Assembly (NCBI GenBank): GCA_003344405.1
Contig: NOWV01000118.1
Coordinates: 124,001-188,000 of the forward strand
DNA: 64,000 nucleotides
Direction: 5' to 3'
Origin: Trichoplax sp. H2
Lineage: Eukaryota
The notes under the pieces were generated by a model. The model had not been told where the DNA came from. It made no database searches and saw only the letters and a program-made list of their open reading frames with translations. Shown here one piece after another: positions 1-64,000 of this stretch. Within the stretch, counting starts at the first letter, position 1. Each line of letters opens with the position of its first letter. Both the position numbers and the translations under genes were made by a program.

Positions 1-3000
1 AGTTAAGTATGTATTATACAGTAGATAAATATAATTTTGATGATGTCAAAAAATAATACTTGTCATCGATATCAATATATTACTTCGATTGACTATTTAA
101 AAAAAAATAAAAAAATATACAGTCCAACGATCATGTCAGCATAGAAGGAAGTGATGATGATCCAATTCTTCAACTTAAAAATAGAATAGAGTAAAATTTT
201 GACAATAGATTGATATAGGGTTTTGTCGGTGGAAATGAAAGGTAGGTTGGAGGGAGGGGTAAAGGTGATTCATCATGACTTTGAATGCGTACTAATAATT
301 AATACTGTTAATATATAAGAATAATAGTCGTCAATGGAGATGATAGAATAAAGATGATGAGCATCAATGCATAGAGAGAAGGAGAGAAGAATAGCTGACT
401 ACTAGAAGACAATTGCAAGCCTACTGTACTTGGCAATATTCCATACAAAATGGGGTCGTCCACTATAATGCTGTATTATAATAGTTTCTATAGCTAATAC
501 AGTAAAAGGTAAAATTATGTTTTATTGCATTCAGTTGATAGATAGATCATTTTGCGTTGGAGGAATAGATACCATTTGAGTTAGTACAATGTGTCCATGA
601 AGGTTTATTAATCGATATCGCTATATATAAAACTATTAAAATCGTCGTAAATCATAAATATTATAATAGACTGATTTCTCCAGGAAAAAATAAAATTTAA
701 TGGCAATCTTTATTAGTCGGGCTGAAGTTAGCGATTAATCTTAGATGATTATTATGTACTGTAGACATTAAATACGTGGGTAGCTATTGATACCTGAATA
801 GCATATATAGTATTTTCTTGAATTCATTATTCGACTGCATATAACGTCCATTAATTTGGGCCTTCTTTGGTAAATTTGACATTTCATCCATATATCGGAT
901 GTAAAATTGTACAGTATAATGTCTTGAAGAAGTGCAATCTAACTCATAACTTCTGCCTTACAGTATGCTGCAGTTACCTTGTGTTATACAGTAAATGTGA
1001 TTTTAATAATTTTAGTCTTATATGAGAGGATAACATTAGTTATTACCAATAGTCGTTACTCTGCTGTTTTTTTAGTTCATATATTACTGACACTCTATGG
1101 ATATGATGCCCCCAAATGATACCTATGGTTGAGCTTGTGTCTAACAGATGTAATTATTTAGTTACATTGCTCCTGTGTGTATATTCACACGAACAATTAA
1201 TACTGTATATAGCGTACATACTACCGTGTCATAACTTTACAATGAATTCTCGTAAAATACATATACAGTATATCCTAATTTTTTACAGAGTGCAATCGCC
1301 TTACTGTGCCCAATTAATCTGATTATGGCAGTATATTGCAATGTGCAATACTCATGATCCTAGAATTGTAATTATTGATATCGATAATTTTCGTTTATTG
1401 CTCGTAATCGACCGATTCTGAATGCATTTCAGTTTAATTTTACTTTCCCATTGCTTATTCTTGTGTATTTTCTTACCACTTAATAAATTTATTCATACAT
1501 ATTGCCCACGAGGGTATTATAAGCTCGACGCCAGCAATGATTGGAAATAGTCTAAAATTGCAGTAGTTCAGTAAGCTACCCAGGATGTTTCAACATGCTC
1601 ATACGAGATATATATATATAGTTTAAATGCTCACAGGTCGGCACAAATTTAGAATTATACCCTTTAGCATGCAGGATTTTAATCAGAGAATTGAAATTTA
1701 AAAAATAATAATTAACCATATCGCTTTTATGCACTGCTTTTAAATCAAATAGCATAAAAATGATTACCCTGAAGGCCATAATGGTGAACAGTAAAGAAAG
1801 TATCTATTTCTCTTACGTACTGAACTGTAATCTATGCTGTCATAATAATATATAACAGTTAAATTAATGTTAATTTAGGTTACTGCAATGATGGAGTCTT
1901 CTCTGAGTGGTCTGATGATATAATTATTGAATAATGATTTTGTAGTGAGGTTTCTTTCATGAATATTGTTTGAATCTCCATTACATAAACCTACGCTAAT
2001 ATCTTTTGCTCTATATTGCGGCTCTGTTTTACGGATATACTGTATTAATCTCTTTAGCTAGTCATAACCCGTACACGCGTAGTAAACTGAAGTATTTGTG
2101 AACAAGATCAATCTTAACTTGGACTATTGTTAATTTACGATTATTTTATTTCTATGCCTTAGATACGGCATATAGTAAAATAATTAATTACTTTGCTATC
2201 AAACCTCTGTACTTGATAGCAGGACGTGTAATTGATATGGCAAGCTGGAGTTATAATCTTTTGTATGGGCTATTACCGTAGACTATGCAGTTAGCGCATT
2301 TACTAGCGATAGTATCAACAGAACTGTTCAAAATTAAGTGATAACAGATACATCGCAAGTGCTTTCTAGCGTAAATCGATAGATGGTAAATTATCTTCTA
2401 CTTTATTTACGATTATTTGGTAATCTTAAAAGATCCGATAATAGCTGATTATTTGAGGTCAAAATATGAACAATTATAGTACCGTAGCGCAAAAGTCAAA
2501 AAAATTTGATTTTAAAAGATCGCTAATATGCTTCACTTCATCGTCTAGTTTTTATATGCGTCTTTCAGTATATTAAATATTTTCATTATTCTAAACATAT
2601 TGTAGATTTATTTCTACTCGTGTAGGATCTGCATGGCCAATTTACTATATAACTTATAGAAGTGTTTTTCCTTACAGTGACAAAAGAATTATTGTCCAAA
2701 GAATTTACGATATATCTGTGCCATTTTAACACTTAACGGACTATATAGTGTACCGTATAAGATATCATTCTATTAACTTTAAGATAAAATGGGAACAATT
2801 TAGAGAAATAGCGATGCTTAATAAGAGCTCATACAACAGATAAGCATATTCCCTGAATATTGTAGCTACTTAGTTACTAAATTAGAAATCACAAGAATGA
2901 AAATGTGGAATGTGCAATTCTGTGATTAATTATACTTTCCTTACCTTTTATCCATTCTTTGATTTTAAGGATGAAAAATTTATATTAAGATTAAAGCTTC

Positions 3001-6000
3001 ATCTTTACTTGGTGTACAGCATAGAATGAAAGTAATTAGTTTTCCTGAGCTCAATTACGGTAATAATATAAATATATCTATGGCTCGATGTCCAGTAGGT
3101 TAATGAGATACATGTTTTATGATAACTTCTTGGCCAACAATCAGTCTACATTGCCTGCTTTGCAATGCCCTATATCTCATGCAGATATCAAATGTAATAA
3201 AAGAAAAGCAATATTATACGCTGCATGAACTTTTAATATTGGATGTTTGTTGATTTTGATCTATTCATTGTCTATAATAGATATGTATAGGCTACTGAAT
3301 GAAAATCAATTGTAATGGATAACAATTATTATATAGGGTAGGCGGCGCTCCTACAGCAACATCCAATGGCTGTCATAAGATAAAATTATCACTTTTGACC
3401 GCACTACTAATATCTAGCACGTGTTGTTGGGGTTGCAATTATTTCGATCAATAACTGTCGATAATCAATCTTGATTTGTACAGTATTTAGGAAACTTTTG
3501 TGTCCGATACTGATTCTGTTCCGAGGCAAATTTCTCAAACAACAGTTGGTGGAAATAATATTGGGTAGTTGGACCAATTACGATGCATTTAGTTACTTTA
3601 TGCTACGGCAATAAGACAATTGCATTTCTACCAACTTGCAGCTCGAAAAGGGCTTAACGTTTTCCTTTTGGTAGGTGTTACGGAGTAAACAAGAGTGTAC
3701 ATGTTAGCATGTCTCGCTATAATAATACGTTTGGTCATCAAAGCTGTTACACAGCTTCTACTTTTTGCTTAATGGAAACATTGTCTAGTAATCTTTCTTA
3801 AGGTTTAAATGCTATATTAGTGAGTTTCTGATCAAGCTAAGATACAAAGATTCTTACGATGACTAAATATAGCTTTAACTCCAGCATCGGTGCCATCATT
3901 GCTTTTAAAATTTACAATTACAATGCACGCAATAGTAATTTTTTGCAGCAAACGGATAAGTTTAGTTCCGGATTTTATGCTTGGGACATCATACTTTTAA
4001 GGTATTCACTTGCGTAAAACATTTTTCTTCAGCAACAGTGATTATCGTCACTGCAAGAAAAATTTTTAATTAGTACTAAATTACCTTCAACTTGAGGTTG
4101 TGCTATAATAATCAATTATTGATGGCGATATACTGTAAAATGTTTAATTTTTGCAGTACGTATTACACCCAAAATTTCCGATTACACTTGCGAGACATTT
4201 ACTGAAATGAGTTTTAGTTCCAAGAGCAACTTCTAGCTCCATATTTTGGCTAATACTGTAAATCTTTTCTGTCTAGTGTCTAATTTTTGTTTTGATAGAA
4301 ATTAGAAATTGAAAATGAGCGCTTTCTTTGCGCTAAGCTAGTTATCCAGATTGAGTTGTTATTGTTATTATTGTTGTTGTTTTTTCGTTGTAATTGACTT
4401 GTTTTTCTTGTCTCTTATACTGTACCGATAATAAATCTATGCTGTCTTTATTTGGGCAAGTTTACAATTTTTTAATTGTCGCTAACGGTGACACTACGGT
4501 TAACATCGATCGCCACCTTCTACACCTTATTATAACTTGGCTATGGTTGCTTGTTCTGAAAAGTAAACCATAAATGAAGGCCATTAGTTGATATTCGTTA
4601 CGTTGTAAGATTATTCACTGATGAATTAGTGGAATCGTTAGAAATTAGAGAGGTACCATTAAGTAATTATTTCTGTATTTTATTTTAACCCAACTAGTTA
4701 TCGTTGCTGAAGTACGCTTATGCAGAAAAGATGGATTAGCTCGATTTTGGCTTATTTTAATTGAAATACCTTGTCCTATATATTATTACTTATGCATTAA
4801 ATAGATTCGTGAATGGAATCTCGATATGCTTATTGAAATTTTATTTTATATAATTTTATTTATGTCTTTTTACATCAGTAATTTAGCATAGATGGCGCTG
4901 CTTAACAGCCTAGTATGGTTGTTACGGCCAAGCTACTGTATATAACAGATAACAATGCATGGCCAATCGTGTTCAAATTGAGATATTAAAAGAACTAATT
5001 TCAATTCTGTCTGCTGAGGAATAAAATTTAAAAGTGTTGTGGGTATAAACGCTGTCACAGCGTAAAACGGCAGTAAGATAGGTCACGCAGCTCTAGAGTG
5101 TAAGAAAATGCTACCTTTTAGGATGTATAAATGTACATTCTTGAAATTACTAGGTCAAGCTGACACATAGAATAGCTAGCCGTTGTGATAATTTCTAGCT
5201 ATAGCGGGCCATTAGTGGCATAGTCCGTATAGGTGAAAATAATAAAATACTGGCCCGATTATAGCCAAAGGATTAAGTAGCGTGATATTTTGCGTTAATT
5301 ATGCATTCACTAAAGGATGATGTATAACTAACGTCTTGGATTAAAATATTAATATTATATTATGAATTATTTATCTGTTCAATACGAATTTTACACTACA
5401 GATGAAATTCTAAGCAGAATATGAGGAGGGATATAATTCACGTTTAGATGATTTATTAGTATTAAGCTTCTTATGTTTTCTTTAGCGCTAGCATTGGCGC
5501 TTCGTGTTATTATTTTATACATAGAGGGTCCAGTGTGCATTTCTGTAACTAAGGAATAAAATAGCTTAGCTAGTAATAGCTGACAATGTTAGGTGTTAGT
5601 GTATCTAACACTTTGTAACATGTAGGGAGATTTTTTAAGAGGAATCTTGTAGTATATTGTACAAAATATCTTTATTCTATGGATAGATGTAGTTTACATC
5701 ATGTAATTGCTACAAAGAGTGAGATATTAGCTAATAAAGATAATGACAATGCAATTTTGTATTGATGTATCTATCAAGTTCGTATATAAAAATAAATTTG
5801 CACGCACAACTGATATGGCCTTAACCATATTAAAATTTATCTTAAAATTAGATTTTTACTAAACGTGATAGTTTATGAGAATAATGGAAGATTTAATTGT
5901 CATTCGTAAATTATTGTATCAATATTACATATTATTATCATACGTAATTGCAAATCATGTGCTCTTTATGAAGTAAAGACTGAAAAGTAAACTTTATCAT

Positions 6001-7035
6001 AACTGCTGTGATTGAATACAAGCTGTGTTTGATATCCCACCGAGAAACGTATTAGAAGTTACCGTGATTAATTGGCTATTTAACGAAAAAAATGCTACAG
6101 TTTTAATTATGTTGTACATTGCTGTATGCGCTATATACAGTACTTGTGTATTGAGTCTTGTTAACGTTGATCGCTTTTGATCGTGAGTACAACATGCGTT
6201 AATGAACTATGACAGCAATGCTTGTAGTTGGAAGTTATGAATTTTACTGCGATCAAAAACATAGACTGCACGATTAATGTGTGACTTCTACGTGAATATG
6301 CATATTCGTATGCATATTTACTTACTTTTATAGTGTTCTTCGTAATTAAAGCATGGACGTAAGTGAGTGTTGCGGCAAAATGCTGCTGTTACTTTTATTA
6401 TAGTTACACAAGCGGTATTATCTCGTTACGTAATCCATAAAAAAAATGCGGTAGACGTTCAAGTTATAGCTCATTGTTGGCGCCATCGTTCATATTAGTT
6501 AGCTCTTAGGCCGGTTCTTAAGCACAAATTCATTCGCAAGAAAGGCGATAAAACATTTTTATCATTATAAATTAGTTTCCATGATTTATCTTTCAAAGGA
6601 AACAATAAGTCATTGCATTTGTTACATTCTTTGGTAGTCATTCTCTTATTTTATCAAACAGACACCATATAGTACCAGGAGACCAGTACATCATTTCATA
6701 ATCAAAATAATAGTTATTTTGTTGTATGTGATATGTACAGTACAATTCGAAAATATAATTCTTCTCTTAGATTGTTTATCGTTTCACTTAAAGAATCATT
6801 TTAAAAAGTCACGCTCAATCTATTACAAATAACCACAAAACATTCAGCAACCAATGTCTATGACGTTTTCTAACCAATAGTATTCACATAATAAATTATA
6901 CATTTACCGTGAAGATGACAAGTAAATATCATTGACCTCATTACGAATTTCAGGAGTTACCTACAAAACAGTACTTTCAAATAAATTATTTTCTAATAAT
7001 AGACTAAATATTTGTCAAACGACTCTCCGCTTGTG

Positions 7036-10000
7036 CTATAAATATGGACTATTGACACCAGGATGAAGGAAGGAGCATTCATTCCCATAACGGCAGTGGC
7101 CTTTCTTTATAAAATGGCGACAAACCCTATTTTCTGTTAGAAGAATTAAAATCATTATCGAACTCGCTAAAAACTATAGTTGGAATGTTACTGCAAGCTA
7201 ACGTAAGTAATACGGAGCAGTTTTCGTACCTCCTGCATCTCCTCCGCCTCGGCCTCCTCGTCCTCCTCGGCGCCCTCGACCCCGTGGGTGGTGTCCACCT
7301 CTACCTCGATGGCTTGGTACTGGAGCCGGCCCAATGGATGCAAATTCCTCGTTTGGATAAGAACCATATTCATCTTCAAATGGAGGCCTATCTAAGTGAT
7401 CTGCTGGCATACGAGGCCCTCGGGGAGGATTCATCCCTCTCACTGGGGGACCTTCAGGACCTGGAGGGCCTCCACGCCAATGGTGCATTCTTGGGCCACC
7501 TCTTGCACCAGGGAATCGTTTACCTCGCATTGGTGGACCATGGCCGACAAATCGATCCGGAGGTTGATCTGGGTGATCGTGCGGATAATTATAGTAGTGT
7601 GGGTCCTCTTCAAACTCATGATTTAACTCTTCATCCTCATATTGTGGAGTTACACGATCACCTAATTCAGGCGCATATTGTTCATCCTGATAACCTCCGG
7701 TATGCATCATTTTAGCAGCTAGTTGCACGGCTTTTGCAGCACCGGTATCTGAGCTTCCATGTGTCCTTAGCGATGACGCAGCTGAGGTAATAAGGTCTGC
7801 TATTTCAGGAGGGAGTGAATACCTACCAGCATCTGTTGATGCAAGTGACGAACCAGCTTCAGACAGATCCAGATCAGGATCAGGAACAGGAATTAAAGGA
7901 ATTACTGTTGGATCTTTCGATGAAGTAGTAGAAGGTAGATCTTCCAAATCCGGTTCTGCAGGATTATCAGATACTCTATCCTTAGAGAAAAAAATCTCCG
8001 CTAATACTGTCTGTTCTCTCTTTTCCTAGATAAACAAATGTTTTATTCCAACTATTAGTTATTTAAAAGGCTCACAATAGCGTGCAATGCATGTATACCT
8101 GCGCTACGCATTCATCACTGTGAACACGTCGGTCGGTTATTTGTCCCCCTCTACCTGAGGCAAATTCAATTAAAGCTGGCTTACTCCAAGCAATTGTTTC
8201 CTTCATGTTATCTACCACTTGAAATTTCGCATTCTGAAGTGTTTGTCTTTCTCTCATCATCTCCATGTATTGCGCATCGTGAAAGCTATGAGAACGAACA
8301 TTGACTCGTTCACTTTCATCTAGTTCGAAATAACGAAACCTCGTTAAATTTGGCTCAGAAGCCCAAGTAACCCTTTTTTTTTTCTTTCCAATTTTAACCG
8401 GTTTCATATTGTTAGAAAGTTGATCCACTGGATCAACAGTTTTCTCTACTGTGGCTTCTGATTGAATAGGCTGAATGGTCGGTTCGCTAATAGTTGGAAA
8501 ATTAACTTCATGATCAGGTGAAACTGACTGGGAAGGAAATCTGAGAGCAAGAGAAAATGATAATATAATTAAAATTATAGTTGTATTACTGAAGATTAAG
8601 TTGACTTGATTACTTACGTTTTGTCTACAGGGGATGTAGCAGTTTGTGAAGGTAGTTGGCCGCTTTTGATAGTAGATAACTGAGCTTTCTTTGCACGCTT
8701 TTTACTAACGGAGACAGATAAAGCGTCCATGAAGGAACTACTATCAGTAATCGTGGTTGCAAGAGTTGCGGCAGTAGACTTTGGCTTAGTAGGAGGAATG
8801 TTGGCTGTCATTATCTTCGCTTTATTTGATATTGGTACTTTAACACTGTAGATAACGAAATTTTGGTAAATAATTACATCTAAGTCAATGAAACTGCTAG
8901 TGTTGTAGCACTCACGGTTGCTTTCTAATTTGATTGTTATTTATCGTAGAGTCGTTGGGTGATTCTAGTTTTACACTATTGCTATTGGGTACTTTCGTAA
9001 CATTACGGGCTTTCTTAGCAAGTTCATTATCATCTTCTAATTTCTCTTTTTTTCTTTTCATAGATGAAACGGTATCTTGAACTAGATTTAAACATTAGAA
9101 GTTTATCATCTTACCGCAAACTATGACTTGTGTATCATATTTTCAGAGATACAATATCGCCGACTTACCACCTGTCTCTTTGCGGACTACTTCTTTCCAT
9201 TGTTCCAAAATATCAGTTGCTACATCTTTTACCTCTATTTAAATTATCATAATTGTACATATACATATAATATTGAGATAGGTTGTTACATAATAATATT
9301 CTTACAGTAACAATTTCTTATACTGGCAGTGTTATATACCTGGAGTATGTTTAATTAAGCTTTTTACAGTCTTCCCAGCATTACCCTGAAAGAAATATCA
9401 ACACAGTAAATATTGCTTCGTAGTAAAGCATAAAATGTCTATGATTCAGATAATAAATAATAACAGTTTTAGTATATTTTACCTGCTTTAGAATATTTAC
9501 AGATACAGGTAAATATTTTAGAACCTAAAGGAGGGATAATAGAAATTTTACAGAGATTACACTGTGCATACTCTGTAGTCATTACATTCGACTATAAAGT
9601 AATATAACGTGGTATACTCTCTTACTGATAAAATTTTCGAAAGTAAACACGTATCGTTGGATTCTTTAGCCTCATTTAACCACTTATTTAAAACTTCCCA
9701 TCCACCTGCTGTAACAAATCTATACATAAAATACATTGACATTAGTATGTATTAAGTATTAGGCTCGTTTAAACCTTGGAACACATTATTTGATTACAAA
9801 TTCAGTATCAAATGGATATTAATTGCTACGATACCGACTTTTCTAATGTTTTCCGATGGTCTGACGTCGCTCTAAGAATATCCAAGTATACACATTGACT
9901 CATCGTCTGTGTAGCATCTTTCATTAAACTAGAATAGTTATCTCCAAGTTAGTATATACTTTCCAAGTCAAAGTGTGGATCAATTTAACACTGCTTACGT

Positions 10001-10372
10001 CGATAATTATAATTACCGTTATACAGTCTTACTGGAAACGTATATCTAGTGGTAGATTTAGTGAACTAATCCAATTAACTGATTTACTTCTTAGATTGCA
10101 TTTCTGAATTATTGTTATTAAATCGAAGCAATTGAGATTACCTTATTATTCTGACAACTTCTTGAGCACTCTTTATACATCCGGAAGTTCCTAACATTGA
10201 ACTTAAGGCGTTTAACAACGCTCTCGGATCTCCCCCAGAGGCCTAACGTGAAGTCATAAAAGAAAACCAAAGTTAGGGTTAGCAATTTTTTATTTGATCT
10301 ATGTTTCATGCACTCTTTGAAAGAGAAAGTTAAAGCCTAGATGATTGTAAATAAGTCGGTTGTACTAACCAT
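7036..10372 (-). CDS. PPP1R10: PP1 nuclear targeting subunit PNUTS (multi-exon, about 12 coding exons)
   Basis: Spliced exons give ASGGDPRALLNALSSML...LMKDATQTMSQCVYLDIL...FVTAGGWEVLNKWL, matching the PNUTS N-terminal TFIIS-like domain. The PP1-binding motif is KKKKRVTWASEPNLTRFRYFELDESER (RVxW). A Pro/Gly/RGG-rich exon spans about 7230-8025. The last exon, 7036-7133, encodes the CCCH finger VCRHFIKKGHCRYGNECSFLHPGVNSPYL*. The first coding exon appears to be ATG only (10370-10372), followed by GTTAG. Confidence 0.92.
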
Positions 10373-12190
10373 GTGCACCATATGTTATAATCACGGCAGC
10401 TTCAACAATTATTATAGTTAGTTTTTATCTAAGCGGAAAAGAAAAATCAACTAGATAAATATTACCAATTAAACTATAATTATTATTTTTATAGGTACTG
10501 TGCAATTTAGACCGTATAAGATTGAATTATGACTCGAAACGCTAATAACCGAGCTAGTACTAGTAAATTTTACTCAAATGCATACATAACGATTAAATCT
10601 AAATCATTATTAAAGATGTAATGCGTTCATATAGGAGAGTACTGCATTTTCACGCGGTTGATATGCGCAGCTTTTCAAGGTTGAAATTTGCATGTCGCAT
10701 ACTTTGCAAAAAAATGATTCGGTATAGTCACTACTACGCAATGAGGTCTGCCAATTATTCTCTACTACTAACATACAATTATTACACAATAATTGTACAT
10801 GCTGTATCGAAGGGTTGATTTATTTATCAAGTCACAGCATTACTAGGGGATCGTTTCTTATAACCTACTACACGAACGTTTTTTTAATTTCCCATACTGT
10901 ACTGTAGAGTAATTGGTGTTCATGTGGAAAAGACGATTTGCGACGTATCGCGTTTTCCATCATTATTGCGCTTACTACACACGATTACAGTACATTATTA
11001 TTGTATGTGTTATAAGCATGAAAGTGATACGTCTTCAATTATCCATCGGAGATATCGCATTTTATCATTTCATCTCAAAGTTAATAATTTACTGACTGAG
11101 CACGGCACGCTTATCTTCAATGCAAATGGTAGTGTCATTGTCCTGTTGATGGGTTTCGAGGTCAACTAAGCGTTTAGGTCGAATGGTGTATTTTATAAAG
11201 CGCAGTTAATGGAATACAGTCACTGATACAATAGTCCGTGGTGGTAGAAACAGAAGAGAGTGGCAAAAAGTTCAACATGTAGTATTATCAACAAGAGCCA
11301 TACTGCCAACTGCACACAGCAGAAATTAATCGAGTACTACAGAAACAGCAGGGATGCTGGATTGAAAGAAAACGATGATACTGTTTGTATGTTCAAAGTT
11401 GTCAACATAGTATACCGCACTATACAATTCTACAGTCAATTCCTACCGACCCCTGTGGTCTCTGCTGCAAATGACGGAGTAGGAGTGATACTGTTACAAG
11501 GTCATCTACTGTACAGTACTCCCATCTGTACATAAAGTACTGTACACTGTATAGTCGAGTACTGCATACTGTGATGCAGTAGCAACATAAAAAGGATGTC
11601 TGTCCGTCAGTGCAACACATTGCTGAAGGGCACAAAAAAATGGACTAGAAACAAAACAATTTAGTGGAGTAGAGAATAGCAAATTGCGCCGCCTATGAAA
11701 TGATATAATACCTGGTATACTAGAAAAAGATCGTTTCTTAGTAGCCCTTGATCGTAGTAATTACTGATACTGACTTTCAATAAATAAATAAAACGGCTGA
11801 AATAAGAAAATCCCGTTTGTACTACAAAGTCTAGCGAAGTTATGATGTAATAATAGAACAGTATCTGGAAATACTACATATGTGCCATATACTCTGTACT
11901 GTAGTGTTGTAGTTGCACTGCATCTTTAGCAAATTGTATAGGTAGGCAAAACTAATCAATGGCTGAATCATGTACAGTATATATATATATATATATATTT
12001 TCTATACGTCTTGCGGCCTATATTACAGCCTACAGAAACAACTTTTGGCAATGTAAAATTACTTAAATAGCTAAAAGATATTTGAATTACATGTTATTTC
12101 AGATGTACGCGGGTTATTACCGTACTGGCTAAGAAATCCTTGCCACGCGTACTCATCTGTCATAACGCTCAATACTGTATTCTATAACGA

Positions 12191-12221
12191 ACTGAGGAGG
12201 AAGATACCGTGCCTCCTCAGT
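12191..12221. other. Perfect 10-bp inverted repeat (hairpin)
   Basis: ACTGAGGAGG (12191-12200), an 11-nt loop, then CCTCCTCAGT (12212-12221). Function unknown. Confidence 0.5.
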
Positions 12222-13598
12222 CTTGACTGTATTTCAATCGACATTGAGCAGTGTAATTAAGACATTCTAAACCTTGAATCATTCACTGAAATGGCCTTTT
12301 CCGGTTGCGCAGTAGTCAATAACTCGAACGGCACCTCTCAGTCTTCATTTCTCGTATTCTGACCAGTAAAGTGCAGAATTACTCCCTGCACAACTTTTTC
12401 CTTTAGAAAGTGCTAAAGCCCTATTGACCGAATGACTATATACTTTTACGGTATAAATGTCCAGTACAACTACCGCAAGTATTCTACACCAACGTAGCAA
12501 ACTTGCAATTTAATGATCATTTATCTTAAAAAGCATTTTCATGATAGTTGTCCCAATCCGTAGTGACGCACTCCCTGCTTCCTACTTGGCTTATACATAC
12601 GCCTTTGATATAATTAATTAATTGTCAGCTAAAACTTCAACACGAGGTGCAGTTTCTATCATCACAATGGAATAGTGTACTGTATATGGATGGAATTAGT
12701 GTTATTGAATCAGTAGTGTAATAATACTACGGCATGGTAATCAATAGTTGCTATCTACCGTATAGTGGTACTGTATAACAAGAAGGTCACTGCCGTTTAC
12801 TGTATCACTATGGAATGGTATCTTCCAATGCCCGTTTTAGCGTTAATCGTTTACAGGCGGCCTATGCTTGCCTCTCTTATTACTCTGCTATAGATAGGGA
12901 TAACTAACATCAATCGTTCATAGCGGTAGATGATCTGTTCAACCGCCATTACGTGAAGTTGGAAATATTCATGGAAATAGTAAGAAATAGGTAAATTAGT
13001 GATGCGTGCGTGTTTTACCGTGGTGATACAGTAGAAAAATACGTATGGTTAATATAGCATATCGCGTAATATCGTCTATGAAAGCGATCATTTTTAAGCT
13101 ATTCGTAGCGTAAATTGATAGTACTTTTTAACTATTGGCGATGATTCTCAGGATTTAGTATTGTATTAATGGAGGAAGAGGTACAGCAGCGTCGGAAAGT
13201 CCTGTTGTTGTTGTGCCTAAAATAGACCGAATGAATGATAAACGCCAACTTCTAAATGGAAGAAAAGAGCAAGAAGTTCTTAACGCACATCATGACAATC
13301 GTTTGGAGGAAAAAATGACACGTTCTCCATTGGGAGTTGCGATAGACTAAAAAACTCAACTTCAAATATGAACTGTACAGCACAATTACCTTGAAATGTT
13401 AGTCAATTTGTAATTTTTCGCCGTTGGAATAGCAGGCAATCAATCAACGCGTGCTTTTTTTTTCTGACGCGTTTTACTTTCTTTTTTTTGGACACAGCCT
13501 GGAAAACATTAAAAAAAGTAGATGAACCGTGCACGTAAATCTTGAATCCCTGAGAAGTAAGCAAATTGTCCAATTATATAGGCACTGTATAGACCGTC

Positions 13599-14200
13599 AA
13601 GTACAGTACCGTAGCCTAAAACGGCGTTTATGGTACAGTACACAGGACAGTATGGTAGAGTGTGAGTTCCATATGGGGACTTTGGAAAGTTCCGTACAGT
13701 ACTGTACAGTACAGTACATGATGATAACATTGTACTGTAGGCTTCTTCTGCAGTACAGTACACTGTACTGTACAGTACAGTACCTAAATTTCCAAAAATA
13801 TACTGTAGACGCTGTCTCTTCCAGTACTGGAACAGACTACGTAGAATACAGTACAGTACTGTACTGTATATCAGCCTCTAACTGTAGTCTCAGCATGTAC
13901 CAATGTGATTATTTTCGATGTCTCCCCTTCGTTCCAAAATTAAAGTTGTATTCCGTTAAAATTCCTGTACAGTATTTACATATACCCGTAGAAATTAGGC
14001 TACAACCAAATATAGAAATTATCCAGTTTGGGCCTGATTTAGCTTATACAATTATATGTTTTCAGGGTGCCATCGAAAATAATCACACTCAATACAGTAC
14101 AGTACATTATAGTACACAGTATTCATTCAATTATACTAACTTGTACTGTACAGTACAGTACAGGCTAGTAGCTTAAAAACTTTACTGTCACCGTACTGTA
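13599..14200. repeat. (TACAG)n/(TACTG)n pentamer clusters forming palindromes
   Basis: Dense TACAG/TACTG units. Perfect palindromes at 13762-13781 (20 bp), 13846-13869 (24 bp) and 14142-14157 (16 bp), plus TTCCAGTACTGGAA at 13819-13832. Confidence 0.85.
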
Positions 14201-14668
14201 GCCAAGTTATTGTGTGCATATTTAAACGTCTCTCCCTCCTTACTTTACCTCTAGTGCTGGCTATTTATGGAAACTGCGCCTAATTCGAAATTGAATCAAA
14301 GCTAGTAAACAGCAATTTTGGTGCTTTGGCGGTATTAAAAGTAGCGGCAGTCCTTATTGAGTATCGCTAGCTGTAGCAAAGAGTTAATGGACAGTTCTAT
14401 GGAGGTATGCACACTGCAGTAAAATTAGAAATATTTTGTTATTTTGCACTTGTATTGACGTGGAGACTCTTGGTTGACAATATTGTGCTGTGTGCAGACT
14501 TGACAATGGACAACAGTTTACGTTCTTGATAATTAGCTTAAAGCAGGATATTGATATTAATAGACTGTATAAGAACGATTTCTCTTCTTTGTATTTAGCC
14601 TATTTCTGAGGTGGTCATGTAAAAGTCAAACAGCAAAATCCAAAATTGATCCAGTAAAATAGCAACGT

Positions 14669-15565
14669 ATGTCAATCATGGAAGAAGGTACATTACCTCA
14701 GTCGGAAATGCACTTGATAACGATCGGCAATGTCCTTTATAAAATTAAACTATTCGCCAAGCGAGATAAGAACTCTACCGTTGAGGAGGAAAAGAAATTT
14801 TGGGCTAGAAGAGATGTTCGCCATGACATGAAACGAATGATAACTTTTATCTTACAGCATGAATCACGCTTATTCCCCATACGCAGCGATACATTTATCG
14901 CCTATCCTTATAAGAAATTATGGCATAAAGGCCAAGATTTATCATACTTTCGCGATAATAATCGATTGAATGTGAGCAAATTCGAATTTGTCTTATTTCT
15001 ACAGAATATTTCAAATGACCCAGTCCACCAGGAGCAGCTGCAATCTATTGCTAAAAATAAAAATTTACGCAGTAATAACACCAGATCAAAAAGAAAGCAT
15101 CTAAGCCTTGAAAGTAACTATGTTGGGCATAACAGTTCAAGTGGTAGCACAGCAAAAAAATCAAAGAAAGCCGATTGTGACCGTGGTAAGAAAGATCAAC
15201 TCCCAGGTGCACTAGAAGCCGATAATGTACAGGTGGAGAATGCTACAATAAGCAATGAAAAAATATGTGATACAGCCATTCGGCAATCCGCAGATGATAG
15301 CTGCAGCAGCAGCAGCACGGTTGGCGATGAGGATAACAATACTGGTAGTAACAGAAACATCGTTACTACAGCTTTGGCTTGTGATGAGGCTACAGAAGAG
15401 AATAAAGTATCAAACGACGATAATAGTAGTTTAATAGATGCTGACATTGGCCGAATAGAACAGTTGGCCAATCGAAACTATAAATTACATAAAGATCGCG
15501 GTAATACTAACGAGAGCACCGGTTCATTCTTGATGGCGTTTTTTAATCGATTTACTTATTCGTAA
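14669..15565 (+). CDS. MAJIN: MAJIN-like membrane-anchored junction protein (meiotic telomere complex), 298 aa, single coding exon
   Basis: The N-terminal ~110 aa align by eye with the mammalian MAJIN core: LPQSEMHLITIGNVLYKIKL vs YPFPETRFLHAGPNVYKFKI; LFPIRSDTFIAYPYKKLW vs LQPFATEHFIVFPYKSKW; FEFVLFLQ vs YPFVFTLYV. A basic patch RSKRKH (vs MRKRKH), a disordered middle and a hydrophobic C-terminus GSFLMAFFNRF follow. An in-frame stop lies upstream of the ATG. A probable 5'UTR intron spans 14405-14598. Confidence 0.72.
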   Translation: MSIMEEGTLPQSEMHLITIGNVLYKIKLFAKRDKNSTVEEEKKFWARRDVRHDMKRMITFILQHESRLFPIRSDTFIAYPYKKLWHKGQDLSYFRDNNRLNVSKFEFVLFLQNISNDPVHQEQLQSIAKNKNLRSNNTRSKRKHLSLESNYVGHNSSSGSTAKKSKKADCDRGKKDQLPGALEADNVQVENATISNEKICDTAIRQSADDSCSSSSTVGDEDNNTGSNRNIVTTALACDEATEENKVSNDDNSSLIDADIGRIEQLANRNYKLHKDRGNTNESTGSFLMAFFNRFTYS

Positions 15566-17410
15566 GCAGCTACATTTCCTGTCAAAGCCCATCACATTGT
15601 GGGCAATTGCGCCTTAAACTGATTGAAAATTTCGTAACTGTTTACCATATACGAATACTAAGGATTGTTACCTAGACAAGTTTTAGGCTGCGATCAAAAA
15701 ATAGATATCATGTTACTGCCAAAGTCCAATAGATGACTACATAATTTAATACTGTAGATTAATAGATATTTATTCATTGTTATATTGATACATCTGATGT
15801 TACTGAAGTTAGTGAAGTGAATCTATTAAATATGTTCGATTAAATAGATCTTACAAAATTTATAATATACTTTCGAGCTTTAAAAATTGACGTAATTCGT
15901 TCAATTTTGCTTCGATATAATAGTGCACTAAGTGCAGTATATTTTATAGTATATTCTTTATAATGAAATGCAATATCCATTATCGTGCACACTCAGCATG
16001 TATTTATTTATTCCTACTCCGAGACTCATACATTTCTTTAAGACTATAGTTAGTATGAGTGACAATGAAACAATTTCTCCATGTAATTAATACAAATGTT
16101 ATGTTATATTTTGGGATCAGCTGATCCGTTTATTCTATTTTGTTCAATATATCTTTAAGAATCGATAGATTTGTATGCATGTTGTAATCTGAATACCGTA
16201 TTCCAGTGTATACCAGCCATAATGCTAGACACTGTCATATTCGACAATTGTAGTATTTTATACTGTAATGTTATTCTCGTTTCCTTGCAGATATTTCACT
16301 ATTGCAAGTCTTATAAAATAGTTACATTACTCATGTGTTTTCTGATTGTATAATAAGAATCTTTGTTGGTTATTAAAATTTAAAATGTTTGCTTTTAACA
16401 GTAACAGCAATCGAGACTTGCTTGGTTTCGTAGTACAGTAATACGCGTATAGATGGCTGTATACTGTAGGAATGTTATAAATGACTTTGGCTTAACCTTG
16501 AGATATTCTTTCTAACTTCCATTTATTAGTGAAAATTAGCTTTGAAATGCTAGGTCAGTGTACTACTGATCACTCTGTTACAGTATTGCTGTCAGTGTTT
16601 CTACAATAATTTGAATGCAAAAGTGGATTAGTCATAATCACTAAGCACTGCAAAAAGTACGGTGTACTGTATATCATTACTTTTAATCGTCTACTTTGGC
16701 TCTTCCTATAATGTGAATTCTGTATCTGTTACTATCGATTGCACGGTAGATCGAATATACAGTATAACGTACTCTACAATATCAATTAGATAATTGAAAA
16801 TTCTGAATTTGGCTAGCTAGTTTGATTTAAAAAAAATATGCAAAACTTTGTTCGAAAGAGGCAGGGAGCTACTGCTATGCCGTCCCTTTTAAACAAGTGT
16901 GCATTCATGGCTTGGTATTTACTATAATAGCAAAGGGATAAATGTAGGTGTCAATGAAGATCAAAATCATGATTTTTATAGTGCGCTAAAGGCATATACC
17001 TACTCAATATCATGATGACTCTTGGTTCATCGAATATAAATTAGGATTACATTCAGGCATAAAAGACAAGGATAAGTCATCACCTGCGATCACTTACTGC
17101 CAATTTAAAGGAAAGTAGATTGGCGAGGTATCGAGGTAATTCATCTCCATAACAAATCCGCCTAGCTGCAAATGGACTATTAAATATTTTAATCTGAATA
17201 CAATCGTATTTTTAAAGTGGCAGCAACTGTTGGTTTTGTAAATGTTGGTGTATTCTTAACTATCATTTCCAGTTATTTTTTACTATGTAGTAAAAGTTCT
17301 AACTACAACTGTGACTACAAATAGAACTTATTCTAATCATTTTCATCCAAAGTAGGTTACGACAGCACGCCTATAATTGGTGAGTAAACAGTACACGTGT
17401 ATCTTTGAAG

Positions 17411-18412
17411 TATCTTCGCCTCATAAAAGTCGTATTCTTAAAGTGGTAGTCACTCTTTGGTTTTTGTCTATTCTCGTCTATTCTTAACTCATTTTGCAGT
17501 TATTTGTTACTGTGTCGTGAAAGTTATACTGCAAGTTATGTTGCTAATCACTTCCAAACTATCTGGCACTACTCCATTAGAAGAAGCCATTTCTATAGCG
17601 CAGGCGTAGCACCGTATGTACAGTACAGGAGTCCATATACTGTACACTGTGCTGTCATTTCATACTGTACTGTACAGGGTGTAGAAATTCGATCTAGATT
17701 TAAAAAAAACAGATAAAATGATCAAAAGATATACAGTTTTATGGGTTTTATTCGAAAATAAATCATAAAAATATTCACTGACTTATCTAGAAAGAAATTC
17801 TACACCTTGTACTGTACTGTACTGTATGTACAGTACTGTGTAGTGTCTACAGTGTGTACTGCCATGGACTGTAGGTGTACTATGCTAATATTGTGTTAAG
17901 GGAGTGTCTAGCATTCCGTCCATATTTCCAGCAGCAATCTTTGACCTCTGGCACCGTAGTAGTCTGTATCGGATAGTACTGCAGNNNNNNNNNNNNNNNN
18001 NNNNTATCTTCGCCTCATAAAAGTCGTATTCTTAAAGTGGTAGTCACTCTTTGGTTTTTGTCTATTCTCGTCTATTCTTAACTCATTTTGCAGTTATTTG
18101 TTACTGTGGCGTGAAAGTTATACTGCAAGTTATGTCGCTAATCACTTCCAAACTATCTGGCACTACTCCATTAGAAGAAGCCATTTCTACAGCGCAGGCG
18201 TAGTACCATCTGTACAGTACAGGAGTCCATATACTGTACACTGTGCTGTCATTTCATACTGTACTGTGTAGTGTCTACAGTGTGTACTGCCATGGACTGT
18301 AGGTGTACTATGCTAATATTGTGTTAAGGGAGTGTCTAGCATTCCGTCCATATTTCCAGCAGCAATCTTTGACCTCTGGCACCGTAGTAGTCTGTATCGG
18401 ATAGTACTGCAG
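17411..18412. repeat. Near-identical direct duplication either side of a 20-N gap (17985-18004), probably two uncollapsed alleles
   Basis: Copy 1 (17411-17984) and copy 2 (18005-18412) differ by a handful of SNPs and one 166-bp indel. Both abut the gap. Confidence 0.9.
17675..17809. mobile_element. 135-bp Tc1/mariner-type MITE with TA target-site duplication
   Basis: TA|CAGGGTGTAGAAATTCGATCTAGAT ... ATCTAGAAAGAAATTCTACACCTTG|TA: 25-bp terminal inverted repeats with 4 mismatches and an AT-rich non-coding interior. The element is absent from the second copy of the duplication. Confidence 0.8.
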
Positions 18413-19637
18413 GACACAAAGATTTCTAACTAGGGTGCAGTCGACTCGACTCTAACATTGCTTCCATTTTGACTGCGCCGAGAAAAGGAGTTTCGGCAAC
18501 GATTCCTCTAACATTGTAGACTTCTTTTTAGAAGCTATTTATCATAGAATCACAATTCGAACATCTGATGCTGCAAGATACACTTGTTGGATCCAATTCT
18601 TTACTGACAGTAAAGTAGATTATAGGCTAATCAAAAATAGCTTCTAAATGGATTGTCGGCTTCGGTAAGGTTTCTTCAAATCAATTTCAGTGTTGGTAAG
18701 GTAGAGACTGGATAAGGTTCAATTGGATTGTGCAATTGTTATCTAGGAGGAATCCTAAACGAATCTTTGAGTGTTTCTTGGAAGTTGCCAGGAATCAAAG
18801 TGACGATAGTAAGTCATGCTAAAAGTATCTAGTGTAATGCGGTATAGATGTAGTAAATAACGTATACAAAGTACATTACACCTTGTAGAGTTGTTGTAGA
18901 GTTCTTTGCCTCCTTGTAACGACTGGACACGTAACTCTTTCATACAATAACGGATCACACAGTCAAACTAGAGAGTAATTGCCAGATCTAAATTACAGTA
19001 AAGGATAGCTTAGTAAAACGTAATTACAAATATAGTGTAAGTAAAACCCACTTCAGGTAGGTGAGAAACTTTTGGAAGAGCTCATCGTAGACAAAGTTCG
19101 TCAGAGACGTCAGCACTTTCAATCGAAAACTACAATTTTTTTACAGTAATGATCGAAAGTAAAGAGATTGCTTCAGCGATATCAACAACAAAAAATGGAG
19201 ATCTATGTCTTTAGTTTATTCATTTAGTAATGATCGCGTAGGAATAGTAATAGTTGTATTTATGCTTCATCGATTTCTACTAGCGTTGCTTATTTAAATT
19301 ATAAATTAGTAAACCTAAAAAAGTACATATGGTATGCAATCCCAATGCAATGCCAATCGAATGATAGACGTTAAATAGCTTAATCGATAGAATTAGTAAT
19401 TTAAAACGACGCAACAATAATAAAGAAGAATCGAAAATATTTTATTGCTATTATCACAGTTATCCTCAAATACTATTAATAACAAACTATTCATTACGTA
19501 TGGATAAATCAAGCTTATCCATGTTTACCTGCAAAATAACAGTAAACGATGTCTTATGACACGGTACAGTGATCGTTTAGTATAGTAGCCCTGCTATGCA
19601 TTTCATTCATTAATTAATTATATTATTATATTTTTAG

Positions 19638-22600
19638 AAAAAAATCATCAAGTTGTCCTTACCTATCCACCAAATTATGACGATCAGGTAAATTCATATC
19701 CAAATAAAGTGACAAGTCTAAATTGATCGCGATTAACTAGACTTAAAACATCCAGCGGTTTACAGTACTGTAATTTCTGTCATTAACAATTCTTTACGTT
19801 AATCTAAAGTCATTAAATTTTACTTGTCTCTGTACCAATACTTTATATATTTCATTTTAAGGTTTAGATTTCCATTCTCAGATTTCAATCCTTTGCTCAA
19901 TAGTCCAGCTATATTATTTAGTCTTTTGAATTTTAACTACCTAAAAATCTAGAAAAACAAACATAGCGTTTAGTCGGTTCCAATTGATCACGAGCGCTGC
20001 TGCCAAGAAATTGCGATAATTTTCGATAGCGAGATAAACACAGTCACTGCACGTGCTATACGTGAGGCATGAAATCTTATAGTCTCTACTCTAGTTTCCA
20101 TATAATATTGCTATAATTATCGTGAATTATGTAGTATTTTCTAACTGATTAAAATCTCTACTTACATTGTAGGAAATATTACGCTCTGTACCACCGTTTT
20201 GCTTCCCATGTAAAACTGAACGGTTTGTTATTTCTTAAACAGGAAAAATAGTGTATTATCGGTTTCAGCTGCGAAGCTTTGCAGCAATTTATCAGTATCT
20301 CATGTACTTTGATTGGGTGTTACAGTATTCAGTTTGCAGTACTACATACTGTGTGAGTGTGCGTGTAATATGTCAACTTAAGACCAATTAATACATACTG
20401 TACTGTACAATTTCTGATAGTCATTTTTATCCATAATAATATTCATATATCAGATTAACGATATCGTAATGTGATGTTCTTAGAAATCAGATAAACCATA
20501 TCGGTATCTAAATTTACTATATAAACTATTATCAAGGATGCCATTAACTTTATGTTATTACTCTTTAGAAATGCGGGACATGTCCAACATTTTACTTTCA
20601 CTTTGACCGATGGTGAAGGAAAATACCGTTTCGGTTTTTGCCGTTTTCCTTCTAATGCTGATGTGTGCTTATGCATTATTAGGTATACCCTTACTGAACA
20701 GAAATTATAAAGAATTTATCTCATGTAATTCACCGATCGTTATAATCTCATTTATATTACTGTATGTATGTTAGCTACTTGCCATGGTTTGACAACTTTT
20801 ACAAGATATTAAATTTTATTGGCGATTATTACTGGAAAGGACAAGTATAAACATGATAAAACACATAATGTTATAATTAATAAATCGTATTTTATATTGA
20901 TCTGTGATATTTTACCAATCTAAGCTTGATGTGATTTTTTTTGCAGGTGCAACTTGCTCTAGATTTTATAAACATTATATACGAAACTCCAGTACCTGCT
21001 ACATCGATAAGAAATATCACATTTGCGCCAAACGATGGGTCCAGTCCGGTATGAATAAATATTTAACTGTACAGTATGCGTATTTGTCCTTATCGTATAA
21101 AAAATTTATATTGTTATTGCCGGTAATAATGCAATCCATTGTTGTTCATGTTAGCGCAATCATCTCAGTAATGAAATGCATTAGCCAGTACATTATTAGG
21201 AAATCTCCTTACTGTTCGTCTCGTTGAAGTAGTCTTATTATTGCTAATAACTGTGTGATCATTACAGTAAAAGAAAATACCAGTTGTAACTTTGCTCGTG
21301 GTACCCCTTTACTGCACCAAGTAGAATCTCACGTTACATAAACATAATCTTATGTACTATAAACCATATATTTGGGCGATGTGTTATTATTCTATTCACT
21401 GTTACTAATTTAAATGCAGCTAGCACTAATTGTCATACCCAAAAGCACTACAATGGTTCAGCAATTGCTACAATTTCATGACCTGTCTAATATTGTTAAC
21501 AATAAACCATAATTTTTAAAGTATGGTAATCCTTTGTAATAGAGAATACAATTATGTGAAGTACATAAAATTAAAATGTAATAGAAGTGCGTATGGATGT
21601 ACCGGCACCATATTTGGATTGTAGAATAGTTTAATGGTGCAGTTGTGACAGTCGGAATTAAGCTGTAACAAAAGCTAATCTATTTATTCTTATATATGAA
21701 ATGAGATATTATTTTTTCTTATATTATTATAGAAACTCGCTCTAGAAATCCCTGATCCGTATGCCTTACATTCTATACCTAGACACGTATGTAAACAATT
21801 TATTGCATATTCATTGAACTTAAGTGAGTAAATATTCTTATTCACATAATTAAATGTTGCTATATTTTATACAGCGTAATTTGACAGATTTCGTTTGTGC
21901 TGTACAACCTGCGAACATACTGCATTTATTTGCGTGGTTAGATAATTTTCGATTTTATCAGCTTCTTCTAAAATACGGTGTCTTACGAAATTAACCATGG
22001 TAATTTATACTTTAGCTTGCTTCATGAAAGAAGAATTCTTATTACGTCTTCCCGATTAAAATTGGTTAGCTAGTCAACTCATAGCATTTACATCTATGTT
22101 GGATAATTTTAGTTGATCACTTGGTGACATCCGGTCTGTGTATACGAATTAACTATTTTATATTTACTGTAGCTTACTGCTTGTGTATACAGTGCTGCAA
22201 ATCTTCTTTATCCAATGTACTGGTAAATGGTCTTGTTTATAATGTGTATACACATAGTATTGAAGGAAAAATTTTCCTTAAACTAAGATCGTTCGTGATA
22301 TTTTTAGGCAACATATCTTCATTCCTGTACTTCCACCGCATTTAATTGATTACTGTTGGTAAGTGATGTACGGCATATGCGATGCATGTATGTTTAACAC
22401 TTAAATTTATCTATGTATATGTTAATTACAATACAAACTTTTTAATACCGAAATAATTTGTATTTTAGCGCTCCTATGCCTTTTCTGATTGGTGTTCACT
22501 CGTCATTAATGGAGGTAAATCTTTCCAGTTTAAAGTGAAGGAAGCGAGATTTAAACCTTTTTCTTAGCCTTGACGGTATGAATTAATATCCGTTTTAGGA

Positions 22601-24761
22601 TGTAAGAAGGAGGCCTTTGAGCGAAGTTGTAATCTTAAATGTAGATGAAAATAAATTGGAATTACCGGACAAAGATTTAAATGCTCTTCCGCAAGAATTG
22701 GTTAGTTATTGCGACTCCATACTTACTCATTTTTATAAAATATTAAATGAATATATTGAGTCATTATTCTATTTTAGGTACATCATTTAAAAAGTATTTT
22801 GAAACGAAGTGACGCTATGGTAGAAGATACAATTCCTAGAGCATTTCTCGATGTCTTCGCATTACTACTTGGGTCTTATAAAGATGCTATTATGATAGAT
22901 GTTAGTAATAGTGTGTAAATTTTCTTTTAGAAGAGAAATTATAGAGTATTCATATGAGTACAATAAATTGGTGACTACCCTTTCTATTTACGTAGGAAGA
23001 GAAGAATATTTATGAATTTAATCGCGAATTGTAAGTAATTTATTTGTGTGTTCGACAGAGATTTTGATAGCTATAGTTGATTCCGGCTGCCAATGTCATA
23101 ACTCTGATATCTTTCCTACATCGCAGTTTTTTACATGGATTAAATCAAAGCTTGAAGCCATTCATGGATAAAGTGACACAGTTACAACAATTTCAACAAG
23201 TTAACGACTTTAAATTTGATTATATTATGAGGCTTGCAAATTGGTAACTTCTATCTCTGTGCTGCAATGTACTTAAGGAGTCTATTCTTCTACAGTTTAT
23301 AGCGGAAAGATTGGAAATTTATAATAATGAATCAAGAACGGTTATTGATGACTTCTTTGATACATACGTTAAAAGCTCCACTAAGGTATGGCAAAATTTT
23401 TGAAAGTAATCTAAATTAGCATATTCGTAAATGATCATTCAATTTTTATTTTCTTACAGTTAAATCTTACAATGGCAGCGATTAAGGTAGTCGTTTGTTA
23501 TTAGATGGACTAGATTATAGAGTATTATGGTGGATTAAAGATATTGTTTGCTTTTTAGGCATCCTCGCAAAATGTTATCAAAGCAGCGGGAACATTTTCG
23601 ACAGCTTTCATAAAGAAATTTAGCAGAACTTCAGTATGACATAGCCATTACAGTTTTAGATTTCGATACAATACTCGATGATGTGAGTTTTTTGAATCTA
23701 AAACTTCATCTGTTATTCCGCAGCCAATTGAGACATCTGCCCCTAGGGATCGAAACCTGAAAAAACTTGACAGCCGCGGTGCGAGACCCGTAATTGAATT
23801 ATTAAGTTCTGATGTAGACCGTATTCCTGAATATAAATTTGTATGTTAATTGATTTCGTTTGTTCATTATACCATTGTCTGCCCTAATTGGGTAATTTAA
23901 TGAAATATTGGATTTTCTATCGTAACATTTTTATAAAATGCTAATATATTATAGGGTACTACTGATATTAATGCATCCAGGGAAACGATGAAATCAACTA
24001 CTTCCGTAGACAAGCTTATAGACCTCGATGATAATAATCAAGCTGATCAAGTTACTACTTCCGGTGCCTTAAGGCCTCCTCCTAATACGACCGATAATGA
24101 AAATTTAATAGCTGAATTTGATGAATATGTAGTAATTGATAGTCCATCAGCTTTGCAAAAGAATTATAATAGATCGGTTCCTAATTTTATGGAACTTCGG
24201 TATGGAAGTAGCGCCCTTGCAGATAGACAAGATGTTGACAGCATTAATATTGCTGAAATGGCAAGTGAAGCCGCTCATTCACGAAGACAGCGCGATAGTC
24301 ATAAAGAAAGGATTAGCGTTAAAATTTATGAGCCTGGCAGTATTGCGACGTCTAAAGAACTGCATCCCTTGCCCTTACGAAATCCACCACCAATACCATC
24401 GAAAAAGCCGCCAGTGACCGCCCAAAATTCTATATCGGTTAGGCCACGCCCCAAAGCATCAACGGCAAGGCAGCAGTATATTTCATATGATGATACCAGG
24501 AGAAATACCACGGCACTGGATGATCTTGACTCTAGGATTGTAAAAAGGCGTCAAATAACAAGTCTTCCCGCTGCCTCAGATATTCCTGCCCCATTACATA
24601 TGATGAGTGCGCTTCCGTTTGGTGTTAATGCAAACCCTGCTGCAATTTACAAACGAGCTAGTATGGCTACTACTCCAGCAAGTTCTGTACTAAAACCTAC
24701 AATTGCTAATAATACCACAGCTACTCCAGGTATATCAGAATTTGATCCATTGAAATCATAA
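19638..24761 (+). CDS. DENND1: DENN domain Rab GEF, connecdenn/DENND1 family (multi-exon; start codon upstream of 19638 not resolved)
   Basis: Exons read VLTYPPNYDDQ | EILRSVPPFCFP | QHFTFTLTDGEGKYRFGFCR | SYLPWFDNFYKILN | RNLTDFV..LFACLLHERRILITS | LTACVYSAANLLYPMYW | [27 protein letters not shown], closely matching DENND1A/B. The last exon, 23955-24761, is a disordered tail with a clathrin-box-like LIDLD, PxxP motifs and a terminal EFDPL. Confidence 0.92.
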
Positions 24762-27700
24762 CATATGAGTGAATTTACAAACGATCTGCCTGTATTACGG
24801 AATATCTGAATTTATGCCGTAGTGAATTGTTTTAAATTTATAAACATACATACATTTCTCAGAATGTGTCTTGAAGATAGCAGAAATTTGTTTTCTGATA
24901 TCAAAATTTTTATAAAATATATAATAATGATGAGACAGAACAATGCTGCATCCTTTGCTGAGATATAATTAAGTAATGTATCAATCATTTAATACTTGTG
25001 GCGTATTCAATTGTAAGTAATTATACAATCACGTATAGTTTACGGTATTTCATGCCATGAGAAGCTAAATAAGTAATATATTTTATATTCTTTAAACTAC
25101 AAACCTATCTATACTAGAAGTATCAGCTGTTTTATTAGTTGATGTAAGTTAAGTGACTTGGTTTACTTTAATTTTGTGATACATGATATGCACATGTATA
25201 CAGAGTAGATGTAATTATTTGTACTAGGCAAAAATGCTAATCCTATAGCACTGATAATAAACTTTAAGAAACGTACTGTTGACACATCTAACGAATAATT
25301 GTAAGTTTAGTAACATTTTTTAGAATTATTGTAAATTTCATGCTACCTATTCATATAAATGCGCGAATAGCACGCGTATTAAATTAAGTCTATAATACTG
25401 CGTTCTGATACGATGATGGTAAAAAGATTTGTACGGAGAGATTTCAGGATGTGATTGTATTGTATACCATGTCATATGATATTTTAGATAATATTCAAAA
25501 TTTTAGTTACTTTCAGTCTCGTAGGTTTTATTTACATTTACTGCTTGCCGCATTCTGCAGCTTTTAGATGCTACAAATGTTACGGTGTGCAGCTTGTTAA
25601 GTTTATTTATTGTTAGATATTTTACTGGTAGGTCCGAGTACGAAATTAGCTCAAATTATTTCTAGGAATCGCTATTATTGCTGTTACTGTAACAAATGAT
25701 TGATATTTTAACGTAAACTTAGAATTTACAACAGTTGGTATGCGAGTAAATGGAGTAATAAAGTGCCTATTAACATTTTATACTTGTTGCCTTCATTGGA
25801 TTCCTAAAAGCGCTATCAGTATTGGGCTATCAATAGGAGTATGCTGATTGTCAATAACAGCCAAGATATCTAAAAATTTAGAAATTTAATAAGGTATACG
25901 CGTATAGTCAGATATTCCAACATGCAATCTAATATGACATTTGAGGGAGAATTCTTAGTTGAGTAGTCGCTGATTATGATCTAAGCATAAGTAATTTTAC
26001 TAAACATAGTGTACAGTACCTGTTTAGTAATGACGTTGGCGATAAGTTCTAAGGTTTCAAAGTGCGAGAATTTAATGTGATGTGGTCAATAAATATCTTT
26101 ATATAGCAACATGTTAACCCTTTACAAAGACTAGATTTCATAGAAGCGGCTAATCAACAAAACTACTTGGTTCTGTTAATTTCTTTACAAGAGTTATAAA
26201 ACATTGCCGTGCATAAAAATTTTGCATATGTATTTTTATTTATAATCTGTATAGCAAAATCATATACAGTAATTTTAATAACCTATCCAAAATTTTACCG
26301 ATTAAACATATTTTATGTTAAATCACTCCATTGCGAAGAAGTAATTTCGTCATTGCAAAGATTACAAATATGATTGCGTAGATTTTGGCTTAGCTTTCAG
26401 CCAATATTAACCTATGACGTAATAATATACAATTTACTAATAAGATTATGACTTTCTAAGCTAGAAGGCCTTAGATAAAATAGCTGCTATTCGATTCAAT
26501 CAGTCATAAAGAATATACTTTACAGCAATGCTTTTTTGCAACATATTGCTATTAGCCACGAATATAGGTTACATTCACACTGTTCAAATAGCTAAACAAT
26601 AGTAGATAGCAAATACAAATTTACTGTGTTCAGATATCTACACTTACTGCATAAAGTTCTCGTAACAGCTTGTATTAGAACGTATCAAAAAATATGTTTT
26701 AAAATTTTTCTGTAAATTGTAGGTACGTCTTTCCAAAGTATATTAGTTTAGGTCTAAATATTAGATAAACATAGAATTTGGAGAATTAGCCACACGAGAC
26801 CGTGTGTTATCCATATGGATAGAAGTATAAAAAAAAAAGAAAATACATTGAAAGATAAACTATATTCATGTAGAAAACCTTGCATGTCATGATCATATAT
26901 AATAATATATAGAACAAAATTGTTAGCATAAAAGACTATAACTGTAGCTGCAGTAGTGACATTAATCTAATAATTATAAACAACGCTTAGAATCAGAATG
27001 ATCATTTACGGTATGTAATTGAGATATTCAATAGGAATACAAAAAACAACCTTTGTTTCGCTAGACATGTATATTTTATGCTTCATGCAATTTAGTTTTT
27101 ACATCTTCCATCTAGCGCCACTTGGGGACTGTGGAGTAGATGTTTGCCTTATTAATTATTTAAATGGCTTGATAGAGATGTAATACATCATATTATAGTC
27201 TAATCTATACTGCTAAATTTGTGATTAATTATTAGAAGCCATTAAAAATGTTAATGTTATCTTGGAATATCAGCCAAATTATCTACAAAATTCAATATGC
27301 CTGACAGTTTCCTTTTGTCTTGTGATCTTAGTCAAACATTCTTCGTGTGCATCAAATTCTATATCATCCATTTGCTAAAGTCCAACTCGGTGCCAGCTTT
27401 TTAGCTATCCCATTGAATTATTTACTTTGGCAGAGAATTCTAAACAACTGCATCTTGATCTATTATGTCCGTCTTATAAAATTCGTAGATTGCTAGAAAC
27501 TGTTTATTTACAATAGGTTGGGAGTCTAATTAAAGTATAGCGTTCTAGATTGGTTGAAAATAGCAGATGGATCAGGAATTAATTTTAGCATTAGGACTGT
27601 TTAGTAGAAGCTGATGATCATGGCTAGTGCTCGTATAGGAGTATGTATTTCCATTATTGCTGGCAGTTTGCAAATTAGATTGGATAATGATTAGTGATCA

Positions 27701-27777
27701 ATAATGTGGTCGCTTAATTTTTTCAAACTATTACTGAGAATTGACGTTAGTAACATAGCTTGATGGCTGAATCTAGG

Positions 27778-30700
27778 CTATTGGCTTTGCTGATTAGCGA
27801 TATTTTGGGTATTATAAGCTGAATTATGACTAGTGGTAAAACCATTTCCGTTCTGATCGTAAAGAATATTTTGACTATTATGATTAGGTTCATCATATCT
27901 TATTTCTTGATTAACTTGATTAGGGTTTGTCGCATAGGCGTTACCATGCTTACCATAATCTAATTGCTGATTTACTTGATTAGGATCGATAGCATTGGTA
28001 TTGCCATGTTGATCATAAGTTACCTGCTGAGTATCTTGATTGCCACCTAATTCAGATACGTTACTGTTTCCATCATGCATTATTTGTTGCTGATAATCTT
28101 GACTATTATTATCGACAACATATGGATTGCCATGCTCATCGTAACCTGCAGGTTCAATAGCTTGATTAGGATTGATAGCATAAGCATTGCCGTGCTCATC
28201 ATAAGTTATGTGTTGATTTTCTTCATTCGATGGTTGTCCAAATCCATTACCTTGTGCGTCAGATGTTGCATAAGCATTACCATGCTCATCGTAGATAACC
28301 TGACTATCATCTTGATGAGCATCTGCAGTAAAAGCATTTCCGTGTTCATCATGAGTGATCTGTTGATCTTCTTGATGAGGATCTATGGTCGTATAAGCAT
28401 TTCCATGCTCGTCATAGGTAATCTGCTGACTGTCTTGGTAGGGATTTACGGTATAAGCGTTCCCATGCTCGTCATAAGTGATCTGCTGACCATCTTGGTA
28501 GGGATTTGCCGCCGTATAAGCGTTTCCATGCTCATCATAAGTAATTTGCTGACCGTTGTGACCTGGATCTGTACTAAAAGCGTTTCCATGCTCGTCATAA
28601 GTAATCTGCTGACCATTTTGTTGGGGATCTACGGCATAAGCGTTTCCATGCTCATCATAAGTAATCTGCTGATCATTTTGATGGGGATTTACGGCATAAG
28701 CGTTTCCATGCTCATCATAAGTAATCTGCTGATCATTTTGATGGGGATCTACGGCATAAGCGTTTCCATGCTCATCATAAGTAACCTGTTGACCATTTTG
28801 ATGGGGATCTACGGCATAAGCGTTTCCATGTTCATCGTAAGTAATTTGCTGATCATTTTGATGGGGATCTACGGCATAAGCGTTTCCATGCTCATCATAA
28901 GTAACCTGTTGACCATTTTGATGAGGATCTACGGTATAAGCGTTTCCATGCTCGTCGTAATGAATCTGTTGAGCCTCTTGATGGGGATCTACGGTATAAG
29001 CGTTCCCATGCTCGTCATAAGTGATCTGTTGGCCATCTTGATTCGTATCTACGGTATAGGCGTTTCCATGCTCGTCGTAAGCGATCTGCTGACCATCTTG
29101 ATGAGGATCGACGGCATAAGCATTTCCATGCTCGTCGTAATTGATCTGCTGGCCATCTTGATAGGGATCTACGTTATATGCATTTCCATGTTCATCGTAA
29201 GCAACTTGTTCACTCTGAGGATCTACTACGTATGCGTTATTGTGCTCGTCATAGGCAACATGTTGAGTATCTTGGTTCGACTCTGCGGCGTATGGATTGC
29301 CATGTTCATCATAAACGACATCGTGGCCATCTCCCTCTTGATTTATTGCATACGCATTGCCGTGTTCATCAGAAACAAGTCCTCTGTTTGATGGATCAGA
29401 ATTTTCAATACCACCATGTTCATCATTTGCTATTAATTGATCGTCTTGATCATGGTCTACTAAGTAAGCGTTGCCATGCTCATCATGAGCGACCATCTGT
29501 GGCTGCTGATCATGTTCATCATCAGCAATTTCCTCATTTGTCCTGTTGTCATTGGCATCATCGGGCTCATCATGGATTATTTCTTGCTGCTCATCATCAC
29601 GAATACGATCTTGTTCAGAGATGACAACATTACTTTCTGCTTCGTTATCGATCTGATCGTCATTATTTATGTCTTGCTCTTGATCTGCATGTTGGCTACC
29701 CTCAGTTTCTTGTCTGTTCTCGTCATCATCGTGAATGTTGGTAGGCTCATCCTCTGTCTTTTGATCCTCTTCATGTTCAGATTCATGACCTGAAAGTTGC
29801 CCTTCTTCGATCACTTTCTCTCCGTCGATGCCATGGTCTTCTTCAGTATTTATTTTCTCTTGCTCTTCATCCAAGTGTTTGCTATCATCGATTTCTTGTT
29901 CACCTTTGTCATCTTTATCATTTTCAGGTTCATCTCCTGTCTTTTGATCGATTTCACCTTCGGATTCATGACCTGAAACTTGACCTTCTTCCGTTGCTTT
30001 TTCGCCATCGGCATTTTGATCATCTTTAATTTCTTCTTCCTCTTCATTAGATTCATCTTCTGCCTTTTGGTCAGCCTCGCCTTCCGATGCATAATCTATG
30101 GGTTGCCCTTCTTCGATCGTTGCCTTACCATTGTCATCATGGTTAATTTCTTCTTGATCTTGATGAGATTCATCTCCTATCTTTTGATCGGCTTCGCTTT
30201 CAGATTCATGACCTGAACGTTGGCCTTCTTCAGTTGCTTTCTCACCATCAATGTTGTGATCATCATTATTTGTTTCTTCTTGCTCTTGATTGGATTCATC
30301 TTCTGCCTTTTGATCAGCCTCGCCTTCAGATTCATGATCTATGGGTTGCCCTTCTTCCGTAGCTGTATTACCATCGTCATCAGGATTAGTTTCTTCTTGA
30401 TGTTGATGAGATTCATCTTCTGTCTTTTGATCAGCTTCGCCTTCAGATTCATGACCTGGTAGTTGGCCTTCCTCGGTTGCTTTCGCACCATCAACGTTGT
30501 GCTCGTCATTATTTGTTTCTTCTTGCTCTTGACTAGGTTCATCTTCAGTTTTTCTATTGACTTCACCTTCAGACTCATGATCTGCAAGTTGTCCTTCTTC
30601 ACCATGATTAATTTCTTCTTGATGTTGATGAGATTCATCTTCTGTCTTTTGATCAGCTTCGCCTTCAGATTCATGACCTGAAAGTTGGCCTTCCTCGGTT

Positions 30701-33700
30701 ACTTTCTCACTATCAACGTTGTGCTCATCATTATTTGTTTTTTCTTGCTCTTGACTAGGTTCATCTTCAGCTTTTCCGTTGGTTTCATCTTCAGACTCAT
30801 GATCTGCAAGTTGTCCTTCTTCAACTGCTGTCTTATCATCGTCATTATTCATTTCTTCTTGATGTTGATGAGATTCATCTTCTGCCTTTTGATCAGCTTC
30901 GTCTTCAGATTCATAACCTGAAAGTTGGCCTTCCTCGGTTACTTTCTCACTATCAACGCCGTGATCATCATTATTTGCTTCCTCCTGCTCTTGACTAGTT
31001 TCATCTTCAGCTTTTCTATTGGCTTCGCCTTCAGATTCATGATCTGCAAGTTGTCCTTCTTCAACTACTGTCTTACCATCTTCATCATTATTCATTTCTT
31101 CTTGATGTTGATGAGATTCATCTTCTGTCTTTTGATCAGCTTCGCCTTCAGATTCATGACCTGGAAGTTGGCCTTCCTCGGTTACTTTCGTACCATCAAC
31201 GTTGTGCTCATCATTATTTGTTTCTTCTTGGTCTTGACTAGGTTCATCTTCAGCTTTTCCGTTGGCTTCGCCTTCAGATTCATGATCTGCAAGTTGTCCT
31301 TCTTCAACTACTGTCTTACCATCTTCATCATGATTCATTTCTTCTTCATGTTGATGAGATTCATCTTCTGCCTTTTGATCGGCTTCGACTTCAGATTTAT
31401 GACCTGAAAGTTGGCCTTCCTCGGTTACTTTCTCACTATCAACGTTGTGATCATCATTATTTGTTTCTTCTTGCTCTTGACTAGGTTCATCTTCAGCTTT
31501 TCCGTTGGCTTCGCTTTTTAACTCATGATCTGCAAGTTGTCCTTCTTCAACTGCTGTCTTACCATCTTCATCATGATTCATTTCTTCTTCATGTTGATGA
31601 GATTCATCTTCTGTCTTTTGATCAGCCTCGACTTCAGATTCATGACCTGAAAGTTGGCCTTCCTCGGTTACTTTCTCACTATCAACGTTGTGATCATCAT
31701 TATTTGTTTCTTCTTGCTCTTGACTAGGTTCATCTTCAGCTTTTCCGTTGGCTTCGCCTTCAGACTCACGATCTGCAAGTTGTCCTTCTTCAACTGCTGT
31801 CTTACCATCTTCATCATTATTCATTTCTTCTTGATGTTGATGGGATTCATCTTCTGTCTTTTGATCGGCCTCGACTTCAGATTCATGACCTGAAAGTTGG
31901 CCTTCCTCGGTTACTTTCTCACTATCAACGTTGTGATCATCATTATTTGTTTTTTCTTGGTCTTGACTAGGTTCGTCTTCAGTTTTTCTATTGGCTTCGC
32001 CTTCAGATTCATGATCTGCAAGTTGTCCTTCTTCAACTGCTGTCTTACCATCGTCATTATTTATTTCTTCTTGATGTTGATGGGATTCATCTTCTGTCTT
32101 TTGATCGGCTTCGACTTCAAATTCATGACCTGAAAGTTGGCTTTCCTCGATTGCTTTCTCAGCATCGTGGTTTATTTCCTCTTGCTCTTGATTATATTCA
32201 TCTGCCTTTTGATCAGCTTCACCTACAGATTCATGATCTATGGGTTGCCCTTCGTCGACTGCTGCCTTACCATCGTCATCATTATTAATTTCTTCTTGAC
32301 CTTGACGAGATTCATCGTCGGTCTGTTGATCGGCTTGGCCTTTAGATTCATGACCTGAAAGTTGGCCATCCTTACCATCAACGTTGTTTGTTTCCCCATG
32401 GTCTTGATTAGATTCTTCCGTCTTTTGATCCATTTCACCTTCAGATTCATGACCTACAAGTTGTTCTTCATCGGCTGCTTTATCACTATCAATGTTATGA
32501 CCATCACTGTTTATTTCTTCTTGCTGTTCGTCTAATTGTTGATTGCCATGCGTTTCTGCTTTAAAGTCAGCATTTTCTTGATCGTCTTTAGATTTGGCCT
32601 TTCGCTCAATTTCATGTTCAGATTCATGACCTTGGGCTATTTTCTCGCCATCAACATTATGATCGGCGTTAGCTAATTCTTCTTGCCCTTCCTCAACTGC
32701 ATTCTCTTGATCGACCTCACCTTCAGCTTCGTGACTTGAAACTTGCCCTTCTTCAATTGCTTTCTCTCTAGCGATCTCACCTTCAGATTCATGACTTAGA
32801 ACTTGCCCTTCCTCAGCTGCTTTCTCTCCATCGACCACGCTTTTAGATTCATGATCTAAAAGTTGCCCTTCCTCAACTGCTTTTTCCCGATCAAGCTCAC
32901 CTTCAGATTTATGAACTGAAAGCTGCTCTTCTTTGAGCGTTCTCTCATCTTCGATGTTATGACCGTCATTATTCATCTCTTCTTGCTCTTGATTTAATTC
33001 GTTTTCCGTCTTTTGATCTATTTCTCCTTCAGATTGCCCTTTCTCATAACTGGCGTTTTGATCATTATGAGATTCATCTTCTGCCTTTCGATCGACTTCG
33101 CCTGCAGATTCATGACCTGATAGTTGCTCTTTCTCAACTTCTTTCTCATCATTGATATTTTGATCATCATGAGATTCATCTTCTGCTTTTCCTTTGACTT
33201 CGCCTACAGATTCATCACTTGCCAGTTCTCCTTTCTCAATCATTTTCTCACCATCGTGGTTATGATCACCATGAGATCCATCATCTGCTTTTCCATTGAC
33301 TTCGTCTACAGATTCATAACTCGCCAGTTCTCTTCCCTTAATTACTTTCTCATCATCAACGTTATGATCATTATGAGATTCATTTCGATCGACTTCGCTT
33401 TCAGTTTCATGACCTGAAAGTGGCTCCTTCTCAGCTCCTTTCTCGTCATCGACGTTTTGATCATTATGAGATTCATTTTCTGCATTTCGATCGACTTCGC
33501 CTTTAGATTCATGACCTGAAAGTTGCTCTTTCTCGCTGTCGACATTAGTATCGCCGTTATTTATTTCTTCTTGCTCTTTCTCTAAATGCTGGCTGTCATC
33601 GGTTTCTTGTTTGACATTATCATTATTTTGATCGTTTATGGATTCATCTTGTGTCTCTCGATCCACTTCGTCATTGGATCCTTGACCTATAACTTGGTTT

Positions 33701-36700
33701 TCTTCCATTGCTTTATCATGGTCGATGTTATGATTATCATGATTTATTTCTCCTTGTTTGGCATTATCATGATCATTTACAGGTTCATCTTCCACCTTCT
33801 GATCGATTTTGCCTTCAGATTCATGAATTGAAGGTTGCCTTTCTTCGATTGCCTGCTCATCACTCATGCTATGGTTATCGTTATTTGTTTCTTGCTCTTG
33901 ATCTAAATGTGGATTGCTAACGGTTTCTTGCTTCACTTCGCTATTATTTGGATCATTTACGGTTTCATCTTCCGGTTTTCGATCCATTTCAACTTCATGA
34001 CTTAGAAGTTCTCCTTCTTCAGCTGCTGTCTCACTTTCCATGGCATGGTCGTCATTATTTATTCCTTGTTCTTGATCTAGTTGTTGGTTACTATCACTTT
34101 CTTGTTTAACTTGGGCATTACCTTGATCGTTTACGGGCATATCTTCTACCTTTGATTCTTCTTCAGCTTCATGACCTAAATTTTGCTCTTGCTCCATTTC
34201 TTTCTCATTTTTGGATTCATGATCGTCATGACTAACTTCCTGCTTTTGAGATAAATGTTGGCTATCATCGGTTTCTTGTTTAACTTCGTCGTGATCTTGG
34301 TCTCTGGCAGGTTCATCATCGGCTTTTCGACCGAAGTCGTCCTTCGATGCATAGTCTGAATTTTGCACCTCTTCGATTGCTTTCTCATCATCGACGTTGT
34401 GGTTCTTGTGATCCACTTCTTCTGGCTCTTGATCATAATGTTGGCTTGGATCGATTTCTTGCTTAACTTCATTATTATCTTGATCATTTGCAGGCACATC
34501 TTGTATCTTTCCATCCAATTTATCGTCAGATTCATGAACTGAAAGTTGTTTTTCTTCCATTGCTTCCTCTCTATCGATATTATGATCGTTATGGTTCATT
34601 TCTTCTTGCCCTTGATCTAAAAGGTGGCTGCCATCGGGCTTAACTTCGTCATGCTGATCTTTTGCGGCTTCATCTACCATCGTTGGATCTCCGTTGCTTT
34701 CTGGTTCATGGCTTAACGATTGCTCTTCAGTTGCCTTGCTATTAATTTGCTCTTGTTCTTGGTCTAAGGACTGGCTATCATCAGTTTCCTGGTTCGCTTC
34801 ATCGTTATGTTGATCCTTTACAGATTCTTCCATTTTTCGATCGGTTTTGGCTTCCGATTCATGACCTGAAGTTTGTTCTTGTTCATTATTGATGTTATGA
34901 TTGTTATAATTTATTTCTTCTGGTTCTCTATGCGAATATTGACTATCATCAATTTTTTGCTTGACTTCGTTATTACCCTGATCATTGACAGATTCTTTCA
35001 TCTTTACATCAACTTCGCCGTCCGATTCATGAGCTAAAGGATGTTCTTGCTCGAAAGCTTTGTCAGTACTAGCTGTATGATCATGACCGTCTGTTTCTCC
35101 TTGTTGTAAACGTTGGCTGCCATCGATCTCTTGTCCAACTTGGTCATTATTTTGATTATTTACAGGTTCATTTTCTATCGTTTGATCGACTTGACTTTGC
35201 AATTCATGGCCTACAAGTTGCTCTTGTTCCTTTGTTGTCTCATTATCAGCAATGTGATGATCATGATTGATTTTCTCTTGTTGTTGATTTAAACGTTGGT
35301 TATTGTCATTTTCTTTTTCAACTTTATCATAATCCTCTGTAGACCTATCGTCTACCTTTCGATCCACTTCACTTTCTGATTCATGATCAGATAGTTGCCT
35401 TTCTTCTACTGCTTTCTGATTATTGATAGATTGACTTTCTGGTCCTTTACTGTCTTGATTATTTACAGATTCGCCTTCTGCCTTTCCGTTGATTTTATTT
35501 CTCAATTCATCGGAAATTTGCTCTTGTTCAATTGCTGCCTTATTATTGCTACTATGATCTGTCTTCTCGATTTCTTCTTGAGTATTCTGGCTATCATTCA
35601 TTTCTTGCTTACTATGATCGTCTGCAGGTTTGCCTTCTAGATGATGATCCGAAAGCTCTCCTTGTTCACTCCTTTTCTTATCACTGGTAGCGTGATCATG
35701 ATTTCCTTCTTCACGTTCTTGTTCTAAATGTTGGTCGTCATTCACTTGTGGCTTGATTCCATCATCTTGATCATTTACATGTTGATCTTGCACCTTTCCA
35801 TTGGTTTCTCTATCCACTTCGTGACCAGAAGATTGGTGCTTTGCGATTCCATTTTCTTCATGGACGTCAAGTTTATCGCTCTTCATTTTTTCTTGTTCTT
35901 GATCTCCATGTTGGCTGTCGTTAAGTCCTTGATTAGTTTCATCATTTTGATCTTTATTGATGTTAAAATGGTCATTACTTCTCCCTTCTGGCTCTCGATC
36001 ACCTCGATCATTTATGGATTCATCTTCCGTTATTTGATCATGTCTAACTTTGCTAATTTCCTGAAATTTCTCTTCGTTCTCAGATTGCTGATTGGTATTT
36101 AAGTTATTCCTTTCTTCAAGGAGATTTTGTGTTGTTTGATGATTATTGTTATTCTCGACATCTTGAAGAACGGAACTTTTATCTGTTTCTACCTGCAACT
36201 CTTTCGATGGTTCGTTATTTTGACCATCTTTTTCAGTATTTTGTATTGGAATATCTCCTCTGGTTAGAGTCCCATCATTTAGACTATTATTATTATCTTG
36301 GCTCGTTAAATTTTTGTCGGTTGTCGTTACGTTTCCATCTTCATCTTTTTCTACAGTTCCGCTATCATAATACTGATTATGAAGAACTTGTTCAGTTTCC
36401 CTGCCTTGACTAAGAGTTACCTGGTTATCATTGGATTGATAACCATTGGCATCCTTCTTGTCATCTTCCCTTACCAGAGTTGAATCACCATCTTTAGATT
36501 GATCAATATCTTGATCAGTGGCTTCTTGGATATGTTTTTCAGCTGAAATTGGACTTGCAGCCTTTTGATTTGTAATCATGGTTGCGTCCTGGCTAGTATT
36601 CTCGTTTTGCAAGTTTGGGTGGCTCTCTTCTCCGGTACTAATTTCTCCTTGTTTACCCTCTTCAATGGCTTCATTATTAATAGTTGGATTGGCTTCGCTC

Positions 36701-39700
36701 TCTCTAGTGATGGCTCCATTTTCATTTATTTTATGCTCTTGCGAATTGAAGTGGCTACTGTCTCTAGTATCCATTTTGGTTTCGTTATCATCGATAGTAG
36801 TTTGATCCCTGTCTCTACTTTCGTATTGATCTATTCTATCTCTTGGTGTATTGAAATGGGTATTTTCTGCAGCATTAATTTCGGCTTCGTTACTATCGAC
36901 AGTGGTCTCGTCGACCATGATTTCATTAACATTACTATCCTTTGCTATGATCGATTCTACTTGCTCATCATTCGCTTGACCTGCCGTTTGATCTTGATTT
37001 ATTTCGTTATTTTTTGCTTGTATTTCCTCCTTCTCCATTGTTGATGGCTTACTATTAAGATTATCATCTTGATCTTTGCTCAATACTGAGTCTTTTTCTA
37101 TGTTCTTATTTTCTGCAACTATAGGCTGGTGATATCGACCTATTTCCTCGTCCCCAGGCAATGAGTGATCACTATTTAGTTTTTCTTCTTGATCATTTAC
37201 TTCCTGGTTGTTATTGTCATTAGTTGACTTGATGTCATCTTTTAGAGATTCGCTATTTTGATAGTGATCGATCTTGTCCTCACTTTCATTCTTCAAATTG
37301 TTTTTAATTCGATCTTGGTCAGGAACTTCTGTATTCAATTCCGATCGGTTCTCGATGGTACTGTTACTTTCTTCAATTTCATCCCTTCTATGTTGAGTTG
37401 AAATCAGTTTATCATCTGTCGAATCAATGGTGCTATCATCGATGCTCTCGTTTGCCTTAGCTATAATTTCGTTTTCTGCTACAAGTCTATTCGAATGATC
37501 ATCGGTAATATTGTTCTGATGGCTGTCTTGGGAAGCCAAATTATTTTTGTTGTCATCTGAAAATTTGTTCTCAATTTCTCCCTTCGCTGTAGATTCTTGA
37601 TCGGCCGGATGATTTTTGAATATTTCTTTCTTATCCTCATATGAACTATTTTCAGTGGTATTCTTATTAGTAATCATTCCTACATGAGCTTTGGGTAATA
37701 TTGAATCAGTAGGGATATTTATATTATCTCTAACACTCATTCTATCTGATGCTTTATCCTGGATAGGACCATCATGGCTTGCACTTTCTGTGCTTTGTTG
37801 CTCATTATCTTGATCTTGGATACTCTTTGTATCGTTAGGATGATCGTTACTTTGGCTAACGACAGGGGAATGCTCTTCCGTTCTCTGTGATAGATCTACT
37901 GCCATAGTTTGATCTTGTTGATCATCTGTGGATTGATTTTCTATTTTCTGCCCTACTTCAGCTACATTCACATCATGATTATTTTCTGTTTGGTCACTTT
38001 TTCCTTGCAATTGAAGTTGATCTTCTGAAACCTGATGAGATGACTGAAGTAAATTATTAATTGCTGTATTATCTTCTACCTTGGCTTGATGATCGTTTGT
38101 TTGGCTTTGATGGTCTTCTAAGATCTCATCGACTTTCGGAGAAGGTTCAGTAACATTTGACTGGCTGGAGAAGCTAGCGTTAGTAATGCTTTCAGTTTGA
38201 TCTCTATCTACAGCGTTGACTAATTCGTTGTCATGTAACTGCAGTAATTGCTCTTGATCTTCTTCAAGTTCGTTATGGCTGCCTTTCTCATCTGATATTT
38301 GAGAATTGACATTTTCAGAAGGCGTTAATGATGATCTCTGGTTATATCTAGCATCGATTTCTGCTTTTTCAGCTAATTCTGAAGTTTCAGCAGTTGCTTT
38401 TACGACATTTTCATTTGGTGGCGATACTACAGTATCCTCTTGAATGTTTTGGATATCCTCAGCGTTTGGTTCGGAAAGTTCTATATTGGAGTTATCTTTT
38501 TGGATGGTTTCGATTAGATGAGATTGATCATCATCACTATGATGCTCTATTTCTTTACCGGGAGATGATGAAGCAACGTTTGCTGACTCTTCCTCCTTTT
38601 TATGATTTATACTAGCACTCGGTAACACAGAATTATGATCCACTACATCAGAAGATCTATTTTCGGTTACAGCATTCTCCGATTCTTGATCGATTAATTG
38701 ATTGTGGAGATGACTTCCCTTAGCAGAACTATCAGATGCATCACCAATTTTAGTGTCCGTTTTAGGAGTGCTGACATAATGTACTTGTAAGTCTTCTTCA
38801 TTTTGATTGTTATTTACAGGCTTGAGGTCTTCATTGCCAGTTTCTGTGACAGGGACAACTGCTACGATGTTTTCCTTCGAATTTTGTTTCTTATTTGGAT
38901 CATGTTTCTGATCTTTCTTCTTATACTTTTCTGATTTTTTTCCTTCTTTATTAGTAGGCTTGCTACGTTCTGAGTTCGATCGAGTATCATCTGGTGGCGA
39001 ATTGCTGTTTGTTTGGGACTTTATTTGGTTCGTTGCCACTACATCATCGGGTTCTGATGATTTGTTGTCAGTAGCTTGTTCTACCCTTCTATCATTATCA
39101 TTATAACTTTTCTTATTTTCTACTGCTTCCTTTTTATCAGTAGCATTATTATCTTCTTTATCCGAGATTGTATCCGGTTGTAAGCTATCAGGTTTAAATG
39201 TTGCGGTATTCGCATCAGCCTTGTCTTCTATTCCTTGTGATGCTATCATCTCTGATGTAACCGCAGTTACATCTTCTATAATTTCTTCATTAATGCTTTG
39301 CTGATCGACAGACTGATGGCTTGATGCAGAAATTTTCTCATCAATTTCATCACTAGGCAAATTTGTTGCTATTTCTATACTAGCGGCTTCATTGTTAGAA
39401 ATTACGTCCTGTTGTAAGTTATCAGATTTTACTAATGTATTATTTGCATCAGTTTCATCATCTACAACCTGCGATACAACAGATGAAATATCATCTAAAA
39501 TTTCTTCTTGAATACTTTGCTGACCAACAGCCCCATAACTTGTTGGAACTTTCTCATCAATTTCTTGCTCACCAGGCAAATTTGGTGTTGTTTCTATATT
39601 ATTAACATCGATATTGGAGATTGCCTCTTGCTGTAAGTTATAAGATTTTACGGATACGTTATTTGCATCGCTTTCATTTTCTTGAGCTTGCGATGCAATA

Positions 39701-42700
39701 ATCTGTTTTGGTGGGACAGCTGATATGACTTCTAAAGTTTCCTCTTGAGCACTTTGCTGATCAGCAGCTTGATTACTCGATGTAGAAATCCTCTCATCTA
39801 CTTCTTGATCATTTGGCAAATTTGGTGTTGTTTCTATACTAATAGTATCATTATTAAATATTATATCCTCTTGTGAGTTACCGGATTTTACTGATGTATT
39901 ATTTGCTTTGAGTCCATCTTCTAGAACCTGCGATACAACCATTTGTTCCGGTGGAATAACTGATAAGGCTTCTATAATTTCTTCTCTACTACTTTGTTGA
40001 TCGGGACTCTGATGACTTGATGATATAGAAATTTTGTCATGTATCTCTTGATCACTAGCCAAATTTTCTTGAGCTATCTTGATGGGGTTTTGATCCATTT
40101 CTTGATCAATAATATCTGCATCGAACGCCTTAATCATACTATCTTCTTGGTTATGTCCATTAGTATTATCGACTTCAGGACTTTGCTCTTCAATTTCATC
40201 TTCATATGAGTTTTCACTGTCTGATCTACTGCCAACTGAAAAGGATTCCATAGAAGGTTCAAGAATGTCTTCAACGCTATCTTGACTTCGTGCTGTAATT
40301 AAATTTGTGGAATCGTCAGTGATTAAAGTAGTACCTGCTGTTTGGCTCTCTGCTTCATCAGCTTCATATTTTGTTCCTGCAAGAGCTGCTTTATAGCTTT
40401 CGATCAATTGGGAATCGTTCACATTTTGTTCCGTAGTAATGCTGTTTCCCAATTCAGAACCATTTTTAGCATTCTGGTCCATTGTATTTGCGAATATTTC
40501 CTTATTATCTTGAGCGTCGATATCGCTATCACTCATATTTGCTGATTTTTGTAATGGAAGAAGATCCATTAATGATTCACTAGCAACAGCAACGACTGGA
40601 TGGTTTTGTGATTCTAGAGTAACCTCAACTCCTGGGATGATTGGCTCTTGAGATGACTCGATGCCATGTTCAGTTTTTGTCAATTCTACTTCATTAACAA
40701 GTTCTACAGTTGATGGATAGTCATCTTCATTTTGATCGAGCTTTTGGTAGTCTAAGGTAATCTCTTCGTCTTCATCTAACACTTTACTGGCATTTGGCTG
40801 ACTTAACTGATCGTCATTTTGGGGTAACTCCGCCGAATTAGTAAGCTCTATGTTTGATGGGCCATTATTAATGCCTTGGTCGTGTGATAAAGTTATCACA
40901 TTTTCGTTTTCACTTATCGCTGTAGTTGTATCGGCATGACTTAACTGATCTTTGTTCAATTCTCGATCTATCTGCATATTGATAATATTCATATCTTGTT
41001 GGGTGGAGGCAACGGAAGCTTCACTGATTGCTATTTCATTTTCATCGTATGATGCTTCGGCACCGTTAAGTACATTTTGATTTATATCCTTATTCCTGTG
41101 AGTCTCACCTGAATTGCTATTAACATTATCTGAATTACTAAATACAGTTAGTTCTGTTGACTTTAAGTCATCATTATTGATACTAGATTGAGTAATGGCA
41201 TTATTTACAACGTGATGATAATGTTCTATTATTGCTGATTTCTTAATTTCAAGGACATCAATGAAAGCTTTCATCATTATTGAATTAGCTTGCCTATTTG
41301 CAAATTCATAAATTAAAGGTGATAATTTAGACCTTACTGTGGGTAAGTCAGTACTAGTATTTGTAGGTAACGGATTATTCTTGCTTTCTGCCTGATCGTA
41401 ATCATTATTGGTTTTCATTACATCAATAATTGCTCTCATAATAACTAGATTTGCTTGTCTATTAGCAAAGTTATCAATGATGTTAGAAACGCTTTGCGGC
41501 ATTATATTGCTTTCGTTATTCTGAATATCTGATGGCGGTGGAGGGTTCTTTTCTTCTGCTAAATCACTATCACACTGCACGGCAGTATCTGTAGTGATTG
41601 GCTTATGTTGATTAGCAACTTCATTTTTAACGCTACGATGATTACGTAGAGTTTCGTTATGACTACTGTAATATTCATCTCTTGCTGCTGATGATCGTCT
41701 AGATGCTTCATCCATACTAGAATCGGAATAACAACTTGATAACTGCTTTCCTCTGCCTTTGAGTCTTCGCCGACTATACTTGGATCGCTTCGATTTATCT
41801 GTTTTTGGTGGCGATGGAATAAAGGAGTGATTAGAACTATTATCAAGTAGCCTTGATGCTCGATCATCGCTAACATCATCAGATACAATACTATTATCGA
41901 CGCTTTTGGTCATCGGTACGCCTTCTTTCTGAACTTGTTCATTTCCTGATGTAGTATGCAGAGTTCGGCGATGACGTAAATTAGCTGACTTTGGACGATT
42001 CATTGATGAAGGTGGAACTGGTTGGATAGGACGGTCTTCTAAACTTGACAAGGATGAGAGACTCTTATCACTACGTGCTGAATTTGGCCTCCATCTTGAA
42101 TTATTGGATGAGAAATTAACAGTCTTGTATGCATCTTGATCGTTAGATTGGCTTTGCTGTACTTGCGCTAATAACTGATTCCAGTCTTGCTCTTTAGTTA
42201 ATTGACCGTTATAACTTAGCGATGGTGGTGGTATTTCAGGACCGATTAAATTAGCAAGATGTTGTAGTTTGTCGCTTTCCTTACTAATATCAAACCTTGT
42301 GTCTGTTGATAGCTCGGTTCTTAGTCCCGAGTTAGAATATAAGCTGTGGCTATTGACTGTCCATGGTCGCTCTAGTGGAATTGCGTATGGCGATAATTGC
42401 TCACGCTCAAGTAATGATCGAGTTCCCTTATCACGTTTATCGTCATACTATAAGAGTAATATAGAATAATTATTATAAAAATTAAATTTTCCAGGTAATA
42501 TAACGAATTCATGTTCTTGTTAGAAGAGCCTACGCTTTTGTGTAATGATAAATTATCCATTCTATACACATTACAGCATCAAGCCTAACCATTTTGATAC
42601 ATATCAGAAAGGGTTGAGTTGTTAGGCAAAGAGGTTAATAAAAAAAGTACTCCTATTGAACTATCTCAATTAGATGTTAAAAGATCAAGTACATTTGACA

Positions 42701-45456
42701 TCAACGAAGTCCAAATATTTCGATGCAAATTGTGATCGATCGGAAGTTAAGGTGAAGGATAAATTTGCAACATGTTGTGTTGTTATAAGAGCAAGCTACT
42801 GAAGTATTTCTTGGTATTCCATGCAGATAATTTTTATTAATTTTCTTGGCATAAAATAAAATAAGTTATTGCCACACCAGTATTACTAGAGTATGTAGAT
42901 GCTATGTAATGACTATATGGACATTTAAATTACGTAAGTTATCTTTGTTATTCTTACCTTATTATGTTTTCGAGACAACGGCGCTGTTTTGGCTATAATT
43001 GCCGTAATAATGAGACATTTTCACGTTAGAGTGTTATTTTATTTCGTAAACAGCATTAACCTTTCAGATTGCTAGCATGTTAGATAGAATACAAACCTCG
43101 AGCAATATCATCCGATGTTCTATAACCTTTTCGTGACATTTCTTGAGATGTTCTGTTGTAAGGTGTTGTAGGTAAGACTAAAAAAATGATTTTCATTTTT
43201 TTAACTGATTTAAATAATTAAATTTAATTTGTAATTCACTTGTAAGCAAGGATAATATGAAAGACAGACAGAAATGACCAGTTTAATTAATTATTACCTG
43301 AACCGTTATAAAATTGAATAGTGAAGTTGGTAGGATTGAATGGTTCTTCACCCACAGCAATAAAAATATTTCCCTCGTTGAATAGATCGATAACAGACGT
43401 AATCTATAAATGCGATAATTGACATTATCAATAATACTGGATTGACAGAAATGATATAAATTTAGCAGTCTAGTTTCTATGTGATTATATTACTGTATAA
43501 ATAGGTAGACATGCTACGGTAAGAAAAAGCTAATAATTATCAAATATTAATTAAATGGAAAAAATTTGCAGGAAATGACTTAGAGTTTCATCCGTTGATG
43601 ATCAAACACTGTTAAATTTCCATTACATCACTTTGTTGGATACGCATTAGCTGATCTTTGTATGATAAATATGAAGACAGGTAACTTCCTACCGGAGATT
43701 TGAAACTACGTCCAGTACTAATTTAAGTAAATTAGCGCTGGCCAAAATCATACTCATCCTATCGCCATATTACTTATACAATTGAATGCTTACTAGTAGC
43801 TCATTAGTATACCGTCTAGGAATACTTTTCGTTTATGCTGATTAAGTATTCCAATATGAAACGGCGATGAGCTTTAAAAAGTATCGGCGATAGTTCTAAC
43901 GATTGTCTACGTGATTTTATTCAAAACAAATTAGAAAGTAATTGTAACGATTAAGGCAAATTTTTATAGTAAAATTTAGAAAAGGATAATAGTCATAAAT
44001 GATTCTTTAAATATAAAAAATGGAAAAGTTATTAATACTTGCTATACTGATTATGATCTATTTACTTGTTCACCTTGAATACATATACACTTAATAAAAT
44101 ATACTATTGATACTATTTGAACGTTGTTTTCTATTTTTTTAAAGAATATATGGAATACTGTACAGTATGAACTTCTGATTGTTATTTTTCGTTATCATGA
44201 ATGTACCTTCTAAACACTAAATCGTTCTACAATATGGGGCATACGCATACGTTAATATTATATATTGTATAGAAGCAAGGCGTCAATAATTTTAATTTAC
44301 GATAGAATATTGGAAAAATTTTAAGCATCAAATCTACACTATTATATCTTAAAATTTAACTTCTAGCAAAACTATGTTGTAAACCAATTACAGTTCCAAA
44401 ATAGATTTAACAAATTGACTGTAACCTTCATCAGTTGATGAGTAATCGCTATTCTATCAAATTGGAAATTGGTTGATACTTAAAATTAAGTTACTGATTG
44501 GAAGTGGATTGCTAAAAATTAATCAATTTGTAATTATATCAATGACTACCCTAAGAATGAGCTCTACGCGACATGTAAATCGTCGCTTTTTAATTTTTAA
44601 AAATCAAATTATGGTCATTATTAGTATGGAACTCGCTGTCAATGATATAAAAGTGGGTGTAATTGAATTGGCAAGATACGTGTATTTTATTTACCTTTTT
44701 CCCATTTGGTGTAAACAATTTATCGATAGGGCGAAAGAATGTTTGACGATCATGGCGTAATTCAAAATTGGAATTAAGTTCATAAAGTATCCGATGAAAG
44801 TTGTTGCTTGTACGATGATTAAGTAGTAAATTGATAAATTCTTGTGGCGATGGACCGTGACGAACAATTTTAACAATTTTAGCTTTTTTAGCAAATATTG
44901 TTTTAGAATTAGGATCTTTCGATTGGGGTGGACTAGGTCCAGAATTGTTGGATGGCTGTTGTAACCCAGCTGATGTTAGACTACTGGTCTGATCTAAATC
45001 AACAACACGTTGATTAAGATCGATCATATTACCACTAGCGAATGGATCTGGCGTTAAGAATGATGTAGAACGATTTCGATCATTAACCACATCCAAATTA
45101 TTATTGCTGATACGTTGATATTGGCTTTTACGACGAGCTGATTGGGCTGGTCGAACACCAGCACCTAATTCGGCTAATTCACGATCGAATGAGCGCATAT
45201 GATCAGTCGATATAACAGCAGAACCATTAGCATATCTTTTCGTATGATAGCGATGGACACGCCGTCGGTCATTGCCTGAATTGGTGCTATAATCATCGTC
45301 ATAGAGATCACGAAGTATTGGATCCAGTTGAGTTAATTTATCCAGCCTAATATCGCCTTGATCAGAAGGTGTTGAGCGACGAAATGATCCTCGCCGGCTA
45401 CTTTTATCATCGTCATAAGCTGATAAAGATAATTCGAAACTAACTTCACGAGACAT
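27778..45456 (-). CDS. Giant (about 5,217 aa) doublecortin-domain protein with acidic repeat tail, RP1/RP1L1-like architecture
   Basis: Five coding exons with canonical GT-AG sites and consistent phase: 45456-44695, 43403-43298, 43177-43097, 42992-42958, 42447-27778. The DCX domain spans exons 1-2: KAKIVKIVRHG...RTSNNFHRILYELN...PIDKLFTPNGKK|ITSVIDLFNEGNIFIAVGEEPF. The last exon is 14,670 nt of uninterrupted frame and includes the 4757-aa ORF. Confidence 0.8.
27830..29490 (-). repeat. Coding tandem repeat, 60-nt/20-aa unit QQITYDEHGNAYAVDPHQNG, about 25 units
   Basis: Column-aligned 60-nt periodicity at about 28560-29160, degenerating toward both ends. Confidence 0.95.
29700..36000 (-). repeat. 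Coding higher-order repeat: 240-243-nt (80-81 aa) dimer of ~40-aa EEGQLxxHESExE units, grading into degenerate HES-core units
   Basis: EEGQLSGHESEVEADQKTEDESHQH alternates with EEGQLADHESEGEANGKAEDEPSQE at about 29950-32350. Looser copies continue to about 36000. Confidence 0.92.
39200..40060 (-). repeat. Coding degenerate repeat, about 4 copies of a ~70-aa unit (DEKIS...DQQS..EE....SQ..ED...AN...VKS.NLQQ)
   Basis: Visible in the translation of the giant ORF. Confidence 0.75.
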
Positions 45457-45934
45457 TTTCCAATATCGCTACAAGTAGAATTTCAAACTGGATCGATTTC
45501 AGTTTTGGGATGAGACTGTGATTGGCAAATTTCTTCTCTTTTCTACGTATACCGTGGCTCAACTCGTAAATTAATTAATTCTTTCACTTTCTTCAAGCAT
45601 TGAATTCTAGATTAGACATAAAAAAACTTGTTGTTACATAGGTGAAATAAATGCTTGATTAAGTTACAAGTGCAGCGAAAAATGCTTGACAAGTCAAGTT
45701 ATGACAGAATGGTCCACCCTTAAATAATCCATTCTGTCATCACCAATCACTTTCTCCTATGAACAAGTCCAAACTACTATTATCTTCAGGAAATTATAAT
45801 TGCAAGAAAATATCCAAATCAAATTAATAGACATCATGATCATCAATCACCCCAATGAAACGATATCAACAATGTGTGATCTCATGCAATGTAGAATGCT
45901 AGATTAGAGTTGTAAATTAAAATCCTACAAAAGA

Positions 45935-46340
45935 AAGACAACGAAAATCAACTCTTCCGCAATCATGAAGTTCTAAGACAAGTTCACAGTAGCTTATAAT
46001 CAAGGTATCGTACTCCGCTCATAGTGGCATAAAACGATTTCATCAGCAAAAATGACAGTTATTTTGACTATACAGTAGTTGTAATACTCCTTTTTCTACC
46101 TTTAAGAATGGCATAACTATTGAAGGGAAAAGAGTATGATCTAATTTGATTTACTGAAAGGCAACGAAAATCAACTCTTCTATCATCATCCAGTCACTAA
46201 GACTCGTTTAGCTTCTAATCGAAGTATCGTATTCTATCCACCGTGATATGAAACGATTTTATCAGCAGCAAGTAACAATTATTTTGACTATATTTACAAT
46301 ACTTATTTTCCTAACCTTGGGAATGATACCAATATTATAG
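45935..46340. repeat. Degenerate ~220-bp tandem duplication in the 5'UTR intron of the DCX gene
   Basis: CAACGAAAATCAACTCTT occurs at 45939 and 46162. Each is followed by matching GTATCGTA...AAACGATTT..ATCAGCA...TTATTTTGACTATA blocks. Confidence 0.75.
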
Positions 46341-47075
46341 AGAAAGAGTACGATTTAATTAATTTAAAAAAATTTCATTGAACTTTTGAATCTGCGAGTA
46401 AGCAAGTTCTATCTGCAATGGAATAAAGACACTTCATTAACTGTTTACGAGATTCATTAAAACTCTTTTTACGGTGCTTTCTATGCCTTTCGGAATGGCA
46501 TCAATGTAGAGAAGAAAGAATAAAATAACTAATTTCAACATCAAGTCAACAGGACTAATTAAACTTGATTAATCTACTATAGCTATGTTCTACCTGTGAT
46601 GGAATGAAAACATCCTATTACCAGCTAATGATAGTATTTTAAAACTCTTCAAACGGTAGCTGCTTTACTCTTAGTCTTAGCATACATAAATGCTTAGGGA
46701 GAAAGAAGGTAAACTAATCCACTTTCATATCAAGTTATTAAGACTAGTTTATGATCATCATCTAGCCATACTGTATCATCGATTAAAATACAGTAGGCCA
46801 TGATCAGCTAATGAAGGTAATTAAGCCTGTATTAGAAGTTCCTTCTTTACCTCTAAAAGTGCTATAACTAGAAGAAAAATATGGAAAGATAATACTGTGT
46901 CTAAATCGTTTATGACTTTCTATTTCCATGCACCTGCACGACTGTAGCAGTAATTCATATGCTTAAATTGACATTCAGATGAAGAAATGAGATAGAAAAG
47001 GGCAAATAGGCGTCATTACTACTGTTGAATCCTGTTTGTAGGAAGGAAGAAATAATTGAACATGTACTTTCTCAC

Positions 47076-47300
47076 CTTGATCAAGTTTGAATCTGTTAAT
47101 GATTCTTCTCTAGATAGGATAGGAACTAATCGAATTTTCACTCTTCTAACTAGATAATCTCTTGTCTTAATTTTTGTAGAATGTTGAAGAGGAATTGAGT
47201 TATAATTTCATTATAACATAATTCAAATGTTGTTTTCTCTATCTCTCGTTCTATCTCTTTCTTATATTGTCTTGATATCGAATAGAATACGATTTTAACT
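47076..47300 (-). other. Probable non-coding first exon of the DCX gene (upstream boundary approximate)
   Basis: Strong donor AAG|GTGAGA at 47076/47075. The acceptor TTTTTTTATGTCTAATCTAG| at 45607/45606 lies 150 nt upstream of the ATG. Confidence 0.5.
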
Positions 47301-47392
47301 GTGTCCAATTGCTTTCTTCTACTTAACGGAGATATTATACATTAGCAGCACCTCCTCAGGAGTGCATTAGCAACAAGGGGCTTGTTATAAAG

Positions 47393-47406
47393 ATCACCAT
47401 AGCAAC
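47393..47406 (-). promoter_or_regulatory. RFX X-box (GTTGCTATGGTGAT)
   Basis: Matches the X-box consensus GTTGCCATGGCAAC / RYYNYY-N1-3-RRNRAC. A second half-site GTTGCTAA lies at 47367-47374. Both sit in a locally GC-richer patch just upstream of the putative first exon. Confidence 0.6.
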
Positions 47407-47699
47407 CCTACCGTGACCTCTATAGCAGAAGCAAAAAGGAAAAGACACTAGTAACACCCGATTGATTAAGCTAATTTTGGTCAAGGTTAAGCGATGCTAA
47501 TGACAATAAAAGAGTGCAAATAAATAATTAGAGACGATTATGTTATGAATGCAAATAGAATCGACGATGGAAAATGTTCTTCTTGTGATTCGATTATTCA
47601 ATAAGATAAAATAGACAGTAGAGAGGAAGGAGATATTTTGCTGGATAAGATTATCCTCGAACTTCTTTATTTTGCGTTGTCTAAATCAACTATTGTCTC

Positions 47700-49120
47700 T
47701 ACTAGCACTGTAGACTGGATAGTATAGTATCATTGATGATGTATAAAATGGATCTCTTGTTAATGGAGGCAGAAAGAGAAGAGGACAGGTAGGGTAGAAA
47801 TGATGGCCGTGGTAAATAGATGTCATATTAATAATGACTGCAAGAGGATAGAAAGAGTGAATAGATATCATGTGGATCCAAAATAGAACTTCATAATATA
47901 GATGACAGTAAGAGAAAGAAAGACTGGGTATTATAATATGATTTATGTTAAATTAAATTGATCTCTGGTGGATGAAGGCAGTAAGAGAAGGGTATATAGT
48001 AAAAATAGAGATATGATATTATTGACGATCGAAAGAGGATAGAAAAATGGAGTAGATATCATGCCGATCAAAAAATATAATCTTATAGTATCGATGGCTC
48101 TTAGAGAAAGACTGGATACTATAATATGATTTATATTGGATTAAATAAATCTCGAATTGATGACGGTAGTAAGAGAAGGGCATGGTAGATAGAAATTATG
48201 ACTATGATAAAAATAAAGATGTCATATTATTGACGATCGCAAGTGGATTGAAATAATTAATCGATAGCAAATTCATCGAAATATAATTTCATAATATTAA
48301 CGACCGTAAGAGCCGTAAAAGAATAGGACATGTTTGATACAAATTATGACCATAATATAAATAAGGATATTATACTCTTAACGACCGCAAAAGAATAGAA
48401 ATAGTGAATAGATATCATGTTGATCAAAAAAATTAATCTCATAATATCAATGACAGTAAGAGAAAAGAGATGTTGGATAGGTGTCATGCTTATGTGGATA
48501 GGATTGATCTCTTGCTGTTAACGACAGTGAAAGAAAGATATGTTGGATAGATGTTTTGGTCGTGTTAATAAAATTAGTCTCTAGCTTTCCTTAATAATAA
48601 TAGGAGAAAGGATAATGCCGATAAATATCATGGCCATACCGATGAAACTGACCTCTTACTGTTGTGGGTAGGAAAAACATAGTAAGACAGATGCCATGAG
48701 TCTATTGATAAAACTGATCTCTTGTTATTATAGACGGCAAAAGTATGGACATGTTTGATCAATGTCACGGGCATGTTGATAAAAATAATCTGTTGTCGAA
48801 GATAGTAAGAGTATAATGAGAGACAGAAGGTTTACGATAGATGCAATTGGTAATCTGGCTATTAAAGATAGGAAGAAAATAGGGTTATTTGATAGATTCA
48901 TTAAGCATGCTGCTAAAATTGCTCCAGCAGTACAAATTAAGTATGAGAAAGGAATATTTTATCAATTTAATAGCAATGTTGATAAAAGAATCTCTTGTTT
49001 TTGAGAACTATAAGAGGAAGAAGATGCTTGACACGGATCATAGCTATCTTAACATGGATAAAATCATGCTTTTACTGTGGAAAACAGGAAGAAATAGAGA
49101 CGTTTTGATCAATAATTTTG
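47700..49120. repeat. Degenerate minisatellite-like array, unit about 60-65 bp
   Basis: Recurrent GATA(G/T)AT(A/G)TCATG...GATAAAA..(G/A)ATCTCTT...GACAGTAAGAGAAAG blocks. Confidence 0.7.
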
Positions 49121-52100
49121 TAGTAAATATGTTTTGCATCATACTTAAATTAATATTTGAAAATTTGGACAAAATATCTTCATAATACAACGTTATCTTT
49201 ATAGATGTATTATATCTTGTAATTAATTATAAATTAATACCCAAGTCTTCTATTTTTCAAGTTAGATGTGACGGCTAAGATAAACAGCAGGAGAAAGAGA
49301 TTTCCGATATAAATCATCACTATCTTATTGTACATTGTACTCTATTCGTATAAAATACAAAATTGCTTATCTACTGTATATCAGTACATAATATATATAT
49401 ATAGATAATATAATAACATCCGCTTTTGATATTTTTCAAGATAGATTAATATTCTGTTTTCCTGTTTATTGAATAAAAAATTAGTAGACGACAAATGAAA
49501 TGAAGATAATTAGATATAGGTAATCGTTGTTTCATCTATAGTTACACGTTAGTTAAGCTACAATTAAATTAGACTATTTCGTTTATAACATCTAGATATA
49601 GAGTATACTATAGTATTATACATACTTGATCGTCTTGACATTTTGCGTAGAAGGCAGGTTACTACCTTTGAGCACTATTCATTGAATTAGATACATATAG
49701 ATCATTTAATAACGCAGGTAGTTTCGATAGATTTCGTCACTATGTTGCACAATATTATACGTATATAATCGAGATATCATTATTGGACATATCTATAACA
49801 TGTGGTTCTTGCATTAAAGGGCATATCAGTATTATTAAGTATTAAAATAGAGGTTGATAAAAGTAACAACCTCAAGTGGTTTTCTTTCTTATTTAATGTT
49901 ATTTTAAGGCTGAAGCTTCCAAATTATTCATATTCATGCATACATGCACCATATCATCACAGTTAAGATGGGAGAGGACCTTCTCTATCTCAGTCAGTAT
50001 TTCATCATAGAATTGACTATTAGTAAATCAGTACCCGTATGACTTAATTCTATCTTCCTTCCATCTACATAGCTCAGTATGATTTACATGTCTTAATTTA
50101 TTAATAAAATAGTATCAAATCGCTCTTTGATAGTTAAAGTATAAATGGTAAAGCAATCCTAGGGTTGCCTAAAGCCACAGTATCTATGGCATTTATTTAT
50201 ATTTATATTTATTCTTCACTCTAGTAAATAATACAAGTAGTGCGGAAAAAATGATTCGTAATTTTTTTGAATATTGTAACTGGAATGTATGAAGAATGAT
50301 GTCGATAGCTATTCAAAGACGTAATTTAAATTTAATATATCGATATCATTATTTCCAATGTAAGTCACTGTTCATAATGTAGTTTAGGACAGCAATCAAT
50401 CAAATAGGGCATCATTCAAAAATAAGCTAAAGGATTAAGAAATTTGCTGATTTATCATAGAAGAAATATTGTTATTTTACATTGCGAAAAGACTTCATTT
50501 TATGTAATGGAAAAAGAATAACTGTATCGCCTCTTTTACTACGGTGCATCCCTTCCATAACAAAGTGAACTGATGGAACCTTCTTCTCATCGTCGATGAG
50601 TATTAGGTAAACATACAATAGCCAGGTGTGATCAATTCTTGCAAAAATTCAATAATTAGTTAGAAAGCAACGTTTATCGTAAAGCAAAGGAGTAACATAA
50701 TAAGTACACATCATTAATTCCGATTGAAAAGAGATTAAAGATGAAATACAATAGATTAATGATGAATTGCTCTTGGTAAACGATTAGAAATAGTTCATGT
50801 AGTTCTTATTATCAATGCATCACTATTAATCATTTATTAATAACAGCATTGAAATAACTCAAATACAATGGTTTATTGTCTCATTTATTATCAAAGAGTA
50901 ATTTATATTTAATGCCATTCTCTTGAATTTTTTTCTTATTTTTTAGAACATATACAGTATATCTATATATTCGTATAATAAATAGTCTAAGCTAAAGCTA
51001 TTTATGCGTGGATAATATTGCATCGAATAGTAATTTGAATCTATCACAATTTGTGTTAAGCAAATACAGAGATATTAGATGTTAAAATTTGGATACTACT
51101 ATATTCCCTCGAATATTCAGGTTTTACGTTCTAGTTCATATTTTACTGATATTGCAAGTATTATTAGCCAAAATAATATACATCTAGATAGCTTTACCTA
51201 TTAAGGTGACAATTAAAATCGACCACCATAGATATTAAGCAATATGTTTGGAGAAGGAAACTCGATATTTTTCACCATTTCTTCGAATACGGTATTCAGA
51301 TCTTATTTTTAGCTTATATACTGTGTACTCCCGAATTTGCTATAGCAAATCCAGATGAAAACAAACACAACAATGACTAGAATCCAACACCATCTACAGC
51401 ATGTTAACTAAACAATGTATTGGTAATGAAAATGCTATTCCCATCGAATATTTATATTTTACTGCATTAGCCTGAACGATACACATCATTTACGGGTAGT
51501 TCTATCTATGGAGCTATGGCTACAATAGTGAAAAATAAAAGGTATACGATAGGCATTCTGGGGAATTATATCAAATATCGGTACTTTTAATTTCTGCATA
51601 CCTCGTTGGCTTAGCGTAATTTACGGTAGATTCTGATTACAATTTTAGTAAGCCGTTCAGGGTATGTTTTAAATACAAACCGTCCAAAAAACGGAATTAC
51701 ATATTTAATATGAGGATAATCTCAGCTTTACTTTTATGCATGTTCTATCTGACTTAAGTCTATAACACTTGCATAAAGTAATGCAATGTGTTAAGTACAC
51801 AATATATATATATGTTATATATATATATATAGCAATATATGGTTTAACGATTTAGTATTACGTGCTTCCCTGAAATATTTTTATCTTACTTTTCTTCGTA
51901 CTATTTTACTGAAGCCGATATTATAAACCTAATTCATCCGGGTAGAATCGCACATTAAGACAGTCTTCTTTATAATCACGATTTTAAGTAGTAATAGTAC
52001 TATACTTATGATTTGAAATAATTTTGTATACAATATACCTATTCTATCCAAGTTTAATTTAGACGTAATTTTACTCCATTGCCGAGTCTGAAGAACGAAT

Positions 52101-52283
52101 AAATTTCATAATTTACTAGTCTTATCACTCTACTGCCACGATAATTTGATTTAGACCTAGCTGGAGGTGCACCCTTATTATCCTGCGTAAAGGGATTGTA
52201 CTCAAGCATTTCCCTCAACCGTAGCCTTTACATCTTTTTGCGCTGTAGATTTAAGCACAAAAGCTATATAAGTGTTTGAATAA

Positions 52284-53310
52284 ATGCATATAAACGAAGG
52301 CATAAAACGAAAAAGGAATAATTAGCACATTAGTAATAAGTGATACCGAGCTACAAGCGATAAAGTTAAACTTAAGTGTGATTGAACATCCAGAGCAATC
52401 AATGCATCCATAGATCACTCACAAATTAATCGTGACCTATGAATAGTTTCAGTATGTAGATAGCAAGAAGCTATGTAAGTAATTGACTCGATGCATATAA
52501 GCTTTGTATGAAAACGAAAAAGTAGTTAATTAGTATATTAACAAGCGATATTAAGCTATAAAGCGATATTGTTGTAAATTTAATTGCAACTGGACATCTA
52601 GAGCAATCAATCTACTCCCAGATTACTTATAAATTATAGTCGTTACCTGTGAATAGTTTTAGTGTGTAGATAGCTGTCACAAACCAGCTTCGTGACAAAG
52701 ATAACGTAAAACAAATCCCTAAATTACTATAGTCTCCGGGATTCAGTATCCCTTAACTATCTCACAAGAATTTAGACGCCTTTGGTTCTACGTTAAACTC
52801 AACTAGACAATTGAGAATTACTTTTATTCAACTATATGATGGGCTTATATACCCATCTACAGCAGCTAACATTCATGAGTCATCTTATAAAAATACTTAG
52901 GTGAGAACATCTACTAACTAATTTTTCACAGTCGGATTACAACATGTCCATTCACAGATCATTTCAGTGCACGTTACAGCACAACATTAAATTTACTATA
53001 ACACATTTACAATTAGAGTAATTCCTATTGTAAGTCACTAGTTGTAATATATTATCACTATATTATATTAACCAAATTTAGATAGCTATTTCTTCACGGT
53101 AGTTCGTACCGTAATAATAGGACTGAAGTTATATAAGTAATTTATTGGATGCATATAGAGTACGCATAAAAATGAAAGAATGAGTTAATTAGCACATTGA
53201 TAAGCGATAGAGTTGTAAACTTAATTGCAATTGAACATCCTGAGTAATCGATCCATTACTAGATTACTTATGAATTCATCATAACCTTTGAACAGTTTTA
53301 GTGTATTGAT
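52284..53310. repeat. Three diverged copies of a ~200-bp unit (about 52284, 52491, 53149)
   Basis: Shared ATGCATATA...AATTAG.A.ATT...AAGCGATA...TG.ACATC..GAG.AATC...GAA.AGTTT.AGT.T.T blocks. Confidence 0.8.
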
Positions 53311-54367
53311 TGTAAATTCATATGAGTGTAAATCCATCAGTAGAAAGATGGAATACCAGGTAGTTTTAACAAAGCAACGATGGCGTACTTTGGTTTAGTA
53401 TTATAGTAACACAGTTACTTTCATTAACATAAATGACCACACTTTCATTTTAGCGTTTTAGCTATTCTAATTGAACATGCATTGAAAGTTTATACAACAT
53501 ATAACGACATTATTTTAAATGATATTTATACGACATTTAAGAGATCAAAATTATATCTAATATAAGATATGCCTGTAGATCAAGAATTAGATAAACTACT
53601 CAATAGCAGGTATTTTCCAGTTAGGATACTCGATGGATGTAGCAGTGCAGAAGACAAATTATTAAATTTTTTTATCAATAAGTATAATGATCTCAATCCG
53701 AAACTGGCACCCACAAATGAATATTATTGACTTAATTTCAGCTTGTACATAACGTAGACTGCACATCGTACGGTCACAAATCATGAAGTAGAATTTGAAA
53801 TTTACGCAATTTACCCATTTAGTAGAAAAAGACATAAGTCATAATATTCATAAAAATGAAGATAGGTAAACTTTATAATCGGTTTGAAAGCAATTTGATT
53901 TCTTAAGCATATGTAGTTGATAAAATTCAACAGCTAAAATTCAATAACTATGCAATAAACAAACAGGTCTAAAGTTTTCTATTGGACCATGAAAATCATA
54001 TAATTTAATAAGCGAGGCTTAAATTAATCCTATCTAATTTAAAAGGAACAAATTGATTCGAACATTAAATGAAACTTAAGTTATGATAATATAAAGTCGA
54101 AACTGCTAACCTTTTCAATGAATCTACAATAATTTAAAAGGCAACGGATTCTGTAAATTTATGCAGAGCAAATAGTATCTAAAAATTTTATCTTATACAG
54201 TAAATAATAAAAGAGAATTTTCAATTTGTCATAATATCATGATAAAAACATAGACCACAATTCATGTAAGCTATTACTTCACAAATTTTTACCATGTATA
54301 AATCAGATAAACAGTCTAACCATCTTCTACTAATATCATTTGTTAACAATAAATAAGATAATTAAAC

Positions 54368-54815
54368 ATTAGCTCAATTTCAAATAATGCAATCTTCTGT
54401 ATCGTTGACTAGACTCCAATAATCTATAACTCTATCTGAACTAAAAAAATGTGAAATTTATATATAGTAAGATTTATAAACCAACAAAATAGATTGGTTT
54501 CAAGGAAAGATTAGCTTAATTTCAAATTCAAATTATGCAATCTACTTTGAAATGGATCATGGGCTAGATCACAATAATCTATAACTCTACTTTAATGAAA
54601 AGGCGGGAGTCATATATAGTAAGACTTATAAACCACAAAATGATGATATTCCTTTAAAGGAAATATTAGCTCAATTTTAATTTCAAACCATGCAATTATC
54701 TTTAAAATGGATCATGGACTAGATCACAATAATCCTTAACTCTATTTTAACTAAAAAGCAGAAGGTTCATATAATGTAAGATTCATAAACCACAGAATTG
54801 CGATATTGGTTTAAT
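54368..54815. repeat. Three tandem diverged copies of a ~150-bp unit
   Basis: Shared ATTAGCT.AATTT...ATGCAAT...CTAGA..CAATAATC..TAACTCTA...GTAAGA.T.ATAAACCA blocks. Confidence 0.85.
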
Positions 54816-55149
54816 GAACAATAGGAAAAAGATATTTAATTAGAACAAATTTTGCACCAAATAATATCGATCCATAATTAAACTGTCTTAAAATAGCAAA
54901 CTGATTGTTTTATGCTTTGACTATCACTACAAATCCATCCAATAGTATAATTGATTACCGATTTGAACTGATTTGAACAAAGCCCTTGATACATCAATTT
55001 TAAAATATGGCCTCAAATCGAACATAACTCGTAGAGGCTAAGTAAAATGAGAACGGTAATCTCACCATATACGATCTAATAGGTCATTTTTCAAGAAATA
55101 ATCCTATCTAAGACAGGGTTGTAGGAATAATCTGTAATACCGCCATCTC

Positions 55150-58100
55150 TCATACAATTCGATGCAACTGAGCTCTCATAATACTACGTGGAACTCCTTT
55201 AGTTGATTCAACGAGATTGGATTCACAGCGTTTAAATGGTCCACCTTTAGAAGTAGAATTAAATCGACCAGGACGCATTGCTGAATTATTTATACCTGCT
55301 GCCGTTACAGTCGATTTAATTCTCGACATGTACAGTTCATCACCTAATATTTCGAAATAATTCAACTTAGCATATAGAAATTGCAGACGTTATATTTCAT
55401 AACCTTGCCTATTAAAATTTTAAAGTTATTTAAGCTACTGAAATGATTGATTGACATTACCTAATAGCGACATTATTGGTATTTTATATAAGGCACACGA
55501 ATTTAATCGTTGTGTTACTACGCCTTGAGAGCTATTCGAACCAATAGAAGCTGATCGTGTTGGTAGTGTTGCGAAATAGATGTCAAACTACAGGAATTAG
55601 GCAGTAAAACATTACAATCCGTTCATTATATAAAAGCATCTACTGCAATCTAAATTTATAAGCAGTGGGCTCGTAGTGTTAGTTTCTATTACAGTTATAT
55701 TTTCCTTAATACAAATTTAGATTTATAGCAGCATCATGGATCGATGAATTAAAAATGAATTATATGCTAAACTGCTTCAATTTGCTAGCTAGTTTACATT
55801 GACTTTGAGATGAATAATGACAAGAATAGTCTACTTAATTATCACAATCATTATTCATTTAAAGCTATAGAAATTCTTTCCACAACGACAGTAAAAGATG
55901 ATGACATCTCTTAAATTAGTGAACGAATAACGCAGTCAGTCAGATATTACCTTGGATGTAATAAACTGAATTTCTGGAAATGTAATAGCTTGAACCAAGC
56001 ATCCATTAACGACCAATCTGATTTCGATATAATTTAATGCAAATCCCAACAAATATGGATAAGCACAAACTGAAATGTAACAATTTATAATATTAACTAG
56101 TAATCAGTCAAAGATGGCACTAATCTATTAAATCTGGCTTAATTTAACAGAACGATCTAAATCTTTCCTGTGCATTGACTGACAAGCTAGCTACTTTACC
56201 GATATAAAGTGGTGGATGATTCCAGTAGTAACTGCTGATATATGAAACTTCTCGACCAAGTCCAAGGAGGAAAGAAACATCTAAATTATCAAAAAATAAG
56301 AGCAAATAATATGTTAAAAGGTTAAGAATTTACAACGGTAGCACAATTCGATGTAAATGACAAATTAAATTAACATTTACACTACTAAGTTTATATTGCA
56401 TTCGATAGATATGACTATTTTATTTCATCGACTTACGATTGCCAGTCAGGAATACTTCCGGCTTACCAGCTTCATCATAAACATTGACCGGATTAACTAA
56501 GTTGATGGCCTATGTTAAGAAAATTACAAGTAAGTTACCGAGATTCAGAGAAATGGCAAGAAAAGAAATAAAATTCTGAAATTGATCTTACTATGTAATC
56601 GAGTATTGAAATAGAAATCTATCTTTAGTTGTCAGTACTTACCTTCTTTTTATGACGTTTCTTAGATTTGACTTCTTCAAACTAATATTAAGAATTGAAA
56701 TTGTGGTTAATGTTACAATAAATTGTGTTATTATCTTCAAAATTATTTCAATTTTTCTATATTAATAATATGTATAGTTTCTTTTACGTTTTAAAATATC
56801 TGAATATTACGGTTTTCATCAGAGTTACAACGTTTGCTCAATTTCGCCTTTTAAAATAGAATTCATATAGAGATAGCTACCTGTCCGAACGCCTCTAATC
56901 GATGGACCTTTTTGATATCGCCAGTTGATTCCTCGATAATTTCAAAATGTTCTTTATAGCCAACACAAATTAGATCCGATTCGGGTTGATGCCCACTCGC
57001 CACCGATATTAACGTCGGCTCTTGACCGAGCGAAATATCCTGTATGAAATTTCAACCGTTATTTATAGTAATAATGATTAAGCAATACCGATTTAGGTGT
57101 TTTCCTCTACTTATTAATATCGCCTTCAAGATAGTTGCTTCGAGACTAATTTACCTAATAGTTAAGTATTTATAGCATAGAGTACAACTATTTATTAACG
57201 AAAGCTACGGAATGTATGCCCTTATAGAAGCTAACCGTTGCTAAATAATAGATTTTAAATGCATTGGAGACCTAAAGTACCATTTGAGTGCATTATGTTA
57301 TAAGACTACTTTATCGATTACCGTACGAAATATAACAATATTTTAAGACTATATTACTTAATATATTCCTTTTCATCATAGAATAATAAAGGCCAATACT
57401 ACTCTAATGTAACAGAGCATAATTGGTCAAGAATACATCAATTTATTTTAGTAAATCTCATGTAGGGCGGCACTTAACCCTTGATCAAAATATTTCTTTC
57501 GTTGTAGTAGCTAAGTTTACGCAATGTGCTCAAGAAATACCTGAGATTTAACAAATCGTTCAATCAAGTCTTGCGGCGATATTTGAAGCCTGTGTTCAAA
57601 TTCATCTAACCCACTTAGCGTTAATATGATTATACGTGCCTTGATTGCCACAGCTACTTTAAGAACGCCATCTTTACTTTGGTTAACTGCATATAAATGG
57701 CAACCTGTTATGTACGGAAAAGTTAGCTAAGCGAATTCCATGCGTTTTCGATTTATTCTTACTTATTGTCTACCTATCATATATGTAAGGTCCATTTTGT
57801 ACAATGCAATTTAATGATATTAGATCTAATCATAAATATTTTTTATAATCTTACCGCGAGTTATCTCTAATCGCCCATCTTTAATGACATCAATTCCTTT
57901 AATTATCGTTGTGCTTGTTTTGTCTCCAACGAATTCATTCAGCATAACAATATACAAGTATTGCCGGGTATCTTTTCCTGCATTAGATCAAATATTAGTG
58001 ACTTGAATTAGAAAGAAGTAATAAAAATTTCTATTTTGGTTAGTAGTTTTTTCGATATTTCACGATCCATTATAGATATTCTTATTGTACAAGTCATAAG

Positions 58101-61100
58101 TTTATTTCAGAATTGATCTCATTATATCGATTTTTTGCAAATTCATCGCTCTATTCGATCCCGATTAATTTAAGAAAAATAACCTAAAGTAACTAACTAT
58201 CAGCAAATGAACTGTAGAGAAAAGTATCGGCTGAAGTATTTCATGAATCCCGCTCGTAGAGTATAAATTAAAATAGATTACCTTTACAATGCCCTCTCAT
58301 GAGTAGAATGTGATGAGATTCCACCGTATTTAATTGATTAATCGTTACGCTAGAATCAATCAATTCTTGATAAGCGTAATCACCTAAAAAATTTTCATAT
58401 TTGATTTTAATATACTGTACTGCAAATAGTGAAATCAATATTAAGGATGTTAAGTCTTAAACATTAGTGGGTAATCATCTAAGATAAATTTTTTGTGTTC
58501 CATTTTTAAAATACTACAAATAGTGAAAAATAGTACTAAGGATATTAATTTTAAAGTACTACAAATAGTGAAACTAATGTTAATAATCTTAAATCTTAAA
58601 ATATCAATCTATATAATCACCTATAGTAAGTGTTCGTATTCGATTTAAAATAATGTGAATAGTTATAGCTAATATTAAGGGTATTAAACCTCAAACATAT
58701 CAATCTGTGTAGTAATCCAAGATAAAATTTAATGTATTGAATTTTAAAATACTGCGAATAGTGAAAGCTAATATTAAGAATATATAATCTCTAAATATCA
58801 ACCTCGGCCTGTTACTGTATGAAAACATTATCAGGTATAAACACCCGTTAATACATAAATAGTACAATCATTAAAGGCAATACTTTATTTCGGCATCTCA
58901 ATAGAGAGAACATTTCGAGAGGCAAAAATATTTAACTACGTAAAATAGTAACACAGAACCATAAGTCTACAGTATCCCTAGTTTAAAACACTCCTTAAAA
59001 TTTATACCAACATCAATGCCTTAGCTTTATATACCTTCTACAAGAAAAACACCCTTTTCTGTTGCAACCACCAAAGAATCACCTTAGAATTTATAAGTTA
59101 AGGAATATTAGACATGGATTCGTAGTTTGAGATAAGTACCAATCGCTAGTGCATATTTGCATTATGCGTAAGAAATATTTGGATAATTTTCGCATGGGTA
59201 GAATAACTGCTGTACTTACCCCAACTGTCACCACAAATGACAGAATGTGGAAAATTAGAGCATACACGATGAGGTAGCCAAGGCTAAAAGATATAATTAA
59301 AAGTGAAAGAAAATCCATATTTCTATATTTTCTCATTATGAGAAGTCATCAAAGATTGATGCAAATGTTAGTTAATGCCGTAGTAATTGAATGTGGAATC
59401 GAATACAAACCTGTCGACGATCTCTCGGACGAGAGCTAGACGTCCCAATAGGTGCACTACCTGCGTTAATGACATCAATTTTAAGAGCAGTACCATATTC
59501 CAAAAATTCTTCACGTTTTCTTTTCGCTTCTGCGCCAGGAAAGGAAGATAGAAGGAATGATCGAGAGTGCAATAGCTGAAAAATAGATTTTAATTAATAA
59601 GATCTGTAAGTGACTGAATTTATATCCGAATTATGTTCATCAGTTCAAATTAGTTATTGATCAAATCTTCAATATAAACACTTCTCACTTCTGGAACAAC
59701 AAGATCCTCATAGACGTTTCGAATTAAAGCTTCAAGTGTTCTTCTTCTTTTATCAGCAAAGACTGGGATATGATACGATGCTTTCTCTCCGTTAATTACT
59801 AATCAATAATAATATTGAAATGATAGAAAAAATGCGAATTTTAAAAAAATTAGCAGTAGATTTCCGATATCAAGCATAAAATACGAGATAATAAGTACAA
59901 GCTAAGTTGCCTAGACTGTAATATCATCATAATTCATGATAAATATTGGTTTTGATTTATTATTTTTCATTTCAGTTATCTTAATTTGCCAAAGCATACG
60001 CAAAAGGCTTACATTTAACAAGAAGAAAATCGCGAAATTCTTGGTGATTGGAGAAAACGGGTGGTTTATGCAATGGTGGGCCGAATAATGGTACAGCATT
60101 ATAAGAATACACAGCTAATCTACAAATCAATCATAACGTCGATATTTAGGAAAGTATATTTCTATAGAATACAAATCCAAATATTCATTTTTAACAAATT
60201 CGTAGTTATAGGATGATGTTTAGTCTATATTTCGTCGCTTTATGATATTAGATCGATATGAAGAATAATTTACTTGTAAGTGTTGTCGATTTTATTATGG
60301 GTTACCAAAGCGAAAACATCTATTTTAGGAGATTAATCGCTCTAGTTAAGGATATTTACTATGTTGCTTATGTAGATATACAAATGGTAGCTTTCATTTG
60401 CTTCAAAATTTAGAGGTAAGGTTACCAGACATTTCTATAAGTGACTCATTATTGTACAAAAGCTATTGTAATGCAATCAAAATAGGATACGTGTGAAATG
60501 GGATTTAATGCCAGTTGGCTTAAATGTAGGTTTCTCCTCTCCATCAATATCTTGAAAGATGATGACGACAATATCATTACCAATATGGCGCTTGCGTTCA
60601 ATCTTGAAGTGAACATTTTATAAAATATAAAATGCCAAACGTGAAGATGCCATGAAATAGGATGTACTAATAGTTAGCCTGGCCATATTTAGAAAGCTCT
60701 AGTAAGTTAAAACTTAGCCCAATCTTTTACCTGTTGTCGATCTGTCGGCTCATACGGAAGCATAGTGGAAACATGAAACATAATTTCTCTTCCTTCATGA
60801 ACGGTATAATAAGAATTTTCTCCAGTTGTATTGCCTATACACGAAGATAGGATCAATAAGAGAGAATACCGTAAGAAAGCAGCTTCAATTGTCTATAATG
60901 TTCGCTCATATGATCAATTGATTATGTTACTGGATGTATTCCTAATATAACACTGTACATGCAAAATTTTACTTACGCTTGACATCAAGACCGCCTCGAT
61001 ATTTATTCCAGTTCTGTAATCGAATTTGATCACCCAATAAATTGATAAAAGCATTGAAGCTTTCACTTCCACTTTCTGTATTAACATATTAGGAAGAGCA

Positions 61101-63557
61101 TAATATAAAACAAATTTCCTCACATTGCTTATTAGCATGATGGCATAAATAGAAACTCAGCTTCGATGGATACATTTACCTCATCAGATACTAATATACC
61201 GCAAGGTATAGACTAAAACATAATTAAAACTTACCATTGCTTAACATTTCATCGTCGCGGACTTGACCTGATCGAGCATAAATAACTCCAAATTTGTGTT
61301 TAATTGCACCCTAAATAGTTACAATATAGAACGAAGGGCAATATAAAGTTCATATGTTCATTTTTCGACAACTTTTATTAATATTAATTGCTCAAAGCCT
61401 GTTTGCGTCTTCCTTTCTTACCTCTTGTTCTTCTAATTGCAGTAATCGCTACGAGAGAAAATAAAATTGTAATTAAGAATTTCGAGCTACGGTAAATGTA
61501 ATCCTTTTCCAGGTAACGTTAGTTATAGTTCAAGTTTTACCTTTTGAAGTGATGGCGTTTGAATTTGTTTAAGATGAGGTTTATCAATATCTTTTAGTGA
61601 AAAAAACCTACAAAATCGAATTGAAGATACCATGAGAAAGCATATTTTGGGGTTATGAAGACAGTTAGAAATGGTCTTTGCAGCCAATTTCTATCACTAC
61701 GGTGATCTAGTGATATTATTAACAGTTATATCATACTGTAAGATTCCTTTTATAGATAAATCTTTCTTTAGTTTCCAAGGTATGCATAATTTTTGGCATC
61801 CCTGTTTAAATAGGAGTAACCATTAAGTAATATTATTAAAATTAATTTGCTCAATTCTGGCAGTAATGGTAAAAAAACTTGCTTTTTTATGCCATAATAT
61901 TGCTCGATATTGCGTAAAATTAGAGTTGTCTGTTTCAGTTACTACTGATACAAAGAATGGCTGCTTTTCTTTATCGAAGCCAACGTAATTGCGATGGACT
62001 ATTCGTTGTATCATATAAAATTAATGAGAGATTTATCATTCAGAATATCTTCTAATATTCAAGTATAATTTTTATGAAGGCTGCAGCATAAGTGCAGAGT
62101 ACATCTACATTATACATTTGAGACGCAGTATCAACAGATTCAGAAGAAGTAAGCCACTCGGTTTATCAATTCTTATACGTACTTAGAATAATTTTTTTTA
62201 GATTCAAATAGCATACTAGCCGTAATTCAGCTTTAATTAGTGTAAATGTAAAATAGCATTGGAATTGGGATGGTAAAATTAAAACTTCATATAATTTCAC
62301 CGATAAAAAATGAGAATTAAGTTCCGATAATAATACTTAATAAACTACTTATAGTGGATAGCAGAATACTTATTACATAAACATATCTAAGATTTAGCAC
62401 AATAAGTTGAATTTTATATAACTTCAATAGTAAGAAAACAGAAATAAATTCCAATAACGTATAAAACTGATTATATTAGACAGCAAAGAGACGATTGCAT
62501 TAATATACAGTAATATTGGATTGGTATCGTAAAAATAAATTCTATAAAATAACGTTAGTAGGCAAAAATGAGAAGTTAATTGTAGTAGCATTACATAATA
62601 AAACTGGTTAGAATAGATAGCAAAGAGACCACTAATTTGACAGCCATAATCAGAGTTGGTTTTTTAATGATTATCTATTAATGAGTATCGAAAATTAACT
62701 GACATCTTGTATATTGCCGAAAATAAATATAACCGTACATATCCCGGACAAATTAACATGAATGCAAATTAATAGAACGCAATCATCTTGACAGAGAGAA
62801 ATATGTACTGGTAATGAAGACCAAGCTTCAATATTAAAAAGTTGGATTATTTTGTAATAAGTATAAACCCCGCTGGTGTTTTTTGCTTTAATGGCTTTGA
62901 TACAAATTAGTATTGAGCCAAATGTAGTAACAAAATATTCATTCTTATTAGTAGAATTTTAATATTACAACAAGATTGTTTTTTTATTTACCCTTTCCTA
63001 GGAAATATTTAAAATACCAGCGGGTTTGACTTTCTGGTTCTTCCAAATGGATTGGACTACTACAACCAGCTTGATATGACTATAACAGATAAAATTGGAA
63101 TTTTATTTGTATCTAGCTCAGCAGCTATAACTTTAATCTTAAATAAGTAGATACAAACCGTGCATACACGAGACTATACCAGCTCACGCACTAAAATAGT
63201 TATAATTTATACGCACAGCTTCATCTAGATTAATTACTTCTACTTAATCTAATATGTAGAAACCAGTATCAAATGTATGAACATTTGCTTATGTATTGTA
63301 CTAATTCAACATCACTTAATGATTTTTTTAAAAACCTTTTCAGCGAAGTACGGTACGCTATCTGAACACTCAACGAGAGTAAATCATTTTTACAACTATA
63401 GACAATGTCACCGTAAAATTATTATACAATTAATAATATAGTCATTCCTTTCTATTCATTAGCGAGACCAGTAGTTGGCATTAACCTGGGTTTCTCCATC
63501 TTCTACACGGTATAAATGGTTATGATCAGGATTATCCTTGGAACCTTCAACCGTCAT
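55150..63557 (-). CDS. GARNL3: RapGAP + CNH domain protein GARNL3 (multi-exon; start codon tentative)
   Basis: Exons read YRVEDGE | IHLEEPESQTRWYFKYFLGK | HRNYVGFDKEKQPFFVSV...QYRAILWHKK | GAIKHKFGVIYARSGQVRDDEMLSN | NTTGENSYYTVHEGREIMFHVSTMLPY | IERKRHIGNDIVVIIFQ | INGEKASYHIPVFADKRRRTL | REEFLEYGTALK. CNH-type exons follow, ending FDIYFAT...LYKIPIMSLLG, with a last exon at 55343-55150. The 5' end may extend beyond the window. Confidence 0.9.
58385..58805. repeat. Degenerate intronic tandem repeat (about 5 TACT.C.AATAGTGAAA units)
   Basis: TACTGCAAATAGTGAAA, TACTACAAATAGTGAAA (x2) and TACTGCGAATAGTGAAA recur at about 45-100-bp spacing in a GARNL3 intron. Confidence 0.7.
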
Positions 63558-64000
63558 GGATATCTAAAAGTTTTTGGTATTTAAAATAGAGATTGCTAAT
63601 TAAATAAATTCGCTTGAAAAGTTTATTCATGATAGCTTTGTGTCTATTTCTAATCTATTGCAGGTATTTGTTGTAAATAGACACATTTAAGATAATAGCT
63701 AGAGAGTTATTTATTTATGCAATGAAATTGTCGAAAGTCGTTGTTTTCAAATTAGCTTGAACTTTTCCGGTAAATAAGAAGATATCTCTTACTATGTTAC
63801 ATGCAATTTGTCAAGGATATCGTAAATTTGAGTTAAAGCTCTGATGCATTGATCACTTTGTATAAATAATTATTTTGACAAACAGGGCCACTCATAATAC
63901 AATATTGAGCTATATACTAGGATACCAAATAATCAAAACGGATATTACAATTTCAAAATACAATTCTTGTCGACGTAGATCGTCCAGTCCTTCACACAAT

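Follow-up and report, generated by a model that had tools for sequence, protein, structure and literature searches.

In vertebrate neurons and photoreceptors, RP1L1, MAP2 and Big tau share a design in which a microtubule-binding head is followed by one giant, acidic and disordered exon. RP1L1, as it appears in the accessible portion of PMC12206149, carries two DCX domains and 28 Glu-rich repeats of 16 residues, and the human and mouse proteins show 46.6% homology. According to the available part of PMC1550402, the RP1/RP1L1 group comprises vertebrate members only. In the case of Big tau, the abstract of PMC12896622 describes exon 4a as an acidic, disordered segment of about 250 residues, conserved in length and divergent in sequence.

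Gene structure and expression

The window (the whole stretch of 64,000 nucleotides of DNA analysed here) comes from the placozoan Trichoplax sp. H2, in agreement with the original prediction, made from the sequence, of an early-branching animal. That prediction also held that two separate ORFs and three small exons made up one in-frame gene. Indeed, five coding exons on the minus strand, all of them with GT..AG borders, join in frame to give 5,217 codons plus a stop. The first coding exon (44695..45606) contains the ATG at 45456 and contributes 762 nt (CDS 45456-44695, 254 codons); no earlier start is possible, because an in-frame TAG (45471-45469) precedes this ATG, and the 288-aa ORF that starts there is real. 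It is followed by exon 2 (43298..43403, 106 nt), in which the stretch 43338-43403 finishes the DCX domain (residues 255-276), by exon 3 (43097..43177, 81 nt), whose junctions are found in RNA contigs, by exon 4 (42958..42992, 35 nt) and by the giant last coding exon (27778..42447, 14,670 nt, 4,889 codons plus TAG). The latter, foreseen at 14.67 kb, is a single open frame, with the terminal stop as the only one in 4,890 codons, while the other five frames hold 182-853 stops; in the flanking DNA (1-27000), stops make up about 6.8% of the codons of the three minus-strand frames. The 4757-aa ORF assigned earlier to this exon lies in a real frame, but its length had been counted from TTG 42051, and from the first ATG it amounts to 4,741 aa. 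A non-coding 5' exon on the same strand (at least 47076..47238), spliced to 45606 in RNA contigs, is additional to the five-exon model as it was proposed.

Runs of two kinds were compared, three of them RNA-like (X4, X6 and X9) and one DNA-like (X1). X1 behaves as DNA because its coverage is even across introns and intergenic stretches, and over the intergenic positions 46128-47055 its depth is 82-84, versus 0 to 0.62 in X4, X6 and X9. All four coding junctions, across which the original prediction had suggested looking for RNA, are present in contigs of the RNA runs, and none of the four in X1. Junction 43403/44695 was found in X4 and X6, and junctions 43177/43298 and 42992/43097 each in X4, X6 and X9. 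The key junction, 42447/42958, occurs in contigs of X4 and X6 and, as a 17-letter loose end identical to exon 4, in X9 (three studies), with spliced versus unspliced depths of 124.1 versus 11.5 in X4 and of 84 versus 3.6 in X6. At the 5' end, a UTR joint from 45606 to 47076 that skips 1469 nucleotides, with GT..AG borders on the minus strand, is found in X6 and X9, and a contig of X9 spans 47076-47238; a contig of X4 continues to 45994 without being spliced, which points to an alternative 5' end. The giant exon, whose lack of transcription had been named beforehand as a refutation, is spanned by RNA contigs over 33600-42449, including a single X4 contig that runs from 35717 to 42449. In Trichoplax sp. 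H2, the DCX exons and the giant exon belong to a single gene, which is expressed and whose junctions are documented piecewise by short k-mer assemblies, not by one molecule that spans the gene from its DCX exons as far as the stop.

In GenBank, the head of this gene bears the name "Neuronal migration protein doublecortin" (RDD39895.1, 321 aa). This entry is 100% identical to exon 1 of the window and consists of exons 1-3 plus a read-through past the exon 3 donor into intron 3, where a stop is reached; exon 4 is missing from it. As it reads through into intron 3, RDD39895.1 is a truncated model of the 5,217-residue protein; the original prediction had warned that automated annotation could easily split the gene in two, and public annotation does cut it short. 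The correction, from 321 to 5,217 residues, concerns the public model of a gene in an animal on a key early branch, and automated annotation of placozoans, as well as orthology tables, may overlook very large low-complexity exons.

The DCX head

When the protein encoded by exons 1-3 was scanned with the Pfam DCX profile (PF03607), a check already proposed for the spliced N-terminus, residues 211-276 matched the full profile (1-60 of 60) with an E-value of 1.9e-9 and 37.9 bits (cut-off 22). The first part of the domain (44695..44826, minus strand, residues 211-254) belongs to exon 1, which alone matches profile positions 1-39 with 16.7 bits. In the PDB, the head matches human doublecortin (4atu_I, 1.7e-12) and the C-DC chains 5ip4, 6rf2 and 6fnz (1e-9 to 2e-8), the nearest solved relatives of the domain being doublecortin and DCLK1, and residues 65-278 align collinearly with residues 66-272 of full-length doublecortin. 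Judged from these alignments, residues 191-277 form a true DCX domain, whose closest counterpart is the C-terminal DC domain of doublecortin. AlphaFold2 gave no usable model of the head (pLDDT 33). Neither a signal peptide, whose absence had been anticipated, nor a membrane segment was found in the protein, the best 19-residue Kyte-Doolittle window reaching 1.2.

The original count of one DCX domain holds for clear domains, but should be amended to allow for a possible degenerate N-terminal DC half upstream. This putative vestigial first half (45154..45282, minus strand, residues ~59-101) is near-invariant across placozoan lineages. A profile built from three placozoan sequences gave just three PDB matches at E<=10, all of them to the first half of N-DC domains and none significant (1uf0, 0.28; 6rev_N, 1; 1mjd, 1.1), and residues 55-150, when searched alone against the PDB and Pfam at E<=10, yielded no DCX match. 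The relatives of exon 1 recovered by protein search were placozoan only, about 72% identical and located on short contigs. Doublecortin uses two DC domains, and the single clear one present here speaks against a microtubule-docking reading of the head.

The protein could be regarded as a placozoan orthologue of the vertebrate RP1/RP1L1 proteins that acts in the ciliary axoneme of ciliated epithelia, given that, as far as the consulted part of PMC12206149 describes it, the layout is the same: a DCX head, a last exon of huge size, polymorphic repeats rich in Glu and a weakly conserved sequence. However, doublecortin and DCLK1, and not the RP1 group, are the solved structures that match best (even if RP1 may have no entry in the PDB), a single DCX domain reaches significance, nothing similar was found outside this domain, acidic repeat arrays converge easily, and the group is vertebrate-only in the accessible text of PMC1550402. 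Orthology with RP1/RP1L1, together with a role in the axoneme, is unlikely.

The giant exon

The encoded protein has 5,217 residues, about 585 kDa, a pI of 4.27 and a net charge of about -874, figures that, together with its repeat arrays, bear out the earlier description of the last exon as giant, acidic and repetitive. Its acidic low-complexity spacer (approximately 29551..40740, minus strand) is rich in Ser, Asn, Glu, Asp, Gln and His in the composition by segment. Inside it, Tandem Repeats Finder delimited an array of about 10 units of 243 nt (29929..32372, minus strand), each unit corresponding to 81 aa organised as two halves of ~40 aa, with a protein autocorrelation of 0.78 at lag 81; upstream of this array lie older periodicities of 34 and 58 aa (for example, at 33039-33534). 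Repeat units match one another by 86-92% (Tandem Repeats Finder), and tandem arrays occupy about 5.6 kb of the 14.7-kb exon. The whole protein contains 1,285 Asp plus Glu, 236 His, 2 Cys and 3 Trp. In a charge-hydropathy analysis, all 51 windows fell on the disordered side, a coarse measure by which the folded DCX region is likewise called disordered; the long acidic arm is, on compositional grounds, probably unfolded. Pfam scans of the giant exon, four spacer pieces included, revealed no domain except a partial repeat match in the tail, and a search for relatives of this exon found none, nor any similarity outside the DCX domain.

Among 40 listed of the 129 differences found in the giant exon, 9 were synonymous and 31 non-synonymous, while random changes would give 11.7 +/- 2.9 synonymous ones. 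Indels within the exon were all multiples of three (3/3), and outside it only one of six. Substitutions in the giant exon therefore look neutral while its indels preserve the frame, and what selection seems to preserve is the frame, the length and the composition of the exon, not the identity of its residues, as described for the acidic exon 4a of Big tau. A frame that appears to be kept while residues drift makes this gene a candidate for studying, in an animal of few cell types, how selection acts on the length and charge of disordered regions. Neutral-looking substitutions are also compatible with an arm that is merely tolerated and functionless.

A further explanation goes in that direction: the short DCX head would be the functional product, and the giant exon a tolerated, drifting repeat expansion without a role of its own. 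Besides the neutral-looking substitutions, the youth of the repeats and the lack of any homologue found for the giant exon would fit, and the low-depth unspliced contigs across intron 4 in X4 and X6 could give short products. Nevertheless, a 4,889-codon open frame needs selection, because the other frames are full of stops, the tandem arrays cover only about 5.6 kb of the exon, its indels preserve the frame without exception, and the spliced forms exceed the unspliced ones by about 10- to 20-fold. We consider this explanation improbable.

Two shorter features flank the spacer. Near the head, a twin amphipathic motif around FANRQAN (41233..41496, minus strand, residues ~646-733) consists of two copies of ~20 residues each, 55 residues apart, which belong to the small number of hydrophobic segments in the giant exon and whose helical hydrophobic moments are among the highest of the protein. 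One copy fits a 12-residue RII-binding pattern. The original prediction had spoken of AKAP-like helices, and one might go further and see the main role of the protein in anchoring A-kinase or an RIIa/DPY-30-type partner, so that, in the manner of MAP2, its twin helices would tether a regulatory dimer to microtubules. The twin motifs are real and their moments would suit such a role, but the pattern occurs twice in the protein versus 1.3 +/- 1.1 times in 500 shuffles and is thus not enriched, and AKAP families of Pfam gave no match at E<=10, so that AKAP finds no support as a family label, and a primarily anchoring protein is unlikely.

At the far end, the tail (27888..29499, minus strand) consists of ~23-25 copies of a 20-aa repeat built around YDEHGNAY, with abundant Tyr, Gln, Asn and His. 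The Pfam SBBP profile (PF06739) scores 44.5 bits on the whole piece (cut-off 20.5), a match restricted to profile positions 21-37 of 38 and in which none of the single repeats is significant. AlphaFold2 modelled the tail as one hairpin per 20-residue repeat, at a low mean pLDDT of 41, and no propeller was seen. The RHS/YD repeat (PF05593) was not matched at E<=10 in the 590-residue tail, and the designation as YD-like finds no support as a family label, the partial SBBP-type match being the only one obtained.

The binding of cations is a known property of disordered proteins that are highly acidic. That the Asp/Glu/His-rich repeats, numerous and regular as they are, form a high-capacity buffer of cations (Ca2+, Zn2+) or a mineral-associated matrix on microtubules is nonetheless very improbable, because the absence of a signal peptide excludes a secreted matrix protein, the Pfam scans gave no EF-hand or other binding domain, and there is no tie to a particular cell type.

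Proposed mode of action

The observations can best be integrated, with a probability that we put at about 0.6, by assuming a microtubule-associated protein of the doublecortin family that carries a giant polyanionic projection arm, in a design resembling that of RP1L1, MAP2 or Big tau. In this model, the DCX head is predicted to dock the protein on the microtubule lattice, perhaps assisted by the degenerate N-terminal DC half and by a basic, Ser/Arg-rich linker. The polyanionic stretch of about 4,000 residues, probably unfolded, would extend away from the microtubule and act as an entropic arm or brush, which would keep microtubules at a distance from one another or from further structures and would repel other acidic surfaces. 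Contacts with partners would likely be made both by the 20-residue repeats, rich in Tyr, Gln and Asn, at the distal end and by the twin amphipathic helices near the head.

A more ambitious version of this proposal is conceivable, although we consider it rather unlikely: an independently built, half-megadalton microtubule "brush and tether", in which the doublecortin head is combined with twin helices for kinase or RIIa-type anchoring, a polyanionic arm of about 4,000 residues selected for length and charge but not for sequence, and a Tyr/Gln-rich array of 20-residue hairpins gripping a second structure or other copies of the protein. Placozoans have no nerves. If this version were true, the protein would be, to our knowledge, the largest of the DCX family, and would offer a simple natural system in which to relate the length of a disordered arm to cytoskeletal spacing.

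Comparison with known systems

Doublecortin and DCLK share with the Trichoplax protein a DCX domain above the Pfam cut-off, with C-DC as the best solved match and a possible trace of the first half of N-DC. They differ from it in that only one domain is significant here, the second half of any N-DC being unrecognisable, and in that a short Ser/Pro tail or a kinase takes the place of some 4,900 acidic low-complexity residues. The tail repeats, in turn, have in common with SBBP and YD/RHS repeats the hairpin motif D-x-x-G-N-x-Y, although the SBBP period is of ~40 residues and that of the Trichoplax tail of 20, half of the SBBP profile being matched.

The likeness to RP1L1 and RP1, within what the accessible part of PMC12206149 covers, lies in the DCX head, the very large last exon, the Glu-rich, copy-variable repeats and the poorly conserved body, so that the original comparison with RP1L1 was a fair one with regard to design. 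RP1L1, however, has about 2,400 residues and two DCX domains, against 5,217 residues and one clear domain, and the repeat units are unrelated (16 aa in RP1L1; 81, 34 and 20 aa in Trichoplax). The common layout is not evidence of descent.

MAP2/tau and Big tau, the latter as presented in the abstract of PMC12896622, also combine a microtubule-binding module with a long acidic disordered arm derived from one large exon, and the arm of the Trichoplax protein, like that of Big tau, seems to hold its length and charge as its sequence drifts. MAP2 and tau bind through tau-type repeats, whereas the Trichoplax head is a DCX domain, and the tau-type tubulin-binding repeat of Pfam was absent from every piece scanned. 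By analogy, the likeness is one of function and not of family membership, with an arm more than 10 times longer than Big tau exon 4a (~250 aa in the same abstract). A microtubule-binding head coupled to one giant acidic disordered exon would thus be a design that also occurs outside vertebrate neurons and photoreceptors.

Gene structure and transcription

The gene lies on the minus strand and comprises five coding exons (45456-44695, 43403-43298, 43177-43097, 42992-42958 and 42447-27778), the last of which is referred to here as the giant exon. As laid out in the original prediction, all borders proved to be GT..AG and the joined frame open, the five exons amounting to 15,654 nt and 5,217 residues. 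The ATG at 45456, upstream of the giant exon, starts a 288-codon frame, with an in-frame TAG 13 nt upstream of it. The giant exon is open over 4,889 codons (27778-42447, minus strand): its 4,890 codons include a single stop, the terminal one, while the remaining five frames contain 182-853. In the flanking DNA (1-27000), stops represent 6.8% of codons over the three frames of the minus strand. Chance cannot have produced such a frame. The ORF initially reported as 4757 aa is indeed present, but that count begins at a TTG, and the first ATG yields 4,741 aa. Beyond the terminal stop, an AATAAA occurs near 27507. Plus-strand antisense ORFs of up to 446 codons, such as 28051-29391 (+), overlie the repeats over 28-37 kb and look like by-products of a skewed, repetitive coding strand (AT skew down to -0.44).

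Evidence for transcription came from Logan contigs of four public runs (X1, X4, X6 and X9), belonging to four studies, which were mapped on 33600-47500, the tandem-repeat part (27888-33534) being excluded. These are k-mer contigs rather than single molecules, their joints have sides of 28-106 letters, and they stop short of the 3' end and the final 5.8 kb of the giant exon. Uncovered parts in the RNA runs were not used as evidence, except for an intergenic control (46128-47055). X1 behaves like DNA, showing an even depth of 73-109 across exons, introns and intergenic DNA and no joints. In X4 (RNA on record), X6 and X9, the depth of the intergenic control was 0 to 0.62. All four minus-strand junctions were found in these RNA-like runs, 43403/44695 and 42447/42958 as listed joints in X4 and X6, and 43177/43298 and 42992/43097 in X4, X6 and X9. 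Junction 42447/42958 is also found in X9, as a 17-letter loose end at 42449 that corresponds to exon 4 and occurs nowhere else in the window, and its spliced depth was 124.1 vs 11.5 unspliced in X4 and 84 vs 3.6 in X6. Moreover, a single X4 contig spans 35717-42449 unbroken. The claim that the DCX exons and the giant exon constitute one expressed gene was thus demonstrated, and the junction contigs rule out two separate genes. A non-coding 5' exon (at least 47076-47238, minus strand) is connected by a joint at 45606/47076 in X6 and X9, whereas the X4 contig continues unspliced to 45994, so the gene may have two alternative 5' ends.

Two additional joints were considered separately. One of them, at 42126-42198, comes from a single X9 contig of depth 2.3 that skips 71 bases, with GT..AG borders read on the plus strand, opposite to the gene. 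It may derive from antisense transcription or from an artefact, and was set aside. The other joint, in which 34880 goes back to 33600, was detected in X4, X6 and X9, together with 129-letter loose ends at 34835, and would represent a splice inside the giant exon. This was rejected, because the loose letters are those of 33455-33484, just beyond the mapped stretch, and the contig of these runs that matches 33455-33484 continues with 46 letters equal to the repeat unit 34835-34880. On these grounds, the joint reflects either a variant of the repeat unit or an effect of mapping at the stretch's edge. The proposal that the 46 letters were 33554-33599 was discarded as well (identity of only 15/46). 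They are only 80% like the window's own 33485-33530, a mismatch that could reflect a repeat-unit variant between strains, gene conversion or a difference in the assembly of the window.

Public annotation and relatives

Exon 1 is 100% identical to RDD39895.1, a 321-residue GenBank model named "Neuronal migration protein doublecortin [Trichoplax sp. H2]", which consists of exons 1-3 plus five codons past the exon 3 donor, into the intron, and from which both the giant exon and exon 4 are missing. Residues 1-520 of the giant exon found no match in a collection of 15 billion proteins, either at 30-2,687 aa or at 2,688-8,556 aa, nor was the exact 4,741-aa ATG-started ORF present in it. Since scoring was limited, in both searches, to the candidates with the most words in common, the giant exon seems to lack annotation, though not with certainty. 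When exon 1 was compared with 1.84 billion representatives, one cluster was recovered, a read-through ORF on a short contig with 73% identity. Apart from RDD39895.1, exon 1 has as relatives only read-through ORFs on short contigs, about 72% identical, which we take to come from another placozoan lineage. Metagenomes yielded no relatives, whether scanned with the head alignment or with the tail. The gene is not described in the titles and abstracts listed for Trichoplax doublecortin and placozoan DCX; the Trichoplax papers among them deal mostly with apicortin, which published passages show to be a different gene.

The DCX head

Exon 1 alone gave a partial Pfam DCX match (profile positions 1-39, 16.7 bits). 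In RDD39895.1, where exon 2 is included, the domain is complete (residues 211-276, profile 1-60 of 60, E 1.9e-9), and its 37.9 bits, above the Pfam cut-off of 22 bits, bear out the DCX domain initially proposed. The closest solved structures are human doublecortin (4atu_I, 1.7e-12) and three chains containing only the C-terminal DC domain (C-DC, 1e-9 to 2e-8), while chains of the N-terminal domain (N-DC) of DCLK1 matched weakly (E 0.19-0.9). The alignment to full-length doublecortin is collinear from residue 65 and takes in the first half of the N-DC. By itself, this upstream region had no PDB or Pfam match at E<=10, and a profile of three placozoan sequences retrieved just three chains, all N-DC, with E 0.28-1.1 and a match confined to positions 5-47; the region is, nevertheless, highly conserved among placozoans. 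A vestigial N-DC half, not statistically established, is therefore possible upstream of the DCX domain, and loss of DC domains is described in passages of a work on the superfamily (PMC1550402). An AlphaFold2 model of the head, built on a 3-row alignment, was unusable (mean pLDDT 33).

The protein belongs to the DCX superfamily. We consider it unlikely that it is an RP1/RP1L1 orthologue acting in cilia.

The acidic body, the twin helices and the tail

The whole protein (~585 kDa, pI 4.27) contains 1,285 Asp+Glu vs 411 Lys+Arg, 236 His, 2 Cys and 3 Trp, and, in agreement with the absence of a signal peptide claimed at the outset, neither a signal peptide nor a membrane segment was found in it. 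Net charge is +11 over the first 330 residues; residues ~330-640 are rich in Ser/Arg/Asn, after which an amphipathic motif centred on FANRQAN occurs twice, at residues ~646-733 (the twin helices). Downstream of them, acidity climbs steadily to 23% Glu, through nested periodicities of 58, 34 and 81 residues, among which the 81-residue units (~10 copies, 86-92% matches) are the youngest. The last ~550 residues form 23-25 repeats of 20 residues around YDEHGNAY. Pfam searches with the whole giant exon and with pieces of it retrieved no family outside the tail. The giant exon is, in short, polyanionic and has no recognised domain.

The label "YD-like" for the tail had to be abandoned, as no RHS/YD family was matched at E<=10. 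The SBBP propeller repeat reached 44.5 bits as a sum of partial matches (profile positions 21-37 of 38), with no single repeat significant. An AlphaFold2 model of the tail from a single sequence showed a hairpin per repeat at low confidence, with a mean pLDDT of 41 that rises to 50-63 where the repeats are most regular. The ESM Atlas provided no usable match for the tail or the twin-helix region. The tail may thus be an array of hairpins or, alternatively, a low-complexity "sticker" region rich in Tyr, Gln and Asn.

The label "AKAP-like" could not be sustained either: the helices are real amphipathic features, but no AKAP family was matched and an RII-binding pattern is not enriched (2 occurrences vs 1.3 +/- 1.1 in shuffles). 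With the helices on one side and these searches on the other, a protein that is first and foremost an anchoring one appears improbable.

Evolution of the giant exon

Between the window and the runs, indels in the exon were multiples of three in 3/3 cases, compared with 1/6 outside it. Of 129 single-letter differences, the 40 listed, which are the best supported and mix several strains, comprised 9 synonymous and 31 non-synonymous changes, where changes of these kinds made at random would be expected to include 11.7 +/- 2.9 synonymous ones. Because the indels keep the frame and the synonymous share is near random, the frame is maintained while residue identity is barely constrained. Such drift is what a disordered spacer would be expected to show, and the same combination is reported for Big tau in its acidic exon 4a (PMC12896622). 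Both the weak constraint on residues and the maintained frame bear on the rival view that only the short head is functional and the giant exon a tolerated expansion of repeats, to which we give little credence.

Other features of the window

The window has an assembly gap of 20 N at 17985-18004. A 300-codon ORF at 14663-15565 (+) weakly matches MAJIN (PF15077; E 6e-4, 20.3 bits vs a cut-off of 27). Two neighbouring minus-strand ORFs, at 7198-8025 (with a Pro/Gly/Arg-rich, RGG-like end and no Pfam match) and at 8072-8701 (with a weak ATG14 match, E 7e-4, under the cut-off), may be exons of one gene.

Proposed mode of action and comparison with known systems

The most likely way of working, to which we assign a probability of about 60%, is that of a microtubule-docking head with an acidic projecting arm and partner sites. 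The DCX head would dock onto the microtubule lattice, the acidic unfolded arm would project from it as a spacer or brush, and the twin helices and the tail repeats would act as putative partner-binding sites. That the protein is a cation buffer is scarcely credible, for all its acidic residues.

What stands firm is the correction of the gene model, together with an unusually extreme case of a known design. In this design, the Trichoplax protein resembles RP1L1, for which two DCX domains, 28 repeats of 16 aa rich in Glu and a human-mouse homology of 46.6% are reported (PMC12206149), as well as MAP2 and Big tau. However, it stands apart by its single clear DC domain, by repeat units that are unrelated, by a Tyr-rich tail with a 20-residue unit and by a length more than twice that of RP1L1.

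What the first reader, a model, noticed from the sequence alone, without database searches (positions are those of the whole stretch)
41251..41481. Two tandem AKAP-like amphipathic helices resembling RI-selective PKA anchors
Seen: within otherwise disordered sequence lie two similar hydrophobic helices, IIDNFANRQANLVIMRAIIDV and LIYEFANRQANSIMMKAFIDV. The N-terminus has PKA-consensus sites RRGS (45385-45396) and RRKS, with RRSS nearby. Known: the RI-selective anchoring peptide RIAD is LEQYANQLADQIIKEATE, the same [FY]ANxxAxxI pattern, and axonemal D/D-domain proteins (ropporin/RIIa, DPY30 clans) also bind such helices. Inference: the protein docks PKA or another D/D-domain protein on microtubules. 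The Gln at a normally Leu position is atypical.
Basis: partly seen in the sequence, partly recalled or inferred. Interest (0 to 1): 0.75.

Follow-up and report, generated by a model that had tools for sequence, protein, structure and literature searches.

The report
Twin AKAP-like docking helices, placozoan protein
A giant, mostly disordered Trichoplax protein carries two conserved copies of a short helix whose residue pattern matches the helices that anchor protein kinase A type I, but no binding test or comparison with related species could be run.

Summary
Both helices lie on the minus strand (41419-41481 and 41254-41316), 55 residues apart, in a 4,889-codon open exon (27778-42447) of Trichoplax adhaerens.

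For an anchoring role:
- They are the best internal match in the N-terminal 900 residues (score 66 against 37.8±3.5; 0 of 200 shuffles).
- They share 13 of 21 residues, 5 through synonymous codon changes. The flanks share 1 of 34.
- Both fit the published type-I AKAP helix pattern: F-A at positions 1-2, hydrophobic residues at 7 of 8 face positions, and hydrophobic 17-18.
- Both show six ΦΦXX units with a 4-residue period.
- AlphaFold2 predicts both as helices (pLDDT about 70).
- Upstream same-strand exons encode a DCX domain and three RRx[S/T] sites.

Against or missing:
- Gln sits at face position 5 in both copies.
- The Pfam SmAKAP match is below threshold and fragile (16 bits against a cut-off of 27).
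- No homologue was found anywhere, so conservation is untested.
- No D/D-domain sequence could be obtained, so binding is untested.

Verdict: a plausible new anchoring protein for PKA-RI or another D/D-domain protein. Confidence is about 0.4 for D/D docking and about 0.25 for PKA itself. It would be a new member of a known kind, of moderate interest.

The parts
41416..41481 (-). Helix 1. The 21-mer of the finding is 41419-41481. The 18-mer numbered from the F-A dipeptide (FANRQANLVIMRAIIDVM) is 41416-41469.
   Evidence: Searches give the sequence and position. AF2 predicts a helix at fragment 37-76 with pLDDT about 70. ΦΦ places are 11/12 hydrophobic over six ΦΦXX units.
41251..41316 (-). Helix 2. 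The 21-mer of the finding is 41254-41316. The 18-mer from F-A (FANRQANSIMMKAFIDVL) is 41251-41304.
   Evidence: Searches give the sequence and position. AF2 predicts a helix at fragment 87-145. ΦΦ places are 11/12 hydrophobic. A sub-threshold Pfam SmAKAP match covers this helix.
41317..41418 (-). A 34-residue polar, proline-containing linker between the helices (MKTNNDYDQAESKNNPLPTNTSTDLPTVRSKLSP).
   Evidence: Sequence. pLDDT is low at fragment residues 78-83.
27778..42447 (-). Giant open exon of 4,889 codons from stop to stop. It is acidic and low in complexity, and holds both helices near its 5' end. The true 5' splice acceptor is uncertain: 42447, 42371 or 42038.
   Evidence: The frame is open for 148 codons upstream of its first Met, so it needs an upstream exon (inference).
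44695..45456 (-). Putative exon 1. It starts at ATG 45456, carries RRGS, RRST and RRKS, and holds the first about 43 profile positions of a DCX domain. Its donor is AAG|GTAAAT.
   Evidence: (DCX PF03607, E=1.2e-4, 22.5 bits against a cut-off of 22, profile 1-43 of 60).
43298..43403 (-). Putative exon 2, which would encode the rest of the DCX domain (ITSVIDLFNEGNIFIAVGEEPF...). Its acceptor is TTTATAG| and its donor is CAG|GTAATA, ending in phase 1.
   Evidence: Read by eye only: Pfam gives no hit for this 38-aa piece alone.
45370..45396 (-). Adjacent PKA-consensus sites RRGS (45385-45396) and RRST (45370-45381).
45124..45135 (-). PKA-consensus site RRKS.
   Evidence: Exon 1 has 3 RRx[ST] sites against 0.50 expected; 25 of 2000 shuffles reach 3.
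41689..41700 (-). PKA-consensus site RRSS, 73 residues upstream of helix 1. It is the only RRx[ST] site in the 4,889-aa exon.
   Evidence: There is no enrichment here: 1 observed against 0.31-0.44 expected.

Best explanation
The two helices are duplicated docking helices of the AKAP type. Each would lie in the groove of a dimeric docking/dimerization (D/D, RIIa-clan) domain. The F-A start makes the type I regulatory subunit of PKA the favoured partner.

The helices sit in a giant acidic, disordered Trichoplax adhaerens protein. Its N-terminal exons appear to encode a DCX (tubulin-binding) domain and a cluster of RRx[S/T] sites. The protein would then hold up to two R-subunit dimers on microtubules, as SKIP does at mitochondria. 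The anchored kinase could phosphorylate the RRx[S/T] cluster beside the DCX domain.

Shown:
- The helices exist and are predicted helical.
- They are a diverged duplicate with the helix selectively retained.
- They match the published type-I pattern.
- A DCX match lies upstream on the same strand.

Inferred:
- The exons belong to one gene.
- The helices bind a D/D domain.
- The partner is PKA-RI rather than another D/D protein.
- The protein sits on microtubules.
- The RRx[S/T] sites are used.

The confidence of 0.4 is for docking to some D/D domain. About 0.25 of it is for a PKA regulatory subunit.
For: 1. Pattern. Both helices have F1-A2, hydrophobic residues at 7 of the 8 published face positions and hydrophobic 17-18. 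They are the only 2 such sites in 4,889 residues. Shuffles of the first 900 residues give at least one site in 5 of 500, and shuffles of the whole exon in 0 of 200. The definition is from PMC12083921 section 5.

2. ΦΦXX units. Each helix has six consecutive units with 11 of 12 Φ places hydrophobic; 6 of 500 shuffles reach 11. This is the pattern described for D/D-binding helices in PMC3494852 (passages). The hydrophobic moment peaks at a 4-residue period: 0.55 and 0.54 at 90°, reached by 2.3% and 0.9% of shuffles.

3. Selective retention after duplication. The helices share 13/21 residues, the flanks 1/34 (p=1.6e-6). Five of the 13 identical residues use different synonymous codons. Nucleotide identity is 45/63 in the helix against 29/75 in the 5' flank.

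4. Predicted helices with pLDDT about 70 between low-confidence flanks.

5. The only Pfam family to appear for the region is SmAKAP, an RI-specific AKAP. It covers helix 2 at profile positions 49-77 of 97, with E=0.025 and 0.019.

6. Tandem type-I helices have a precedent in SKIP, and AKAP220 also has two helices (PMC12083921 passages).

7. A DCX domain lies upstream on the same strand. Exon 1 is enriched in RRx[ST]: 3 against 0.50 expected, 25 of 2000 shuffles. A phase-compatible splice path links exon 1, exon 2 and the giant exon.

8. The organism is a metazoan: a neighbouring ORF is 100% identical to T. adhaerens TRIADDRAFT_53306. PKA RI and RII are placed at the metazoan ancestor (PMC12083921 section 4). 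A T. adhaerens SPA17 D/D protein is named in a figure legend of PMC8339350.
Against: 1. Gln occupies face position 5 in both copies, with the same CAA codon. A polar residue sits in the middle of the docking face.

2. The polar residues N3, R4, Q5, N7 and D16 are identical in both copies. PMC12083921 says the polar face of AKAP helices is less conserved. Identical polar residues hint at contacts beyond a one-sided docking face.

3. Extra hydrophobic residues at the 'XX' places (L8, M11, I15; 3-4 of 12) make the C-terminal half hydrophobic on more than one face. The Eisenberg moment at 100° is unexceptional: 0.254 and 0.227, and about 50% of shuffles reach it.

4. The SmAKAP match is well below the curated cut-off (16.1-16.5 bits against 27). 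It appears in 2 of the 5 query framings that contain helix 2 and vanishes with the 40-, 47- and 56-aa fragments. Helix 1 alone gave no match.

5. No AKAP peptide was matched in the PDB by sequence or by a two-sequence profile.

6. The simple motif is not specific. Six-frame translation of the window gives 9 other matches in 49,266 residues, all uniformly hydrophobic non-coding-looking strings.

7. No homologue was found, so conservation is unknown.

8. PMC12083921 places RI-selective AKAPs at the vertebrate base, so a placozoan one runs against the current picture.

9. The pattern was noticed after the fact by a reader scanning for it.
Confidence: 0.4

Rival explanations
1. The helices are a duplicated short helical binding motif for a partner that has no D/D domain, such as a cytoskeletal, transport or signalling protein. 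The fit to the AKAP pattern would then be coincidental.
For: - Five polar residues (N3, R4, Q5, N7, D16) are invariant between the copies. This suggests sequence-specific contacts around more of the helix than an AKAP face uses.
- Gln sits at face position 5.
- Hydrophobic residues occur at 3-4 of the 12 'XX' places.
- No AKAP family or PDB AKAP peptide is matched above threshold.
- Most conserved helices in disordered proteins are not D/D ligands (general knowledge).
Against: - It names no partner and predicts nothing specific.
- It does not explain the joint occurrence of F-A, Ala at 2, 6 and 13, six ΦΦXX units and hydrophobic 17-18.
- No other Pfam family appears for the region.
Confidence: 0.35
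2. The helices dock a D/D-domain protein that is not PKA. Candidates are a ropporin/SPA17-type R2D2 dimer, an R1D2 protein such as TPGS1, or a DPY-30-domain protein. The protein would then be an architectural scaffold on microtubules or cilia, as RSP3 is in radial spokes. This case is nested within the 0.4 given to D/D docking.
For: - RSP3 uses two similar helices to hold RIIa- and Dpy-30-domain proteins and does not anchor PKA in vivo (PMC3494852 and PMC8339350 passages).
- Metazoans carry a full set of PKA-R-like D/D proteins, and T. adhaerens SPA17 is named in a figure legend.
- Dpy-30 and RI share the N-terminal helix that deepens the pocket, so an 'RI-type' helix need not mean PKA.
- A DCX domain lies upstream.
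Against: - The F-A motif is documented as a determinant for RI specifically (PMC12083921 sections 5 and 14).
- The RRx[ST] cluster in exon 1 fits a kinase being nearby.
- No D/D protein is encoded among the 142 of 203 window ORFs of at least 55 aa that were scanned. That says little either way.
Confidence: 0.15
3. The two helices pack against each other as an intramolecular hairpin, or against copies of themselves. They would form a small folded or oligomerising core in an otherwise disordered protein.
For: - Two long predicted helices are joined by a short loop.
- The C-terminal halves are hydrophobic on more than one face.
- Duplicated helices often pair.
Against: - The hydrophobic period is 4.0 residues rather than the 3.5-3.6 of coiled coils and ordinary amphipathic packing. 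The moment at 100° is no better than shuffles.
- The model's pTM is 0.26, so no confident tertiary packing is predicted.
Confidence: 0.15
4. The similarity is a remnant of a tandem duplication with no function, in a fast-evolving low-complexity gene.
For: - The exon is full of tandem repeats.
- No homologue is available to show conservation.
- The gapped self-alignment test was not significant.
Against: - Identity is concentrated in the helix: 13/21 against 1/34 in the flanks, p=1.6e-6.
- Synonymous differences occur at 5 of the 13 identical residues, and nucleotide identity in the flank is 29/75. The duplication is therefore old, and the helix was kept while the rest drifted.
Confidence: 0.05

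Closest known systems
SKIP/SPHKAP (mitochondrial type-I-selective AKAP with tandem RI-binding helices)
   Same: It has two type-I (F-A motif) helices in one large protein and is thought to hold more than one PKA holoenzyme (PMC12083921 passages).
   Different: - No sequence homology was detected.
- SKIP is described as arising in vertebrates and targets mitochondria.
- Here the helices are 55 residues apart and are clear duplicates of each other.
- Here the targeting module would be a DCX domain.
smAKAP (small membrane AKAP, Pfam PF15127)
   Same: - It is RI-specific, with an aromatic-Ala dipeptide at the start of the helix that is required for RI binding (PMC12083921 section 14).
- It is the only Pfam family that helix 2 touches.
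   Different: - The score of 16.1-16.5 bits is far under the 27-bit cut-off, and the match depends on how the query is framed.
- The Pfam model is 97 positions long, whereas this protein has about 5,000 residues.
- This protein is not a member.
RSP3 (radial spoke protein 3)
   Same: One microtubule-associated scaffold carries two similar ΦΦXX helices for D/D-domain proteins (PMC3494852 passages).
   Different: - RSP3's two helices bind different domain types (RIIa and Dpy-30) and are not near-identical duplicates.
- No RSP3 family match appeared in the Pfam scans of the region.
- RSP3 lacks a DCX domain.
MAP2 (microtubule-bound AKAP)
   Same: The concept is the same: a microtubule-associated protein with a PKA-anchoring helix and long disordered regions. 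MAP2 is listed as type-II selective in PMC12083921. Its microtubule binding is recalled from general knowledge.
   Different: MAP2 prefers RII and has one helix. It binds tubulin through tau-type repeats rather than a DCX domain (recalled).
RIAD (synthetic RI anchoring disruptor peptide, as quoted in the finding)
   Same: Aligned by eye from its Y-A dipeptide, 5 of 15 positions are identical to each helix, and position 1 is aromatic in both. For helix 1 the identities are A2, N3, A6, I10 and A13. For helix 2 they are A2, N3, A6, I9 and A13. PMC12083921 notes that RIAD carries a Y-A motif.
   Different: - RIAD has Leu where both helices have Gln (position 5), and its opposite face is more polar.
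- The RIAD string was taken from the finding and was not verified against a source.
Apicortin of T. adhaerens (XP_002111209; partial p25alpha domain plus DCX domain)
   Same: It is a single-DCX-domain protein in the same species (passages of PMC7048138 and PMC12189498).
   Different: Apicortin requires a partial p25alpha domain before the DCX domain. No p25alpha match was found in exon 1 at E up to 10. The two sequences were not compared directly.

Membership tests
AKAP (functional class) | A 14-18-residue helix with hydrophobic residues at positions 2, 5, 6, 9, 10, 13, 14 and 17 (PMC12083921 section 5), also described as ΦΦXX repeats (PMC3494852). | tested here: met
   Each helix has 7 of the 8 face positions and 11 of 12 Φ places over six ΦΦXX units. 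Both are predicted helical. The misfit is Gln at position 5 in both.
AKAP (functional class) | Amphipathicity: one hydrophobic face and one polar face. | tested here: inconclusive
   The moment at 100° is no better than shuffles: 0.254 and 0.227, and about 50% of shuffles reach it. At a 90° period it is 0.55 and 0.54, reached by 2.3% and 0.9% of shuffles. Three to four of the 12 'XX' places are hydrophobic.
AKAP (functional class) | Direct binding of the helix to the D/D domain of a PKA regulatory subunit. | not testable with these tools
   No eukaryotic D/D sequence could be obtained.
AKAP (functional class) | A separate targeting module that places the complex in the cell. | tested here: inconclusive
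   Pfam DCX scores E=1.2e-4, 22.5 bits against a cut-off of 22, covering profile 1-43 of 60 in an upstream exon. The remainder was read by eye in a second exon, which gives no Pfam hit alone. The junction to the helix exon is inferred.
Type-I (RI-preferring) AKAP helices | F or Y at position 1 and Ala at position 2 (the 'FA motif', 97.7% conserved). | tested here: met
   Both helices have F-A.
Type-I (RI-preferring) AKAP helices | Hydrophobic side chains favoured at positions 17 and 18. | tested here: met
   Helix 1 has V-M and helix 2 has V-L.
Type-I (RI-preferring) AKAP helices | Measured preference for RI over RII. | not testable with these tools
   This needs binding assays or complex prediction with T. 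adhaerens RI and RII D/D dimers.
smAKAP (Pfam PF15127) | A score at or above the Pfam gathering cut-off of 27 bits. | tested here: not met
   The scores are 16.1 and 16.5 bits (E=0.025 and 0.019) with the 110- and 151-aa fragments. There is no hit with the 40-, 47- and 56-aa fragments that contain helix 2, and none for helix 1 alone.
Apicortin | A partial p25alpha domain N-terminal to the DCX domain. | tested here: not met
   The Pfam scan of exon 1 at E up to 10 lists only DCX and a weak RNA_pol_Rpb5_C match.
Any protein family with detectable sequence relatives | A homologue found by sequence search. | tested here: not met
   - 0 hits at E up to 0.001 among 1.84 billion representative proteins for the 482 N-terminal residues.
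- None of 69 candidates at E up to 1 for residues 170-290.
- None of 1,568 candidates for exon 1.
- The source species' own protein was not found either, so this says nothing about conservation.

The most novel reading that the evidence does not exclude
A placozoan builds a giant microtubule-bound scaffold with two type-I (F-A motif) anchoring helices, and each recruits a PKA-RI dimer. Isoform-selective, multivalent PKA anchoring would then predate bilaterians. It would not have arisen at the vertebrate base as currently drawn. The DCX domain next to a cluster of PKA sites would be a built-in substrate that tunes microtubule binding.
Probability: 0.2. Interest if true: 0.65.

Novelty: new member of a known kind. 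Interest (0 to 1): 0.45.

Why it matters
AKAPs are defined by a convergent helix rather than by homology, so new ones are found only by pattern plus experiment. The recent evolutionary survey PMC12083921 lists only OPA1, dAKAP2 and AKAP28 at the metazoan base, and places RI-selective and dual-helix AKAPs at the vertebrate base.

If binding were confirmed, a placozoan protein with two F-A helices and a tubulin-binding domain would:
- add an early-branching, lineage-specific AKAP;
- show that the F-A determinant is older than thought;
- give a simple system, with no neurons or muscle and with ciliated epithelia, for asking what anchored PKA or other D/D proteins do on microtubules.

Separately, this 4,889-codon exon has no counterpart in the protein libraries searched, although another protein of the same species is present there. 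The gene may be missing from current annotation.

Tried and rejected
- Homodimer prediction of the 110-aa helix fragment, 2 copies: 'no answer' (score 0.01 against a mark of 0.32; controls not run). This is no evidence either way.
- Homologue searches found nothing:
  - exon 1 against proteins of 505-2000 aa;
  - the 482 N-terminal residues of the giant exon against 1.84 billion representatives;
  - residues 170-290 against proteins of 2616-8325 aa.
- ESM Atlas, named clusters only: no usable hit.
- PDB sequence search with the fragment: only Lsr2 at E=1.7. With a two-helix profile: STIV B204 ATPase and Rav2 at E above 1. All irrelevant.
- Pfam on short fragments (40, 40, 47 and 56 aa): no family. 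Pfam on putative exon 2 alone: none.
- The gapped local self-alignment shuffle test was not significant. It was replaced by an ungapped window test.
- The hydrophobic moment at 100° was not exceptional.
- I recalled a published regular expression for RII-binding helices. The literature search did not find it, so it was not used.
- The Trichoplax deep-proteome paper (PubMed id 23360999), which might hold peptide evidence for this ORF, is not in the library.
- The supplement of PMC12083921 yielded figure legends only, with no helix sequences.
- Apicortin was considered and rejected for lack of a p25alpha domain.
- Considered by eye only and set aside: a calmodulin-binding helix (net charge only about +1, and the 1-8-14 anchor spacing fails in helix 2) and a nuclear export signal.
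- Not used: fold search of the AF2 model (pTM 0.26 is too low to be meaningful), the bacterial/archaeal genome collection (irrelevant to an animal gene), and the closed metagenome and viral collections.
- Searches for prior description, seen as listings only:
  - 'doublecortin domain' with 'A-kinase anchoring' gave 5 papers, none about such a protein by title.
  - 'Trichoplax' with 'AKAP' gave 16 papers, none on a placozoan AKAP of this kind by title or abstract start.
Full report
**What is there.** The finding's interval lies on the minus strand inside a very long open frame. That frame is 27778-42051 from the tool's first start codon (4,757 aa) and 27778-42447 from stop to stop (4,889 codons). 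Translation contains both quoted peptides:
- IIDNFANRQANLVIMRAIIDV at residues 191-211 (window 41419-41481);
- LIYEFANRQANSIMMKAFIDV at residues 246-266 (window 41254-41316).

The two F residues are 55 residues apart, joined by a polar, proline-containing linker. The exon is 44% D/E/N/Q and only 0.6% Phe, so the helices are hydrophobic islands. AlphaFold2 on residues 150-300 without an alignment gives mean pLDDT 61.8 and pTM 0.26. It predicts two helices (fragment 37-76 and 87-145) at pLDDT about 70, with flanks under 50. Single-sequence models tend to over-extend helices, so only 'helical here, unconfident elsewhere' is taken from this.

**Is it more than chance?**
- The pair is the best ungapped 21-residue self-match in the first 900 residues. 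Its BLOSUM62 score is 66, against shuffles of 37.8±3.5 with a maximum of 48; 0 of 200 reach it.
- A gapped local-alignment version of the test was not significant (74 against 61.7±10.2; 37 of 300). Biased composition lets gapped alignments score highly.
- The helices share 13 of 21 residues, while the ungapped flanks (17 residues on each side) share 1 of 34 (Fisher p=1.6e-6).
- At the DNA level the helix is 45/63 identical and the 5' flank 29/75. Five of the 13 identical residues use different synonymous codons.

The duplication is therefore old enough for silent sites and flanks to have drifted, and the helix was kept. This within-gene conservation is the only conservation evidence available.

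**Organism and gene.** A neighbouring ORF (14663-15562, plus strand) is 100% identical over 98% of its length to Trichoplax adhaerens TRIADDRAFT_53306. Other exons in the window match animal-type or general eukaryotic domains: MAJIN-like (below cut-off), uDENN (below cut-off), CNH and Rap_GAP.

Upstream of the giant exon on the same strand, an ORF starting at ATG 45456 (P0002) carries RRGS, RRST and RRKS. It matches Pfam DCX at profile positions 1-43 of 60 (E=1.2e-4, 22.5 bits against a cut-off of 22). The proposed splice path is as follows:
- A donor AAG|GTAAAT ends that exon at 44695.
- A small exon at 43403-43298 follows a TTTATAG acceptor. It reads ITSVIDLFNEGNIFIAVGEEPF..., which by eye completes a DCX domain. 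Pfam does not score this 38-aa piece alone.
- Its donor CAG|GTAATA leaves phase 1. Phase-compatible acceptors exist inside the open frame at 42371 and 42038. The strongest-looking acceptor, at 42447, is phase 0.

The junction is therefore unresolved. The giant frame is open for 148 codons upstream of its first Met. In DNA of about 33% G+C that argues the frame is spliced to upstream coding sequence. One gene holding DCX, the helices and the acidic repeats is the simplest model, but it is inferred.

**Fit to a published definition.** I scored the helices against PMC12083921 (abstract and sections 4, 5, 6 and 14 read; further passages by search) rather than against remembered peptides. That paper states:
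- the docking face is positions 2, 5, 6, 9, 10, 13, 14 and 17;
- type-I AKAPs have F/Y at 1 and a nearly invariant Ala at 2 (97.7%);
- hydrophobic residues are favoured at 17-18.

Numbered from the F, helix 1 is F1 A2 N R Q5 A6 N L V9 I10 M R A13 I14 I D V17 M18. Helix 2 is F1 A2 N R Q5 A6 N S I9 M10 M K A13 F14 I D V17 L18. Each has the F-A motif, 7 of the 8 face positions and hydrophobic 17-18.

These are the only two such sites in the 4,889 residues. Shuffles of the first 900 residues give at least one site in 5 of 500, and shuffles of the whole exon in 0 of 200. As a caution, six-frame translation of the whole AT-rich window yields 9 other matches in 49,266 residues. All are uniformly hydrophobic strings, so the rule alone is not specific.

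PMC3494852 (passages) describes D/D-binding helices as three or four ΦΦXX units. Here six consecutive units have 11 of 12 Φ places hydrophobic in each helix, and 6 of 500 shuffles reach 11. The hydrophobic moment is unexceptional at 100° (0.254 and 0.227; about half of shuffles reach it). It is high at a 4-residue period (0.55 and 0.54 at 90°; 2.3% and 0.9% of shuffles). That periodicity fits ΦΦXX and argues against an ordinary coiled coil or a 3.6-period amphipathic helix.

**Database resemblance.** The only Pfam family that appears for the region is SmAKAP (PF15127). It covers helix 2 at profile positions 49-77 of 97.
- It scores E=0.025 (16.1 bits) with a 110-aa query and E=0.019 (16.5 bits) with a 151-aa query. 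The cut-off is 27 bits.
- It disappears with the 40-, 47- and 56-aa queries that contain helix 2.
- The 40-aa query holding helix 1 alone gave no match.

This is a lead, not membership. PDB sequence and profile searches find no AKAP peptide. The ESM Atlas gives nothing usable.

**No relatives.** No protein matched at E up to 0.001 among 1.84 billion representatives for the 482 N-terminal residues. None of 69 candidates matched for residues 170-290. None of 1,568 candidates matched for exon 1. Another T. adhaerens protein from this window is present in the sister collection, yet the species' own copy of this region was not returned. The gene is probably unannotated, and the blanks say nothing about conservation. 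Other placozoan genomes could not be reached, because the open genome collection is bacterial and archaeal and the others were closed.

**Kinase sites.** Exon 1 has 3 RRx[ST] sites against 0.50 expected, and 25 of 2000 shuffles reach 3. The giant exon has only RRSS, which is no enrichment. This is modest support for a PKA substrate region beside the DCX domain.

**Mechanism and rivals.** The best specific reading is that each helix docks a dimeric D/D domain, with the F-A motif pointing to PKA-RI. The DCX domain would place the complex on microtubules. SKIP provides the precedent of tandem type-I helices, and AKAP220 also has two helices.

Weighing against this reading:
- Gln at face position 5 in both copies.
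- Invariant polar residues N3, R4, Q5, N7 and D16, whereas AKAP polar faces are described as less conserved.
- Extra hydrophobic residues at L8, M11 and I15.
- A sub-threshold and fragile family match.
- The post-hoc nature of the pattern.
- The published view that RI-selective AKAPs arose in vertebrates. An invertebrate RI-binding AKAP (Angelo and Rubin 1998) is cited in PMC3494852. That it is the C. elegans protein is partly my recollection.

A non-PKA D/D partner is a live alternative, because RSP3 holds RIIa- and Dpy-30-domain proteins rather than PKA. A T. adhaerens SPA17 is also named in a figure legend.

My confidence figures are:
- D/D docking of any kind: about 0.4. Of this, about 0.25 is for PKA-R and about 0.15 for a non-PKA D/D protein.
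- A different, unidentified partner: 0.35.
- Self-packing: 0.15.
- Neutral remnant: 0.05.

**Comparison and novelty.** The locus works like a dual-helix, type-I-style AKAP (SKIP) on a microtubule-binding chassis (the MAP2 concept). It is not a detectable member of any AKAP sequence family, of smAKAP, of RSP3 or of apicortin; no p25alpha domain was found. AKAPs arise convergently, so a confirmed case would be a new member of a known kind. Literature searches, seen as listings only, found no DCX-domain AKAP (5 papers) and no placozoan AKAP of this type (16 papers). Interest is moderate at 0.45. The pattern match is good and the phylogenetic position is interesting, but binding, selectivity, conservation and the gene model all remain untested.

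Noticed in passing
window 27778-42447 (minus strand): This 4,889-codon open exon has no match in 1.84 billion representative proteins. A neighbouring T. adhaerens protein is present in the sister collection. The gene, or at least its 5' part, seems to be missing from public protein sets.
   Followed up: partly
window 29929-32367 and 28270-29201 (minus-strand coding): Two large tandem arrays lie inside the exon. One is a 243-bp (81-aa) acidic unit in 10.2 copies at 86% match. The other is a 60-bp (20-aa) unit in 15.4 copies at 82% match, encoding YDEHGNAY...-type repeats near the C-terminus. Further arrays lie at 32682-32914 and 33039-33534.
   Followed up: partly
window about 39288-39984 (minus strand): Four repeats spaced about 73-80 residues apart each hold an acidic helix-like segment beginning EE[IT][IL][ED], for example EEIIEALSVIPPEQ. 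Two contain Pro-Pro. None fits the 7-of-8 AKAP face rule.
   Followed up: no
window 42447, 42371 and 42038 (minus strand): The best-looking splice acceptor, at the very start of the open frame (42447), is phase 0. The putative upstream exon ends in phase 1. Phase-compatible acceptors lie at 42371 and 42038. An extra small exon or another donor may exist.
   Followed up: partly
window 45370-45381 (minus strand): A fourth PKA-consensus site, RRST, lies one residue after RRGS (SSRRGSFRRSTPS).
   Followed up: yes
window 14663-15562 (plus strand): This ORF is 100% identical to T. adhaerens TRIADDRAFT_53306, an 'uncharacterized protein'. It has a sub-threshold Pfam MAJIN match (20.3 bits against 27, profile 7-176 of 238), so it may be a meiotic telomere-anchoring protein homologue.
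   Followed up: partly
window 55939-56103 and 60710-60892 (minus strand); 20525-20707 (plus strand): Exons match CNH (27.8 bits) and Rap_GAP (42.4 bits) on the minus strand, which suggests a Rap-GAP gene with a CNH domain. A uDENN-like exon (20.7 bits, below cut-off) lies on the plus strand.
   Followed up: no
window 8075-8701 (minus strand): This ORF contains KKKRVTWASEPNLTRFRYFELDESERVNV. From memory this resembles the PP1-binding region of PNUTS-type proteins. Pfam gave only a weak ATG14 match. The next ORF, 7201-8025 (minus strand), ends in RGG repeats.
   Followed up: no
window 17985-18004: A run of 20 N, which is an assembly gap.
   Followed up: no
window 13509-14176 (both strands): Long open frames on both strands have repetitive 'YSTV/LYCTVQY'-like translations, which suggests a simple-repeat region rather than a gene.
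   Followed up: no
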